A stretch of DNA of 64,000 nt, from assembly GCA_963827685.1 (NCBI GenBank), contig CAWHBU010000006.1, positions 96,001 to 160,000 of the forward strand, read 5' to 3'. Source of the stretch: an uncultured delta proteobacterium. Lineage in GTDB: Bacteria; Desulfobacterota; BSN033; UBA1163. Of this stretch, positions 1 through 64,000 are shown piece by piece. Below the pieces are notes generated by a model that ran no database searches, had not been told where the DNA came from, and saw only the letters and a list, made by a program, of their open reading frames with translations. The position numbers and the translations under genes are program-made. The first letter of the stretch is position 1; each line of letters begins with the position of its first letter.

Positions 1-384
1 GCCAAGGCTTATTTTGGTTTCTTGGCTTAAATCTCTTAAAGTTGTTTTATGGAAACCTTTTTGTTCAATCAACTTAATAGCCGCCAAAATGATCTGTTGA
101 CGTCGTTTTTGGACTAAATTCTCATTTTTGATTTTCGTTGGTATTTGGTAAGCTAGATTTGTCATTATTTTTTCCTTCCAATAAAAAGAACGAATGTTCG
201 TTTTTATCATTTTCCAAAAACCTTGTCAAGAAAAATTATGAGACTTAAATGAATTACTTGACCAACGGCTGGGAAGCTGAAAAGGGATGCCCTTATCCTG
301 GCGGAGAACCCCGACCTATAACCCGTAACAAGCTGAAATAATTATAGATTTAACCTACCGCATGGTCAACCCATCTTCCGCAGT

Positions 385-846
385 TTGCCTTCGATTTTTC
401 AAAATTTGCTGGGAATCGTCCCAAAATCCGAAGGGAATATTCCCTTCACCCCGAAAACTCTTCCTTTCATCGAGTTGGGGAAAAAGCTGGGGATTCCGCT
501 GCAACAGCACGTCCAGATCTCCTATGCAGATATCTACCATTTCAAGGCGGCTATCGAGAAAGCCGGTGGGACGGACAACATGGATAAGTTGATCAAGGCC
601 ATGGAAGATGTAGAGACGGTTTACTCCCTGGGAAAGATGAAATATGAAACCCAGAAGATCAAACCTTTCTTCCACTCTCGCAGGATGGTCGATCCTAAAA
701 ACCCCTATAAAATGTATCCGGGAGTATGGATGGAAAGCGTTGCCCAGTTCCAGAATGATGGAAAAATCTCCTGGGTCGTCGATGAGAAGATGAAAGCCGT
801 TCCCGGGGGTTACACTCCTCCTGCTCAATTGCGCACCCAGAAATAA
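385..846 (+). pseudogene. C-terminal fragment of a branched-chain amino acid ABC substrate-binding protein
   Basis: Resembles the LivK-family C-terminus (Y..I..FKAAIEKAGGTD.DKLIKAME...VAQFQN); no signal peptide or N-terminal half upstream. Confidence 0.6.
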
Positions 847-861
847 CTCCTGATATCCCCT

Positions 862-892
862 GGCGGACTTCTTCCAGAAGAAGAAGTCCGCC
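862..892 (+). terminator. Hairpin after the binding-protein fragment
   Basis: Perfect 12-bp stem GGCGGACTTCTT/AAGAAGTCCGCC; weak U tract. Confidence 0.55.
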
Positions 893-976
893 TCCTCTTC
901 ATAAAACTTTCGAAGCATTCCTGCCGGATCGATTATTCCATCCTTGTAACTGAGAGATTACATCTTGCGGTCTTTT

Positions 977-1209
977 TTGCTTGACAGGCAACTCCGTTTT
1001 CCGTATATTCAACCCAACCCAAAGGGACCTCTCATCACGATTCATTCCTTCTAAAGATCCGGGCATCTTTGATTTTCTCTCAAAAATTCTGCCTGAAAAA
1101 AAAGAAGGGAGGATAGCGATGTTTACTCATGGCGAGTATTGTTTCGATCGTAAATTTACAAGAAGGAAATCCATCGTCAACTCCTTTTCAACGGGGCTGA
1201 AAGGGAGTC
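977..1209. repeat. ~233-bp diverged direct repeat, copy 1 (convergent sigma70-like promoters)
   Basis: Aligns with 6211-6442; TTGACA-17-TATATT at 981-1009 (+) and TTGACG-16-TAAATT (-). Confidence 0.85.
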
Positions 1210-1459
1210 GATAAATGTGCCGAAGGCCCGTAGGAGTTACTTCCTTCTGTACATTTCTTGTTTCCAAGTTTCTTTAAGAAAGATTCTTTCGGGCCTCAAT
1301 GATGGATACCGATATGGCTTTTTTTATTTCCATTTTGACGAGGGCGCTCGGTAGATCTCCCCCTGTCATTCATCTCAAGATTTATTCTTCCTTGATCGTA
1401 GTATAGGGTTCTGAACCTTCAGCTAAATCATCCGATCATCTTGATACTGGGAGGGACAA

Positions 1460-2674
1460 ATGAAAAAGACAAATTCATGGTTCTGGATTTTCGTCCTTAC
1501 GCTCCTGCTTTCCCTGACGGCCCTTGGCCAGACCGTGCAGGCCGCCGATGAGATTATCATCGGTTACAGCGGCCCCTTGAGCGGAGGAGCGGCTAAGTTC
1601 GGGTTTAACATTCAGTGGGGCCTGGAGTTAGCGGCCGACGAGATCAACGCCCTGGGCGGCGCTACCGTGGCGGGCAAAAAATACACTGTCCGCATCATCA
1701 GCGTGGACGACCGTTTTCAAGCCGCCCTGGCGACCAACAACGCCAAACGCCTGGTGCATAAAGAAGGGGCCAAGATGGTTTACAACCCCAATACCGGCGG
1801 GATTTTTGCCCTCATGGCCGTCAATGAGAATGAGAAATTTATTGTCGGAGCCTACACCACCACACAGAACGTGGTGACCGCGGGAAATAAACTCCTGTTC
1901 AAGGGGCCGCTTCCCATGCAGGCTTACGTCCACGCCTTCTCAGAAAAGGCATGGGCCCATGGATGGAAGGTTTGCGCCATGATGCCGGATGCTTACGAAT
2001 ATGGCAAGATTTGGAGCGGCCTGTTTGAGAAAGGGTGGAAAGCGAAAGGGGGTACCATCACTACAAATATTCCCGTTGATTTTATGAAGACTACCGATTA
2101 TTACCCCTTGCTGACCAAAGCGCTCGCCACCAAGCCGGATGTGATTCTCCTCGGTTCCTCCTCCGAGCCGGATGCCATGCAGATCCGGCAGGCCCGTGAA
2201 CTCGGTTACAAAGGGGGTTTTATCCTCATCGAGCGAGGAAAGCTGGACGAGATCCGGACCTTCGTGGACAACATGGAGACACTAAATGGCTGCATCGGAT
2301 CGACCCCTCTTGAGATGACCCCCCGTGACAATGTGAAACCCTTCGCCCAAAAGTTTCGCAAGAAGTATGGGGCTGACAAACCGCTGGCCACGGAACTGGG
2401 CATTTCTTACGCCAATGCCCTGATCTATGTAGGGTCCATGGTCATCGCAGGTACCACGACCGACGTCTATAAGATCATGGACGCTATGCGCAACAAAACC
2501 AAGGATGTGCTGGCGTTGCCATTTATTAAGAACAATGACCCCTACGGATACACGGGCGCTTTCCCGAACGGGGCGCTCAAAGCGAAGACTTACGGGATCG
2601 AAGTGGCCAACGGCAAATATACGGAGTGCTTTCTTATCGACACGCCCGACCAAATTTACACGGCCAAGGAATGA
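1460..2674 (+). CDS. Branched-chain amino acid ABC transporter substrate-binding protein
   Basis: Signal peptide, IGYSGPLSG motif, GGGAGG RBS, first gene of a livHMGF cluster. Confidence 0.9.
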   Translation: MKKTNSWFWIFVLTLLLSLTALGQTVQAADEIIIGYSGPLSGGAAKFGFNIQWGLELAADEINALGGATVAGKKYTVRIISVDDRFQAALATNNAKRLVHKEGAKMVYNPNTGGIFALMAVNENEKFIVGAYTTTQNVVTAGNKLLFKGPLPMQAYVHAFSEKAWAHGWKVCAMMPDAYEYGKIWSGLFEKGWKAKGGTITTNIPVDFMKTTDYYPLLTKALATKPDVILLGSSSEPDAMQIRQARELGYKGGFILIERGKLDEIRTFVDNMETLNGCIGSTPLEMTPRDNVKPFAQKFRKKYGADKPLATELGISYANALIYVGSMVIAGTTTDVYKIMDAMRNKTKDVLALPFIKNNDPYGYTGAFPNGALKAKTYGIEVANGKYTECFLIDTPDQIYTAKE

Positions 2675-2768
2675 TCTCGTTAGTGTGAAACCCTTTGAGG
2701 AAAGCGGGGGCTGGACTCATCTCCCCGCTTTTCCGCTCCCTTGATCACCCCGAGAAGGAGGCAGTGGA

Positions 2769-3629
2769 GTGAGTCTATTGCCGCAGACGATCATCAACGG
2801 CATCATGCTGGGCTCGGTCTATGCCATGGTCGCCCTGGGGCTCACCCTGATCTTCGGCATTCTGGAGATCCCCAATTTCGCCCACGGCGCTCTCTACATG
2901 ATCGGCGCCTTTATCGCTTTTTTCTGCATTACCTCCCTGGGGGTCTCCTATTGGATTGCTCTGGTGGTTTCTCTCGCGGCCCTTTTCATCGCGGGCATGG
3001 TTATTGAACGGTTTATCTTCAGACCCTTCTATAAGCAGCCGCACGTCAGCTCGTTCATTGTGGCTGTGGGCCTCATCTTAATCCTGGAGAACGGAGCGCT
3101 GGTTCTCTGGGGGGCGGATTTCCGGCGTATCTCCCCGCCCAACAGCGGAATCATAAACCTTCTCGGAATCACCGTCACGTTTCAGCGGCTGATCGTGATT
3201 ATCTTTGCCGCGCTCCTCATTATTGCCATCCACCTCTTCATTAAGAAGACCCGCCTGGGAGCCGCCATCGAGGCAACCTCGCAGAATCGTGAGGGCGCCC
3301 AGCTCATGGGCATCAACACAAGCTTCGTCGGACAGGTCACCTTCGGCCTGGGCACTGCCCTGGCTGCGGTAGCGGCAGTTCTGGTGGCCCCCATCCTCCT
3401 CATCTCTGCGACCATGGGTGAGTCGGTAATCGCCATGGCCTTTGTCATCATTATTCTCGGCGGGATGGGCAGCTTCATCGGGGCGGTCGTGGGCGGGTAT
3501 GTCATTGGCCTGCTGGAAACCCTGGTCTCCACTTATGTGACCAGCTATTACGTGGAGGCGCTGATCTTCGGCGTTCTGGTGCTGGTCCTGGCGGTGAAGC
3601 CGACCGGACTCTTTGGAGGGAAGCATTAA
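2769..3629 (+). CDS. livH: BCAA ABC permease LivH
   Basis: NG..LGSVYAMVALGLTLIFG, NFAHG, ILGGMGS motifs. Confidence 0.92.
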   Translation: MSLLPQTIINGIMLGSVYAMVALGLTLIFGILEIPNFAHGALYMIGAFIAFFCITSLGVSYWIALVVSLAALFIAGMVIERFIFRPFYKQPHVSSFIVAVGLILILENGALVLWGADFRRISPPNSGIINLLGITVTFQRLIVIIFAALLIIAIHLFIKKTRLGAAIEATSQNREGAQLMGINTSFVGQVTFGLGTALAAVAAVLVAPILLISATMGESVIAMAFVIIILGGMGSFIGAVVGGYVIGLLETLVSTYVTSYYVEALIFGVLVLVLAVKPTGLFGGKH

Positions 3630-3634
3630 AAGCA

Positions 3635-4615
3635 GTGGGCAAAAACAATGACATAAGACGACTGGTTTATGGTCTTCTGATTCTCATCGCAATCTGCGCG
3701 CCCTTTTTCATCACGGGAAACTATCCCCGTCACATGATGGTGATGTGCGGCATCTGGGTGATTTCTTCCATGGGACTCAACCTGATCCTGGGGTACGTGG
3801 GCCAGTTGAACCTCGCCCACGGCACTTTCTTCGGCATTGGCGCTTACGCCACAGCCCTACTGATCCAGGGACTGGGTTTTTCCTTCTGGCTAGCCCTTCC
3901 CGTGGGCTGCCTGATCACGGCCTTCCTGGGGTTCCTGACCGGCCTCCCTACCCTGCGCACCCGGGGCCACTACTTTCCCATCTCCACCATGTGCCTAGGC
4001 ATATCTCTCTACTACGTTATCGCCCGTTGGGATGAGTTAACAGGGGGTGCGAGAGGTCTCTTTGGCATCCCGCGGCCCGCCGCGATTCCTTTTCCATTCA
4101 TAGGGAAGGTCTCTTTTGATACGACTCTACCCTGTTACTACCTGGTTCTTTTCTTTGTCTTTCTCACCATGCTGGCCATCTCCCGCTTCGTTCGTTCTCT
4201 CGTAGGAAAACGACTGATCGCCATACGGGGCAATGAGAACCTGGCCCAGTCCGTGGGGATTAACACAATGTGGGACAAGGTTGTCTTTTTAAGCATCAGC
4301 ACGCTTATCGCCGGACTGGCCGGCGGACTCTACGCGGCGTACATGGGAAGTCTGATGGCTGAGCAGGCCCACTTCCTGGGGAGCTTTGAGATGCTGCTGA
4401 ACGTGATGATCGGTGGGGTGGGTACCATGGCCGGTCCGTTTATCGGCGGCATCCTTCTGCCCATTCTGACGGAGGCTTTGCATTTCCTCGGCGGCCTGCG
4501 TTTAGTCGTCTACGGCGTGCTATTGATTTTGATCATGGGGTTTCTCCCCCAGGGTATCGCTGGCGGCCTGCGGGCATTGGCCCTGCATTACGGCCGGAGG
4601 AGAGATGCAAAATGA
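3635..4615 (+). CDS. livM: BCAA ABC permease LivM
   Basis: GLNLILGYVGQLNLAH, AIRGNE..A.S.G, IGGVGT motifs. Confidence 0.92.
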   Translation: MGKNNDIRRLVYGLLILIAICAPFFITGNYPRHMMVMCGIWVISSMGLNLILGYVGQLNLAHGTFFGIGAYATALLIQGLGFSFWLALPVGCLITAFLGFLTGLPTLRTRGHYFPISTMCLGISLYYVIARWDELTGGARGLFGIPRPAAIPFPFIGKVSFDTTLPCYYLVLFFVFLTMLAISRFVRSLVGKRLIAIRGNENLAQSVGINTMWDKVVFLSISTLIAGLAGGLYAAYMGSLMAEQAHFLGSFEMLLNVMIGGVGTMAGPFIGGILLPILTEALHFLGGLRLVVYGVLLILIMGFLPQGIAGGLRALALHYGRRRDAK

Positions 4616-5400
4616 ATGATCTTCTGCTCGAAGCCAGAGACCTGACCAAAAACTTCGGGGGCCTGGAGGCCATCGGCCGGCTGAGTTTCAACATCCGGAA
4701 GGGGAATATCTTCAGCGTGATCGGTCCGAACGGTGCCGGGAAGACAACCCTGTTCAACCTGATCACTGCCTTTCTCCCACCCACCCTTGGGGAGATCTTT
4801 TTTAAAGGGGAAAAAATCTCTGGCCTTAAGCCCTTCCAGGTCGCCAGAAGATCCATTTCCCGCACCTTTCAGCTGACCACTCTCTTTGAAAGAAATACCG
4901 TGCTCGAAAACCTCATGATTGGACAGACGACGACGCGGAGGATGGGTGTTCTCCAGGCCTTATTGGGCGGGCGCCAGAAGAAGCTCGCGGAAAAAATGGC
5001 CATGGAGCGGGCTCACCAGCTCGCCGAATTCATCGGCCTCAGCCGGGAGAAAGAAATTCAGGGGGGCCTCCTTTCCCAGAGGGGCCAGAAGCAGCTGTCG
5101 ATCGGGTTAGCCTTGGCCTCTAACCCCGAATTGCTTCTCCTCGACGAACCGGCCGGAGGGGTGAACATGGAGGAAGTGGGTGTACTCATCGACCTCATCA
5201 GTCGTATCCGTGACTCCGGGGTGACCATTTGTCTGATTGAACATAAGATGAGTGTGGTCATGAACATCTCCGACCGCATCCTGGCCTTGAATTACGGGAA
5301 GAAAGTCACTGAGGGAACCCCGGCGGAGGTATGCCGGAACGAGCAAGTGATCAAGTCTTACCTCGGGGAGAAGTATGCTGCTACGCGTCGATCAAGTTGA
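4612..5400 (+). CDS. livG: BCAA ABC ATP-binding protein LivG
   Basis: GPNGAGKT, RTFQ, LLLDEP, IEH.M. Confidence 0.92.
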   Translation: MNDLLLEARDLTKNFGGLEAIGRLSFNIRKGNIFSVIGPNGAGKTTLFNLITAFLPPTLGEIFFKGEKISGLKPFQVARRSISRTFQLTTLFERNTVLENLMIGQTTTRRMGVLQALLGGRQKKLAEKMAMERAHQLAEFIGLSREKEIQGGLLSQRGQKQLSIGLALASNPELLLLDEPAGGVNMEEVGVLIDLISRIRDSGVTICLIEHKMSVVMNISDRILALNYGKKVTEGTPAEVCRNEQVIKSYLGEKYAATRRSS

Positions 5401-6085
5401 AAGCTTTTACGGTCGGTCCCAGACCCTGCACGGCGTCTCGCTGTCCGTCGAAGAAAAGGAACTCATTTGCGTCTTGGGGGCCAACGGGGCGGGCAAGAGT
5501 ACCTTGCTGAAAAATATTGCCGGGTTGGTCAAGCCTCGCAAGGGGGTCGTTGAATTCGCCGGGCGCCGGATCGAGCAGATGTCTGCCCACCAGATTGTTC
5601 GAGAAGGAGTTACCCTGTGCCCAGAGGATAAAAAGATCTTCCCTCAGATGAGCGTCCTGAAAAATCTCCTGTTAGGAGCCTGGGTGCACGGCCGGGATTA
5701 TCCCAGGATCCAAAAAAACATGGTAGAAGTTTTCGAGCTCTTTCCCATCTTGAACGACCGAAAGAATCAGATGGCGGGAACGCTGAGCGGTGGCGAACAA
5801 CAGATGCTGGTGATCGGCCGCAGTCTCATGTCCAATCCCAAGCTCCTCATGCTCGACGAACCTTCACTGGGAATTGCCCCTCTCGTGGTGGAGCGTATTT
5901 TTGAAGTGATTCGTGAGATCAATAGAAGGGGTACTACGATTCTGCTGGTCGAGCAAAATGCCTCCATCAGCCTGACCACGGCCGGCCGGGGTTATATCAT
6001 GGAAACCGGAAGGATTGTCCTGAGCGGATCAGCCTCAACTTTGCTCCAGGATGAAAAGGTGAAAAGGGCATACCTCGGAATATGA
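5375..6085 (+). CDS. livF: BCAA ABC ATP-binding protein LivF
   Basis: GANGAGKS, LSGGEQQML, LDEPSLG, VEQN, AYLG. Confidence 0.93.
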   Translation: MLLRVDQVESFYGRSQTLHGVSLSVEEKELICVLGANGAGKSTLLKNIAGLVKPRKGVVEFAGRRIEQMSAHQIVREGVTLCPEDKKIFPQMSVLKNLLLGAWVHGRDYPRIQKNMVEVFELFPILNDRKNQMAGTLSGGEQQMLVIGRSLMSNPKLLMLDEPSLGIAPLVVERIFEVIREINRRGTTILLVEQNASISLTTAGRGYIMETGRIVLSGSASTLLQDEKVKRAYLGI

Positions 6086-6210
6086 ACAAAACGACTACTT
6101 CATGATAGGGACGTCACCCGCCAACGAGGCCTCCTTTGCCTCTATGGGCCAATAGAATCTTTTCCCTTTCCAGGGGACCTTTCTGCTTCGCTAACGCGCT
6201 TGTAGTTTCG

Positions 6211-6442
6211 TTGCTTGACAGGCAACTCCCTTTTTCTTATGTTCAACCCAACCCAAAGCGACTTCTTATCACTTTTAATTTCCTCCAAAGGTCCAGGCAT
6301 CTTTGATTTTCTTTCAAAAATTCTGCCTGAAAAAAGAAAAGGATTAAAACCATGTGATTCACGGCGAGCATTGTTTTGACTATAAATTTAGAAGAAAGAA
6401 ATTCCCTGTCAACTAATTTTCAAGCAGGGCTGAAAAGGAGTC
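6211..6442. repeat. ~233-bp diverged direct repeat, copy 2
   Basis: Aligns with 977-1209; TTGACA-17-TATGTT at 6215-6243 (+) and TTGACA-16-TAAATT (-). Confidence 0.85.
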
Positions 6443-6511
6443 CTTCTTGTTGCAAGTCAAGAGAAAAAACTTGACAGACGATCTCAGATTTTGTTAAAAG
6501 AAATCATACAA

Positions 6512-6702
6512 ACGGTAATACCAGGTGAAGGGAACCCCGTGATCTCCGTTTAGGCGGAGCAAGTCGGGGACGGACCCGCCGCTGTAGTCCCGACCCCATG
6601 TTTTTGGGGTAAGCGCCTTAACAAAAAAGCCACTGTCCTGAGCGCGCCGAAGGATGGGAAGGCGAGTTAAGGTCGGGAGAGTCAGAAAACCTGCCTGGAT
6701 AT
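6512..6702 (+). ncRNA. Cobalamin (B12) riboswitch
   Basis: AAGGGAA, CCCGCCGCTGTA, GCCACTG, GGGAAGG and B12 box GAGTCAGAAAACCTGCC; upstream TTGACA at 6471; precedes btuB/cob genes. Confidence 0.95.
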
Positions 6703-6752
6703 GCTTCACGGAAAGGTCTTCGAGGATAAGACTGTGAAGGGTGCATGCGGGT

Positions 6753-6793
6753 AAAATCCCCAGTCTTCAATGCGAAGGTTGGGGATTTTTTTT
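6753..6793 (+). terminator. Riboswitch expression-platform terminator
   Basis: AAAATCCCCAGTCTTC...GAAGGTTGGGGATTTTTTTT. Confidence 0.85.
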
Positions 6794-6808
6794 GAACCCT
6801 TCTCCCCC

Positions 6809-6890
6809 GCCCTAAACCTAACATGGTTTAGGGCTTGCCCTGAACCCTACGTGGTTTAGGGCCCGCCCCGAGCTTAACATGGTTCGGAGT
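6809..6890. repeat. Three tandem 26-bp palindromic REP-like units, 28-bp period
   Basis: GCCCTAAACC-TAACAT-GGTTTAGGGC, GCCCTGAACC-CTACGT-GGTTTAGGGC, GCCCCGAGCT-TAACAT-GGTTCGGAGT. Confidence 0.8.
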
Positions 6891-6935
6891 CAACAAATTA
6901 TTTTTGTCCCATTTGATGGGGGAAGGAGGTATTTT

Positions 6936-8897
6936 ATGAAACATTTCATTTCCATGTTCTTTTCTTTATCTCTGTCCGTGTTATTACCGTTTCTTTCTTT
7001 TGCACAGGAAAAGGAGGTGACCCTTGAAAAAGTGGTCGTCACCGCCACCCGGGATGTCGAGGAAATTAGAAAGATTCCTGCAAGTGTCACCGTTGTCACA
7101 AAAGAGGAGATTGAGCAATCTAATGCACAAAACGTGGTTGATCTGCTCCGAAACGAGGCAGATATTGAGGTTCGGGATATTTACGGAAATGGAAAATCAG
7201 CTTCTGTTGATATCAGGGGTTTTGGAGAGACAGGTCCTCTCAATACACTCGTATTAGTAGATGGGAGAAGGGTGAATCAAATCGACCTCAGCGGAGTGGA
7301 CTGGACCCAAATCCCGCTTGACCAGGTGGAACGGATTGAAATCGTTCGAGGTTCCGGGAGTGTCCTTTACGGGGATAATGCTGCCGGCGGGGTGATTAAC
7401 ATCATTACGAAAAAGCCTGAAAAACCTTTTTCCGCCAGTGCAGAAGTGGTGGGGGGAAGCTACGGCTACAACAAAGAGAGTGGTTCCGTGAGCGGGAAAT
7501 GGGGTCCCCTGTCTGCCATTCTCAACACGAGTCATAATTCCACGTATGGATATCGTGAGAATGGGTTTTTAAGAGCAGAAGATGTTGGAGGAAAGGTTAT
7601 CTATGACTTGAATGAAAACATCAGCTTCAACCTGAGCGGAAGTTTCCATCAGGATGATCAAGGCTTGCCAGGTGCCCTTCCTAAAGCCATTTATGAAGTG
7701 GATCGGCGGGCAACCATTGCCCCTGACGATAAAGCAAAAACGGATGACTGGTATCTCGTTCTGGGCGCAAAGGCCAAATTATGGGACGTCGGTCGATTGG
7801 AAATGGACCTTTCCTACCGAGATAGAAATGTAAAGGACCTCTTTCGATCTTTCTCCTTCAATGACAAAAGAGATTTGAGCACCTGGGGGGTGACTCCAAG
7901 ATACATTCTCGAAAAACCCCTCTGGATCTTGCCTAACAAATTAACCCTTGGGCTCGATTTCTATCATTCGGATTCCAACGTCTTTTCCGAGTCGTCGTTT
8001 GGATCAAACCGGGTGGATGTCACGAAGCAATCGATAGGGGCCTATGTATTAGATGAATTGTCTCTCCTCAAGAGCCTAATCCTCTCCGTGGGTTATCGCC
8101 AGGAGTGGGTGACGTATGACCTCTTTCAAGATCTCCCAAGGGCAAAGGATAAGATGAGCAATAACGAGCCCGCCTGGAATGTGAGTTTAGACTATCTCTT
8201 TGACAAAAAGTCTTCTGCCTTTCTTAGTGTTAAAAGGAGCTTCCGCTTCCCCGTTTCTGACGAATTGATCCAATACTTCCCGACCTTTCAGATGAACCCC
8301 GGGATGAAACCCCAAACGGGATATCAGTATGAGGCTGGCGTTCGCCATGCCTTTACGGATCAGATTGAGGCCAACCTGACGCTCTTCTGGATCGAAACCC
8401 GGGACGAAATCTTCTATAACCCCTATACATTTGCCAACGAAAACTTCCCCAAGACTCGGCGTCAGGGAATTGAATTGGGAACAAAGGTAAGACCTCTCCA
8501 ATGGCTCACTTTTTGGGGAAACTATAGTTATATTAAGCCCAGTCTGCAAGAGAAACCCTATTCAGGAAATGATATCCCTGGAGTACCAAGGCATAAAGGC
8601 TCAATCGGAACAGAGGTCGATTTCGGACGAGGATTTCAGTTGAGTTCCAAAGCAACCATCGTGGCACCCCGCCATTTTATCAGCGACTGGGCCAACCAGG
8701 TGGAGCGGCTAAGAGGATATTATACCTGGGATGCCAAACTCTCCTATTCCTGGAAGGGATTGAAGGCCTTTGTCGGTGTAAATAACCTGACCAATCAAAA
8801 GTTTTCAGAATTCGGTGTTGTCAATGCCACGGGAGTACAATACTTTTATCCGTCGCCCGTGCGGAATTTCATCGGAGGGGTTTCTTACACCTTTTAG
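6936..8897 (+). CDS. btuB: TonB-dependent corrinoid receptor
   Basis: GGAGGT RBS before ATG 6936, signal peptide, TonB box/plug (VVVTATR, IRGFG, VLVDG, ERIEIVRG), C-terminal Phe; B12 riboswitch upstream. Confidence 0.88.
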   Translation: MKHFISMFFSLSLSVLLPFLSFAQEKEVTLEKVVVTATRDVEEIRKIPASVTVVTKEEIEQSNAQNVVDLLRNEADIEVRDIYGNGKSASVDIRGFGETGPLNTLVLVDGRRVNQIDLSGVDWTQIPLDQVERIEIVRGSGSVLYGDNAAGGVINIITKKPEKPFSASAEVVGGSYGYNKESGSVSGKWGPLSAILNTSHNSTYGYRENGFLRAEDVGGKVIYDLNENISFNLSGSFHQDDQGLPGALPKAIYEVDRRATIAPDDKAKTDDWYLVLGAKAKLWDVGRLEMDLSYRDRNVKDLFRSFSFNDKRDLSTWGVTPRYILEKPLWILPNKLTLGLDFYHSDSNVFSESSFGSNRVDVTKQSIGAYVLDELSLLKSLILSVGYRQEWVTYDLFQDLPRAKDKMSNNEPAWNVSLDYLFDKKSSAFLSVKRSFRFPVSDELIQYFPTFQMNPGMKPQTGYQYEAGVRHAFTDQIEANLTLFWIETRDEIFYNPYTFANENFPKTRRQGIELGTKVRPLQWLTFWGNYSYIKPSLQEKPYSGNDIPGVPRHKGSIGTEVDFGRGFQLSSKATIVAPRHFISDWANQVERLRGYYTWDAKLSYSWKGLKAFVGVNNLTNQKFSEFGVVNATGVQYFYPSPVRNFIGGVSYTF

Positions 8898-8914
8898 GAT
8901 CAAGAAGACCCAAT

Positions 8915-9721
8915 ATGTCGTACGCTCCTCTTCCGACGTGCTATAAAAAGATGTTTCCATTTAAATTGTCTACGACCTCCTACATCTATCCTGATCATAT
9001 TATTCCAAATGTGACGATGCTCGCGCCTTTCTTGGATGAAATAGAATTAGTCCTCTTTGAAAGTAAGAGCCAGGATAACTATCCTGACGATGCTCAAATC
9101 AAAGGCCTGATGAACTTCTGTCTTCGTCAGGATATAACCTTTAATGTTCACCTTCCCATTGATATATTCCTTGGAGACGAAAATGAAGAGGTAAGGACCA
9201 AAGGCACTTCTATTGTGAAGAGGGTGACGGAAAGAACCTTTGGTTTGAATCCTTCTGTTTATATCCTCCATTTCGATCTAAGGAATAGCAATGGTCAAGA
9301 GGAAACCGATATTGAAGCCTGGCGGAGGCGTCTCCTTCGAAGTGTAGAAGAGATGGCTCAAAATGGGGTGGAACTGAATCGCATGGCCATCGAGACCCTC
9401 GGATACCCCTTTGAATGGATTGAGGACATTATTGAAGAATCCGGCTTCTCGATCTGCCTCGATATTGGTCATATCCTGATCCACGGGCAGGATCTCAGAC
9501 TCTATCTAAATAAATATCTCCCCAAAGCTTCGATCATCCACCTTCATGGCTTTCAAAAAGGGATTGACCATTTGGGAATCGATCAATTGTCTGAATCGGC
9601 ATTAGAGATGATTTTTACCCACCTTCACGATTATCATGGTATTGTATCTCTTGAGGTCTTTTCGATTGAGGATCTCAAAAGATCCCTTGTCACCTTGGAG
9701 GAAAAATGGGGAAGAAGATGA
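8915..9721 (+). CDS. cbiR: Cobamide-remodelling phosphodiesterase (AP endonuclease 2/TIM-barrel family)
   Basis: TTSYI...EIELVLFE, VHLP.D, CLDIGH, IHLHG..DH, LEVF motifs; sits in a cobU-cobS-cobT operon. Confidence 0.75.
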   Translation: MSYAPLPTCYKKMFPFKLSTTSYIYPDHIIPNVTMLAPFLDEIELVLFESKSQDNYPDDAQIKGLMNFCLRQDITFNVHLPIDIFLGDENEEVRTKGTSIVKRVTERTFGLNPSVYILHFDLRNSNGQEETDIEAWRRRLLRSVEEMAQNGVELNRMAIETLGYPFEWIEDIIEESGFSICLDIGHILIHGQDLRLYLNKYLPKASIIHLHGFQKGIDHLGIDQLSESALEMIFTHLHDYHGIVSLEVFSIEDLKRSLVTLEEKWGRR

Positions 9722-10248
9722 TCTTGATCACCGGAGGATGTCGAAGCGGGAAAAGCCGCTTCGCTTTGGACTATGCGAATCAACATTTTTCAAAAAAAAT
9801 ATATCTCGCCACATGCCAAGCCCTTGATGAAGAGATGGCTCAGCGCATAGAGCATCATAAAAAGATGAGAAGTCCGGAGTGGCAGACGATTGAAGAACCC
9901 ATAGAGATTGTCAACAAAATCACGCGATATGGGGACGAGGCGGATGTAATCCTGTTGGACTGCATCACCCTTTGGCTTTCCAATCTCCTGATGAGACGGA
10001 AGGATGACCCGGAGATCATGGAGGAGATAAGTAGATTCATTGACACTATTAAGGAGAAACAAACCTCGCTCATCCTTGTATCGAATGAGGTAGGGCTTGG
10101 AATTGTGCCAGTAGATCCGTTGGGCCGCCGTTTTAGAGACCTATCCGGAATGGCCAATCAGAAGATTGCCGAAGTGGTAAATACAGTGATTTTAATGGTG
10201 TCAGGGATTCCAATCTTCTTGAAAGGAAAGGATGAAAAACTTTCTTAG
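9706..10248 (+). CDS. cobU: Adenosylcobinamide kinase/cobinamide-phosphate guanylyltransferase
   Basis: LITGG.RSGKS, EM..RI..H, DCITLW.SN, VSNEVGLG, R.FRD..G. Confidence 0.95.
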   Translation: MGKKMILITGGCRSGKSRFALDYANQHFSKKIYLATCQALDEEMAQRIEHHKKMRSPEWQTIEEPIEIVNKITRYGDEADVILLDCITLWLSNLLMRRKDDPEIMEEISRFIDTIKEKQTSLILVSNEVGLGIVPVDPLGRRFRDLSGMANQKIAEVVNTVILMVSGIPIFLKGKDEKLS

Positions 10249-10981
10249 AGCCCTTTCATTTCTCACCATTCTGCCTGTTGGACAAATTCGGCTCTCAGAG
10301 CAGAAGGAATTAGCCCGTTCAATGGCCTTCTTTCCTTTAGTCGGCCTTGTGGTCGGTCTCCTCCTGACCACGGGTTATTATCTCTTCTCTCTTTTCCTGC
10401 CTAAGTCCATCACCCTCTGGTTAATACTGGGACTTCTTGCTCTCCTGACGAGAGGTCTCCATTTGGATGGATTTGCTGATACCCTGGATGGTCTGGCGTC
10501 TGGCGGGTCAAAGGAAAGGATTCTTGAGGTGATGAGGGATAGTCGAATCGGAGCCTTTGGAGTGATCAGTCTCATCTTGCTAATCGGGGGCAAATATCTT
10601 GCTCTGCATCAGATTTCGAATGCATCCGTTCCCTACTCTCTTATTTTGATGGCCGTCATGGGACGACAATCTATGGTTTTAGTCTGCTGCCGATCTTCCT
10701 ATGCCAGACCGAACGGAGGGTTAGCTAAACCTTTCACTGAAAACCTTGGATACCGTGAAACGGCTTTATCCTTGGCCACGGCTCTGGGAATCGCTTTGCT
10801 GGCCATGGGTGTTAAAGGCATCCTGGTCTTCTTAGGAATCGGCCTCTTCAGCCTTGGGTATCGGTATCTTTTCATCAAGAAGCTGGGGGGAGTAACAGGC
10901 GATGTTTTAGGGGGGGCAAATGAATTAGCAGAGCTTCTTTGCCTCATCCTTTTGGTCATTCTTGAACCAATCCATTTATAA
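10232..10981 (+). CDS. cobS: Cobalamin synthase
   Basis: FLTILP, GLHLDGFADT.DG, MRDSRIGAFG, GGVTGDVLG. Confidence 0.95.
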   Translation: MKNFLRALSFLTILPVGQIRLSEQKELARSMAFFPLVGLVVGLLLTTGYYLFSLFLPKSITLWLILGLLALLTRGLHLDGFADTLDGLASGGSKERILEVMRDSRIGAFGVISLILLIGGKYLALHQISNASVPYSLILMAVMGRQSMVLVCCRSSYARPNGGLAKPFTENLGYRETALSLATALGIALLAMGVKGILVFLGIGLFSLGYRYLFIKKLGGVTGDVLGGANELAELLCLILLVILEPIHL

Positions 10982-10998
10982 AATTGGGAGAAAGAAGG

Positions 10999-12054
10999 AT
11001 GGATAAAATTAACCAAACAATTGCTGACATAAAACCTTTGGACCGAAAGGCCATGGAAGAGGCGAGAACCAGGCAGGACAGCCTGACGAAGCCTCGGGGC
11101 TGATTGGGTCAACTTGAGGCCCTTTCCATCCAGGTGGCAGGAATCAAGGGAAATCCAAGGCATCGAATCATCCACAAAGTAATATTTACACTGGCCGCTG
11201 ATCACGGCGTTACCGAAGAAGGAGTGAGCGCTTATCCCTCTGAAGTAACTCCCCAAATGGTCTATAACTTCCTTCGGGGAGGTGCGGGCATCAATGTCAT
11301 GGCGCGGCATATAGGAGGGAGGGTTGTCGTAGCAGATCTGGGAGTTGCCTCAGCGTTGGAGCCACATCCTGATCTGAGAATTAAGAAGGTGGCCATGGGC
11401 ACCCGGAATATGGCGAGAGGGCCTGCCATGAGTGTGGAGGAAGCCATCCGCTGCATCGAAGCTGGAATTGAATTGGTGGAAGGGGAATTGCCAAAAGGTA
11501 TTGATATATTGGGAACGGGTGATATGGGAATTGGAAACACCACTTCTTCCAGTGCTATTACAGCAGTTTCAACAGGCGCTGATGTCACAAGAGTCACAGG
11601 CAGGGGAACCGGTGTCGACGATGACGGATGGCGAAAAAAGGTTCAGGTGATTCAGAAGGCTCTGGAAATCAATCGTCCGAATCCAGACGATGGGGTCGAC
11701 ATCCTTTCCAAAGTCGGGGGGTTTGAAATCGGAGGAATCGCAGGGGTGATTTTGGCCGGTGCACGACATCGAATCCCTGTTGTACTCGATGGCTTCATTT
11801 CCGGAGCAGCAGCTTTAATTGCCACATCTCTTTCACCTCAAGTCAAACCATACCTTATCGCCTCTCATCAGTCGGCTGAGCAAGGGCATCAGGTCCTATT
11901 GGAATATCTCGGCCTGAAACCCTTGCTGAACTTAGATCTGAGGTTGGGTGAAGGAACCGGTGCCGCCTTGGGGATATTTTTGGTCGAGGCTAGTCTAAAG
12001 ATTCTCGATGAAATGGCCACTTTTAGTGAAGCCAGAGTATCTGAAAAAATATGA
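10999..12054 (+). pseudogene. cobT: Nicotinate-nucleotide--DMB phosphoribosyltransferase with in-frame TGA at 11101-11103
   Basis: Reads MDKINQTI...QDSLTKPRG*LGQLE (family motif LTKP.GSLG.LE), then ADHGV, GDMGIGNTT, RLGEGTGA. Confidence 0.85.
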
Positions 12055-12959
12055 TTAAAAAATCGTTCGCCTTGGCTTTTATGATGTTCGTAACGATTGT
12101 CTTTCTTAACACCCGGGTGGAAGGGCAAGAACGAACAGTGACCGATGAGATAGGACGAAAGGTGAAAATTTCTTGTTCTCCAAAGAGAATTATTTCCTTA
12201 GCCCCCAGCATTACAGAAATCCTGTTTGCTTTGCATCTCAATGAGGAAATCATAGGAGTTACAGACTATTGTGATTTTCCAGTGGCTGCATCGAACAAAC
12301 CGAGGATCGGAGGGTTTATTAATCCCAGTATTGAAAAAATCGTTTCATTAAAACCGGACCTGATCGTCGGGACAAGCGATGGCAATTTGATGGAAACCAT
12401 TCATAGACTGAGTGATCTTGGCTTTTCTGTCTATCTGATTAATCCAAAAAGCTTCAATGGAGTAATGAAAGCAATCCATCATATTGGAACAATGGTTGGA
12501 AGAGAAGAGGAATCGAGAAAAATTACAGGAAATATGATCTTAAAGAAAGAGGATATCGCCGCACGCACCAAATCCTTTCCAAAGCCAAAGATTTTCTTCC
12601 AGATTGGATACGCTCCTATTATGACCGTGGGAAAAGGAACACTCGCTGACGATCTCATCCGTTTGGCCGGGGGAAGGAGCATATCAGAGAATGAGTCGGT
12701 GAACTACCCCCTCTATAATATCGAAACCATCTTATCGAAGGCCCCGGAAATCATCATTATGAGTTCCATGGACAGCAAGAAGGATTATTTGAATCTGATT
12801 AAAATGTGGCAGTCTTGGGAAGACCTCCCTGCTGTGAAAATGAATGCAATCTATGTTGTCGACTCAAATTTAGTCGATCGTCCCACGCCCAGGGTAGTCG
12901 AAGGATTGGAAGCAATGGCCAGGATGATTCACCCAGAAGCTTTTAGGGAGAAGAGATGA
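12051..12959 (+). CDS. btuF: Periplasmic cobalamin-binding protein
   Basis: RIISLAPSITEILFAL, GVTDYCDFP, E.IVSLKPDL, RPTPR. Confidence 0.88.
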   Translation: MIKKSFALAFMMFVTIVFLNTRVEGQERTVTDEIGRKVKISCSPKRIISLAPSITEILFALHLNEEIIGVTDYCDFPVAASNKPRIGGFINPSIEKIVSLKPDLIVGTSDGNLMETIHRLSDLGFSVYLINPKSFNGVMKAIHHIGTMVGREEESRKITGNMILKKEDIAARTKSFPKPKIFFQIGYAPIMTVGKGTLADDLIRLAGGRSISENESVNYPLYNIETILSKAPEIIIMSSMDSKKDYLNLIKMWQSWEDLPAVKMNAIYVVDSNLVDRPTPRVVEGLEAMARMIHPEAFREKR

Positions 12960-14515
12960 AATCGCTGATGATCCAGGGGACGGGTTCTTATGTTGGAAAA
13001 AGTCTGATCGTAGCCGGGCTCTGTCGGATCTTTAAAAAGGATGGATTCAATGTCGTTCCGTTCAAATCCCAGAACATGTCTTTGAACTCCTTTGTGACTA
13101 GGGAAGGAGGGGAGATGGGAAGAGCCCAGGTGGTCCAGGCAGAGGCAGCGGGCATCGAGCCTCATGTGGATATGAATCCAATCCTGATCAAGCCCAACAC
13201 GGATATCGGCGCCCAGATCATCATCCATGGAAAAGTTTACAGAAACATGTCTGCCAACCGGTATCACCAATTTAAGAAAAAAGCCTTACGGGCTGTCAAA
13301 GAAAGTTTTTATCGTCTGAAGGAAAGATACGAACTCATGGTCATCGAGGGTGCCGGGAGCCCTGCGGAAATCAATCTAAGGGAAAATGATATCGCAAATA
13401 TGGGAACGGCAGAGATCGCAGATTGCCCTGTTATTTTGGTAGGCGATATTGACAAGGGAGGGGTCTTCGCCTCTCTCATCGGAACCCTTGAACTCCTGAG
13501 CAAGGAAGAAAAAAAGAGAATTAAGGGATTTATCATCAATAAGTTTCGCGGGGACATACGATTATTAGAGCCGGGATTGGATTTTCTTGAGAAAAAGACG
13601 AGGTTGCCCGTCCTCGGTGTTATTCCCTATTTCAAAGATCTCTATTTGCAGGAAGAGGATGGAGTCTCGGTAGAAAAGGCTGGATCAAGTCCAAAGGGAG
13701 GAGACATCCGAATCTCAGTCCTCCTCCTTCCACACATCTCAAATTTCACAGATTTTGACGCCTTAGAGAAAGAACCGGGAGTGGAGTTTCGCTATATAAG
13801 GCCCGGAAGTCCAATCCCAGCTTCTGATTTAATCATCATTCCAGGAAGCAAGAATACCTTAGGTGACCTCGCCTATCTCAGGCAATCCAAGTATGACAAA
13901 ACAATCCTCAAACACCATCAAAGGGGTGGGTTCGTAATAGGTATATGCGGAGGGTATCAAATGTTGGGCCGCCTGATTTCCGATCCTTTTAAGATCGAAA
14001 CGAAGCGAAAGAGCATCGTCGGTCTGGGTCTGCTCAATGTTGAAACTGCCATGGAAAAGGAAAAAGTGACTTCCCAGGTAGAGGCGAGGGTGTCTCCAAA
14101 AGACCTTCTCCAATGGAAATCCGGGAAAATTTTTGGATATGAGATTCACATGGGAAGGACGGAGAGAAGTAACAATATCTCCCCAGCTTTCACGATTGTT
14201 AAAAAGAAAGATCGAAATGTCCGGATCGAAGATGGGGCGATCTCTAAAGACGGAAAGGTGTGGGGAACCTATATTCATGGAATCTTTGATAACGACGAAT
14301 TCCGAAGGGGATTCATTAACCGCTTAAGGAAAAGAAAGGGATTGTCCCCTTTGAGCAGAGGTGATAGCCTTCACTACCACCAAGTGAAGGCGGAAGGATT
14401 CAATAATTTGGAAAGGGGACTGAGGGAGAATCTCGATATGAATTTCATTTATAGGATCCTCAAACTGAAGCCCCAAAAACCTGCAACTAACACAAAACCT
14501 GCAACTAACTCTTGA
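12956..14515 (+). CDS. cobQ: Cobyric acid synthase
   Basis: QGTGS.VGKS, PFKSQNMS, EGAGSPAEINL, ISNFTDFD, GICGGYQMLG, GYEIH.G, GTYIHG. Confidence 0.96.
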   Translation: MKSLMIQGTGSYVGKSLIVAGLCRIFKKDGFNVVPFKSQNMSLNSFVTREGGEMGRAQVVQAEAAGIEPHVDMNPILIKPNTDIGAQIIIHGKVYRNMSANRYHQFKKKALRAVKESFYRLKERYELMVIEGAGSPAEINLRENDIANMGTAEIADCPVILVGDIDKGGVFASLIGTLELLSKEEKKRIKGFIINKFRGDIRLLEPGLDFLEKKTRLPVLGVIPYFKDLYLQEEDGVSVEKAGSSPKGGDIRISVLLLPHISNFTDFDALEKEPGVEFRYIRPGSPIPASDLIIIPGSKNTLGDLAYLRQSKYDKTILKHHQRGGFVIGICGGYQMLGRLISDPFKIETKRKSIVGLGLLNVETAMEKEKVTSQVEARVSPKDLLQWKSGKIFGYEIHMGRTERSNNISPAFTIVKKKDRNVRIEDGAISKDGKVWGTYIHGIFDNDEFRRGFINRLRKRKGLSPLSRGDSLHYHQVKAEGFNNLERGLRENLDMNFIYRILKLKPQKPATNTKPATNS

Positions 14516-14540
14516 CACATCGGAGGGGTTGTAATATAAA
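14512..14540 (+). promoter_or_regulatory. sigma70 promoter of tRNA-Phe
   Basis: TTGACA-17 bp-TATAAA. Confidence 0.75.
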
Positions 14541-14559
14541 TTTCTTTATTAATCAGGAT

Positions 14560-14636
<77 letters not shown>

Positions 14637-14642
14637 AAAACC

Positions 14643-14677
14643 AAGGGGTTAGGCGATTCAAGCTTAGCCCCTTTTTT
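14643..14677 (+). terminator. Element-supplied terminator for tRNA-Phe
   Basis: AAGGGGTTAG...TAGCCCCTTTTTT. Confidence 0.75.
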
Positions 14678-14726
14678 ATTGATTGTGACTGAATTTTCTG
14701 CCCCTCATGGTTATCAAAGCTCTCGC

Positions 14727-15812
14727 CTATTCATTTTCTGCATGCCGAAATTGAATAACCTCCCCTTGTTTGGGAGTTATGATTCCGACCGTGGTGCTTT
14801 TCCTCTCTTGGTAATCCTGAAATTTTAAAGCGGCCTCTCTCAGGTCCTGGTCATTAACGATGTTATACCGCTCAAACACATTTCGGGACTTGTGGCCTGA
14901 AATGGTCATGGCCACCTTCTCTGAAATCCCTGATCTGACCATATCCCTTACAGCTGTTCTCCTGAAGTCATGGAAGATTTTACCCTTCAAACCAGCTTTT
15001 TTGCAGGCGGAAATCCAGGCCTTACGGAATCCTTTTATAACCTTCCCTTCTCTATGAAAAACGTAAGCACAATGAATTCGCCTGTCCTGATATAGCGCCT
15101 TCATCACTTCTATCAACTCCCTCGTAAGGTAAAAAGTCCGGCCCTCTTCATTCTTGGTTTCCCCCAGATCAAGCCAAACCTTCCCTTCCTTGAGATCCAC
15201 TCTGTCCCAGGTAAGACCCAGGATTTCACTTATTCTCCATCCGCTATAATAGCCAAAAGTCACTATTGGCTTTAGGTATCCAGGTAAGATATCCTTGACC
15301 GCCAAATATTCGGCATATTCAAAGAAACCTTTTCTTACGTTGGATTCTTTCAGCATTGGAATGTAAGGAATTAAGGTCACCTTTGGAGGAGTGCACTCTG
15401 CTGCGAGATGGAACATCCTTTTGAGTGCTGCCAACTCTCGGTTAATGGAAGCATTAGAGAAACCTTGATTCATCCTGTCCTCTATATAGCTCTTGACCTT
15501 ATCCGTGGTAACATCCACTGCTCTCATACCACCAAAATAACTTTGAAGATATTTAACGGACCTCTCGGCTTTATTCAGGGTGTCTCTCCCATTAATTCGA
15601 TAATCTGTCAGGAAATCCTCGGCCAAATTGTCAAACGTAACTAGCTTTTTCAGAAAAATTCCAGGCAACTTTCCCTCTGCGATCTCTCCCTTCAGTTTAT
15701 AAAAAACTGTCTGAGCCAACTTCTTCTCTGTAGTTTCCGTCGATTCTCTGTAATGTTTGCCTTGATAAACGAAACTCATCCACCAGACCTGGCCCCTCTT
15801 ATATAGTCCCAT
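14727..15812 (-). CDS. Phage-type tyrosine integrase
   Basis: MGLYKRG..WW arm-binding N-terminus, SINRELAALK, G.R.SE, TKN, HDFRRT, SGH.S...F.RY; AGGAGG RBS. Confidence 0.95.
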   Translation of the reverse strand: MGLYKRGQVWWMSFVYQGKHYRESTETTEKKLAQTVFYKLKGEIAEGKLPGIFLKKLVTFDNLAEDFLTDYRINGRDTLNKAERSVKYLQSYFGGMRAVDVTTDKVKSYIEDRMNQGFSNASINRELAALKRMFHLAAECTPPKVTLIPYIPMLKESNVRKGFFEYAEYLAVKDILPGYLKPIVTFGYYSGWRISEILGLTWDRVDLKEGKVWLDLGETKNEEGRTFYLTRELIEVMKALYQDRRIHCAYVFHREGKVIKGFRKAWISACKKAGLKGKIFHDFRRTAVRDMVRSGISEKVAMTISGHKSRNVFERYNIVNDQDLREAALKFQDYQERKSTTVGIITPKQGEVIQFRHAENE

Positions 15813-16206
15813 CGGATACCTCCTTTCCGAGGCCCTTGATCTGGTCTGGTTTCCCGTTACCAACAGTATACCCTTCTCCCTTCACCTCTTCAATGATTTT
15901 CCTAATGGTTCTCTTGATTCTTGGGTCCGATCGCTTCCGCAATGACCCAATAACCTTCCTGGTCTCCACCTTGACATCGACCACGGGTTTCTTCTGCCCT
16001 TGCATCCATACTTCGACCTCTTCCAGCTTGAATCTTACCAACCGGCCGATCCGGTAATGGGGTATCCTCTTTTCCTCCACCATCGCGTAAAGGTTGCTCA
16101 CCTTGATTCCCAGGTAGCGAGCGATGGCTTGGACATTTAAAAATCCTGATGATAGATCTCTTCCATTGGTCCTCTCTGCTTGAGGCTCTGACCCATGCTT
16201 TTCCAT
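15799..16206 (-). CDS. Excisionase-like HTH protein
   Basis: FLNVQAIARYLGIK.S.LY.MV...RIP.YRIGRLVRF; overlaps integrase start. Confidence 0.85.
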   Translation of the reverse strand: MEKHGSEPQAERTNGRDLSSGFLNVQAIARYLGIKVSNLYAMVEEKRIPHYRIGRLVRFKLEEVEVWMQGQKKPVVDVKVETRKVIGSLRKRSDPRIKRTIRKIIEEVKGEGYTVGNGKPDQIKGLGKEVSDGTI

Positions 16207-16255
16207 ATCAACTCCTTTTGCCAAACCCTCATGGTTGGCTTTCAGGAGCTTCGGT

Positions 16256-16343
16256 ATGGTAATTGGTTTGCTTGGCTTATAGCGAGCGTGGTAATTGGAA
16301 TGGTAATTTGGGGCAGAATAATATGATGGTAATTGGTATTACC
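16256..16343. repeat. Cluster of TGGTAATT(G/T)G motifs upstream of xis
   Basis: Direct copies at 16257, 16289, 16301, 16327 plus partial inverted TATTACC at 16337. Confidence 0.7.
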
Positions 16344-16811
16344 GCTATAAAATTTGAAGTTTAATTATTCAAAAAATTCCGAAACTCTTGGTTTTTACAT
16401 CCCCAGCCATAGACGAGTGTTCATTCTTCAATTCATCGATCACCTCCCTTTCGCCTTCAGTTTTCAGAGTTCCTTACAAATCACGATCCGAGATGACAAC
16501 CTCATTCCCCTCTAAAATTTTTCTTGCAAATCGATTTACCTTAGGATATATTATATTTTGAATGCGATAATTAGTCAAGACCAAAAGCTTGGCTCCTGGT
16601 CGGCCAGGCAGAAAGGAGGAGAAAAGATTTAGCTGAAAGTAACTTTTTACTCTTTGCATACCTACCAATATTAACCAATTCAGTTTCCAACCTATCAACC
16701 CTCTAGAAAAGTGCTGGCAACAATTTTTTTGGAGTAAGGAGAATTTGGTCCCTTTGGCGGACTGACTTTTTCGAGCTATTTTCTTCACCAGATAGAAAGA
16801 AGGATTGATTA

Positions 16812-17117
16812 ATGGACCAACCTACATTGAAATTTTTGGAATCACAACTCCAAGCCGCAAAAGATTTTATGGCTTATGCAAAACATATGGACTTCGTCAT
16901 TTATTCCGAATTTGCCCCAGGGGACTACCTGAAAATTGCCAGGGGGTTAAAAAAAATTGTTTCGGACGATAAGACTGCCGACAAAAAATGGGCGAGAGAT
17001 ACCCTTTATGCAATAGAGGGACTTTTTTCAAATCTTCCCAATCTCCAAAAAAGAGTAAAGTATGCGAACGACAAGGTTTTGCGGGAATCAATAAAATCCA
17101 AAAAACCAAAGCCATGA
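16812..17117 (+). CDS. Hypothetical protein
   Basis: 101-aa ORF with AAGGA RBS; no recognisable motif. Confidence 0.6.
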   Translation: MDQPTLKFLESQLQAAKDFMAYAKHMDFVIYSEFAPGDYLKIARGLKKIVSDDKTADKKWARDTLYAIEGLFSNLPNLQKRVKYANDKVLRESIKSKKPKP

Positions 17118-17287
17118 TAGGCACACAGCCATAATTAATAAGATTGGGAAATTAGGCGGCCATGTGAGTAAGGAATCAATTGATTTTTGGCTGCATCAAT
17201 TCCCTAGATGGAGAAAAGGGGGTGAAAAAGAAGGGGGCCGTATAAGAAATTTACTTCAACAAAAGGAGAGGAGGGAAAGGAGATAAA

Positions 17288-17458
17288 ATGAAAAAGACAA
17301 AAGAAGACCTCATTCAATTAATTAAAGACAAAATAGGTGAAATCAATTCATTGATATCTGAACTTGAGAAAGAAGTCTTAGAACCCGAACAACTTGAATC
17401 TCAAAAGCAAAAAGTAATGCGAACACCAAAGACTATTGATTGGTCCGAAATTAAGTGA
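17288..17458 (+). CDS. Small hypothetical coiled-coil protein (56 aa, not in ORF track)
   Basis: AAGGAG RBS; MKKTKEDLIQLIKDKIGEINSLISELEKEV...IDWSEIK. Confidence 0.65.
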   Translation: MKKTKEDLIQLIKDKIGEINSLISELEKEVLEPEQLESQKQKVMRTPKTIDWSEIK

Positions 17459-17476
17459 AGGGAGGAGAAGAAGAAG

Positions 17477-17722
17477 ATGAAGGCGTTGGATGAGATGATT
17501 GGTAAGAAGGTGGTTGTGGAAAGTTTTTATCACAAAGAAATTCACGGGATACTTGATTCAGTTGAAGAGCTGGGTGTGATTATTGATAGGCAAATATTTA
17601 TCCCCATGCGTGCTGTTTTTAGAATCTATTTAGAGGAGAGATTTGAAGGGGATAAGAAAGAGGAGAGTGAGAAAAAGAAACCAAACGTATTCTCTAATGA
17701 AGCAAAAGGTTTTGGATCATGA
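17477..17722 (+). CDS. Small protein with Sm/LSm/Hfq-like pattern
   Basis: LDEMIGKKVVVE...EIHGILDSVEELGVII...IFIPMRAVFRI matches Sm1/Sm2 spacing; GGAGG RBS; ATGA overlap with next gene. Confidence 0.6.
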   Translation: MKALDEMIGKKVVVESFYHKEIHGILDSVEELGVIIDRQIFIPMRAVFRIYLEERFEGDKKEESEKKKPNVFSNEAKGFGS

Positions 17723-19248
17723 TTGATGAAGAGAAACTCGAAGATATAAAAAGTTTCGTAAAACCATACTGGATGGCTTATGAACGAGGCCCATCAGAAT
17801 CTGTTGTGGAGAGTTTGCATGAGGTTGTTACTGAGGTCAGTGATACAGTTGTAAAAGATGATCCGTGGTTCCAAATGGTTAAGAAACATTCTGATGAAGC
17901 ATGGGATAGACTCCAAAAAATAAAATCTAAGCCTCAAACACAATCCGGGCCAGTTACTAAAAAAGGGAAGAAACCAAAAGCAGAATTTGCCCTATCTGAA
18001 AGAGGAATTAATAAAAGCCTTACACCAATCACTAAAAAGCCTGGAAAAGAGCTTACATTTCCAATTGAGTTAACGATAAATGGTGAGAGGTACGCTACCA
18101 GCGACTATTTTGGAGCACGAAACTTCATGATGATGGACCTGCTTTCTTTTCTTATCCTCCAAAAGGCGGGGTTTCCGAAGAAACGAATTACGTTGTTTAA
18201 TAGTATGGAGGATATTGAAAGGAGGGAGAAAGAGATAGAAGAGGAAAGGAAGGAATCGGAAAAGGAACGCGAAGAACTGGATATGGAACACGGAGGGCTG
18301 GATAAACCAAAAAAACCTATGACTCAAGAGGAATTACTCAGCTATTTTAAAAATGTAAAATATTGGGTGAGGTTTGATACTGATTTTTTTAGGAGGTTTA
18401 CAGGAAAAGAAAATGCTGAATCTAATGAAGTTCTCAATCTCCTTCTTCAAACATCCGCAAAGTTCATTATTTCATATCCTGTCCGAGTGCCGGTTGATGA
18501 AGAAGGCAAAATTCAAGAAAAGAAATATACCAACAAAATATTCACGAGTTTCTTCAATGCGGCGTGGATAGATGAAAAAGATAAGAATGGTGAAGTGAAA
18601 CATCGAACGTTCTATGCCTTTTTCAATACTGTCCTTGGAGAAATGTTTGTCAACAATCTCCTTTCCAAGGGATACGATATCATCGGCACCCGTCTATATC
18701 AATTATCATCTCTATCTCAGGTGTTTTTCAGACGGTTCATCGTTCACCATTCTCACTACGCTTCTCAGGTGATCGGTCTCCAGAGAATAAAAGAAGGGTT
18801 GAATCTTGGGGATGAAAATAAATCTCAATTATTAAACTACATCAAATCAGGAGCTCTTGAACCGTTGAAAAAAGCTGGTGCAATATCCTATTATGAGACA
18901 AGAGAGGGGATCAATGGTACTGAAATTGTAATCCAGAGATCGGATCGAAAGTATCTCATTTATCGCCGGAGATTGGAGTCCAAAAGAAAGAAGGGGAAAT
19001 CAAAACAATACCATGGCGGGAAAGTGGAGGGACAAGAGCAGAAAAAGTGGAATCAACGGGTTTTGGAAAGGAAATCAACGGGTTTTGTAAAAATAAGAGC
19101 CTTTAAATGGTTGAATTCATTCACCTTGTTATTTCCTATAATATTAAATAAAATTAAAAGGTTTTCCTTACCTCCTAAAGTCGGTAAGTCAAACCTCCAA
19201 AAACCAAATACCACAGAATCTCTTACTTCCTCTTCTGAGAAGGAGTAA
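17719..19248 (+). CDS. Putative plasmid-type winged-helix replication initiator (Rep3/TrfA-like)
   Basis: LYQLSSLSQ.FFRRF...IGL.RIK..LNL...N......IK..ALEPL...G.I..Y resembles the second winged helix of Rep proteins; iteron-like repeats and AT-rich tract at 3' end. Confidence 0.55.
   Translation: MIDEEKLEDIKSFVKPYWMAYERGPSESVVESLHEVVTEVSDTVVKDDPWFQMVKKHSDEAWDRLQKIKSKPQTQSGPVTKKGKKPKAEFALSERGINKSLTPITKKPGKELTFPIELTINGERYATSDYFGARNFMMMDLLSFLILQKAGFPKKRITLFNSMEDIERREKEIEEERKESEKEREELDMEHGGLDKPKKPMTQEELLSYFKNVKYWVRFDTDFFRRFTGKENAESNEVLNLLLQTSAKFIISYPVRVPVDEEGKIQEKKYTNKIFTSFFNAAWIDEKDKNGEVKHRTFYAFFNTVLGEMFVNNLLSKGYDIIGTRLYQLSSLSQVFFRRFIVHHSHYASQVIGLQRIKEGLNLGDENKSQLLNYIKSGALEPLKKAGAISYYETREGINGTEIVIQRSDRKYLIYRRRLESKRKKGKSKQYHGGKVEGQEQKKWNQRVLERKSTGFVKIRAFKWLNSFTLLFPIILNKIKRFSLPPKVGKSNLQKPNTTESLTSSSEKE
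19051..19160. repeat. Putative origin: two AATCAACGGGTTTTG repeats (22-bp period) plus AT-rich tract
   Basis: Copies at 19051-19065 and 19073-19087, followed by AT-rich sequence. Confidence 0.55.
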
Positions 19249-20021
19249 GGTAAGAAGTAAGTCAAATCCAAATGGCAGGAGAAACGGCTTTAGCTTTTGA
19301 CATAGTCACAATTCAAAAAATTCAGTTTCTGTTCTTCTTCTAATAAATCCAATTGTGCCAGAATCTCTTATTTTTTATTTCAGTTTAAATTAACCATCTC
19401 TGAAATAGAAATATAAGCTTTCTTTATCACATCTCCTTTGGATAAGAAATATTCAACTACCGCCGGAGTCTCTTCCCTTCTTATAAATTCAAATATTAAA
19501 GTTATCTCTTCATCATTCATTTACATTTAATTGAACAGCGAGCTGACCAGTTAGTATGGCCCGAGTCCCCTGTGTCGGATTCGTTGGGTTGGTGTGATGC
19601 GGTAATGAGGGTAGACTGCATCAGGAATTTGTGGGGTTTTTACTTGGTTGGAATCATTCGGATATTTATGCGGGAAATTGGTGGTTCACTGTTAATACCG
19701 CCCTCTCCACTTAATGAATAATAAGACACATTGTTCATAAAGATAAAGCCACGGAGGAAATTAAGGGAGAATGGAGACTACCCTCTCTGCTTTTAAGATA
19801 TAAATTCAAGATCACTGTCTGTTCTCTGTATTACAGGAGTGTCGTCAACTCGCACCATCCGTACACGGGCACAAAATGAACAACTTCGAATATAATGATT
19901 CAGCATCAAAGGTCTTGGCCAGAGCCTTTTCTGGCAAAGATAAGGAATCACTTTGCTGAAGAGTAGATTTTATTTTATAGTTTCCACTCTAAACGAAATA
20001 AAATTCCATGAGGTTTTAAGA

Positions 20022-21446
20022 ATGAAATATCAATGGGTTGTTCTTACAGTGACAACAGTCGGAATCTTGATGGCAGGAATTGACTCCAGGATTGTCATCA
20101 TTGGTCTTCCCCAAGTAGCTTCAGCATTGGGAGCTGATGTAGAACAAGCAATATGGTTCACCCAATCGTATGTGCTCGGAACGACAATAGCTCTGCTGTT
20201 AATAGGAAGAATAAGCGACATAGTAGGAAGAGTTAAGATTTATAGTTTAGGTTTTACAATTTTCACTCTTGGCTCCGCATTAACTAGCCTTTCCCGAACT
20301 CCTCTTCAATTCATTCTATTCCGAGCCATTCAAGGAATAGGAGCAGGCATGCTCTTTACGAATAGCCTTGCGATCGTTGTAGATGCAACTCCAAAGAAAG
20401 AACTCGGTTTTGCCCTGGGTGTGAATCAGACTGCATTTAGATTCGGTGCAATGGCTGGGCTGACTGTCAGCGGCTTGATCCTATCCTTTCTGGACTGGCG
20501 GGCACTGTTCTACCTGAATGTCCCAATAGGTATATTCGGAACGATATGGGCTCATCGGAGACTAAAGGAAATGGCAAAATTAGAAACAGGTGCAAAGATA
20601 GATTTGTTTGGTTTTATAGCATTTTCAATTTCATTACTTACCTTCCTGCTTGCTTTAACCTATCAAGCTTACGGATTATCAGAAGAATTTACCGTTTATT
20701 GTTTCTTCATCATCAGTGCAATAGCTGCCGTAGTGTTTATAGTAAGTGAGAGAAAGCAATTGCATCCATTACTTGATCTCCGGTTGTTTAGAATAAGAGA
20801 GTTCACCGGTGGTATCATCGCGCTAATGCTGAATGCAGTCGCTTGGGGTGCCATGTTGCTATTGATCAGCCTTTACTTCCAACTCATCCTTGATTTGAGT
20901 CCGCTTGATGCAGGGATAAGAATCATTCCGTTCGACGGTGCTTTTTTGATTTGTGGGCTTATCAGTGGAAGACTTTCTGACAAATATGGCCATCTCCCTT
21001 TCACAACATTAGGACTGGCTTTCATGAGCCTATCTCTTTATGCCTTCTCTACTCTTACCGAAACAACTTCATTTTTACATATAATTGTTTACTTGGTTAT
21101 CTTAGGGATTGGTTGCGGGGGATTCGTCTCGCCAAACATGAGTGCGATCATGAGCTCTGTACCTGCGGAAAGGAGAGGAATAGCATCAGCATTAAGGGCG
21201 ACTGCTTTCAACGTGGGTTTTGTCATAAGCCTGAATTTGGCAATCTCAATAATGACGTTCACTGTTCCGTTCTCGATTGTAACGAAAATGCTATCATCAA
21301 TTAATGGAATAGGGATATCCCAGGCGGACAAAATGCTCTTCATGAAAGGAATGAACAATACCTATCTGTGGCTCGCAGTCATCAACTCTGCTGCAATTCC
21401 GCCTTCTGTCCTTAGAGGAGGCAGAAAGCAGACAGATCAAACATGA
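20022..21446 (+). CDS. DHA2 (EmrB/QacA-like) MFS transporter
   Basis: D..IV.IGLP, GRISD..GR, FRAIQGIG, WRALFYLNVPIG, PLLDLRLF. Confidence 0.9.
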   Translation: MKYQWVVLTVTTVGILMAGIDSRIVIIGLPQVASALGADVEQAIWFTQSYVLGTTIALLLIGRISDIVGRVKIYSLGFTIFTLGSALTSLSRTPLQFILFRAIQGIGAGMLFTNSLAIVVDATPKKELGFALGVNQTAFRFGAMAGLTVSGLILSFLDWRALFYLNVPIGIFGTIWAHRRLKEMAKLETGAKIDLFGFIAFSISLLTFLLALTYQAYGLSEEFTVYCFFIISAIAAVVFIVSERKQLHPLLDLRLFRIREFTGGIIALMLNAVAWGAMLLLISLYFQLILDLSPLDAGIRIIPFDGAFLICGLISGRLSDKYGHLPFTTLGLAFMSLSLYAFSTLTETTSFLHIIVYLVILGIGCGGFVSPNMSAIMSSVPAERRGIASALRATAFNVGFVISLNLAISIMTFTVPFSIVTKMLSSINGIGISQADKMLFMKGMNNTYLWLAVINSAAIPPSVLRGGRKQTDQT

Positions 21447-21481
21447 GGAGTTCTTCAGAGGGGACGATCTGTTTGGGGTCA

Positions 21482-21660
21482 ATATTTGAGACAGCTGTTT
21501 AGGTGGGGGTAAAACACCTCCTTAACACCATTAAACACCCTTTTATAAGACGGTGGCTCTAACCCTAAAGGAAACAATGGAGGAGGCTGGAAGGGCTCTG
21601 CTGAAGATTGTCCCTGTAGAGGCTGAGGTGGTTATAGCAGACAGTTGGGCAGAGAAATAA
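21482..21660 (+). repeat. res-like site plus family-A DNA polymerase C-terminal remnant, copy 1
   Basis: Matches 28248-28425; encodes TVALTLKETMEEAGRALLKIVPVEAEVVIADSWAEK*. Confidence 0.8.
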
Positions 21661-21734
21661 CACCGGCTTCTGACACTTCGCTACTTACCTTTGATATATT
21701 ATCAGTCTATTCTTTAGCTGGCTGGCGATTACAT

Positions 21735-21790
21735 CTACAAGTCATTACTGGGGACCATATTCAAGAATCGAAGATTACAGGTTGAAAGTG
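21735..21790 (+). repeat. 56-bp repeat, inverted copy at 38959-39014
   Basis: 53/56 identity by manual alignment; weaker copy near 28493-28536. Confidence 0.85.
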
Positions 21791-21842
21791 TGTATGACGA
21801 GCAGATAGAAAAGGAATTAAGAAAAAGCGTTTTGCTCTTTCC

Positions 21843-22304
21843 TCAATTTTGTCTTCCCGAATCCTCGCGAAGATTTTCAAGAAATTTAGGAGGAATTTTG
21901 TAGCCCAAATCTTGTGCCTTTTTAATGTCCTTCCAAGATTTGTCGTATTCTTTATTTAAGTAATGGGCATTTGCTCGATTATAGTAGGCATCAGCACTCT
22001 TTGGGCCTATCTCAAGGGCCTTGGTGAAATCAAAGATCGCCCAATCAAATTGGCCTTTCTTCACATAGGCAATTCCCCGATGATAGTAGATGCCCGCATC
22101 CTTTGGGCCTATCTCAAGGGCCTTGGTGAAATCATCGACGGCCTGATCGAATTGACCTTTTTCCCCGTAGGCAATCCCACGATCGATGTAGAACTTAGCG
22201 TCCTTAGGCTTATCCTGTTTTTGTTGAGCGGAGGCATAGGAGAACAATAACAAGAGAACTATTGGCAGGATTATCCCTGTCAATTTATCCGCAGTATTTT
22301 TCAT
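21843..22304 (-). CDS. Exported TPR protein
   Basis: Signal-like N-terminus; three TPR units; 34-nt DNA duplication at 102-bp spacing. Confidence 0.85.
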   Translation of the reverse strand: MKNTADKLTGIILPIVLLLLFSYASAQQKQDKPKDAKFYIDRGIAYGEKGQFDQAVDDFTKALEIGPKDAGIYYHRGIAYVKKGQFDWAIFDFTKALEIGPKSADAYYNRANAHYLNKEYDKSWKDIKKAQDLGYKIPPKFLENLREDSGRQN

Positions 22305-22644
22305 AGTTCCAATCAAAAAGCCGAACTTATCCCAGCGTTGGCTTTTTAGGTAAGTCGTTACTGGTAACTTGTTTATCAAGAAATGTGACATTTGTCAATC
22401 AGGCAATTCAATGTGTTTAAGGTATTAACAGAGCCAATGTATTTTGCCGATTACGGTTTGAAATCTGCATCATTAGAGCAAAATGACTTCTTGCAGATTT
22501 CAGGAAAGACCATGCGGTACAATACCCCATCGACAGTCCATCGAGCAGGCGGGGGATAGGGTTTATTTTTTTGGATAGAGACCTCGAGGACTTAAATCCA
22601 CAATGACTATTCACGAGTCTAGGTGTAAACTATTTGGCTACCCG

Positions 22645-23304
22645 TCAAACTAACCAGCCTTTCTCCCTCCAATAATCATATTCCGCTGACCACTCCTCTT
22701 TGTGGATTTCGATAATTCTTCGAAAGTAGTTCCTTCGAGACAGGACTTCTTCCATTTCACGAGAAAACTCGGTCTTCTTTCTCATCGCCTGTACCAAATT
22801 TCTTCCCAACTCACTTGCTCTTTTCTTGATCTCTTCAGTGACTGGAACCACGCTCGAGACACCACCCACATATTGGGCTCCGCATACCAAGGAATAATGA
22901 TGTATGTAGTCCAAAACCATTTGCTGAGGCCCCCCTCCGGCGGTCGCCACAGCTCCTACGTATTTCCCTAACAACCTCTGACAGTGAATGAAGTGGGTTG
23001 ATCGATCAAGAAAAGTCTTCAAATAGCCCGTAATATTATCGATATAGACAGGGCTCGCAAAAATAATCCCATCACTCTCCAGCATCTTGTTCAGCAAGAG
23101 ATGAACATCGTCTTTGATCGGGCAGACCATCAAGTTCTTATGACAAGACTCGCAGTGCCGGCAGAAGTCAATTTTTAAATCGCAAAGATGCACGACCTCT
23201 GTTTGTTCTCCCTCTTTTTCCGCTCCTGAAAGAACCTCTTTGAGTAGAAGGAAAGTATTACTTCTGTTCTTGCGGGGACTGGCTGAAATACCCAACAGTT
23301 TCAT
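22645..23304 (-). CDS. Iron-sulfur flavoprotein/flavodoxin family protein
   Basis: GISASPR..SNT, C..C..C......C..KDD, FASPVY, K.FLDR. Confidence 0.88.
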   Translation of the reverse strand: MKLLGISASPRKNRSNTFLLLKEVLSGAEKEGEQTEVVHLCDLKIDFCRHCESCHKNLMVCPIKDDVHLLLNKMLESDGIIFASPVYIDNITGYLKTFLDRSTHFIHCQRLLGKYVGAVATAGGGPQQMVLDYIHHYSLVCGAQYVGGVSSVVPVTEEIKKRASELGRNLVQAMRKKTEFSREMEEVLSRRNYFRRIIEIHKEEWSAEYDYWREKGWLV

Positions 23305-23663
23305 CTTTGTCTCCTCTCTTTTCTCTGGAATCGACTTCATTTTTATAGCAAAAGTTAGCGAAATAACTTTAAATCGAAGCGTGAGTACTTGTCAATCATT
23401 GTGTCCTGCTTGACGAATCTCACAACTGGATTTTCGAGTTGGCGGGCAGGACCCATTGCTGAATGGCATCAAGAGCGTGCCTGTAATCCGTTCAATTATC
23501 CTGAATGAAACTTAATCTGGCAGATGCCGTCAAATTATCTCGTGACGAACGAGTACACCTACGAGGAGTAAACTGCGAACAACAATCCACTCCTCGGTCT
23601 ACATGAAAAATAAGTATTTGCGTCTTTCAAGATTAGTGGTTTTCAACCAACCCTTCCCAGACT

Positions 23664-24446
23664 TCAGGTTTCTATATATTTCTCAAACCGCTCCAATTGG
23701 GCCTCCAGCGATTGTATTTCCTGATAGAGTATCTCGGCATCCTGGGCCAATGCAGGATCCTTGGCCAATCGTGCTATTCGTCGGGAGATCGTTCCGATGA
23801 TTGTAATTCGGTTCCGAAACGCATCGGCGGTTTGTTTAACCATGGCTTCCTTCTTTCGGTAAGATTCAATCAATTGCTCTGATAGCTCGGCCTTACCGAC
23901 GGCTGCTCCAATTAACTCCCCCACCACCTTTAGATACTCGAAATCTTGGCCTGAGATCGGAACCCCCTCTTTACCGGAATCGACAATTAAGGCCCCTACC
24001 TTTTTCTCTAATTGGGTTAGCGTATCCACATACCAGAGTGGAATGATGGCTTTGATCTTGACCCTCTCTGCCAGGGTATGCCGGTGGCCTTCGATCTCTT
24101 TTGGATCAGTCAGGTTTAAAGGTATCCCTTTTTCAACAATCCCCCATACAATGCTTTCCTTGTGAACTGAAACTTGTTCTATCGGGCACTCATAGCTGCC
24201 CACCCAACAATGAAGCTTTAGCTTGTCACCTTCCATGAGGACGTATCGGGCCCGCTTTCCCAATCTTTGACTAACGTGATCAAGACAGGTCTTGATAAGA
24301 TGATCCCGGTTCGTACACCAGCTTACCAACCGCGCAATTTCCAGGAGATCTTGGTAACGCTTGACCAAGTCCTCTGCTTCAATTTTTGGCTTTTTAGCCC
24401 TTATTTTGGTTCCCTTTGCATTAGGTCTAACTTGATTCCGATTCAT
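23664..24446 (-). CDS. GAF-domain protein with degenerate HisKA-like tail
   Basis: KAIIPL...VGALIVD...D.EYL..VGELIG; ends with ADAFRNRIT.IG..SRRI and no ATPase domain. Confidence 0.7.
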   Translation of the reverse strand: MNRNQVRPNAKGTKIRAKKPKIEAEDLVKRYQDLLEIARLVSWCTNRDHLIKTCLDHVSQRLGKRARYVLMEGDKLKLHCWVGSYECPIEQVSVHKESIVWGIVEKGIPLNLTDPKEIEGHRHTLAERVKIKAIIPLWYVDTLTQLEKKVGALIVDSGKEGVPISGQDFEYLKVVGELIGAAVGKAELSEQLIESYRKKEAMVKQTADAFRNRITIIGTISRRIARLAKDPALAQDAEILYQEIQSLEAQLERFEKYIET

Positions 24447-24546
24447 TAGCTTTTTAGATTACTCATCTTTTTGGGTGGAAGAAGAACCCCCGGTGGGCAA
24501 TGTGATCTATGGACTCAGCCTTGGAATATTGAGAATGTGTCCTACT

Positions 24547-24795
24547 TTAACTTACAATGGTGACGCAATTTTGGCCTCCAAAAGGATTTTCAACACAGCC
24601 TGTACAACCTGGATCGTTCTGCCAATCTCCATCCACATAGAATCTATACTGGTATGTTCTGGGGGTAAGATTGAGGGAAATCTTCCACACTCCTTTCTTA
24701 TCCTTTTTCATGGGATGACTTCCTGGATTCCAATCATTGAAATCCCCTGCAATGGAGATACTCCCTGCATGGGGTGCTGAAAAATTGAAGTCCAC
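24547..24795 (-). CDS. CBM48/AMPK-type glycogen-binding domain protein (start uncertain)
   Basis: F..AP.A.S..IAGDFNDW, G.W...L.L....YQYRF.VDG.W..DP, NPFG..N. Confidence 0.8.
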   Translation of the reverse strand: MDFNFSAPHAGSISIAGDFNDWNPGSHPMKKDKKGVWKISLNLTPRTYQYRFYVDGDWQNDPGCTGCVENPFGGQNCVTIVS

Positions 24796-24869
24796 TTTTT
24801 TAGTTTTTCCTTCTTTGCTTTCTCTTTTCCCAACGTCGTTTTGATCTCTGATCCTCCCTCCACTTATTT

Positions 24870-26696
24870 CTAATGATCTTCGGCATCCTTTAATTCAACA
24901 AGAGGCAACATGATACAAAAGGTAGTCTGACCTTCCCTAGACTCCACGGACATTACCCCTTTCATGTTTTTGGTCAATCGAGTGCTGATGTAAAGCCCCC
25001 TCCCTCTGCCTTCGCCAAGAATAAATCGATCTTTTTCTTCTTCCGAGATCTGACCCGTATTATTGATCTCCACAACGCCCCATGTGTCCTTACGATAGGA
25101 CCGAATAGAAAGTTCTCCTCCTTCTTCAGGAATGGCATTGGAGGCGTTGTTAAGGAGATTATCTATCACTCTTTCAATATGCAGGGGAAAGCATCGAACC
25201 CATAAAGGAGATTCCCACTTTCCTTCTATCAATTGAATGTTCCCCCTATTCAACTCCTTGAGGGTTTCTTCATTGATTAGAAATCGCCTCTTCGATACCT
25301 CAGTTAGGTCAATGATCAATTCCTTTCCTTTCTCATGAAGAGTCAGCGCCAATTCTTGAATACGGGAAGTCTCCTTCAAAAGAATATCCAACGCCTGATC
25401 CACTTTCTCATTCTTAGGATAGGCTCCTTCCTTAAAGATCTTCTGGACCCGTTTGGCAAAGCCTGCTACGGCAATGGCAGGGTTCTTAAAATCATGAAGG
25501 ATGTCGTCCATCTTCTCCAACCTCAGTCCCTTCATCAATTCCTTCCCGAGGAAAGTAAAAATCTCAATCTGTTCATCCGTAAATCGTCGGTGCTGCGCTT
25601 GGGCATCAAAAACCAGAAAATAGTTGACCACCTCATTCACTTTTAAGGGGATGTAGAGGACCGAATGAATTTGCTGGCCCTCCAGAAAATGTTTGAGATC
25701 CATTGGAAGCAGACGACTTTCTTTAGGATTATTAATGAGAATATAGGCAGGAGAAATCTTCTCGTTTTCAAATTCACCAAAAGGTCCTGCCTGATTCACG
25801 ATGGCATCGATGTATGGCTCCTTCACAGAAAAGACTTTTCCAATCCCATGTTGTGTCTCCGGATACCCAGCCTCCAAAACGACATGCTGCCGATCTTCCA
25901 TCACAGAAAAGAGGGAACATCTCTGGATCTTCATGATGTCCACCAAATCCGGAATGACCGAGTCGAACAGATGCTTCATCTTGATCCCTTCACCCCTGGC
26001 CAATTTCTGGTAGATATGCTCCAAAATCTTGTCCTTGGTCACATTCAATTTATGAAGATAATTAATCTTCTTCAAAGCAATGACATAACCCACCCGTTTT
26101 GAAAACATCTCCGCAGTCTCGACCTCCAGCGGCGTAAACACCTTGTCTTCCTTTTTATAATAGATCTGGAGAACTCCCTCTGTATCGACTTCCTTGGAAA
26201 AACGCTGAAGGTAAATCGGGACGGCCAGCATCGAATGGATTCCAAGTTTTGCAACCTTTTCCTTATTCTTGTATCTCCCTTCTTTTAAGATATTAGGGAC
26301 CAAGTAACTTTGTCGTGTTTTGACCACCTCACCGGCGATCGTATCTTCAAAAGGAATGATCTCCTCACGATCTTCATGAAGGCCGGGGTAAGACCCATAA
26401 GAGATCATCTCCTTCTTTTCAGGATCGTATATCCGTATGCTCGAGGCCTCCGCATCCAGGTTTTCCACGACGGTCCTCGCCACAAGCTGAAGAATCTCCC
26501 TCTCCGTAAGAGAAGGATCTATGTCCAGGATCTTTTCGACCTGAGTGATCAATCGGTTTACATACCCGTAGAGCATTTCATCCTTAATTAGATCGGCTAC
26601 CTCATGCACATCTTCGAGGGAGAGGTTAATACGTTTCTCCAACAAACGAGAACTAATAGATTCAAGGCGCTTCTGGTCAATTTTCAGAGGATCCAT
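24870..26696 (-). CDS. GAF-GAF sensor histidine kinase
   Basis: Two GAF domains, HDFKNP H-box, NLLNNA N-box, GRGRGL G-box. Confidence 0.85.
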   Translation of the reverse strand: MDPLKIDQKRLESISSRLLEKRINLSLEDVHEVADLIKDEMLYGYVNRLITQVEKILDIDPSLTEREILQLVARTVVENLDAEASSIRIYDPEKKEMISYGSYPGLHEDREEIIPFEDTIAGEVVKTRQSYLVPNILKEGRYKNKEKVAKLGIHSMLAVPIYLQRFSKEVDTEGVLQIYYKKEDKVFTPLEVETAEMFSKRVGYVIALKKINYLHKLNVTKDKILEHIYQKLARGEGIKMKHLFDSVIPDLVDIMKIQRCSLFSVMEDRQHVVLEAGYPETQHGIGKVFSVKEPYIDAIVNQAGPFGEFENEKISPAYILINNPKESRLLPMDLKHFLEGQQIHSVLYIPLKVNEVVNYFLVFDAQAQHRRFTDEQIEIFTFLGKELMKGLRLEKMDDILHDFKNPAIAVAGFAKRVQKIFKEGAYPKNEKVDQALDILLKETSRIQELALTLHEKGKELIIDLTEVSKRRFLINEETLKELNRGNIQLIEGKWESPLWVRCFPLHIERVIDNLLNNASNAIPEEGGELSIRSYRKDTWGVVEINNTGQISEEEKDRFILGEGRGRGLYISTRLTKNMKGVMSVESREGQTTFCIMLPLVELKDAEDH

Positions 26697-27003
26697 AAAT
26701 TTTGTAATTAAGAATAATCCCAATCATGTCCCGTGCCGAAGCTATACCGGTTGCCAGGAAAAAGACCAGGAAGAAAGTGCTTATTGATAAAACTCTTTTC
26801 GTCTTTTCCCACCTTCTACTTTATTATGACCCATAAGAGACCGGAATTTTTTGCCTCTCTCTACGCACCTGAAAAAGGAGGCAAAAATAATCCCGAATCT
26901 TCTTCCCCAATTGGTTACAGGGGACGCTTTCCCTTTGCTAACCACACCAATTGGTTTCAAAGTCGGGAGTAGGAGCATATTCCTTCCTCAGTACCCCTTA
27001 TCT

Positions 27004-27687
27004 TTACCGGTGTCCCCCGCCACCGCCATGGCCGCCTCCTCCATAACCTCCTCCATGGCCTCCTCCGTGAGAGCCCCCAAAGCCGCCACCTCTGCCACCA
27101 CCTCCTCGGAATCCTCTGCCTCGGAATCCCCTGCCTCCAAAACCACCAAGGTAGTAATAACCACCGTAGTAGTATAGATATGGATCGTAATAGGGGTAAT
27201 AATATGGTTCAGGGTAGTAATATGGTTCATATCCCCCTTCATATCCCTCATAGACAGCAGGTGGGTACTCACCGTATTGTCTCGCTTGTTCTTTATCAGA
27301 CGCAACCGCCAACCTCCACTGATTATCAATAAGAACCTGAACCGCCATCAACGCCTCGTCTTTGTTCATCGCTAATTTGCCGGAATCCAGTGCCACACCG
27401 ATAGCATTTCGCACCTCTCCGATAATATCGGGCGTCAAGGGATAATCAGCAATCCATCCATTTTTAGGTGCAATACCTACCGAAGCCAACTTACTCTCAG
27501 CCTCTGCATCGCTCTTAACCTCTCCTATTTTCAGTGCCTCAGCCAGCTTCATTGCAAAAGAACCTTCACGTACCAAACGCTGTTCAATCGGAGGGGGTTC
27601 CGGTTTGTTCTGCTCTGACTGTGCGTTAACCATTAATGGTATCAAGACCAAAAAAACTGTAGCACCTATGAAAAGTAATTTTTTCAT
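27004..27687 (-). CDS. Exported protein with Tyr/Pro-rich and Gly-rich C-terminus
   Basis: GGAGGTGA RBS, signal peptide MKKLLFIG...VNA, low-complexity tail. Confidence 0.75.
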   Translation of the reverse strand: MKKLLFIGATVFLVLIPLMVNAQSEQNKPEPPPIEQRLVREGSFAMKLAEALKIGEVKSDAEAESKLASVGIAPKNGWIADYPLTPDIIGEVRNAIGVALDSGKLAMNKDEALMAVQVLIDNQWRLAVASDKEQARQYGEYPPAVYEGYEGGYEPYYYPEPYYYPYYDPYLYYYGGYYYLGGFGGRGFRGRGFRGGGGRGGGFGGSHGGGHGGGYGGGGHGGGGGHR

Positions 27688-27861
27688 TAGTCTCACCTCC
27701 ACTCTCTTGCTGACCATGATAAAGTCTTCTCGCACTCCAGTCTTCCTACGAAGTCTGTTAAATAAAGACCCGCTCTGCATTTTACAACCTAATCTACTGG
27801 AACTACCAGACGTTCTTTGACAATTGAATACGAATATTGATTTATTTTTTAACATTCTTCC

Positions 27862-28080
27862 CTATTCCTTAAATCTAAGGATTTCACCCGAATTTTTATC
27901 TATCGTTATTGTGATGAAAAAGATGTCGTTAAAATCTATATTCTCGCCTAAAATCTCTCTTGCCCAATTTATAACCGATTCCTGGGTTATCCTTGCAGGG
28001 TTCTTTCTCCTTTCAGGGAGTGTCCCAATATGCTGATACCCTTCTATTGCATCTCGCCAGTAAAATTCATAAGCTACCAT
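27862..28080 (-). CDS. Small hypothetical protein
   Basis: MVAYEFYW...IGTLPERRKNP.RIT.ESVINW; purine-rich RBS. Confidence 0.7.
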   Translation of the reverse strand: MVAYEFYWRDAIEGYQHIGTLPERRKNPARITQESVINWAREILGENIDFNDIFFITITIDKNSGEILRFKE

Positions 28081-28247
28081 GCCTTAACCCCCCTTTATGG
28101 ACATACAAGCCATTTGATGATAAACACCTCTTTAATTCTTTAGACGTATTGTTTAGGTCTATTATTCAAAATTCTTCGTGCAATCATTGCCTTTTTCATC
28201 GACCTTTTAAAGCGATAAATGCTTTAAATGAATAGGATTAACCGGTT

Positions 28248-28425
28248 ATATTTGAGACAGCTGTTTAGGGAGGGGATAAACACGCCTTAACACCATTAAA
28301 CACCCTTTTATAAGACGGTGGCTCTAATCCTGAAAAGAACAATGGAGGAAGCCGAAAGGAGTTTTCTGAAGATTGTCCCGGTAGAGGCTGAGGTGGTTAT
28401 AGCAGACAGTTGGGCGGAGAAATGA
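28248..28425 (+). repeat. res-like site plus family-A DNA polymerase C-terminal remnant, copy 2
   Basis: Matches 21482-21660; encodes TVALILKRTMEEAERSFLKIVPVEAEVVIADSWAEK*. Confidence 0.8.
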
Positions 28426-28760
28426 CGCTAACTCGGAAGACTGACCCTTAAAGATATTGCAGGTCAGTTATTGCTGGGATAAGGACTTCACCACAAGTCA
28501 TCACTCCCAGATAGCTCTTAGAGCTAAGGATTACGGGAGGTAATCTGCATAAAAAAAGCAGGACCATTTCTGATCCTGCCTGGGTAATAGCCTCTAATAC
28601 CCAGACTTACCGGTCGGGGTATAAGAAACATAGTATAAAGGCAAGAAGAATGTCTCCTTTGAATCTATCGGACCTTGCAACAAACAATCATTCGCTTTTT
28701 TCCATCCAATTCAGTGTTATAGAGAAAACTTCCGTAAGAGGTTGTGCAAATGAAAAGCTC

Positions 28761-28804
28761 TTGACAAAATGCGCCTAATTCGTTAATGTACCGTCCAGAC
28801 TGTA
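28761..28804 (+). promoter_or_regulatory. sigma70 promoter and putative TetR operator
   Basis: TTGACA-17-TAATGT adjoining imperfect palindrome TACCGTCCAGACTGTA (28789-28804). Confidence 0.7.
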
Positions 28805-28832
28805 AAGATACAACTCATTGAGGAGGGAGTCC

Positions 28833-29378
28833 ATGTGCCCATTATCGAGTTCCCGTGACAAGATTGTCGATGCCGCAGAGAAGGTCGTGATCGAAGCTGG
28901 TGCTGCTCACATGACCCTTGACGCTGTAGCCGAGAAAGCAAGTGTCAGCAAAGGAGGATTGCTCTACCACTTCCCTAATAAAGAGGCGCTCCTTAGAGCA
29001 ATGCTGGAAAGACGAATGCAACGTTTCAATGAAGCTCAAGAGAAAAAATGCGCAGAGCTTCAAAATGGGCCGACACGGGAAATAAAGGCCTACATCCATT
29101 CCACCCTGTGGCGCGACCGTATGACCGATCGGATCGGTGCTTCACTTCTGGCTGCTATCGCACATAACCCCAAACTTCTTGATCCTGCGCGTGAAGACTA
29201 CCGGAGACGCTTAAATAAGCTTATCCCGGCCGGACTCGGATTTGAACGAGCTGCCATTATCGTACTCGCCGTGGATGGCCTTCGGCTTCTTGAACTCCTG
29301 TCTCTATCTCCCTTTAATAAGAACCAACGGAAAAAGGTGACCGAGGAACTGCTCAGGCTTGTCGATGAAGATGTCTAA
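28833..29378 (+). CDS. TetR-family regulator
   Basis: TLDAVA.KA.VSKGGLLYHFPNKEAL. Confidence 0.93.
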   Translation: MCPLSSSRDKIVDAAEKVVIEAGAAHMTLDAVAEKASVSKGGLLYHFPNKEALLRAMLERRMQRFNEAQEKKCAELQNGPTREIKAYIHSTLWRDRMTDRIGASLLAAIAHNPKLLDPAREDYRRRLNKLIPAGLGFERAAIIVLAVDGLRLLELLSLSPFNKNQRKKVTEELLRLVDEDV

Positions 29379-29463
29379 AAACGGACGAAGGAGTTAAGTG
29401 AGGATGCATCCTATTTTTAAAATAAATTTGGAGCGGATATGCGGATATAAGGAGGGATTTTGG

Positions 29464-30681
29464 ATGGTAAGGAAAAATCGAGGAGTTAGCTTTTGTCATG
29501 TGAGCGTACTCATAGTCATGGTCTTTGGGCCAACGCTTCTCCTTCTGCCCGGTTGCAAGAAAGGACAAGGGCCAGAGGCATCCCCTCTACCCACCGTTGA
29601 AGTTGTGGATGTCATCAAGAAGGATGTCCCTGTATATTCGGAATGGATCGCGTCAACGGACGGCCTTGTTAATGCGACAATTCGTGCACAGATCCAAGGC
29701 TACCTGATCAAGCAGAACTACAAGGAAGGAGATTTGGTCAAGAAAGGACAGATCCTCTTCGAGATTGACCCGCGACCCTTCGAAGCAGTGCTGGAACAGG
29801 CCAAAGGGCAACTCGCACAACAGCAAGCAACTTGGGAAACCGCCAAGGCTAACCTGGAGCGGATCAAGCCTCTGGCAGAGCAGAAAGCCGTAAGCATGAA
29901 AGACCTCGATGACGCCACCGGCGCCGAACAGGCAACGCGCGCGGCAGTGATCGCAGCACGTGCGGTAGTCGATAAGGCCCAGGTTGACCTCGGTTTCACC
30001 AAAATTACCTCTCCCATTAATGGCATCGCCGGTATTGCTAAGGCGCAGATTGGTAACCTTGTCGGTCCTGGATCCATAGAGGAACTGACAACCGTTTCAA
30101 CCGTTGACCCTATCAAAGTATACATTCCGATGAGCGAGCAAGAGTATCTGAGGGTTATGCAGAATGGTCGAGGGCATACCCAGCGGATGATGCCCCTCGA
30201 TTTGATTCTTGCTGACGGGAGCGTCCATCCACACAAAGGGGTGCTTGCCTTTGCGGATCGCCAGGTGGATGTGAGGACCGGTACGATCAAGGTCGCCGCC
30301 CTCTTCCCCAATCCTGGAAACGTCCTCCGGCCTGGACAATTCGCCAGGGTTCGTGCGCGGACCATGACCAAGAAAGGGGCTCTTCTGGTTCCACAGCGGG
30401 CGGTCACCGAACTACAGGGAAGCTACCAGGTGGCAGTGGTGGATCCTGACAACAAAGTGGATATACGACCGGTAAAGGTGGCCGACCGTGTCGATAACCT
30501 CTGGGTCATTGACGAGGGGTTGAAGCCGGGTGAGCGTGTCGTAGCAGAAGGTATCCAGAAAATCAACCAGGGCATGGACGTAAATCCGAAGCCCTACGGT
30601 GCCCAGCCCCAGGCCACGATAGAGGCACCTGCGATGTCTAAGGCAAAACCCGCAGCCCAAGCCGAGACTACGAAGAGGTAA
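29464..30681 (+). CDS. RND efflux periplasmic adaptor
   Basis: Lipobox-like LPGC, IRAQI.G, EG..VKKGQ.LF.IDP, I.SPI.G, LRPGQF; start approximate. Confidence 0.9.
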   Translation: MVRKNRGVSFCHVSVLIVMVFGPTLLLLPGCKKGQGPEASPLPTVEVVDVIKKDVPVYSEWIASTDGLVNATIRAQIQGYLIKQNYKEGDLVKKGQILFEIDPRPFEAVLEQAKGQLAQQQATWETAKANLERIKPLAEQKAVSMKDLDDATGAEQATRAAVIAARAVVDKAQVDLGFTKITSPINGIAGIAKAQIGNLVGPGSIEELTTVSTVDPIKVYIPMSEQEYLRVMQNGRGHTQRMMPLDLILADGSVHPHKGVLAFADRQVDVRTGTIKVAALFPNPGNVLRPGQFARVRARTMTKKGALLVPQRAVTELQGSYQVAVVDPDNKVDIRPVKVADRVDNLWVIDEGLKPGERVVAEGIQKINQGMDVNPKPYGAQPQATIEAPAMSKAKPAAQAETTKR

Positions 30682-30687
30682 GCCGGT

Positions 30688-33600
30688 ATGTCAAAGTTCT
30701 TTATCAACCGTCCCATCGTGGCGATGGTCATCTCCATTTTCTTTGTCCTCTTAGGACTCATTGCGATGGTGGGGTTGCCCGTGGCTCAATTCCCGGAGAT
30801 CGTCCCTCCGGAGATCCAGATCTTAACTACCTATACGGGTGCCGATGCAGAAACCGTAGAACAATCGGTTGCCACACCCCTCGAGGAGCAGATCAGTGGC
30901 GTCGACAATATGAACTACATGTATTCCGTGAATGCGAGCAACGGCACGATGAGGATGTTCGTCAACTTCGATGTCAAGACTGACCCAAACACGGATCTGC
31001 TTTTCACCCAGATGCGCCAGAACCAAGCCCAAGCCCAGCTTCCACTCGATGTGCGCAATTATGGCGTGACGATGCAAAAAGCGAGATCGTCACCGCTTAT
31101 GCTCATTGGCCTTTACTCCCCAAAGGGAACGTATGACGGAACGTTTATGGCGAACTATGCCAATATCAACCTCCTCGATCCCCTCGTCCGCGTGCCCGGC
31201 ATCGCTATGGTCAACATCTTTGGCGCGGGGCAGTATGCGATACGCATCTGGGTTAAGCCCGACACCCTTGGGAAGCTCGGGATTACCGTTCCTGATATTG
31301 TGAACGCCGTCCAGAAGCAGAATACGGTCAACCCGGCCGGACAGATTGGGAGCGAGCCTGTCCCCCCAGGGCAAGAATTCACCTATACGGTTCGCACCCA
31401 GGGTCGCCTCATCTCTGCGGAGGACTTCGGCGCCATCGTTCTCCGCGCCAACCCGGATGGATCGATCGTTCGGTTGAAGGACGTAGCTCAAATCGAACTG
31501 GGGGGCCAGACTTACAACCTCTGGAGTCGGATAGATGGCAAACCCGCCGCCGTCATGGCAGTCTACCAATTGCCGGGCACAAATGCCATTGCCACAGTCC
31601 AGGGTGCCAGGAAGGTGTTGGACGAGGCCCGGAAACGGTTCCCTACAGACCTCGATTATACAGTTGCCCTTGACACAACACGATCCATTAAGGAAGGAAT
31701 CAGCGAGATCGTCAAAACGCTTTTTGCAGCACTGGCTCTGGTCATCCTCGTGGTCTTCGTCTTCCTTCAGGGATGGAGGGCAACCCTTATTCCAGCCCTA
31801 GCTGTTCCGGTCTCGCTTATCGGCACCTTTGCCGTCTTTCCCATGCTGGGGTTCTCGATCAACACCTTGTCGCTTTTTGGTCTTGTGCTGGCCATCGGAC
31901 TGGTCGTGGATGACGCCATCGTCGTCGTGGAGGCGGTGGAACGCCATATAGAGGAAGGCTTGTCTCCTAAGGAAGCGTCGCTCAAGGCCATGCAAGAGGT
32001 TTCGGGGCCGGTCACGGCCATTGCCCTGATCCTCGCGGCGGTCTTCATCCCTACGGTCTTTATACCAGGTATCACAGGCAGGCTCTATCAGCAGTTTGCA
32101 GTGACCATCGCCATCTCGGTTCTCATCTCAGCCTTCAACGCCCTGACCCTCAGTCCGGCCCTCTGCGCCCTCCTCCTCAAGCCAAGGAAAGAGACGCGGG
32201 GTCCTCTGGGCGCTTTTTTCAAGTCTTTTAACCGGATCTTCGGCCGGGCCTCCAAGGGCTATGTGAGCGTGTGTGGAAGTTTGATCCGGAAGAGTGGCCT
32301 CAGTCTTCTCTTTCTTGTCGGGATAGCGATCCTTGCCGGTCTTCTTGGCAAGGGGATTCCCATGGGATTCTTGCCGGAAGAAGACCAAGGATACTTGTTC
32401 ATCAACGTGGCCCTGCCCGATGCAGCATCGCTTCAGCGCACGGACGAGACGTGCAAAAAAGTTGAGGAGATTCTCAAGAACACCCCGGGCATCGAACACT
32501 ATCAGACGGTCACGGGTCTTAGCTTGATGAGTATTGCTCAGAATACCTATAGCGGCTTTTTCTTTGTAACATTGAAAGAGTGGAAGGAGCGAAAAAAGCC
32601 GGAGGAGCAATACGACGCCATCATGGCGCACCTGAACAATGAACTCAGCAAACTGCCTCAGGCCGTGGCTTTTGCCTTTCCTCCTCCGGCCATCCAAGGC
32701 ATCGGACTGGCTGGGGGAGCAACGCTGGTTCTCGAGGATCGGGCAGGTAAACCAATCACTTTCCTGGCAGGGAACGTTAACAAGTTCGTCGAGGCCGCTC
32801 GCAAGAGACCTGAACTCGCCAGAGTGACGACAACCCTTCTGCCAGGTGTGCCTCAGCTCTTCGTGAAGGTGGACCGAGACAAGGTGCTCAAACAGGGCGT
32901 TGACCTGGCTCAGGTCTACCAGACCCTTCAAACCTTCATGGGCGGCTACTTTATCAACTACTTTAACCGATTTGGTCGTCAGTGGCAGGTCTATGTCCAG
33001 GCAGAAGGAAAATACCGCACCAGGGCGGAAAATGTAGGGCAGTTCTACGTGCTCAACGACAGGGGCGATCCCGTGCCGCTTTCGGCCGTGACAGCAATAG
33101 AGTCCCGCCCCGGTCCTGAATTCACGATGCACTACAACCTGTACCGTTCGGCCCAGATCAATGTCATGGGCAGGCCCGGCTTCAGTTCAGGCCAGGTGAT
33201 GAAGGCGCTCGAAGAAGTCTTCCGTCAGACGATGCCGGCCGAGATGGGGCTCGACTACATCGGCATGAGCTTCCAGGAAAAGAAGGCGCAGGAAGGTATC
33301 CCGGCATCAGCCATCTTCGGATTTTCGCTGCTGTGTGTCTTTCTGATCCTTGCGGCGCAGTATGAGAGCTGGTCCCTGCCGTTCAGTGTTCTCCTTGGAA
33401 CCCCTGTTGCTGTCTTTGGTGCCTTCGCCGCAATATGGCTTCGTGGCCAGGTGAACAATGTTTATGCTCAGATCGGTCTCATCGTCCTCATCGGTCTTGG
33501 TGCGAAGAATGCCATCCTTATTGTCGAGTTCGCAAAGAAGAGACATGAACAGGGAAAATCCCTTACCGATGCCGCCCTTGAGGGAGCCCAGCTGCGTCTC

Positions 33601-33843
33601 AGGCCGATTCTAATGACCTCCTTCGCCTTCCTCCTCGGCGTGCTCCCACTTGCCTTTTCCAGGGGTGCGGGTGCAGTGGCACGCCAGATCATGGGCACCG
33701 CGGTCATGGGTGGCACGACGGCTGCATCGGTAATCGCTATATTCCTCATCCCCGTGACATTTTACGTCGTCGCAAAACTCTCCGGTCGCCGCAGGAAAGA
33801 GGGACCATTGAAAAAGAGAGGGAGGAGACCATGCGTAATATAA
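30688..33843 (+). CDS. HAE1-family RND efflux transporter
   Basis: [38 protein letters not shown]. Confidence 0.95.
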
Positions 33844-35290
33844 TCACCTCCTCTCTGCTTGTCCTTACGCTTTTTGGATGCATGGTGGGCCCAAACTATC
33901 GACGCCGTGCAGGTTGAGACTCCACCGTCATGGCGCTTCGAGGAGAAAGAGGCCCGAGAGGTTGCCAATACGGCTTGGTGGAAACAGTTCGACGATCCAG
34001 TTCTGGACGAACTCATTCAGATAGCGTTGAAAGAGAACAAGGATGTCAAGATTGCTACAGCTAGGATTGAGGAATTTGCGGGTCGGTATCGCACAACCCG
34101 TGCATCACTTCTTCCACAGGTGGGTGCAGGTGCAGTTGCAGGCAGAAGCCGTGTTACGGAGAGGGGCCCAACTCCTCTCGATGGTACTATAGAATCCTGC
34201 GAATAGCTTTCAGATCTTCCTGAATGCCAACTGGGAAATAGACCTGTGGGGTAAGCTCAGGCGGGCAACAGAGGCGGCCCGTGCGGAGCTTCTGGGTACT
34301 GATGAGGGACGGAGAGCCGTCATCCTCACACTTGTTACCTCTGTGGCGAGCGCCTATGTCAATCTTCGCGACCTTGACATGCAACTCGAAATCGCAAGGC
34401 GAACGGCCAAAAGCCGTGAGGAATCTTACAATCTTTTTCAAATTCGGTTCCGAGGAGGCACGATTTCAGAGCTCGAACTGAACCAGGTCAAATCTGAGTA
34501 TGAGCAGGCCCTCTCTACGATCCCTCTTATTGAAAAAACCATCGCCCAGCAGGAAAATCTCCTGAGCGTGCTCCTCGGGCGAAATCCCGGTCCCATTCCA
34601 CAGGGAAAAATGATCGATGAGCTTGTCCTTCCAGCCATTCCTGCAGCCCTCCCATCCGACCTCCTCACAAACCGCCCTGACATCCGCCAGGCAGAACAAG
34701 ACCTCATTGCTGCGAATGCGAGGATAGGTGTGGCAAGATCTCAGTATTTTCCGTCGATTTCTCTGACTAGCTCGTTTGGCTATGCGAGCACGGACCTATC
34801 AAAGCTGTTTAGCGGGCCCGCAAAGGTGTGGAGCCTTGCTGCCCCTCTGACCGCCCCCATATTCACTGCCGGCGCTATTTCAGGACAGGTAAAATCAGCT
34901 AAGGCGGTTCAACAACAGGCTCTCCTACGGTATCAGCAAGTTATCCAGACGGCATTTCGCGAGGTCGAAGATGCCCTTATCGACCAGAAGAGATCAAGGG
35001 AACAGCTTGAGATTGAGGCCCAGCAGGTTATCACGTTGCGCAACTACGCACGCATTGCTCGATTACGATTTGACAGCGGATATACGAGTTATATTGAGGT
35101 ACTCGACGCAGAACGCAGCCTCTTCAACGCTGAGCTCTCCCACGCTCAAACGAAAGGGGTTCTCTTCCAGGCACTGGTGAACCTTTACAAGGCGATAGGA
35201 GGTGGCTGGGTGGTGGAAGCAGACCGTATGACAACCGGAACGGCAGATTCGAACATCTCCACCACCGGTTCTACGGCATTCCAAGAATGA
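33831..35290 (+). pseudogene. NodT/OprM outer-membrane factor with two frameshifts (~33912, ~34190)
   Basis: GCMVGPNY lipobox, WW..F.DP.L and WEIDLWG motifs lie in three different frames. Confidence 0.8.
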
Positions 35291-35469
35291 TCTCTGGATT
35301 GCCATCTGCCTCAAAATTAATATTCAGTACAAGTGCGAAATGGACCTTGATATTTTCCTTTTCCGGAACAGACATACTTAATAACCTTAGCCCACCAGTT
35401 GAGAGAGGTTTAGTCGGTACCATTTCAAATCGGGATTGCGGGGAATTAAAAAAGGGGGGTGATTCATCG

Positions 35470-35896
35470 ATGTTCAAGAAAATCTTATTTTGCACCGATT
35501 TTTCCGAGAATTCTGACCATGCCTTCTCGTATGCCTTTAATCTCACAAAAGCTTATAATGCAACGCTTTTAATTCTCCATGTCATCATTGAACCGGTTAG
35601 CTACTATTGGTCCACACCAAAAGGGGTGGATGAACTGATCACCAAGCAGACTGAGCGGGTGAAGCAGGAAATAAATACTCACTACCTGCAAAAGGTTGAA
35701 GGGTTCAAGAATTACGGGATTTTCACAAGAGAGACAGACGAGGGAAGAGTCTGCGGACCTTATTGTTATGGGAACCCATGGAAGGACAGGGATAGACCAT
35801 CTTATCTTAGGTAGCACCGCAGAGAACGTGGTCAGAAAATCGCCTTGCCCCGTATTGACGGTGCGACTCCCTGGAAAAAAATTCATAATGCCATAA
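35470..35896 (+). pseudogene. Universal stress protein with internal deletion/frameshift (~35740)
   Basis: FKKILFCTDFS in one frame; [13 protein letters not shown]...LGSTAE.VVR.SPCPVL in another. Confidence 0.85.
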
Positions 35897-36282
35897 GAAT
35901 CGGATCTCATTTAAGAATGATGAAGCCTTTGTGTTACTCTCGAAGAACCTACACCTCAGCTTTGGTTCCTGAGCTTTTCATTCGCTGATTCGAATGTGAA
36001 AATATCTTGCCAAGATGTTTCCCCTCCAAAGGGCTTCGATATGAAAAACAGACCAAAGCCCAGGATTCGCCCCGTTGATTACCATTTGGAATGTTGCATT
36101 GAGGCGAGATTTTGGAAAATAGCGAGTACAGGAAGAATTCTTCAAATGGATTCCCTTCCAACGAACCCTCAACCTATCCTACCGAATGAAGGGTAGGTAG
36201 GGGAGGACAAGGCAGGGAAACAAAAGGGTAATGGATTAGGAGAGGGGGGTACAGGAGGCCACTCCTTTTTCTTTAAGTGATT

Positions 36283-36387
36283 TTTTGTTACCCAAATCAT
36301 GGGAGGTTTGATGTCCAAAAACCCCTTTGATTATCGCTCATTCGATCACCATTTGGGTAACAAAAGGTACAGAAATATTACCCAAAT
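36283..36387. promoter_or_regulatory. TTACCCAAAT repeats upstream of RHH/recombinase pair (putative recombination or binding site)
   Basis: 15-bp perfect inverted repeat 36283-36297/36351-36365 plus third core at 36378. Confidence 0.6.
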
Positions 36388-36545
36388 CGGGCCACCGGAG
36401 TATATTGGGGAGGGAAGATGATAACAGTAGAGCAGTAGAGTAGAAAGCTGGAGTCGTGGCCGAGAGCTTCATCTCCAATAGTGACAAATTGATTGGAAAA
36501 GAATTTTCTTGACAATCCTATCTATGTATGTATAATATACAGACT

Positions 36546-36710
36546 ATGAAGCGGGTAAATTACCATCTTACTGAAGCAGAGATCACGAGACTTCAGGCAT
36601 TGTCCAATAAAACGGGGCTATCGGTTGCCGAGATTATTCGCCGGGCGGTCGATGAATATTTGGACAGGAAAGAAAGAAAAAACGTGAAGAAGGAGGAGAA
36701 AAAGAAGTGA
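36546..36710 (+). CDS. CopG/ribbon-helix-helix protein, near-leaderless
   Basis: MKRVNYHL...L..LS..TGLSVAEIIRRAVDEYL; TTGACA-16-TATAAT at 36509-36536. Confidence 0.85.
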   Translation: MKRVNYHLTEAEITRLQALSNKTGLSVAEIIRRAVDEYLDRKERKNVKKEEKKK

Positions 36711-36833
36711 GTGAGCCTTCATCCCAAAGCCGTGAGATCTGACCTCATGGCTGGAAGGAACGGGATGATGCCCACTCAAAAATAAATCTACCATCAAAAC
36801 TCCAATCATTCAACCAGGAAGGAGGTTGGACCC

Positions 36834-37430
36834 ATGAAGAAGAAAGAGACCGAATTTCTCATCGAAGAAGAGGCTCAGGCAATCTTACGAGTTCCAGACC
36901 GGAGAACCCTCCAGGGCAAACGTGATTACGCCATCCTGCTTACCCTCCTTACGACCGGCTTACGAAAGGCCGAAATTTGTAGCCTGAAGGTCGAGGATCT
37001 TAAAACCTACCGGAACCAGGCTGTCATTGATGTTATCGGCAAGGGGAAGAGATTCCGACGCATCCCTTTGAAGGCTGAGACGCTACTCGCCGTAAAGGAC
37101 TATCACAAGGCTACCGGGAACGGGGCAGATCCGGGACATCCCCTCTTCCAGACGTTGGGAAAGCATGGTCCCTACGACAAAAAGGGCTTGACGCCAAAGG
37201 CCGTTGACTGCCTCATCAAGTTGACGGCAAAGAGGGCTCTGATCCAAAAGAGAATCCATCCTCACGTAATGCGGCATACCTTTGCCACGACCCTCCTGGA
37301 TAATGGGAATGACCTTAGAACCGTTCAGGCTTTGATGGGGCATTCACACATTCGCACTACAGAGAGGTATCTGCACAGCACAGATGATAGGAATGTGGAG
37401 GCGATAGAGAGCCTTCAGTTTGGCGTTTGA
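36834..37430 (+). CDS. Small XerC-like tyrosine recombinase (catalytic domain only)
   Basis: RD.AI..LL.TGLR..E, GKG, HPHVMRHTFAT, MGHS...TERY; 198 aa; no IntI-specific insertion. Confidence 0.92.
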   Translation: MKKKETEFLIEEEAQAILRVPDRRTLQGKRDYAILLTLLTTGLRKAEICSLKVEDLKTYRNQAVIDVIGKGKRFRRIPLKAETLLAVKDYHKATGNGADPGHPLFQTLGKHGPYDKKGLTPKAVDCLIKLTAKRALIQKRIHPHVMRHTFATTLLDNGNDLRTVQALMGHSHIRTTERYLHSTDDRNVEAIESLQFGV

Positions 37431-37664
37431 CAACGCCTCTATTGGAGGCAGCTCATCTTTCAATCCGGTGAGATTGAAATTCTTGGGTGTCCAGAGCTAA
37501 AGGTTCCGAGGCGGGGGAGTCCGTGGTCCGAGATCCTTCACAAGGAGTACCTCCTGAAATCCTCAACCTTGAACCGACCTCGTTTATACAATCTTTCAAG
37601 AGGAAAGTGAGAAGTCGATAATGATTCGCTTTATGGATAGAATGGTGAGAAGCCCGAATTGTCA

Positions 37665-37720
37665 TTGACAGAAAGTGCTTTTGCGGATAAAGTTTCAAAA
37701 ATTACTGCTTGCAGTATAAT
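37665..37720 (+). promoter_or_regulatory. Promoter(s) directly upstream of cassette junction
   Basis: TTGACA-17-TAAAGT (37665-37693) and second TATAAT at 37715. Confidence 0.65.
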
Positions 37721-37747
37721 TATTGTTATACGAGGAGAATACTGACC

Positions 37748-38879
37748 GTGCCATCTAAAGAATGTGCATTATGTGATTTGCCTATTACAAACAAGAATGA
37801 TTCCAAAGAGCACTTGATCCCCAACGCAATCGGAGGCAGGAAAAGAATTGCTGGATTCATCTGTACAACCTGCAATAGTAAAAGTGGTGAGGACTGGGAT
37901 GCCGAATTAGCAAGCCAATTGAACCCATTGAGCTTGTTTTTTGGCATAAGCCGAGAAAGGGGGGTGGTACCTTCACAGGTCATAGAGACAACCGGCGGTG
38001 GCAAAGTTCAGTTGAACCCCGATGGTCGGATGGGATTAGCAAAGCCAACGTACGAACAGGCTCCACACGACTCCGGTATCAAAATAAGTATCAATGCGAG
38101 ATCGACCAAAGAAGCCAAAAAGATGCTCGCAGGGCTGAAGCGGAAGTTCCCACAGATAGATCTCGAGAAAATTCTGGCTGATGTAAAAGCGCAGTCACAC
38201 TACCCAGACGACATGATCAAGTTCGCCCTGTCCCTTGGCGGCCATAAGGCAGGCAGATCAATAGTAAAAACGTGTTTGGCATTAGCGGTTGAGTCTGGCG
38301 TAAATCCCAAGTCCTGCGAAGCGGCAAGAGGCTATTTGACCAAATCAGACGGCGAGGCCATGTTTCGGTTATTATTATGAACGGGACTTGGTTGTAAACC
38401 GTCCGGAAGGGGTTGTTTTCCACTGTGTGGCAGTCTCGGGGAATCCAGACACCAAGCAATTACTTGGATATGTGGAATACTATAGTGTTTGGAGGATGGT
38501 TGTTTGTTTATCAAACCAGTATGAGGGCGATAGTTTTTCCCGAACCTACGCTCTTGATCCCATCTCTGGCAAAGAGATTGATATAGAAGTTCAGCTTTCT
38601 CTCAGCCAGAAGGATATTGCAGCATCTTATCGTTACGAGAGAATCCCCGATGGGTCTATTGTGAACGCCTTCGATAAAGTAATTCCTATCGGCATGGAAC
38701 GGCGGTACCAAAGCGAAAAGGATCGAATCATAGAAGAAGCCGTGCAATACGCGTCCAAGAACTGTGGAGCCCAAGAAGGTCAAATAATGACAGAGGAACA
38801 AAAAAGAAAGTACGTGGAACTCCTTATTGAAAAAGTTACACCTTTTATTGCGCATCTACTGAGAAAGCCGAAAATATGA
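37748..38879 (+). pseudogene. HNH endonuclease-domain protein, frameshift at ~38357
   Basis: C..C...SKEHLIPNAIGG...C..CNS..G...D; removing one G joins ORFs 37709-38380 and 38388-38879. Confidence 0.75.
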
Positions 38880-38894
38880 GAAGTATGCGATTTC

Positions 38895-38957
38895 GTATAA
38901 CAAGTGCGTGCACCTGATCGCCGAAACTGCCGGCTCCGGGCGACGCTCGTGTTATGC
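38895..38957 (+). other. attC site (63 bp)
   Basis: R'' GTATAAC, L'' GCGT(G)CACC with extra base, L' GGCGACGC, R' GTTATGC. Confidence 0.8.
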
Positions 38958-39018
38958 TCACTTTCAATCCGTAATCTTCGATTCTTGAATATAGTCCCCA
39001 GTAATGACTTGTAGTCAA

Positions 39019-40212
39019 CTATACTTCGACCACCTCCTTCTGAAAGTAAGATTTAGTTGTTAGCATGGCAAAAAGGACCCTCAGCAATTTATGAGCCGTG
39101 GCAAGAATTGCTTTTTTAGGCGGTAATCCTTCTGCCTTCCTTTTAAGAAAATATTGCCTGAAAATATTATTGCTCCTTACCACACAAGTGGTCATAAGGA
39201 AAATCACTCGTCTTAGGTGACGATTTCCTCTCTTGGATATTCTGCTGATTCCCTCATATTGACCTGACTGGTGAATGGAGGGATCAAGCCCTGCAAAAGC
39301 AATCACATGCTTGTGGGATTTGAAATGGTTCATCTCTCCCAACTCCGCTAAAAAAGTAGAACCGTTAATCTGCTTGATCCCATCGATGGAGGTGATAATC
39401 TCGAGATCCTCCACTCTCATCGACTGGCAGGTCTTCACCAATACCCCTGTGATCTTTTTCCTCTTCTCTTCGAGATAAAGAAGGGTGGAAATCTTCTCTG
39501 AGAGGATTAGTTCCTTGGCTGCACTGTCAGTGGCCACAGAGGCCTTGGCCATTTGAATAATCTCTTCGGCACTGATCAATACTCGTTTCCTTTTCCCTTC
39601 GACATGGATCAGGGCCTTGGCAATCTCTTTGGGCTTTGCCGCTGTTAGGGTCCTGGCCGAAGGAAACTTGATCAGAACGTGGAGCATCGTCTCCGTAAAG
39701 ATCTTACACCGATGCTCCAGCTCCGGAAAAGTCATCTTGAGGAGCCTCCGGATGTCATTCTTTAACCCCGAGATCATCACCGTCAGAGATTCTCGCTCTC
39801 TGGCCAGGTCCTTGAGATCCTGACTATTCTGTGAAAACGCGACCTTGGAAAGGGAATCTTTGTGAGCCAAAAGGAACTGAGCAATGGTAAGAGCATCCTT
39901 CTTATCCGTCTTGGTCTTCCTTAAAGATAACCTGGCAAAATTGCTAATCAGCAGAGGGTTGATCACCACACAGGGAATCCCTTCCGAAGAAAGAAAGGAA
40001 AATAGATTGATGTGGTAACAACCCGTGGATTCCATCGCCACGGTAACCTCTGAAAGATTCCCACAATGGGCCTTCACCCTGTCCAGAAACCGAGAAAATC
40101 CCTCTCCATCCATTGAAAACTCAAGATAAAAGAGTTTCTTCCCTTCACGATCTAACCCTTGAGCTGAAGCATAATCCTTAGAAACGTCAATCCCAACGAA
40201 AAGTGTCGACAC
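39019..40212 (-). CDS. IS110-family transposase/recombinase
   Basis: VGIDVSK, MESTG, KTDKKDA (DEDD); GLDP...QSG, SKRGN..LR. Confidence 0.96.
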   Translation of the reverse strand: MSTLFVGIDVSKDYASAQGLDREGKKLFYLEFSMDGEGFSRFLDRVKAHCGNLSEVTVAMESTGCYHINLFSFLSSEGIPCVVINPLLISNFARLSLRKTKTDKKDALTIAQFLLAHKDSLSKVAFSQNSQDLKDLARERESLTVMISGLKNDIRRLLKMTFPELEHRCKIFTETMLHVLIKFPSARTLTAAKPKEIAKALIHVEGKRKRVLISAEEIIQMAKASVATDSAAKELILSEKISTLLYLEEKRKKITGVLVKTCQSMRVEDLEIITSIDGIKQINGSTFLAELGEMNHFKSHKHVIAFAGLDPSIHQSGQYEGISRISKRGNRHLRRVIFLMTTCVVRSNNIFRQYFLKRKAEGLPPKKAILATAHKLLRVLFAMLTTKSYFQKEVVEV

Positions 40213-40244
40213 TGTTACACCTCCTTTTTAAATTGTTAGAGAAT

Positions 40245-40430
40245 AGGCAGGATGAGCCTCCCCACCAAACCTCCATCATAACAAGGGTTCTTTAGACCCA
40301 ACCAACCTATCAGGGTTTGGGGAGGCAGGGGACACACTACAAAAAGGATTCAATGACCCAGGTGAAAATCAAGTCCTCCTGCCCCTTCCTCTTGAATGGC
40401 TTTACCCATTCATTATGTCATGCCCTTATA
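40245..40430 (-). ncRNA. Putative IS110 bridge RNA
   Basis: Two stem/internal-loop/hairpin modules (40324-40383, 40256-40326) plus 5' hairpin; loop bases match flank and element-end sequence. Confidence 0.65.
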
Positions 40431-40731
40431 ACATACTTGATGAGTAGGAGGTGAAGTCCTCAAAAAAGGAAAGTCTACATTCAATTATCAAAGAGCCACC
40501 GACAGTACCCGGAGGGACACTGCCTGGTTATGTCCCCCAGGAAAAGCAGGTTCTAAGGCCGTCATTCTTTTCGGTCAAGGTTCTTTCAACAAATGATAGA
40601 CCCTGAAGCCATTTTACTCCCATTAAACCGGTTTCCAGTTCATCCCTGCTTCGACGAAAAGGCCGGTACTTCATGAGTTGGTTGGTCTTCGTATGTAACC
40701 CGTCCATCTCGACCGGTGATCTTCTGAATGA

Positions 40732-42354
40732 TCATGGGAGATATCCCTTTCGATTCAAGAATAGATTCACCGCATAGCTTTTCGCAAGATTCGGTGGCGG
40801 GGTTTTGAGTGGAGGGAGGGGGCGCTGAAACCTGAAATCCTTGATGATGTCGTAAAGATAGCTTAGGGCGTCCAAACCATCGTCATGCCAGAAGGGGAAC
40901 TTTTCCATCTCCCATTTCAACCTCTCCCGGTAAGCATAAGGAACGGCCTTTGAGACATGCAGTTTCCCGTTGTTTAACGGCCATGCAATAGCACTCTCGA
41001 TCCTCTGAGTCTTGTTTCTCCCCGCGGGTCGGAGAATGATAAGGGTTCCATCGTCAACGGAGATATATCGGCCTTTGGCTTTCAGGGCATTGGCAACATG
41101 GATCTCTGTGGAACTCAAACCAACCTTCTCAACCCCTACTTTCAGAATGACCCCAGCCTTCAGATACATTCTCAAAATTGCCTCAATCGCTTCGGAGTCT
41201 CCGAGAGGAGAAATGATCGCGTCAACGATATAGACGTTACTTGCTCCCACTTCGTCAACCTTGGGCTCTACCGCGCATACCAGAATCGCCCATGAATCAC
41301 CCTTAGCGGTGGATCCCGCTGGGTCAATAGTCATGAAGTTGTAAGACGTCCTTGGTATTTGCTCCGGGTCAATCTCCTTTAGATATTCAGGATTTAGTTT
41401 CTGGGTCCCCACAGGTGTGGGATTACAAAGCTGCTGGCAATTAAATGTCTTGGTAAGCTTCAAATCATCAAGCCTCTTCTGTGAGATGAAGATGGATCTC
41501 CCGTTTGGTGACCCGTCTTCTGTGGCAGGCACAAGCCGAAGATGATATTTAGGGTTTCCGTTTTCATCCTTTTTATCCCGGACGTAGATCAAGGGGTCCG
41601 CATGATGGTAGAAGGTTCCGATTACTCTATGAGTCCCGCTTTCTGTTCCAAGGTTCTGGCTTGAGTCATACTTTGTCTTGATCTTCTCCATGACTTCTGG
41701 GGAATCTCCCACATCCTCTGTGATAATATCATCATAAACCCTTCGTTCAAAATGAAGTCCCGTAGGCATCCCCTCGATGAGCCCCCAGGCGCTAATTGTG
41801 GGTTCTTTCCGTGTAGTGGAGCGTTTCAGGATGATTCCCTCATCCAGGGACCAAAGGGGAGATTCCTTCTCCGGGTCCTTCCATACGATTTCAGGGAAGC
41901 ACATCTTTAAAAGCCCCCTGCTTCGAAAGATATCCCGAATAGTGAAAAGGAACTTCTTTGCAACCGGACGGGCATAGGCGAATATTCCTGTTGCTCCCCC
42001 CGGGTTCCCGAGAGTGTACTGGATCGTCTCCGCTACCGTCATGATGCTCGTCTTGAAATGCTCCCTTGCCCACACATCAAGGGTGTAGTCCTTTGGCCCA
42101 TCCTGAATTTCGTTGCACATTTTGACAATGAAGGGATGGTTGACTTTTTCCTCATCCCCCGGAGAGAATGGACGGACAATGAAGTAAAGGACAAAGAATA
42201 GGTCATTAAGAATTAGGCTTCGATAGACATTGACTGGATTCAATCCGCTGGCCATGTTTCTCACTACGGCTAAGTAATCGGTTTTATACTCGCAGTCCTC
42301 TCTGATTCTCAGCTTCAAGCCATCGATCTCAATTACCCGCTGTTCATTCTCCAT
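40732..42354 (-). CDS. terL: Terminase large subunit
   Basis: Deviant Walker A WAREHFKTS, Walker B RVYDDI, VIGT.YH..D, RNase H-like IDPAG...GD, VGVE, HDDGLDAL. Confidence 0.8.
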   Translation of the reverse strand: MENEQRVIEIDGLKLRIREDCEYKTDYLAVVRNMASGLNPVNVYRSLILNDLFFVLYFIVRPFSPGDEEKVNHPFIVKMCNEIQDGPKDYTLDVWAREHFKTSIMTVAETIQYTLGNPGGATGIFAYARPVAKKFLFTIRDIFRSRGLLKMCFPEIVWKDPEKESPLWSLDEGIILKRSTTRKEPTISAWGLIEGMPTGLHFERRVYDDIITEDVGDSPEVMEKIKTKYDSSQNLGTESGTHRVIGTFYHHADPLIYVRDKKDENGNPKYHLRLVPATEDGSPNGRSIFISQKRLDDLKLTKTFNCQQLCNPTPVGTQKLNPEYLKEIDPEQIPRTSYNFMTIDPAGSTAKGDSWAILVCAVEPKVDEVGASNVYIVDAIISPLGDSEAIEAILRMYLKAGVILKVGVEKVGLSSTEIHVANALKAKGRYISVDDGTLIILRPAGRNKTQRIESAIAWPLNNGKLHVSKAVPYAYRERLKWEMEKFPFWHDDGLDALSYLYDIIKDFRFQRPLPPLKTPPPNLAKSYAVNLFLNRKGYLP

Positions 42355-43039
42355 CTTTCCCTTCCTTTGTTTGAAAGGATCTAACGCCAATTCTCGCTTT
42401 TATGACCTTGGCAATCAGGTAAGAGTATTTCTCCTGACACTCTCCGCAGAACTCAAACTCCGCAGGATTTTCGCACATGTCACACCGTCCCTCTATCTCT
42501 GGGAAGGCCATAAGCAAATCTTCATTGCTTTTGTAGTTCTTGAAAAGCCTGTAATCGGCCGCTGCAATACCGGCGTTCAGGTTGAGATGCTTCTCCGGCG
42601 CATAGGACCCGTCCAGCTTCCAGGATTGGTCAAGGGCCTTCAGGGAGACGTTAGGGTCAGCATGATCGACATGACCTTTTAACTTTTCAACCCTGTATTC
42701 TTGGGTCAATCCTTTCTGGTCCATCAGATCCGCTACGGCTTCTCTGACATCTGCTTTCTTCATGAGGTTAGTTCCCAGTGCCTTGGCGGATTCTCTCGAT
42801 GTAACCTCAAAAGTCTCAAGGCATGCCTGAGTTTTTGTCTTTCCATTGGCTACGGCTACAGCGAATTTCTGCTCTTTGGGGGTGAGCTTCTGTAGACTCT
42901 CGGGAGGGGGAACAAGCCTCTTTAACCGTTTCGTAATCGCAGCCGGTGATACTCCAAGGAGTTTCGCCGCTTCTTTCTGGTTATTGCCAGCTTTTAGAAG
43001 GGCAAGAAGATGGTTATCGTCAAATTTTCGCCTCTGCAC
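42344..43039 (-). CDS. terS: Terminase small subunit-like protein with extra N-terminal HTH and C-terminal CxxC-CxxC
   Basis: QKEAAKLLGVSPAAITKRL HTH; LTPKEQKF......G...TQA....F....SA...G..L....V TerS pattern; overlaps terL start. Confidence 0.7.
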   Translation of the reverse strand: MQRRKFDDNHLLALLKAGNNQKEAAKLLGVSPAAITKRLKRLVPPPESLQKLTPKEQKFAVAVANGKTKTQACLETFEVTSRESAKALGTNLMKKADVREAVADLMDQKGLTQEYRVEKLKGHVDHADPNVSLKALDQSWKLDGSYAPEKHLNLNAGIAAADYRLFKNYKSNEDLLMAFPEIEGRCDMCENPAEFEFCGECQEKYSYLIAKVIKARIGVRSFQTKEGKDGE

Positions 43040-43331
43040 TTATTTCCTCCTTGCCAAAGTTAATTGGTTAAAACAATTTACCATGGGTAGACTTGTAACC
43101 AATTCCGGAAAACAATGGGAAGGCTTTCCAGGTAACCTGTCTGAAAAATATGGTCGGCCTTCCCACTTCCCCACTACCCCAGACTGTGCCCATAATTGTG
43201 CCCACTGCATTTAAATTGATGCCAATTCCCACCAATCAACACCAACATTGATAAGATTCTTATCGTAAAGCTAAGGCTTGTAATGAATTGATTTTGGGGT
43301 CTTTTTAGTATTAGGTGAAAAATTAATGGTG

Positions 43332-43380
43332 GGACTGAAAATCCTCGTGTCCGTGGTTCGATTCCGCGACCCGGCACTTT
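43332..43380 (+). repeat. attR core (49 bp)
   Basis: Identical to 14588-14636. Confidence 0.97.
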
Positions 43381-43386
43381 GCTTTC

Positions 43387-43419
43387 AACTTAGGGCAATC
43401 TCAATTGCCCTAAGTTTTT
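43387..43419 (+). terminator. Probable original chromosomal tRNA-Phe terminator
   Basis: Perfect 13-bp stem AACTTAGGGCAAT/ATTGCCCTAAGTT plus Ts directly after attR. Confidence 0.85.
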
Positions 43420-43464
43420 AACTGACGGGATACCGCCTTCAGTTTAGTTCATATCTTTAATCCT

Positions 43465-43635
43465 GTCATTGTCAAACTTCCTCAGGCCAATATCGAATCA
43501 TCAGTAGACCAGACTGAGCCTTTCATGGTTACGATCAACGATCGGAATGAAGTGTCCCTCAAGAACCGGCCCAAGGACTTCAATACTTGAAGGAGTGGAA
43601 GGTCTGGGCATTGTTATCGAAGAAAAAACTCTTTA
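43465..43635 (+). pseudogene. Possible ExbD/TolR remnant
   Basis: VIVKLPQA...EPFMVTIN and, after a break, GVEGLGIVIE; no start codon. Confidence 0.4.
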
Positions 43636-43908
43636 GAAAAGTTCCTATTCCCCATTTCATCCGCCTTTACACTAATTGTCAATTGAAGGGATACCCCTTA
43701 AATTTCATTAAGATGATTCAAAAAATTATCATTTTACTTTCCTTTAGACATATAACTTATTGAAACTACAAATAAATTATTTTTAATAAAAACGAATTTT
43801 TTTCTTGACATTTCCATATTTTGTGTTCTATTATATTCGTAAATCTAAATATAGAATACTTGTTGCCGTTTAGACTGGCTGCCAATAGGTGGAAAGGGGG
43901 ATTTAATA

Positions 43909-44046
43909 ATGAGTTATCTTATTTGTGACAAAAGGAAAGGAAGCCCAAAAATTCATGTCGAAGTTTGTCGGAGAAAGTGCAAACTTCTCCAAGAATGTAA
44001 GACCTACAAGGAATTTGTCGATAATTTGGAGAGAAAAGCTGCTTAA
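43909..44046 (+). CDS. 45-aa Cys-rich small protein (not in ORF track)
   Basis: MSYLICDKRKGSPKIHVEVCRRKCKLLQECKTYKEF...; AGGGGG RBS; TTGACA-18-TATTAT at 43805-43834. Confidence 0.7.
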   Translation: MSYLICDKRKGSPKIHVEVCRRKCKLLQECKTYKEFVDNLERKAA

Positions 44047-44129
44047 ATACCCCCTGCCTGCGGTAAGCAGGTCTTCACGTCCCCTCCTTTCTGGTTGGGC
44101 CGGTTCCTTGAACGGAATCGGCCCTCTTT

Positions 44130-44867
44130 TTATCCTATATCTCCCCATTCATATTGAAGTATGCTGAGAAGGCAGAGGCTTGCTGTTTCAGCCCTTAATA
44201 TCCTCCTCCCTAATGTCACAGGGATGAATCCCGCTCCCTTCGCTTCATCAACCTCCGACTGATTAAATCCCCCCTCTGGCCCAATAATAAAAAAGATCTT
44301 TCTCTTCTCTTTTGATATTTCCAATACCTCTTTCAACTTGGTTCCCTCTCTCTCCCAGAGAACAAGACGCAGGTCCTCTATTGATGCAGTATGGAGCATA
44401 TCAGAGTAATTTTGGAGGGATTCAATCTTTGGGACTACTCCCCTTCCGCATTGCTTGGAGGCCTCAACGGCAATTTTTTCCCATCGATGATGGCGCTTCA
44501 GTCTTCTCGATTCTTCTAAAAGGAGGACTGAACGGGAAGAGAAAAAAGGAATGATCTCTTTGACCCCTAACTCCGTAGCCTTCTGAATCAGGTAGTCCAT
44601 CTTCTCACCTTTAAGCAGGCTTTGGGCCAGAGTCACTTCCAATAGAGAATCTCTTTTTGAAGAAAAAATATTTTGAATCTTAATCACAACAGAGGAGAGT
44701 CCTTCTTCCACAATTGTACCCTCAAGCTCCTTGCCCAAACCATCGAAGACAACAATTTCATCTCCTCCTTTGAGGCGAAGGACCTTTCGAATATGCTTCA
44801 CCTCATCCCCTTCGATCTTGAGCATCCCATTTTCAATCCGAGGTTGAGGAACATAAAATCTGGCCAT
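44130..44867 (-). CDS. rsmE: 16S rRNA m3U1498 methyltransferase
   Basis: HI.KVLRL, QKATELGV, EASKQC.R, IGPEGG, LG.RILRAETA. Confidence 0.96.
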   Translation of the reverse strand: MARFYVPQPRIENGMLKIEGDEVKHIRKVLRLKGGDEIVVFDGLGKELEGTIVEEGLSSVVIKIQNIFSSKRDSLLEVTLAQSLLKGEKMDYLIQKATELGVKEIIPFFSSRSVLLLEESRRLKRHHRWEKIAVEASKQCGRGVVPKIESLQNYSDMLHTASIEDLRLVLWEREGTKLKEVLEISKEKRKIFFIIGPEGGFNQSEVDEAKGAGFIPVTLGRRILRAETASLCLLSILQYEWGDIG

Positions 44868-44871
44868 GATT

Positions 44872-45756
44872 CTAACTCTCGTTTTTTCTCCTAAAGGTAA
44901 AACAGACCCACTCCCCTTCCTGAGCGATGTTGATCCATCGTAGGAGTTCCGTTTTTAAGTAACATTCACGAAGTCTATCTTTTTCCTTCTCCAATATTCC
45001 TGACAGGATGAGAAAACCCCGGTTCTTGAGGTGGTCCAAAAGAGGCTTCCTCATTCTTCTCAAACTCTTGAGATCGATATTGGCTATGATGATGTCAAAC
45101 TCTTTTTGAACGCTCCCAATGCTTCCTTTTCTCAGCGTGACGATGTCCGAAACCTGGTTCTTCTCCACATTCTCTCTCGCATTCTCCAGAGCCACGCCAT
45201 CAATATCTATCCCCCAAACCTCTCTAGCTCCTAATTTGGCAGCGATGATGGAAAGAATCCCTGAACCTGTCCCCACATCAAGAACGGATCGCCCCCTCTT
45301 CTTGAGTCTCTCTTCCAGTGCCTGGATGCAGAGAATAGTGGTGGCATGGGTTCCCGTACCAAAAGCCATCCCCGGAGTGATATCAATGGGAATCTGGCCT
45401 CTTCTTAATCGAATCTTGGACCAGGGTGGTTTTACCAAAAACCTGGATGTCACCTCGACAGGTTTAAAAAACCTTTTCCAGTTCTCACCCCAATCCTGTT
45501 CAGGAAGAGAGGCCGTCCTAATTTGTGCACGGGGAGCTTCAGGGACGATTTTCTTCAGTGATTTCAAATAGCGATAGAGAGCATGAAGAATTCCTTTCTC
45601 TTTTCCCTCCTGGGGGAGATAAGTCCTGAACCTTAACCATTTTGAATCTCCATCAAGTTCTTCAATGCCCGTGGCTCCTTGCTCAATCACAAAATTTGAG
45701 ACAGCCTCTCCAAATTCTTTTGCGATGAGAAGTTCCACAACCAACCAACGCTTCAT
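44872..45756 (-). CDS. prmA: Ribosomal protein L11 methyltransferase
   Basis: DW...WK.FFKP, PGMAFGTG.H.TT, LDVGTGSGIL, ANI, LSGI. Confidence 0.95.
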   Translation of the reverse strand: MKRWLVVELLIAKEFGEAVSNFVIEQGATGIEELDGDSKWLRFRTYLPQEGKEKGILHALYRYLKSLKKIVPEAPRAQIRTASLPEQDWGENWKRFFKPVEVTSRFLVKPPWSKIRLRRGQIPIDITPGMAFGTGTHATTILCIQALEERLKKRGRSVLDVGTGSGILSIIAAKLGAREVWGIDIDGVALENARENVEKNQVSDIVTLRKGSIGSVQKEFDIIIANIDLKSLRRMRKPLLDHLKNRGFLILSGILEKEKDRLRECYLKTELLRWINIAQEGEWVCFTFRRKNES

Positions 45757-45795
45757 AAGATTGCTTCGTCTTAATCCTAACCTTATAGACTCTTT

Positions 45796-46566
45796 TTAAT
45801 TCGCGGCTATAAATTCTCTGATCTTCTCATTGAAAGCCTGGGGTGATTCCATCATCACAATATGGCCGGCATTAGGAAGGATCTCCATCTTCGAACCTTT
45901 GATTCGATTGTGAAGGAATTGGGAATACTTTACAGGAGTGAGTTGGTCATCATCTCCACAGAGGATGAGCGTGGGGAGAACGATTTTCTCTATCTCATTA
46001 ATTAGGTCGAACTGATCACAGGCGAGGAAGTCACCATAGAGGACTTCAGGCTGACATCGCATCATCTCGTTGATGCCTTGCTCCATTAACTTCGATGGAG
46101 CCTTTGGAGAAACGGTGAATGGGACGATCTTTCGGACCGTCTCCTCAAAGTTATCCCTGATCCCTTCCAGAATCATTGGAAAAACTTTCAGCTTCGCACC
46201 AGTTCCTACCAAAACAATCCCCCTCATCACTTCCGGGTGAGTCAAGGCTAATGTCTGAACAATTGCTCCGCCCATTGAATGCCCGACGAGAAAAACTTTT
46301 TGTAAACCCAATGCTTTCAGAAAAGCATCTACATGCTCAGCATACCTTACGATCTCCTCCTCCCCTTCTCCCTCGGATTCTCCATGGCCAGGAAGCTCAA
46401 TGATGATCGGGTTGAATTCCTTCTCAAAATAGCCCTTCTGATAGCTCCATGTATACTGCCCTCCCCCTGCTCCATGGACGAAGAGAATGGTTTCCCTTCC
46501 CTCTAAAATACCTTTTCTCCCCGTCCAGTAACTGATCTGTTTTCCATTGATCCGAACGATTGGCAT
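45796..46566 (-). CDS. Alpha/beta hydrolase
   Basis: FVHGAG, LPGHG.S, GHSMGG, G.DD.LTP, AGH. Confidence 0.9.
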   Translation of the reverse strand: MPIVRINGKQISYWTGRKGILEGRETILFVHGAGGGQYTWSYQKGYFEKEFNPIIIELPGHGESEGEGEEEIVRYAEHVDAFLKALGLQKVFLVGHSMGGAIVQTLALTHPEVMRGIVLVGTGAKLKVFPMILEGIRDNFEETVRKIVPFTVSPKAPSKLMEQGINEMMRCQPEVLYGDFLACDQFDLINEIEKIVLPTLILCGDDDQLTPVKYSQFLHNRIKGSKMEILPNAGHIVMMESPQAFNEKIREFIAAN

Positions 46567-47528
46567 GGGAACCTCCTTTGAACGAAATCGAAATAGGAAT
46601 GGATGGCTTCCAAGAGAGCGTTTTCCCCCCTTAATCCTGACAATTTTGAATGGAAGGAGGCGCAGCCAGGGAAGCCTTTCGTATACCAGTAAACGTGTCT
46701 CTGAAATTTTTTTACCGCCCATTTCTCGCCATAATAAGCTTCTACCAGGGTGAAATGATGATGAATCACTTTCTGCCTCTCCTCCAGAGTTGGAGTCGCC
46801 GGTCCTTCCTCCCACTCCCTTGAATTTTTAAAACTGAAGATCCAGGGATTTCCTAACGCCCCTCTACCAATCATCACCCCATCACAACCTGTTTCTTCGA
46901 TCATCTTCTTGGCCAAAAGTGGTGTTGTGATATCGCCATTTCCAATGACGGGGAGACGGGTGGCCCTTTTCACTTCCCTAATCAGATCCCAATCTGCCCG
47001 ACCGTGAAACCCTTGAACCTTTGTCCTGGGATGGATGGTAATGGCATTGAAACCACAGTCCTCTGCGATTTTTGAGATTTCCAGCGCATTTATATGTTCC
47101 CCATCCCACCCTGAACGGATTTTGATGGTCAGAGGGCTTCTCACTTCCTTCCTCACCTTTGTAAGAATTTCTTTCACCTTTTCTGGAAACCGCATCAGAT
47201 CAACCCCTGCTCCAGCTTCAACCACCTGTTTCGCCGGGCATCCCATATTGATGTCAATGGCGTCTGCTCCCATGGACTCAGCCATCTGAGCGGCTTCGGC
47301 TAACACCCCGGGGGTTGAGCCGAAGAGTTGGACGGAAACAGGATGTTCATCCTCTCCGATTTTTAAGAACGATTTCCCCTTCCGTAATAATCCATCTGCG
47401 CTGACCATTTCTGTAAAAACCAAACTGCAACCGTGCTCCTTTGCCATTTGTCGGAAGGGGTAATCCGTAATCCCCGACATCGGTGCCAAGAAAATAGGAT
47501 GATCGAATTCAAGATTACCAAGCCTCAT
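46503..47528 (-). CDS. dusB: tRNA-dihydrouridine synthase
   Basis: LAPM.G.TD, TEMVS, QLFG, DINMGCP, KIRSGW, H.RT, GNGD, MIGRG.LGNPW. Confidence 0.93.
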   Translation of the reverse strand: MRLGNLEFDHPIFLAPMSGITDYPFRQMAKEHGCSLVFTEMVSADGLLRKGKSFLKIGEDEHPVSVQLFGSTPGVLAEAAQMAESMGADAIDINMGCPAKQVVEAGAGVDLMRFPEKVKEILTKVRKEVRSPLTIKIRSGWDGEHINALEISKIAEDCGFNAITIHPRTKVQGFHGRADWDLIREVKRATRLPVIGNGDITTPLLAKKMIEETGCDGVMIGRGALGNPWIFSFKNSREWEEGPATPTLEERQKVIHHHFTLVEAYYGEKWAVKKFQRHVYWYTKGFPGCASFHSKLSGLRGENALLEAIHSYFDFVQRRFPCQSFGSMENRSVTGRGEKVF

Positions 47529-47533
47529 AACAG

Positions 47534-47590
47534 ATTTCACATTTCGAATTTCGGATTTTTATTGCGCATTCCGCAATCCGCACTCTGCAA
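47534..47590. repeat. Heptamer tandem repeats (ATTTCGN, then ATCCGCA-like)
   Basis: ATTTCAC ATTTCGA ATTTCGG ... ATTCCGC AATCCGC ACTCTGC. Confidence 0.65.
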
Positions 47591-47596
47591 TAAAAT

Positions 47597-48448
47597 TTAT
47601 TTCTTTATTTCGTTCCAGTGCTTCTTTATCGACTGGATCGCCTCGTCAATACGGAGGGGGTCTCCAAAATCGAGTCCTTCCTCTTTTAATCCCTTGAAGA
47701 GCTTCGTCAGGGTTGGCTCTTCCAGATTAAAGCTTCCCAGGTCCTTAAATTTCCCGAAAATCTCATCCGGTCTTCCCCGCTCGCTGAGATCACCATGTCC
47801 ATGCATGAGGTAAAGCACGTCCGTCACCTCAGACACCAATTCGACCTCATGGAGTGTCATGATCAGAGTGACCCCTTTCTCTCTGTTCAATTCATTCAAG
47901 ATCTGAATGAGATCCCTTTTGGACTTGGGGTCCAATCCGGTAAAGGGTTCATCCAGGATCAACAGGTCTGGCTCTAACACCAATGCACCGGCTAAGGCCA
48001 CCTTCTTCTTTTCACCGCCGGACAGGTAATGGACGATTTTTCCCTGGATCGACTCAATATTCAATCTTTCTATTACAGCCTTGGCCAGTGCTTCTGCTTT
48101 CGTCCCCTCCATGCCATAGTTCAGTGGGGCAAAGAGGATATCATCATAAACGGTGGGGCCAAGGATCTGCTCATCTACATCTTGCATGACGACACCTATC
48201 CTTTGTCTAATCTTGGAATATTCCTTTCCGGGATCCACTCCAAAAACCCTCACGCTTCCATCCTTCGGCACCAGCACTCCCAGGAGATGCTTGAGCAGAG
48301 TCGTCTTTCCACAGCCATTGGCTCCCAGAATCCCGACCCTTTCCCCCTGATTCACAATAAAGTCCAGGCCGCAAATCTGCACCTTCGTCATATCGGGATA
48401 GACATGGGTAATGCAATCCACTAAAACAATCATCTCTTCTTGCTTCAT
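47597..48448 (-). CDS. cbiO: ECF Co/Ni transporter ATPase
   Basis: GANGCGKT, PTV.DD..F.P.N, LSGGEKKKVALAG, LDEP..GLDP. Confidence 0.88.
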   Translation of the reverse strand: MKQEEMIVLVDCITHVYPDMTKVQICGLDFIVNQGERVGILGANGCGKTTLLKHLLGVLVPKDGSVRVFGVDPGKEYSKIRQRIGVVMQDVDEQILGPTVYDDILFAPLNYGMEGTKAEALAKAVIERLNIESIQGKIVHYLSGGEKKKVALAGALVLEPDLLILDEPFTGLDPKSKRDLIQILNELNREKGVTLIMTLHEVELVSEVTDVLYLMHGHGDLSERGRPDEIFGKFKDLGSFNLEEPTLTKLFKGLKEEGLDFGDPLRIDEAIQSIKKHWNEIKK

Positions 48449-48451
48449 CGC

Positions 48452-49078
48452 CTATTCTCCTCTGTAATGAATCTTCCCCTTAAATCCCCGGAGCACCATG
48501 GACTCATACATCTTTTCACTCGCATCAATCCCCTGGATGATGAGATGGCCAAAGGCATTTGAAATATTGATCAAACTCCTCCGGGGGTGTTTCCATTGAA
48601 TCCCTCCCCTGAGATAGAGGGCATGTTGTGTATCTTCCAGGACGGTCAGGAGGATAAAGATCGACCGGTAGGTCAAGAAAAGAGCTATCACAAAAGAAGA
48701 CGGAAGGACTCTCCCCAGGGCAGAAAAGATCGAAGGATAGGGTGTGGTAGCCAGGAGGAGAACGACTCCTGTGGAACCGCCGAGGACCTTCAAAAGGATA
48801 AGAAGAATAAAATAGATTTGAAATCCCGAAAGAAAGATAAAAAGAACAGCAAAGATGAGGGGATAGAGCGTGAGCGAAAATATCCTCACCGGAACCTTCG
48901 CCGTGAAATAAAGAGTGAGGAGAATACCATAAAGAAGGAGAAGTCCAGGAAGATTCCTCACGGTGACGATGACGAATAAAACAACGATCATCCCGATGAT
49001 TTTCAACTTTGGTGAGAGACGATGAAGGAAACTCTTTTTCTCCACAGCGATATAGTCTAAATAGGAAAGCTGAATCAT
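48452..49078 (-). CDS. cbiQ: ECF Co/Ni transporter T component
   Basis: S.LHRL.P..K, TT....I..AL, LTYR.IF.L, M..RGF.G. Confidence 0.85.
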   Translation of the reverse strand: MIQLSYLDYIAVEKKSFLHRLSPKLKIIGMIVVLFVIVTVRNLPGLLLLYGILLTLYFTAKVPVRIFSLTLYPLIFAVLFIFLSGFQIYFILLILLKVLGGSTGVVLLLATTPYPSIFSALGRVLPSSFVIALFLTYRSIFILLTVLEDTQHALYLRGGIQWKHPRRSLINISNAFGHLIIQGIDASEKMYESMVLRGFKGKIHYRGE

Positions 49079-49803
49079 TGGGATTCCTTCTCTAAATGCA
49101 ATAAATCTGGCCTCAGGCGCCGGATATACCGAGCAATCAATGCGGTGATAACTCCTTCCAGAACCCATCCAATCAAACCCAAAGGAAGGACGATGGCCAT
49201 AAACCGTCTCAGATTTACTTTCTCTTCAGCGGCTTCCCCTGGATGATGCTCCTCCTTCTCTTTTGAAAAGTGGAATTCAAAAATCCCCTTACCTTCCTGA
49301 TGAATTAATTCTTCGTAATGCGATGCCCCCAGACTGACCACCCCGATCATGGCAAAGGTGGAAAAGAGTAAGGCGATGAAGGTGGCCAGAAAAATGGCAG
49401 GGGTTAACCTTTTGAAAACTTTCCACAAGAGGTGAAAAAGAAAATATCCCAGAACCCCTTCGATCGAGAGGGTGAGTGTGTTAAGCCCGATGACGGTAAT
49501 CCCACCATGTCCGAAAAGAGCCAGGATGACGTTGACGACAAAAGTAGCAAGAAAGATGAGAGAGGGTCCTAATAAGATTCCGGAAATGACCGTCAGGTTC
49601 ACATGATAAGCGATGGGGACAATTTCGAAGGAAGCACCCAAGACCATGACGGCAGCCATCATTCCCAGTAAAGGAAGACGCCTTGTTAAGTCCTCCTTTT
49701 TCATGGATCGCAAAAGGATCGTCCAAATCACGATTACCACAATGAAACCTGAAGCCCAAAGCCACAGAGGTAAAACTCCATCCGGAAGATGAATATGGGA
49801 CAT
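49075..49803 (-). CDS. cbiM: ECF Co/Ni transporter S component
   Basis: MSHIHLPDG.L N-terminus, GILLGP, HGGIT.IGLN, His/Glu-rich insert. Confidence 0.85.
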   Translation of the reverse strand: MSHIHLPDGVLPLWLWASGFIVVIVIWTILLRSMKKEDLTRRLPLLGMMAAVMVLGASFEIVPIAYHVNLTVISGILLGPSLIFLATFVVNVILALFGHGGITVIGLNTLTLSIEGVLGYFLFHLLWKVFKRLTPAIFLATFIALLFSTFAMIGVVSLGASHYEELIHQEGKGIFEFHFSKEKEEHHPGEAAEEKVNLRRFMAIVLPLGLIGWVLEGVITALIARYIRRLRPDLLHLEKESQ

Positions 49804-49823
49804 CGATCTCTCCGTTCAACATG

Positions 49824-49927
49824 AATCCAGAATCCAGGAGTCAGAAGTCAGAATTAAAAAATAAATTCCACTCGTCCGGCTTAAGGTTATTCAAACTCCT
49901 ATTCTGGATTCTGTCTTCTGAATTCTG
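49824..49927. repeat. Inverted heptamer repeat clusters (AGTCAGA/TTCTGNN)
   Basis: AATCCAG AATCCAG GAGTCAG AAGTCAG ... ATTCTGG ATTCTGT CTTCTGA ATTCTG. Confidence 0.7.
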
Positions 49928-49932
49928 CCTGT

Positions 49933-50352
49933 TTAATGCTTACAGGCTTTGCAAAACCCAAAAAAATTCAATTGATGATCGACCACCTGATAACCTGTGG
50001 ATTCCGTCACCTTTTTCGACCAATCCGAAATATCGCAGAAATTCAATTCGACCACATTCCCGCACGCCTTGCAAATAATATGGTGATGGTGGTCTTCTAA
50101 CTCGCAGAGTTTATATTTAACACTCGAACCATTGATGATTTTAAAGACCATGCCCTGGGATTCAAAGAGATCAAGCGATCGATAGATAGAGGTCAATCCA
50201 ATCTTCTTCTGCTTTCTTAGAAGACTTTGGTAGAGTTCCTTAAGACTCAAAGGAGTTTTGGCATTGGAGAGTTCCTGATAAATTAAAAACCTTGGATGGC
50301 TCAGTCGAAGTCTTTTATCCTTAAATAGGCTTTTAAAAAATCCTTTATTCAT
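49933..50352 (-). CDS. Fur-family regulator
   Basis: IGLTSIYR.L, HHHHIIC..CG, HQLNFFGFC..C. Confidence 0.92.
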   Translation of the reverse strand: MNKGFFKSLFKDKRLRLSHPRFLIYQELSNAKTPLSLKELYQSLLRKQKKIGLTSIYRSLDLFESQGMVFKIINGSSVKYKLCELEDHHHHIICKACGNVVELNFCDISDWSKKVTESTGYQVVDHQLNFFGFCKACKH

Positions 50353-50370
50353 AATCAGTTAAGATTTGAA

Positions 50371-50384
50371 TGAAAATATTTTCA
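50371..50384. promoter_or_regulatory. Palindromic Fur-family-type operator
   Basis: Perfect palindrome TGAAAATATTTTCA just upstream of the regulator start. Confidence 0.65.
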
Positions 50385-50555
50385 ATAAGATAAACATTTT
50401 CTTTCCTACTGTCAAGACCCCCGCTTTGTCACGCCCTTTTTCACGCCCTTTTTCCCTTGACAACATACTTTGATCGTTACACAATTTCAACACGGAATTT
50501 CCTTTCCGCCATGGAAAATAGGGGCAGCACCCATTCAAATAAGTAGGGAGAAATT

Positions 50556-51200
50556 ATGAATATTGATATCCGATCAGCGAGGCCTGACGATGCGCCGTTC
50601 CTCGCATGGGTAATGCTTGCTGCATCACGATCGCATCTCAAATACGGGGTCTGGGAACATTATGTAGGAGGCACCGAGCAGGATTGTCTCTCCTTCCTGA
50701 GTCTCATTGCCACCACGCAAAAACCTCATTTGTTTCATTCCTCCACTTTTATTGTGGCAGAAACGAATGGGCAAAAGGTGGGTGCTTTAAGTGGCTATGA
50801 CCCAAAGGTCTTAGGTACGAAGGCCTTCGTACAGGCACTTCCAGAGGTTTTCCAAAAGTTAAATTGGACTACGGATGAACAAAAAGCTGCTGTCGAGCGT
50901 TATCGCCCGTGGATGACCTGTATCCCTGATGATGTTGAAGGGGCATGGGTTATTGAGAGTGTTGCAGCCCTCCCGGAGTACAGAAGGCAGGGTGTAGTGA
51001 GCAGGTTACTTGATGAAGTGCTTAATAGAGGCAGGAGAAATGGATTTAAACATGCACAGATAGGTGTCCTCATCAATAATACACCTGCCAGGCTTGCCTA
51101 TGAGAAAAGCGGATTTAAATTTGATAGTGAAAAAAGAAATCCAAGTTTCGAAGCAACTTTCGGCACCCCGGGTATAGCGAAACTTCTGCTTGATTTATAG
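50556..51200 (+). CDS. GNAT acetyltransferase
   Basis: IR.A...DA, VA.LPEYRRQGV...LL, N.PA...YEK.GF. Confidence 0.9.
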   Translation: MNIDIRSARPDDAPFLAWVMLAASRSHLKYGVWEHYVGGTEQDCLSFLSLIATTQKPHLFHSSTFIVAETNGQKVGALSGYDPKVLGTKAFVQALPEVFQKLNWTTDEQKAAVERYRPWMTCIPDDVEGAWVIESVAALPEYRRQGVVSRLLDEVLNRGRRNGFKHAQIGVLINNTPARLAYEKSGFKFDSEKRNPSFEATFGTPGIAKLLLDL

Positions 51201-51321
51201 TTATACTCTTTCGAAAATAGAGGAAGCGTCCGTTCAGCAGAAATTATATGGGAGCTCAACTCTGAAACTGAGAGTCAACAGTTCGGCAGTCTGCCCGGAG
51301 ATTAGCCCGGTGGCTCTGTGT

Positions 51322-51903
51322 ATGAAGAATATCAAGTTGACCACTTTCATTAGTATCTTCGCATTGGTTTTGCTCAATACCGCTTACGGGGCTGAAACAT
51401 CTCCAACCGATCGTCCCGCACACTGGGCCAAACCGATTCAGATGAAAGGCGTTCCCAACCTTCACAAAGTCTCCGATACGCTCTATCGAAGCGCACAACC
51501 TTCTGCAGAGGGCATGAGAAACCTCAAAGCCATGGGAATCGAGACCATTGTCAATCTGCGTTCATTCCATTCAGACCGCGACGAGATTGGTGAATCTGGA
51601 TTGGCATATGAGCACATTACCATGAAGGCATGGCATGCGGAGGAAAAGGAAGCCGTAAAATTTCTGCAGATCGTCACGAATCCGAAACGTAGTCCGGTTC
51701 TTGTCCACTGCCAGCATGGGGCGGATCGCACTGGAACCATGTGCGCGCTCTACCGTATCGCGGTGCAAGGTTGGAGCAAGGAGGAAGCCCTAAAGGAAAT
51801 GACGCAGGGAGGATTTGGGTTTCACGGAATATGGGAGAATCTCATCCAGTGGATCAACGGGCTGGATATCGATAGAATCAAAAAGAGAGCGGGAATCAGT
51901 TAA
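51322..51903 (+). CDS. Exported tyrosine/dual-specificity phosphatase
   Basis: Signal peptide, LYRSAQP, IVNLR, VHCQHGADRTG. Confidence 0.9.
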   Translation: MKNIKLTTFISIFALVLLNTAYGAETSPTDRPAHWAKPIQMKGVPNLHKVSDTLYRSAQPSAEGMRNLKAMGIETIVNLRSFHSDRDEIGESGLAYEHITMKAWHAEEKEAVKFLQIVTNPKRSPVLVHCQHGADRTGTMCALYRIAVQGWSKEEALKEMTQGGFGFHGIWENLIQWINGLDIDRIKKRAGIS

Positions 51904-51926
51904 GGCATAGAACCACAGGCTGATTT

Positions 51927-53984
51927 CTAACTTTCCAATATCTTCTTCAACTCTTCTTCATTTCTCACAGGCGGTAAGCAGGTAAATCCTTTGCAGACGA
52001 AAGCGGTTGGAACTTCCGGGATTCCTTTCTCCGTGAGAAATGGAAACCATTTCCCCTTGATCGGTTCTCGAGGATCCCTCAGGCTCAGGATTTTGTTGGG
52101 AAGGTAGACGAGGTAAATCTCTTTGAGCATGGATTTTGTCTTAAGATCATTCCTTGAACCGATGATCCCGATCTCCTGCGGACCCAAAAAGAAGGAGAGG
52201 CCGGATAGCATTTGAGCAAATCCAGAAGGATGTTGGTTAAGAAAGTTATTGAAGAGGTGAAGGATCTGTTCGGCCTTCTTTTTGAAAGATTCTTCTCCGG
52301 TGAGATAACCAAGCCTGATCAAATTAAATACCGCTATGGAATTCGCTGAAGGGATGGCATTGTCATAAGGGTTTTTTGATCGAGCAATCAAGGACTCGTT
52401 CTCCTTTCCTGTGAAGAAGAAACCTCCTTTGCTCTCATCCCAGAATTGGTGAATCATTCTCTGATTGAGGTCTTCTGCCTCTGTCAACCATTCCGTCTCA
52501 AAAGTAGCTTCATAAAGATCGATGAGGGCTTGGATAAAGAAGGCATAATCCTCCGAATAGCCTTTCACCTGGGACTTTCCCTTATTAAACACCCTCATCA
52601 AGCGGCCATCTTTCTTCATCTTACTGAGAATAAAGTGGGCGGCTTCTTTTGCCCCGTCAAGATATTGTTCCTTTTCAGTGACTTTAAACCCATCAACAAA
52701 ACCGGAGATCATCAAACCATTCCAGGAGGTCAGAATCTTCTCGTCCCGGCCGGGTTTCACTCTTTTTTCCCTTTCGACATAAAGTTTCTGCCGTCCCTCC
52801 ACCAACACTTTTTCCAAATCTGCGACGGGTATTCCATATAACTGAGAAACCTTTTCTAAAGTAGAGACAACGTTGAGAGTGCTTGCCCCTCCCTCAAAAT
52901 TTCCCTCAGTGGCCACTCCATAATAAGCACAAAAAGGGGTCCCTTTCTCTTTGCCCAAGACCTCTTTGATCTCGTCTCTCGTCCAGACATAAAACTTCCC
53001 TTCCTCACCTTCGCTATCCGCATCCTGGGTGGAGTAAAATCCTCCTTCCGGACCTTTCATTTCACGAAGGACATAATCAAGGATCTCTTCGCCCACACGA
53101 CGATACCTTTCTTTTCGAGTCGCCTGATGGGCTTCAAAATAAGTCCTGGAAATCAGGGCGTTGTCATAGAGCATCTTTTCAAAATGGGGAATAAGCCATC
53201 GTTCATCCACAGAATAACGATGGAACCCTCCTCCCAAATGGTCATAGATCCCACCATTGGCCATTTTCTCCAGTGTCTTTTCCACCATCTCCAATGCTTT
53301 CTTTGAACCCGTGCTCTTCCAGTTCCGAAGCAGAAAGGAGAGGGCCATGCTGCTAGGGAATTTCGGGGTATTCCCGAATCCTCCATAAATCGGATCAAAT
53401 TGACTCTCCAGAGCATTAAAAGCCTTTGACAGGACTTTATCGCTCACGGCTTCCTGGGAGGGAATAATTTCAGCGATCTGATGGAGGGCATTTTTCAGTT
53501 GTGCCTCCATCTTCTCCACTTCCCCTCGATGAGAACGGTAATAATCAGAGACGACCACCAGAACTTTTGAAAAACCTGGCATTCCCCCTCGATCCTCAGG
53601 AGGAAAATAGGTTCCCGCATGAAAGGGGATGAGGTCAGGAGTTAGAAAGACGGTCATTGGCCATCCCCCTGAACCCGTCATCACCTGAACAGCATTCATA
53701 TAAAGCTCGTCAAGATCCGGTCGTACTTCTCGATCGACCTTAATACTAATAAAGCGTATGTTCATGATTCCCGCAATCGCCTCATTTTCGAAAGATTCCT
53801 TTTCCATCACATGGCACCAATGGCAGGAGGAATAGCCGATGCTCAGGAGAATGGGTTTGTCTTCTTTCTTTGCTCGGCTCAGAGCCTCTTCTCCCCACGG
53901 ATACCAATCCACGGGATTATGGGCATGCTGCAAAAGATAAGGACTGGTCTCATGAATCAGCCGATTCGTATGTTTGTGCTCCAT
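51927..53984 (-). CDS. YyaL-like thioredoxin-domain protein
   Basis: [52 protein letters not shown]. Confidence 0.93.
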
Positions 53985-54139
53985 TTTTAGCTCCCTAGGG
54001 GTATTTATAACCATTGGAGTGGAGGATGACAAGAAAAATCGACTTGACTTTTACGGAAGAATCAGTGGTATTATTGCCCAAAACAAAGGGCCCGAAAATG
54101 GAAAAGAACCTCAAATGATCCATTTAGGTTTGTGGTCTG

Positions 54140-54475
54140 ATGAAAAGAGAGCTTACATTTGAATTAGGTTTGTATGCTTTATGTATCGTATTGGTAGGAT
54201 GGCTTTGGCATAAACCAGTTACATTAACAATTTGTTATGCTGCAATCAGCATTGTCGTGCTTATTAGATGGCACACGAAAAGCGATCTCTTCTTCTATTT
54301 TGTAACCTTTGTTCTTGGCCCAATGGGAGAATCGGCGGCAATTTACCTTGGAGCCTGGAAGTATTCTAAACCCCTTTACTTGATTCCATTATGGTTACCC
54401 TTCTTATAGGGTATTTCCGCCCTGTTCATGAAAAATATTTCTGAAACACTATTAACCAGTAAAAAGAAACCATAA
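54140..54475 (+). pseudogene. Small membrane protein with in-frame TAG at 54407
   Basis: G.W.Y.....IPLWLPFL*GISALF; TAG is one change from Trp TGG and the frame continues to 54475. Confidence 0.6.
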
Positions 54476-54684
54476 CCCGTCGCTATGAGTGTGAGATCCA
54501 TTACTCAGCTTGGTTGATCGCTGATAATGGCCAAGGGTTATTTCCCACTGGCCGGGTAAATGTCCAGTACTCCTCAAATTTAACAGATTCTGTTTTGCTG
54601 CCTGATAGAATCTGTTCCATGAACTGTATCATCCAAAAGGCTGGCATAGAACCTCAGAATGTGCTGACTTGTGTTCTAATATCT

Positions 54685-55215
54685 TTAATTTCTTTTATAT
54701 ACTCCCGTCAGTTGAGATCGAGAAATGATGTGACCCTCCATGGCTTTTTCCAGATCTTTTTTAGTTAAATTGGGATTCAGATTGAGAAGCGTGTCCAGAG
54801 CATAGATTTTAAAAACATACTTGTGGGCCCGCCTGGGCGGGCAAGGTCCTCCATAATTGCGTTTCTTAAAATCATTCATCCCCTGGACCGCCCCTTCTGG
54901 GATAGAATTTTCCTTAATCTCTCTTACATTTTGATCAATGTTCACCAAAATCCAATGGACATAGGTCCCTCTGGGTGCATCGATATCATCAAAGACCAGA
55001 GCTAATGATTTTGTATTCGATGGAACATTTTCAATCCTAAGGGGCGGATTTACATTTGCCCCGTCGCAAGTGTACTTCTTCGGAATTTCTCCACCACTTT
55101 CAAAGGCAGGACTGGATATCTTCAATCTCTCTGTCTTTGTTCCACTTTGGCCTATTGCATAGGAAAAAAGAAATACCTGTAAAAAAACCCCAAAATAGAT
55201 TAGTAGGCGCTTCAT
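54685..55215 (-). CDS. YbhB/YbcL (PEBP) family protein
   Basis: S.AF..G..IP.KYTCDG, DD.DAP, HW, YGGPCPP, H.Y.F..YALD. Confidence 0.92.
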   Translation of the reverse strand: MKRLLIYFGVFLQVFLFSYAIGQSGTKTERLKISSPAFESGGEIPKKYTCDGANVNPPLRIENVPSNTKSLALVFDDIDAPRGTYVHWILVNIDQNVREIKENSIPEGAVQGMNDFKKRNYGGPCPPRRAHKYVFKIYALDTLLNLNPNLTKKDLEKAMEGHIISRSQLTGVYKRN

Positions 55216-55353
55216 GCTCCCTCCAAAAAAATAAAATGGGTCCAAAATCATAACACATGTTTCTGAGCCCATTAAATTTAAAAATTATGTTCCGACCTTT
55301 TTACGGAGACCCCTCGCCCATGTTTCCCTTCAAACCTTTGGACCTATCATCTG

Positions 55354-57156
55354 TCAAACAAACTTTGGCCTCTTGTTCGATTCGAGGACCTTTTTTCTGA
55401 TGCGCACAGAATATGGGGTCACCTCAACCAGCTCGTCTTCTTTGATAAACTCGATGGCCTGCTCCAGGCTGAGGAGCTTAGGTGGAATCAGTTGCAGGGC
55501 TTCGTCCGACCCCGCTGCCCTGATATTGGTGAGTTTCTTCTCCTTTGTTACATTGACATTCAGATCGTTCTCTCTTGAATTCTCGCCGATTACCATCCCT
55601 TCGTAAACAGGCGTGTTCTCCTTTACGAAGAGCGTCCCTCGGGGCTGGAGATGATAAAGTGCGTACGTGGTTGTTTTCCCCGGACGATCTGCAATCAGAG
55701 TACCGGTAGAACGTTTGGTGATAGGGCCATGCCACGGTTCATAACCGTCAAAGATGTGGTTGAAGAGCCCTGTTCCTCTGGTATCGGTCAGAAACTGTGA
55801 GCGAAAACCGATCAGCCCTCTGGATGGAATCCTGAATTCGAGGCGAACCCTGCCGTGGCCATTGTTGCTCATCTTTTGCATCCTGCCTTTGCGGATCCCT
55901 ATCTGCTGCGTCACGACCCCTATGAATTCTTCTGGGACATCGATGACAAGATGCTCCATCGGCTCATGAAGAATGCCGTTCACTTTTTTTGTAATGCTCT
56001 CCGGCATTGATACAGAGAGCTCATAGCCTTCCCTCCTGATCATCTCAATGAGGATCGCAAGCTGCAGTTCTCCCCTTCCCATCACCTTGAAAGAATCTGT
56101 GGAATCAAAGTCAACCTTGATCGACACATTATACAAGAGCTCCTTTTCAAGCCGCTCCCTCAGGTTTCTCGATGTGACATACCTTCCTTCCTGGCCGGAG
56201 AAAGGGGATGTATTCACGGAGAAAACCATGGAGATGGTGGGCTCATCCACCGCAATTCTCGGAAGAGGCTCCATATTTTCAATATCGGAGATAGTGTCGC
56301 CAATATTAATCCCTTCAATCCCGGCCAGGGCAACAATATCCCCTGCCCGGGCTTCTTTGATTTCAACTCTTTCGAGCCCCTGAAATCCATAGAGAGATGT
56401 AACCTTCGTCTTCATCGGCTCCTCTTTGCCGTTTACCATCGATACCCAATCCCCCACTTTGACCAAACCGGAGAAAATCCTCCCTATGGCAAGCCTGCCC
56501 ACGTAATCGTTATAGTCGATGTTGGTGACCAGAAGCTTCAGTGGTCCTTCTTCATCCCCTTCAGGTGGTGGAACGGCGCGAAGGATGAGCTCAAACAGGC
56601 ACTGAAAGTCTTTCGCATTCTCATCAGGATGGCGTTTCGCAATCCCGAGCTTTGCGTTGGTGTAGACAATTGGAAACTCAAGCTGTTTCTCTGTGGCATC
56701 GAGGTCAATAAATAGATCGTAGACCTCATTCAACACCTCTTGGATCCTCGCATCAGCCCGGTCTATCTTGTTAATCACAAGGATAGGAGGAAGATTGAAC
56801 TCGAGGGCCTTTTTCAAAACGAATCTTGTCTGGGGCAAAGGGCCCTCTGAGGCATCGACGAGGAGCAGCACGCCATCAACCATCTTGAGCGTCCTTTCCA
56901 CCTCCCCGCCGAAATCGGCATGGCCTGGCGTATCGACAATATTGATCTTGACTCCCTTATATTCAATGGCCGTATTTTTTGCTATGATGGTAATGCCGCG
57001 CTCCCGTTCTAAGTCAATATTATCCATGACCCTATCCTCAACCTTCTCGTTCAAACGGAAAATGCCTGACTGCCTGAGCAAGCCATCGACAATGGTTGTC
57101 TTTCCATGATCAACATGGGCAATCAGAGCGATATTTCGCAAATCTTGGCGTTTCAT
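55354..57156 (-). CDS. typA: Translational GTPase TypA/BipA
   Basis: [46 protein letters not shown]. Confidence 0.97.
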
Positions 57157-57228
57157 AAATCAACCTTGGTGTTGCATTGAATCGGCAATGGGGTGTGCTT
57201 CCAACCCTTTACCAAGCGGGTTTGTTGA

Positions 57229-57318
57229 GGATTCATGGATTCAAGGGGTCAAGGATCCCGAGCAACCCCTTTTTCTTTATAATGCTTGAACCCTCGAATC
57301 CTCGGCCCCTGGAACCCT
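57229..57318. repeat. Inverted octamer repeat clusters (GGATTCAA/TTGAACCC)
   Basis: About four units on each arm, overlapping the 3' end of the helicase gene. Confidence 0.7.
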
Positions 57319-58457
57319 TTCCGTCGGATGTTCTGGAGGTCGGGGATGTTGCCGTGCCATACGGGATCAATACGATTTATCTTAAACAGAGATTTCAAGT
57401 CTCCCAATTCCTGATTTGTCACAAAAGTCATGGCAATGCCTGACCGCCCCATTCTCCCGGTCCTCCCTGTCCTGTGCGTGTAGGATTCCAGGCGATAGGG
57501 ATAGTCATAATTAATCACATGGCTTACATAGCTGAAGTCGAGTCCGCGACCCGCAATGTCAGTGGCAACCATGAAGGTAATTTCATTTCGGCGAAAACGC
57601 TCGAAGATCGATGTCCGCCTCGACTGCTCCAAACCTCCGTGGATATAGCCTATCGATTTAAATCTCCCTTCCAACTCCTTTTTCAGTTTCTCGCCGTGAT
57701 GTCGTGAATTGCAGAAGATGATGGCCTGGGAGATCTCCTCCCTTTTCAGGTATTCAATCAAGGCATTGAGCCGATCACGTCGCCCCGTATACTGAAAATG
57801 GTGAACAAGACTCTGCGGAGCCACCCGCTCCTTATTCAATTCCACTCTGACAGGTTCCTTCAGGTAGGTCCTGATCAATCGATCGATCTCTTCGGGCATC
57901 GTTGCTGCAAAAAACAAGGTCTGGTGCTCGTGGATCAGACAGGACAGGATCAAGTCTATATCTTCAATAAAACCCATCTTCAGCATCTCGTCCGCTTCAT
58001 CCAAAACCAGTGTGCGAACACAAGAGAGGTCAATGGCTTTAGTATGATATAGCAAATCGATCAATCGTCCGGGTGTTGCGACGAGGATATGAACCTTATC
58101 CCTTAATTTGGCCTTCTGAATCTCCATTGAGAATCCCCCAAAGACGGCAAACGGAACGCCATCTGTAAATCTTGCAATCTTATCGATCTCCTCCACATAT
58201 TGAAATGCCAGTTCACGGGTAGGAACCAGGATGAGGACCTGGATGGCGTTGGCCGAAGAATCGATCATCTGGACCAGTGGAATAGCGCAGGCCGCAGTTT
58301 TACCCGAGCCGGTCTCCGCCCGGGCCAAAAGATCTCTACCGTTCAGGATAGGAGAGAAAGTCTCTTCCTGGATGGGTGTCAAATCCTGGTAACCCATGTC
58401 CGTCAGGGCCTTCAGAATCTCCGGCTTTAAATCTAACTCTGAAAACTTCATCATCAA
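57249..58457 (-). CDS. DEAD-box RNA helicase
   Basis: TPIQ, AETGSGKT, PTRELA, TPGR, DEAD, ATM, GRGLD, HRTGRTGR. Confidence 0.95.
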   Translation of the reverse strand: MMMKFSELDLKPEILKALTDMGYQDLTPIQEETFSPILNGRDLLARAETGSGKTAACAIPLVQMIDSSANAIQVLILVPTRELAFQYVEEIDKIARFTDGVPFAVFGGFSMEIQKAKLRDKVHILVATPGRLIDLLYHTKAIDLSCVRTLVLDEADEMLKMGFIEDIDLILSCLIHEHQTLFFAATMPEEIDRLIRTYLKEPVRVELNKERVAPQSLVHHFQYTGRRDRLNALIEYLKREEISQAIIFCNSRHHGEKLKKELEGRFKSIGYIHGGLEQSRRTSIFERFRRNEITFMVATDIAGRGLDFSYVSHVINYDYPYRLESYTHRTGRTGRMGRSGIAMTFVTNQELGDLKSLFKINRIDPVWHGNIPDLQNIRRKGFQGPRIRGFKHYKEKGVARDP

Positions 58458-58606
58458 ATCCTTAAATAACTCAGTCCATATTGATCAGAGCTATCCCTTT
58501 CTTTTTTTTTCCGCCAAACCAATGATTTCCACGATTTCACACGACTTGCGGGCAAGCAATGATTAAATCATGCAGAAATAGGTTGGAAGACTCCGTAAGG
58601 GTTGAC

Positions 58607-58645
58607 AAAAAACCCATAAAGAAGTTGTCTAGAGTTCTTTATGGG
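58607..58645 (-). terminator. Terminator-like hairpin in helicase leader
   Basis: CCCATAAAGAA/TTCTTTATGGG stem followed by six Us on the minus strand. Confidence 0.6.
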
Positions 58646-58796
58646 GACTGGTTTTCGTCTTACTGCCAAAAAAGCTCTATGCAACAAATACTTTATAGCT
58701 TATTTTTTATGTAAATGCAAGAAAAATAAATGACCCTGGGTAATGCCTCAGTCATCCGTGTTGGTGATTCGGCAGGGGTGCTGAGAAAGCTTTATA

Positions 58797-58830
58797 CCTG
58801 CCTGCGCGTAGCCGCTTCGGCGAAGGCAGG
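58797..58830. repeat. REP-like palindrome
   Basis: CCTGCCT-GCGCGTAGCCGCTTCGGCGA-AGGCAGG; shorter relative CCTGCCTGCGGTAAGCAGG near 44053. Confidence 0.6.
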
Positions 58831-59066
58831 GCGGAAACTTCTTAACGCAATCTGCCTGGGATGGAAGTTCCTGAAGGGCCCCCTTTTTTTGGATGGCGAT
58901 GATGGCCCATAAAATCTTAACGATCCGCTTGATAAAACTTTGGAAGCATCCCTGCCGAATCATTGGGGTCGGGGATCAACCTCTCGCACCCTAACTGAGC
59001 CATTACGACCCATGCAAAGGTAACCCGCAATTTCTTTCAGTTTATTCCCCATCTCACTTTGTCTCA

Positions 59067-59246
59067 TCAGGAATCACACTCTCTCCTTCTTTCTCTATTC
59101 TGCCTGCCAATCTTCGTCTGACGATTCTCCAAAATCACCTGATCAATAATCTCTCCGCACAGGATGCATCTCCATCCCAAAAAACGCTCATCAGAACCAT
59201 AGAATCTTTCATAGACCATCACACTACCACAACGATGACACTTCAT
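59067..59246 (-). CDS. Small zinc-ribbon protein
   Basis: MKCHRCG..M..E.F......GWRC..CGEIID..IL.NR. Confidence 0.75.
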   Translation of the reverse strand: MKCHRCGSVMVYERFYGSDERFLGWRCILCGEIIDQVILENRQTKIGRQNRERRRECDS

Positions 59247-59518
59247 ACGGCACCCCTGAAATTGAATATCTCCTTTCAATAAAAAACTGATTTGTAAGAT
59301 TTAACAACTTATTTGTCAAATTTTAATTTTCTTCTAATGTTTTTATGATTTTTTTTCATAAAAATCCCAGTACATCAAACCATATCATCCCCCATTTGAT
59401 GTACTGGCGGGGATCAGTGATTGCCCTCCTCTGACTGACACTTCTTTGTTAGGAAACAATTGGAAAATAGCTTACAGGGTTCGGAGGAAAAGAGTCAGTG
59501 TTTGGCAGCCGCAGCCAA

Positions 59519-59588
59519 GGCCATGAACGGATTTGAATCGCTAACCGCTGATTACGAATCCATGGCTCTACTGCTGGGTTACGTGGGC
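59519..59588 (-). pseudogene. Degenerate tRNA-Thr(CGT)-like sequence
   Basis: GCCCACGTAACCCAGCAGTAGAGC...GATTCGTAATC...GATTCAAATCCG; stems contain mismatches. Confidence 0.65.
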
Positions 59589-59632
59589 GTGCCTAAAATT
59601 CTGAGTTGCCATTCTCTGGGTGTTTGCACTTG

Positions 59633-59833
59633 TCAAACAGCATAATTTAATTCTTGTTTTTTCCGATTCTCTACCTTGTCGTAAAGCATTTCCAGACATT
59701 CCTTGTTTCCAAGCCACACTTTATTGGGTATGTTTTCGGCCTCCAATAGAATGGTCTGCATTTTAATCCTCTTCACCTTATACAATTCCCCAGTCGATTT
59801 GCTCTTTAATATGTCTCCCATCACCGTTTTCAT
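59633..59833 (-). CDS. Small hypothetical protein under riboswitch control
   Basis: 66 aa, GAGGAGG RBS, first ORF after the riboswitch terminator. Confidence 0.75.
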   Translation of the reverse strand: MKTVMGDILKSKSTGELYKVKRIKMQTILLEAENIPNKVWLGNKECLEMLYDKVENRKKQELNYAV

Positions 59834-59900
59834 TGATTAATGCCTCCTCAAATTTCTTGTCTCATTTGTTTCTCTCCATCCATACTCTGACACTATAAAT

Positions 59901-59943
59901 AAAAAACCGGATTACCTACTTGAATAAAGCCACGGTAATCCGG
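59901..59943 (-). terminator. Riboswitch terminator
   Basis: CCGGATTACC...GGTAATCCGG followed by six Us. Confidence 0.85.
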
Positions 59944-59958
59944 TCCTGTCCATTTATC

Positions 59959-60037
59959 CTTCGGCAACCCGGCTATCCCCTTGGGACCCGCGGCTTTCCG
60001 TCCCACGATTACTCGTGGTTTGGCTTTATCGGTAATC
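59959..60037 (-). ncRNA. c-di-GMP-I (GEMM-I) riboswitch
   Basis: CCGATAAAGCCAAACC-ACGA-GTAA-TCGT-GGGACGGAAAGCCGCGGGTC...GATAGCCGGGTTGCCGAA. Confidence 0.92.
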
Positions 60038-60069
60038 TCTCTTTAAGAAAACTTTATGATTTATATATC

Positions 60070-60086
60070 AGCAATTTCAATGCCAA
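60070..60086 (-). promoter_or_regulatory. sigma54 promoter
   Basis: TTGGCAT-TGAAA-TTGCT with exact -24/-12 spacing, upstream of the riboswitch. Confidence 0.75.
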
Positions 60087-60487
60087 TAGACCTCTGCCTC
60101 CATAACCCATTGATTATTAAAAGAATTATTAACAAATTAAATTCTAAAGAAAGTAAAAGAAGCGACACTTCTTGTTAGAGGAGGACAAAAATTTGGTAGT
60201 TACCATCTATGAGCAGAATGATAATCAAGGGTAAAATCGAGAAGGCGGTCAAAAGCGATAAAGTTCATCAAATACATTTGACCAAATCAAATTGTTTTGG
60301 TTAACAAATTCGACATCTCTTGCTGAGAAGGGAAAAATCCTACGATTTTTCTGACTCCTAATAAATCTGTCATAAAGATTCCTAAAAATCATTTGTATTT
60401 CATATGTAAGGCCCCCATTGATTCAATACATGCGTACTATGGAAAGACAGAACCGTCCTCAAACCCTCCAACATTAGCGATCGCGAG

Positions 60488-62095
60488 TTAGGGGGCATTG
60501 GCGCTCGGCTGATCTGCTGATACGGGCTTGCTCTCGGTTGACTGCTGATACTTGTTGTCTTCGCCACCGGGATGACCGATCGAGCGTAGGGAGGATACAT
60601 TCCAGCCGCCGCCCAGGGCTTTGACAAGAAGTACGCTGGCGGTCATCCTGCGGCTGAGAATGCCAAGTGCGGTTATCTCGTTGTTCAGTGCTATAGTCTG
60701 AGCAACTAAAACGTTAAGGTAGCTGACTGTCCCCGCCTTGTATTGGTTGGTGGTAAAAGTGACGGATTGCTGCGCGGCCTTCACCGCCTCATCCTGCACC
60801 TTAGCCTCTTCCTCAAGGATGCGTAGCGCGGCCAGGTTGTCTTCTACCTCCTGAAATCCCGTGAGTACGGTCTGACGATAGGATGCGACTGTCCCGTCAT
60901 AGACTGCCCGCGCCGCAGCAGTCTGAGCCCGCCTCAAGCCCCCGTCAAACACGGTCTCCGAGATCCCCGGTCCAACCGACCAGAAGCGGCTTGGCCACGT
61001 AAGCCACTTGGTCAGACTCGAGCCTTCAAAGCCGCCCGATGCACTCAACGTGACGGTTGGATAATAGGCGGCCACGGCCACTCCGATCTGGGCATTCGTC
61101 GCCGCAACGCGCCGCTCAGCGCCAGCGATATCAGGCCTGCGTTCGAGAAGCTCGGACGGCACCCCCACGGGCACGGTGGGAGGAACCGCTAGCGGTGCAA
61201 CAGGGATAGAAAACAGAGATGCGGGTTTCCCAACGAGCAATGCGATAGCATGCTCCAACTGCGTGCGCTGTACGCCAACATCGATCGCCTGAGCCTGAGT
61301 GGTCTTGAGCTGGGTTTCTGCCTGGAGCACGTCTGCCCTGGACGCCACGCCACTCGCATACCGGTTTTTTGTCAGTTCGAGGGTCTTTTGGAAGGCGATG
61401 ACCGTTACGTCCAGGAGCTGCTTCTGCCCATCGAGGACACCCAGTAGAAAATAGTCCTGGGCCAGTTCGGCCTGAACCAGCAAGCGTGTCGATTCGAGGT
61501 CTGCCGCGGTCGCTTGGGCGCTTGCCTTGCTGGCCTCAACGGTGCGGCGGACCCGGCCCCAAAGGTCCGGTTCCCAGGACGCATCGGCGACAAGCATGTA
61601 GTTAGAGGTGGCCGTGGGAGAGACTCCGGTCGTTCCCGTCCTGCTTGAGCGCGTAGGAGACGCCCCGACCGTGACCGTCGGAAAGTAGCTCGCTCGAGCC
61701 GCCTGAACCAGCGCTCGGGCCTGCCGAAACTGCGCCTCCGCCACCATCACGCTCTGGTTCGAGATATTAACCTGCTCTTCGAGCGCATTCAACTGAGGAT
61801 CATTGAAGATCTCCCACCATACTCCCCGAACGAGATGGTCCTTGGGCTGTGCCACCTTCCAGCCCTCCATCTCCTTGTAAACTCCCGGTACCTCGGCTGT
61901 GGGCCTCACGTAATCCGGGCCGACTGTACAAGCGGTCAGGAGAGTAAGCGCCCCTGCGAGTGCCACAAGCATGGATCGGCAAGTCCACCCACGAAGACTT
62001 ACTTTTAGGCGGATCATCGAACCCTGTTTTCCAACTCGGTGGCCATCCCGGATTTGTTCGATAGATATGTTCCACGAATGAAGCATCGCAGTCAC
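60488..62095 (-). CDS. NodT-family outer-membrane efflux lipoprotein (start uncertain)
   Basis: LTACTVGPDY.RP lipobox, WW..F.DP.L, WEPDLWG, LLERRPDI, L.KALGGGW. Confidence 0.92.
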   Translation of the reverse strand: MTAMLHSWNISIEQIRDGHRVGKQGSMIRLKVSLRGWTCRSMLVALAGALTLLTACTVGPDYVRPTAEVPGVYKEMEGWKVAQPKDHLVRGVWWEIFNDPQLNALEEQVNISNQSVMVAEAQFRQARALVQAARASYFPTVTVGASPTRSSRTGTTGVSPTATSNYMLVADASWEPDLWGRVRRTVEASKASAQATAADLESTRLLVQAELAQDYFLLGVLDGQKQLLDVTVIAFQKTLELTKNRYASGVASRADVLQAETQLKTTQAQAIDVGVQRTQLEHAIALLVGKPASLFSIPVAPLAVPPTVPVGVPSELLERRPDIAGAERRVAATNAQIGVAVAAYYPTVTLSASGGFEGSSLTKWLTWPSRFWSVGPGISETVFDGGLRRAQTAAARAVYDGTVASYRQTVLTGFQEVEDNLAALRILEEEAKVQDEAVKAAQQSVTFTTNQYKAGTVSYLNVLVAQTIALNNEITALGILSRRMTASVLLVKALGGGWNVSSLRSIGHPGGEDNKYQQSTESKPVSADQPSANAP

Positions 62096-62096
62096 C

Positions 62097-64000
62097 TCAA
62101 TACTCTCGGATCATAGGTGTCGTTTTGTGCGCTCCCCTCTTACCTTTAAGCCAAAGCCTGAAGCGATCAAGGTAGAGATAAATCACCGGCGTGGTATAGA
62201 GAGTGAGCATCTGGCTGAAAATGAGGCCACCAACGATGGAGATGCCGAGCGGTCGGCGAAGTTCCGATCCCACGCCGCTGCCCAACGCCATAGGAAGCGC
62301 CCCCAAAAGCGCCGCCATCGTCGTCATCATGATCGGCCGGAATCGCAAGAGACTGGCCTGGTAGATCGCATCAACAGGGCTTTTTCCCTCCCTGCGCTCA
62401 GCCTCCAATGCAAAATCGACCATCATGATGCCGTTCTTCTTCACGATGCCGATCAAAAGAATGACGCCTATCAAGGCAATGACGCTAAGCTCCGTGTGAA
62501 AGACTAAAAGGGCGAGCACCGCTCCCACACCCGCCGAGGGCAGTGTGGACAGGATGGTGATCGGGTGGATGTAGCTCTCATAGAGGACCCCCAGCACGAT
62601 ATAAACTGTCACGAGGGCTGCCAGGATCAAAAGCGGTTCGCTGGCCAGCGATGCCTGGAAGGCTTGGGCCGTACCCGAGAAGCTTGACCGGATACTTGCG
62701 GGCAGCCCCATCTGCTGTGTGGCCGCCTGGATTGACTTTACACCGTCCCCGAGCGCGACCCCTGGAAGTAAATTGAAGAAAATCGTCACCGACGGAAACT
62801 GACCCTGGTGGTTCACTGCCAGTGACGTCCAGGTTCGTTCGAAACGAGCGAATGCGCTAAGCGGTACCATGGCCCCGGTAGGAGGAGAGTTCACATAAAT
62901 GTCCCGCAGCGTTTCAGGGCGTTGCCAAAACTTCGGTTCGACCTCCATCACCACGTGGTACTGATTTAAGAGCGTGTAAGTGATCGCCACCTGCCGCTGG
63001 CCGAAGGCGTCGTACAAGGTGTTATCAATGAGTTGCGGCGTGATGCCCAGCCTCGAGGCCGTGCTGCGGTCGATCACCACCGAGGTTTGGAGTCCCTTGT
63101 TCTGCTGATCGCTGCTCACATCGACGAGTTGAGGCATGGTGCGCATTCGTTGCAGCATACGTGGACCCCATGCGTTGAGCTCTATCAGGTTGTCTCCCTG
63201 AAGCGTGTATTGATATAATGCAGCGCCTATCCTACCTCCGATGCGCAAATCCTGCACTGACTGAAAATAGGTTGGGGCGCCTGGTACCTGGGCGAGCTTT
63301 TTGCGCACCCGGGCAATCACCTGCCCTGCGGTGGCTTTCCGCTGCTTAAAGGGTTTTAGTGTAATGAACATTCGTGCCATATTCGTGCCGGCGCCTCCAC
63401 CAGTGTAGGCCGCCACGTAGTCGACTTCAGGATCGCTCCTGATAATGTCCACTACTTCTGTTAACTTATTCTTCATGGCCTGAAACGATATATCCTGCTC
63501 CGCCTGAATGGTAGCGCTGAGGCGTCCGGTGTCTTGCTCCGGGAAGAAGCCTTTCGGAATGACGATGAAGAGGCCGATATTAACCCCGATGGTAACCAGT
63601 GTCAGGGCGAGCATAAAGCGGGAGTGGCCCAGCGCCCAGCGGAGAGTGAGATCGTAGCGATGACGCATCGCGTTGAAAATCCGCTCACTCGCTTTATACA
63701 GGGGCCCGTGTCCATCAGTTTTCTCAGGCTTAAGAATCGTGGCGCACATCATAGGGGTTGTCGTGAGCGATAAAATGAGCGAAATAGCCACTGCTACAGA
63801 GAGTGTCACAGCGAACTCGCGAAACAGGCGGCCTACCATCCCGCCCATCAACAGAATGGGAAGGAAAACTGCAACCAGAGAGGCGCTCATCGACAGAACG
63901 GTGAAGGCGATCTCCCGTGACCCCATTAAGGCCGCCTCTTTCGGGAGTACCCCTTTCTCCCTGTATCGCGTGATGTTCTCAAGAACGACAATAGCGTCGT
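62097..64000 (-). CDS. MdtC-like RND transporter, 5' end outside window
   Basis: DAIVVLENI at window edge, FFPEQDTG, YESYIHPITILSTLPSAGVGA, GIVKKN.IMMVDFA, RFRPIMMTT. Confidence 0.9.
   Translation of the reverse strand, partial: DAIVVLENITRYREKGVLPKEAALMGSREIAFTVLSMSASLVAVFLPILLMGGMVGRLFREFAVTLSVAVAISLILSLTTTPMMCATILKPEKTDGHGPLYKASERIFNAMRHRYDLTLRWALGHSRFMLALTLVTIGVNIGLFIVIPKGFFPEQDTGRLSATIQAEQDISFQAMKNKLTEVVDIIRSDPEVDYVAAYTGGGAGTNMARMFITLKPFKQRKATAGQVIARVRKKLAQVPGAPTYFQSVQDLRIGGRIGAALYQYTLQGDNLIELNAWGPRMLQRMRTMPQLVDVSSDQQNKGLQTSVVIDRSTASRLGITPQLIDNTLYDAFGQRQVAITYTLLNQYHVVMEVEPKFWQRPETLRDIYVNSPPTGAMVPLSAFARFERTWTSLAVNHQGQFPSVTIFFNLLPGVALGDGVKSIQAATQQMGLPASIRSSFSGTAQAFQASLASEPLLILAALVTVYIVLGVLYESYIHPITILSTLPSAGVGAVLALLVFHTELSVIALIGVILLIGIVKKNGIMMVDFALEAERREGKSPVDAIYQASLLRFRPIMMTTMAALLGALPMALGSGVGSELRRPLGISIVGGLIFSQMLTLYTTPVIYLYLDRFRLWLKGKRGAHKTTPMIREY

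What the first reader, a model, noticed from the sequence alone, without database searches (positions are those of the whole stretch)
21482..28425. Cargo blocks delimited by a res-like site fused to the same cut point of two different polA alleles
Seen: two ~178-bp copies, each with ATATTTGAGACA, three (T)AAACACC-like boxes and TTTTATAAGACG, then the last ~36 codons of a protein ending VPVEAEVVIADSWAEK*. The coding parts differ at many synonymous positions (CTA/CTG, AAG/AAA, GAG/GAA, GCT/GCC, CCT/CCG, GCA/GCG, TAA/TGA), yet both begin at the same junction. Known: this tail resembles mobile-element family-A polymerases, and TGTCTC/CGTCTTATAA resemble serine-resolvase half-sites. Inference: recurrent site-specific recombination captures the cargo lying downstream of polA in related elements and stacks it here, a cassette-accretion mechanism distinct from integrons. 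No serine recombinase is present in the window.
Basis: partly seen in the sequence, partly recalled or inferred. Interest (0 to 1): 0.75.

Follow-up and report, generated by a model that had tools for sequence, protein, structure and literature searches.

The report
Polymerase-gene relics inside a tRNA-Phe island
The two repeats are leftover 3' ends of a mobile-element primase-polymerase gene, each fused to a conserved non-coding module, and they sit inside a composite genomic island at a tRNA-Phe gene; they are not resolvase sites.

Summary
Two about 180-bp copies (21482-21660, 28248-28425; 88% identical) share one junction between an AACACC-box module and the last 35 codons of a family-A polymerase. 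The tail is polymerase-derived: full-length Toprim-primase/PolA fusion genes (806-882 aa) with 75-91% identical ends exist in metagenomes.

The resolvase/cassette reading is not supported. The genome has no serine recombinase. The same junction occurs in a third copy here and in at least 8 further distinct loci of relatives and metagenomes. It belongs to a nested deletion series (M5-long, site-long, short+10, short), and all relics share derived changes, so it looks inherited, not re-made.

Both copies lie in a 28.7-kb composite island between 49-nt tRNA-Phe repeats (14588-14636, 43332-43380). The island carries a tyrosine integrase and excisionase-like gene, an integrase fragment, IS110 and terminase remnants, like tycheposon-type accretion islands.

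Two things remain unexplained. Orphan tails diverge in a codon-like way (third positions twice as variable; pN/pS about 0.3). The module is far more conserved than its flanks, and its distances do not track tail distances. Recombination with functional alleles, or selection on the unit, stays open.

The parts
14560..14633 (+). tRNA-Phe (GAA), integration target of the island
   Evidence: ARAGORN; Rfam tRNA 68.5 bits
14588..14636 (+). attL: 49-nt direct repeat (3' part of tRNA-Phe plus 3 nt)
   Evidence: alignment, 49 invariant columns; (22-mer found exactly twice, 0 expected)
14727..15863 (-). tyrosine integrase (378 aa)
   Evidence: PF00589 E=3.7e-21, SAM-like N domain
15799..16224 (-). excisionase-like HTH_17 protein
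   Evidence: PF12728 E=1.1e-12
17719..19248 (+). 509-aa ORF of unknown family, in the place where a replication gene would be expected; no homology shown
   Evidence: no Pfam or PHROG hit; no similarity to the L043 upstream ORF
19500..19705 (+). M5: conserved non-coding module that in other loci directly abuts the long polA relic
   Evidence: 74% to C6:179499-179699 just upstream of copy D; also in L026, L027, L072, L084
19859..19946 (+). M6: short conserved module just upstream of the MFS cargo gene
   Evidence: matches C3:480796-480880 (88%), C3:1021950-1021886 and C6:494094-494031; contiguous with M5 in L084
19953..21446 (+). MFS transporter cargo gene between M5/M6 and module A
   Evidence: PF07690 E=6.3e-50; L084 has a different MFS (29-39% aa) between the same flanks
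21482..21552 (+). module ('site') copy A, truncated on its left; AACACC boxes and CAGCTG centre
21553..21660 (+). polA tail A: 35 codons plus TAA, short form (from about residue 772 of the 806-aa gene)
   Evidence: tblastn of P0002 residues 772-806, 83%
21661..21800 (+). conserved sequence downstream of the polA stop (type II) and an M4 repeat (about 21735-21798)
   Evidence: 89% (my count) to G005 L035 downstream in the alignment
21843..28080 (-). cargo block between the copies: TPR, FMN reductase, GAF, GAF-histidine kinase, and 283-aa and 72-aa unknowns, all on the minus strand
   Evidence: Pfam; no PHROG hit for the two unknowns
28224..28317 (+). module ('site') copy B; 96.5-97.5% identical to modules in two other MAGs
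   Evidence: L036 86 nt at 96.5%, L028 81 nt at 97.5%
28318..28425 (+). polA tail B: 35 codons plus TGA, short form
   Evidence: tblastn of P0002 residues 772-806, 86%
28426..28600 (+). diverged downstream region with an M4 repeat (B type) and a minus-strand terminator-like hairpin (28581-28556)
28818..35814 (+). TetR regulator, RND efflux pump (HlyD, AcrB, split OEP) and Usp: further cargo
   Evidence: Pfam
36834..37430 (+). 198-aa tyrosine-integrase fragment (catalytic domain only): remnant of an older element
   Evidence: PF00589 E=2.4e-35
39019..40212 (-). IS110-family transposase
   Evidence: PF01548/PF02371
40732..43039 (-). terminase large- and small-subunit-like genes next to attR: phage or satellite remnant
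   Evidence: phrog_38 E=2e-39; phrog_51 E=1.5e-7
43332..43380 (+). attR: second copy of the 49-nt tRNA-Phe 3' repeat; conserved chromosome (rsmE, prmA) resumes after it

Best explanation
Copies A and B belong to a dispersed family of relics of one gene. That gene is the 3' end of a Toprim-primase/family-A-polymerase fusion, which is the replication gene of integrative elements in these uncultured Thermodesulfobacteriota. In the relic lineage the polymerase body was lost, and a conserved non-coding module of about 200 nt with AACACC boxes came to abut the remaining codons at one ancestral junction. The 'short form' seen in the window arose from the longer form by nested small deletions. The junction is therefore identical by descent, not re-created by a recombinase. 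Both copies sit inside a 28.7-kb composite island at tRNA-Phe (14637-43331). This island was built by successive arrivals and decay of integrase-borne elements: one intact integrase with an excisionase-like gene next to the tRNA, one integrase fragment, IS110, and terminase remnants next to attR. Shown: gene origin of the tail, island borders, family distribution, lack of a resolvase, and the junction variants. Inferred: the order of the deletion series, that each relic marks the remains of a separate element or recombined segment, and that tyrosine-integrase integration plus ordinary homologous recombination between the repeated units moved and stacked the blocks. What the AACACC module does (protein-binding site such as an origin or operator) is not known.
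For: Tail origin:
- The 58-aa long form hits PF00476 at profile positions 331-381/381, E=1.5e-7.
- Two full-length proteins of 806 and 836 aa (PF00476) are 79% and 75% identical over 91% of the relic. P0002 carries Toprim and DNA_pol_A.
- The metagenome locus L043 holds an 882-aa Zn-ribbon-primase/Toprim/PolA gene.
- P0002 residues 772-806 are 83%, 86% and 91% identical to tails A, B and the C3 copy.
- The chromosomal polA is a different gene on contig C4.

Family distribution:
- 4 copies lie in this genome.
- 7 of 61 related genomes have matches, only in genera g1 and g2.
- 48 metagenome loci were found.
- 0 of 9 tails examined in relatives are joined to a full gene.

One junction by descent:
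- 11 distinct short-form copies carry it.
- The +10-nt variants (L035, L072, L085) and the long form joined about 28 codons upstream form a series.
- All relic types share the derived ATGGAGAGG..TCTTTGC stretch where intact genes read ATGATTGTGGGTTGTG.
- The AU test does not reject one clade for the short forms (p=0.41).

Island:
- The 49-nt tRNA-Phe repeat lies at 14588-14636 and 43332-43380.
- The island holds an integrase and an HTH_17 protein, an integrase fragment and IS110, and terminase-like genes.
- Synteny with relative G010 stops at the tRNA and resumes at 43.6 kb. G010's own tRNA-Phe island holds an integrase 3' remnant and a module plus long tail.
- A tRNA lies in 5 of about 19 distinct relic loci.

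Published parallel:
- Passages of bioRxiv 10.1101/2020.12.28.424599 describe tRNA islands built by repeated integration of integrase-plus-replication-module elements. Older elements are pushed inward, and fragmented integrases are left behind.
Against: Four results do not fit a simple duplicate-and-drift history:
- Relic tails do not diverge like dead DNA. Diversity by codon position is 0.146/0.154/0.307 in 24 relic tails (Mann-Whitney p=1.9e-5).
- Pooled pN/pS is 0.315 in 25 in-frame tails (tails with internal stops were dropped from that count).
- Among 11 short forms, pS is 0.33 and downstream divergence 0.43, but pN is 0.12 and module divergence 0.17. Module and tail distances are uncorrelated (Spearman -0.19, p=0.16).
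- All 11 short-form tails keep the frame.

Three further points are unexplained or weak:
- Module B is 96.5-97.5% identical to modules of other species, while the tails differ by 14-20%.
- No internal tRNA repeat or integrase separates block A from block B, so tandem integration of whole elements is inferred, not seen.
- The tree of tails is almost unresolved (2 of 29 inner branches supported), so single origin is allowed rather than shown.
Confidence: 0.6

Rival explanations
1. Homology-anchored accretion. Resident polA-tail relics act as landing pads. Incoming elements with a functional primase-PolA gene recombine with the relic by homologous recombination or gene conversion within the about 100-nt coding tail. 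This refreshes the tail with a functional allele and stacks cargo between tails.
For: Five observations fit this rival:
- The tails show codon-like divergence, with third positions twice as variable.
- Module and tail distances are uncorrelated.
- A and G005 L035 differ by 19% in the tail, but by my count on the alignment by only about 11% (9 of 83) in the downstream DNA. Their pS is 0.39 and pN 0.13. This suggests a mosaic history.
- Similarity between A and B ends sharply at the stop codon.
- The first 21 codons of long relics, by contrast, evolve without codon pattern (0.24/0.23/0.25).
Against: No full-length primase-PolA gene was found in this genome or in 55 genomes of the order, so donors are not at hand. 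The two intact alleles with DNA in the tail tree (L043, L047b) form a separate long branch. Conversion should also refresh the first 21 codons of long relics, which instead decay. No recombinant intermediates were seen.
Confidence: 0.2
2. The unit is a selected functional module, not a relic. The AACACC module is a regulatory or replication (iteron-like) site, and the tail is translated as a 27-35-aa peptide derived from the polymerase C-terminus. Such a peptide could, for example, interfere with incoming elements.
For: The module is highly conserved across species (96.5-97.5%). pN is below pS, and the frame is intact in 11 of 11 short-form tails. An in-frame ATG is preceded by AAGGA in most copies (sequence). 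The stop codon is kept at the same place in 9 of the 11.
Against: Copy B has lost the AAGGA. Promoter-like matches are no more frequent than in shuffles. Long forms lose the start codon and catalytic residues, and only 3 of 15 keep an ATG with an open 57-codon frame. No consensus RNA structure was found. A 35-aa end of a polymerase palm has no known autonomous role (recalled).
Confidence: 0.12
3. First reader's model. A res-like site and a serine resolvase repeatedly recombine at one cut point in different polA alleles, capturing downstream cargo as cassettes.
For: The junction is identical in A, B and the C3 copy, with synonymous differences in the tails. One Logan contig reads a tail-B-like sequence to 28394, then 13 unmatched letters, then 21643 onward. 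Another joins 21419 to 28267. These could be circle and deletion forms.
Against: PF00239 has 0 matches in the genome, while the control rings in 12 of 14 genomes. No resolvase appears in any scanned flank. The junction has indel variants and a longer precursor form. The module is absent from every locus with a long polA match. The read joints are single contigs of depth 5-6.5 laid at 90% likeness. They have sides of 34-62 nt and unmatched letters, as paralogues in related organisms would give.
Confidence: 0.04
4. The unit is a non-autonomous transposable element (MITE-like) mobilised in trans by a transposase.
For: Copies are dispersed between unrelated genes. DDE or IS3 transposases lie within 6 kb in 3 of 14 relatives' loci (L026, L028, L030).
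Against: No terminal inverted repeats were found. Left borders are ragged and differ between copies. No target-site duplication is evident. No transposase family is shared between loci.
Confidence: 0.04

Closest known systems
Tycheposon-type tRNA islands (Hackl et al., bioRxiv 10.1101/2020.12.28.424599; passages read)
   Same: The elements integrate at a tRNA and carry a tyrosine integrase plus a small replication module (primase, polymerase, helicase) and cargo. Repeated integration at the same tRNA pushes older elements inward. Degenerate remnants such as fragmented integrases lie scattered in the island.
   Different: This is another phylum (Thermodesulfobacteriota MAGs). The replication gene is a Toprim-primase/PolA fusion. 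The remnant that persists and spreads is the last 35-57 codons of that gene fused to an AACACC-box module. No internal partial tRNAs separate the blocks.
SCC composite islands of staphylococci (recalled; only a table fragment on CCPol, a family-A polymerase working with a primase-helicase complex, was seen in PMC10201439)
   Same: These are integrative elements that can encode a family-A polymerase. Tandem cargo blocks are delimited by direct repeats that contain the last codons of a gene.
   Different: In SCC the repeated gene end belongs to the host target rlmH, and the joints are made by Ccr serine recombinases. Here the repeated end belongs to the element's own polymerase, and no serine recombinase exists in the genome.
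Integron cassette arrays
   Same: Blocks of unrelated genes are separated by a recurring recombination-site-like sequence.
   Different: There is no attC-type imperfect palindrome: 0 inverted repeats and no conserved hairpin. The blocks are multi-gene, some with all genes on the opposite strand. The only intact recombinase is a tRNA-island integrase.
PolA fusions with primase domains (PMC10201439, passages read)
   Same: N-terminal primase fused to a family-A polymerase, as in the apicoplast TOPRIM-primase/helicase/PolA polyprotein and in bacterial AEP-primase/PolA fusions.
   Different: P0002, P0003 and L043 join a Zn-ribbon/Toprim primase directly to the polymerase without a helicase. No close relative was found among 50,697 phage records (at most 32% identity). 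I did not place them in that paper's clusters.

Membership tests
Family-A DNA polymerase (PF00476), C-terminal part | Significant match to the end of the DNA_pol_A profile, including motif C (HDE) | tested here: met
   The long relic (58 aa) matches profile 331-381/381 with E=1.5e-7, 31.1 bits, below the 34.3-bit whole-protein cut-off. The 41-aa short form alone gives no hit, but is 83-91% identical to residues 772-806 of the PF00476 protein P0002.
Family-A DNA polymerase (PF00476), functional gene | Complete polymerase domain in one open frame | tested here: not met
   Open frames through the tails are 51-101 aa in 9 of 9 relatives' loci. In the window a stop lies 6 codons upstream of the tail.
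res site / serine resolvase system | A serine recombinase (PF00239) encoded nearby or at least in the genome | tested here: not met
   0 matches in the genome (94.5% complete); the control rings in 12 of 14 genomes. None.
res site / serine resolvase system | Paired inverted half-sites around a central crossover dinucleotide, in two or three subsites | tested here: inconclusive
   Only a CAGCTG centre and direct (not inverted) AACACC boxes are present. No inverted repeat of 30 nt or more. Shorter half-sites were not scored against a model.
Integron cassette (attC) | Imperfect palindrome that folds into a hairpin | tested here: not met
   Consensus fold -4.65 kcal/mol; 1 of 14 pairs shows a compensatory change; 0 inverted repeats.
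tRNA-integrated genomic island with tyrosine integrase | Direct repeat of the tRNA 3' end at both borders | tested here: met
   49 nt identical at 14588-14636 and 43332-43380.
tRNA-integrated genomic island with tyrosine integrase | Integrase gene next to the tRNA, and a break of synteny with relatives | tested here: met
   PF00589 integrase at 14727-15863. Alignment with G010 runs to 14707 and resumes at 43623.
tRNA-integrated genomic island with tyrosine integrase | Excision or integration activity | not testable with these tools
   Only assembled contigs of public runs were available.
MITE / non-autonomous transposon | Terminal inverted repeats and target-site duplication | tested here: not met
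   No inverted repeats; ragged left borders.

The most novel reading that the evidence does not exclude
The module-plus-tail unit is not junk but a maintained cis-acting 'landing pad'. The orphan end of the polymerase gene would serve as a homology anchor, and the AACACC-box module as a protein-binding origin or recombination enhancer. Incoming primase-PolA elements or their cargo would recombine at this anchor. The tails would then be repeatedly overwritten by functional alleles, which explains their codon-like divergence. Multi-gene cargo blocks would be stacked between tails. This would be a recombinase-independent route of cassette accretion inside tRNA islands.
Probability: 0.15. Interest if true: 0.7.

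Novelty: new variant of a known kind. Interest (0 to 1): 0.4.

Why it matters
The analysis turns an apparent new cassette system into something mostly familiar: a composite tRNA island holding decayed replication modules. It also defines a so far undescribed primase-PolA integrative-element lineage in peat and sediment Thermodesulfobacteriota. It defines, too, a relic family whose orphan gene ends still evolve like coding DNA. If that pattern reflects recombination with incoming elements, relic gene ends would be a simple, general way in which islands capture new cargo.

Tried and rejected
- **RNA families:** Rfam at gathering score on the window and at E up to 5 on 19200-22000 gave nothing at the unit.
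- **RNA structure:** a consensus fold of 12 modules showed no structure.
- **Promoters and terminators:** scans gave no more matches than shuffles.
- **AACACC boxes:** 8-mer boxes do not cluster at attL or attR (9 in the window against about 16 expected), so they are not evident arm sites of the island integrase.
- **Plasmid records:** the module had no match in 72,556 records.
- **Search for the full gene:** P0002 was not found in genome contigs or viral contigs. It was not found full-length in 55 genomes of the order. Phage records reach at most 32% identity.
- **M5 as upstream region of intact genes:** BLAST against the L042 and L043 upstream regions found nothing. A sensitive tblastn found polymerase homology only back to about residue 730, in L026.
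- **509-aa ORF as the element's helicase:** it has no similarity to the L043 upstream ORF and no Pfam or PHROG hit. That L043 ORF itself looks doubtful.
- **Earlier notes of this scan:** nothing was found by place or by sequence.
- **Public runs:** no RNA holder is listed.
- **Laying reads:** only Logan contigs could be laid. These were single-contig joints 28394 to 21643 (X9, 13 unmatched letters), 21419 to 28267 (X4), and 19687 to 21559 and 19699 to 21640 (X4). They cannot be told from paralogous copies in related organisms and are not used as evidence.
- **Tree of tails:** it is too poorly resolved to show or reject a single origin.
- **Papers:** supplementary files of the two papers were not seen. 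The tycheposon supplements may list replication-gene families that bear on the comparison.


Full report
**1. The observation**

The two copies are there. The repeat finder gives 21507-21661 / 28272-28426 (155 nt, 86%) and 21482-21517 / 28248-28283 (89%). BLAST of the 180-nt unit gives 88% identity between them. Each copy reads as follows:
- ATATTTGAGACAGCTG, then AACACC boxes, then TTTTATAAGACG;
- then GTG GCT and onward, 35 codons in all, ending ...VPVEAEVVIADSWAEK plus a stop.

Tail A is 21553-21660 and tail B is 28318-28425. A and B differ by 7.0 synonymous and 7.0 non-synonymous changes, over 24.8 and 80.2 sites (pN/pS 0.31).

**2. The tail is the end of a mobile-element polymerase gene**

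The genome's own polA lies on another contig, is intact and ends differently. Four places in the genome match the unit:
- copy A;
- copy B;
- a third full copy on contig C3 (86%);
- a longer, frameshifted fragment (copy D) 20 kb beyond the window, which reaches back to the HDE motif.

Long relics from relatives hit the last 51 positions of PF00476 (E=1.5e-7). A protein search with a 57-aa long relic, restricted to longer proteins, found two full-length proteins of 806 and 836 aa, 79% and 75% identical. These proteins carry Toprim and DNA_pol_A domains. Their last 35 residues are 83%, 86% and 91% identical to tails A, B and C3. A metagenome contig (L043) holds an intact 882-aa Zn-ribbon-primase/Toprim/PolA gene. 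In L042 a D5-type helicase gene lies just upstream of such a gene.

No full-length copy was found in any of these searches:
- this genome;
- 55 genomes of the order;
- the species-representative collection;
- IMG/VR.

Phage polymerases are at most 32% identical.

**3. The copies belong to a dispersed relic family**

Seven of 61 related genomes hold matches, all in two genera of one family. An exact module pattern occurs in 4 stretches of 185,579 species' genomes, all Thermodesulfobacteriota or 'delta proteobacterium' MAGs. Forty-eight metagenome loci were retrieved. None of 9 tails examined in relatives is joined to a whole gene.

Flanking genes differ from locus to locus: transporters, kinases, defence genes and others. 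No recombinase family is shared between loci.

The forms fall into a series:
- **M5-long:** a non-coding module, M5, followed by decayed polymerase sequence from about residue 730. Seen in copy D, L026 and L027.
- **Site-long:** the AACACC module joined at about residue 741-747.
- **Short+10:** the module, then about 10 extra bases that match the bases just before the long relic's ATG, then the tail from about residue 769. Seen in L035, L072 and L085.
- **Short:** the form seen in the window.

All relic forms share a derived stretch (ATGGAGAGG..TCTTTGC) where the four intact genes read ATGATTGTGGGTTGTG or a close variant. The simplest reading is one relic lineage that lost sequence stepwise from the left. 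The 'same junction' is then inherited. An AU test does not reject a single clade of the 12 short-form rows (p=0.41). The tree itself is nearly unresolved, with 2 of 29 inner branches supported.

**4. Where the copies lie**

A tRNA-Phe gene (14560-14633) is followed by a tyrosine integrase and an HTH_17 excisionase-like gene. The last 49 nt of the tRNA region recur at 43332-43380. Alignment with relative G010 runs up to the tRNA and resumes at 43.6 kb, at rsmE and prmA. The window therefore holds a 28.7-kb island, laid out as follows:
- integrase, excisionase-like gene, small ORFs and a 509-aa unknown;
- M5/M6, an MFS transporter, module A and tail A;
- six minus-strand genes, then module B and tail B;
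- TetR, an RND pump and Usp;
- an integrase fragment, HNH, IS110, and terminase large and small subunits, then attR.

G010's smaller island at the same tRNA contains a remnant of the integrase 3' end and a site-long relic.

This layout matches what was described for tycheposon islands. Those are built by repeated integration at one tRNA of elements that carry an integrase, a replication module and cargo. Older elements are pushed inward, and fragments are left behind (passages read). No internal tRNA repeat separates the blocks here. That each block was once a separate element is therefore an inference.

**5. The resolvase idea**

PF00239 has no match in the 94.5%-complete genome, while the control search rings in 12 of 14 genomes. 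It also appears in none of the ORF sets scanned: 27, 133, 55 and 41 ORFs. The module is absent from every locus with a long polymerase match. The module has direct AACACC boxes, two or three on the left and three on the right of a segment of about 75 nt with a CAGCTG centre. Complete copies span about 200 nt. It shows no conserved RNA fold and no match in plasmid records. It looks like a protein-binding DNA element, but I cannot say for which protein.

**6. What does not fit a plain relic**

Four results stand out:
- Across 24 relic tails, third codon positions are twice as variable as first and second (0.307 against 0.146 and 0.154; p=1.9e-5).
- Pooled pN/pS is 0.315 (tails with internal stops were left out of that count).
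- Among 11 short forms, pS is 0.33 and downstream divergence 0.43, but pN is 0.12 and module divergence 0.17. Module and tail distances are uncorrelated.
- All 11 short-form tails keep the frame.

Module B is 96.5-97.5% identical to modules of two other MAGs. Copy A and G005's L035 differ by 19% in the tail. By my count on the alignment, they differ by only about 11% (9 of 83) in the DNA just downstream. In contrast, the first 21 codons of 15 long relics show no codon pattern (0.24/0.23/0.25; two of the 15 break off early). Only 3 of the 15 keep an ATG with an open 57-codon frame.

Two readings remain open. Either the tails are repeatedly overwritten by functional alleles through homologous recombination, or the unit is under selection of its own.

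**7. Reads**

Only assembled contigs of public runs could be laid. The best holder covers 29 of 30 bins at about 5x. Single contigs in other studies join 28394 to 21643 (with 13 unmatched letters) and 21419 to 28267. These are the shapes of a circle or duplication and of a deletion. They come at 90% likeness, low depth and short sides, in samples that hold related organisms with paralogous copies. They carry no weight.

**8. Verdict**

The sequence observation is confirmed. The polymerase origin of the tail is confirmed and made precise. The res-site and recurrent-cut mechanism is not supported. The region is a composite tRNA-Phe island with two members of a dispersed primase-PolA relic family. 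The codon-like evolution of the orphan tails and the strong conservation of the AACACC module are real and unexplained, and they keep a recombination-based accretion model alive at modest probability.

Noticed in passing
window 21735-21798 and 28482-28581; also G000 C2:13544, 446101, 690987, 880982, 1093465, 1086082, 438458; C3:420226, 909622; C6:134951 (window 38951-39014), 33533, 30713: M4 is a dispersed repeat of about 70 nt with two subtypes and at least 14 copies in this genome. It lies just beyond the conserved DNA downstream of both tails. The B subtype is followed by a hairpin plus T-run on the minus strand. No Rfam match. It could be an attachment target or a REP-like element.
   Followed up: partly
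window 19500-19705 (M5) and 19859-19946 (M6): Conserved non-coding modules upstream of the MFS cargo gene. M5 directly abuts the long polymerase relic at C6:179499-179699 and in G010. M5 and M6 are joined at C3:480713-480880. M5 (with M6 in L084) plus a different cargo plus module and tail recurs in metagenome loci L072 and L084.
   Followed up: partly
G000 C6:179789-179962 (locus L004), 20 kb beyond the window end: A longer, frameshifted relic of the same polymerase end (from the HDE motif). Its downstream sequence is of the type seen after the intact gene in L043. It lies next to a TGT-family (queuine tRNA-ribosyltransferase-like, PF01702 E=6.8e-14) gene.
   Followed up: partly
window 40732-43039 (-): Terminase large-subunit-like (phrog_38, E=2e-39) and small-subunit-like genes directly inside attR. 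They look like the remnant of a phage or a phage satellite at the oldest end of the island.
   Followed up: no
window 21963-22166: The TPR gene holds a 102-nt tandem repeat (77% identical). Contigs of other samples go back 102 or 204 nt or skip 110 nt here, which suggests repeat-number variation between populations.
   Followed up: no
window 33859-34206 and 34343-35290: The outer-membrane factor (OEP) of the RND efflux operon is split into two ORFs, possibly a frameshift or an assembly error.
   Followed up: no
window 59959-60033 (-) and 6506-6712 (+): A c-di-GMP-I-GGC riboswitch (70.4 bits) and a cobalamin riboswitch (65.3 bits) upstream of the cob genes.
   Followed up: no
loci L034, L086, L087, L088 (G004:C86 and three metagenome contigs), 3121-4478: An identical short-form unit lies next to a Pycsar-like pair (cyclase domain plus PycTM effector) and a NOV_C-domain protein. 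The same sequence was recovered from four sources.
   Followed up: no
locus L047 (metagenome), 283-391 and 1170-1523: One contig carries a relic tail, then a 155-aa ORF, then a larger piece of the polymerase gene (from about residue 690) with the other type of downstream sequence. This is a tail upstream of a fuller gene copy.
   Followed up: no
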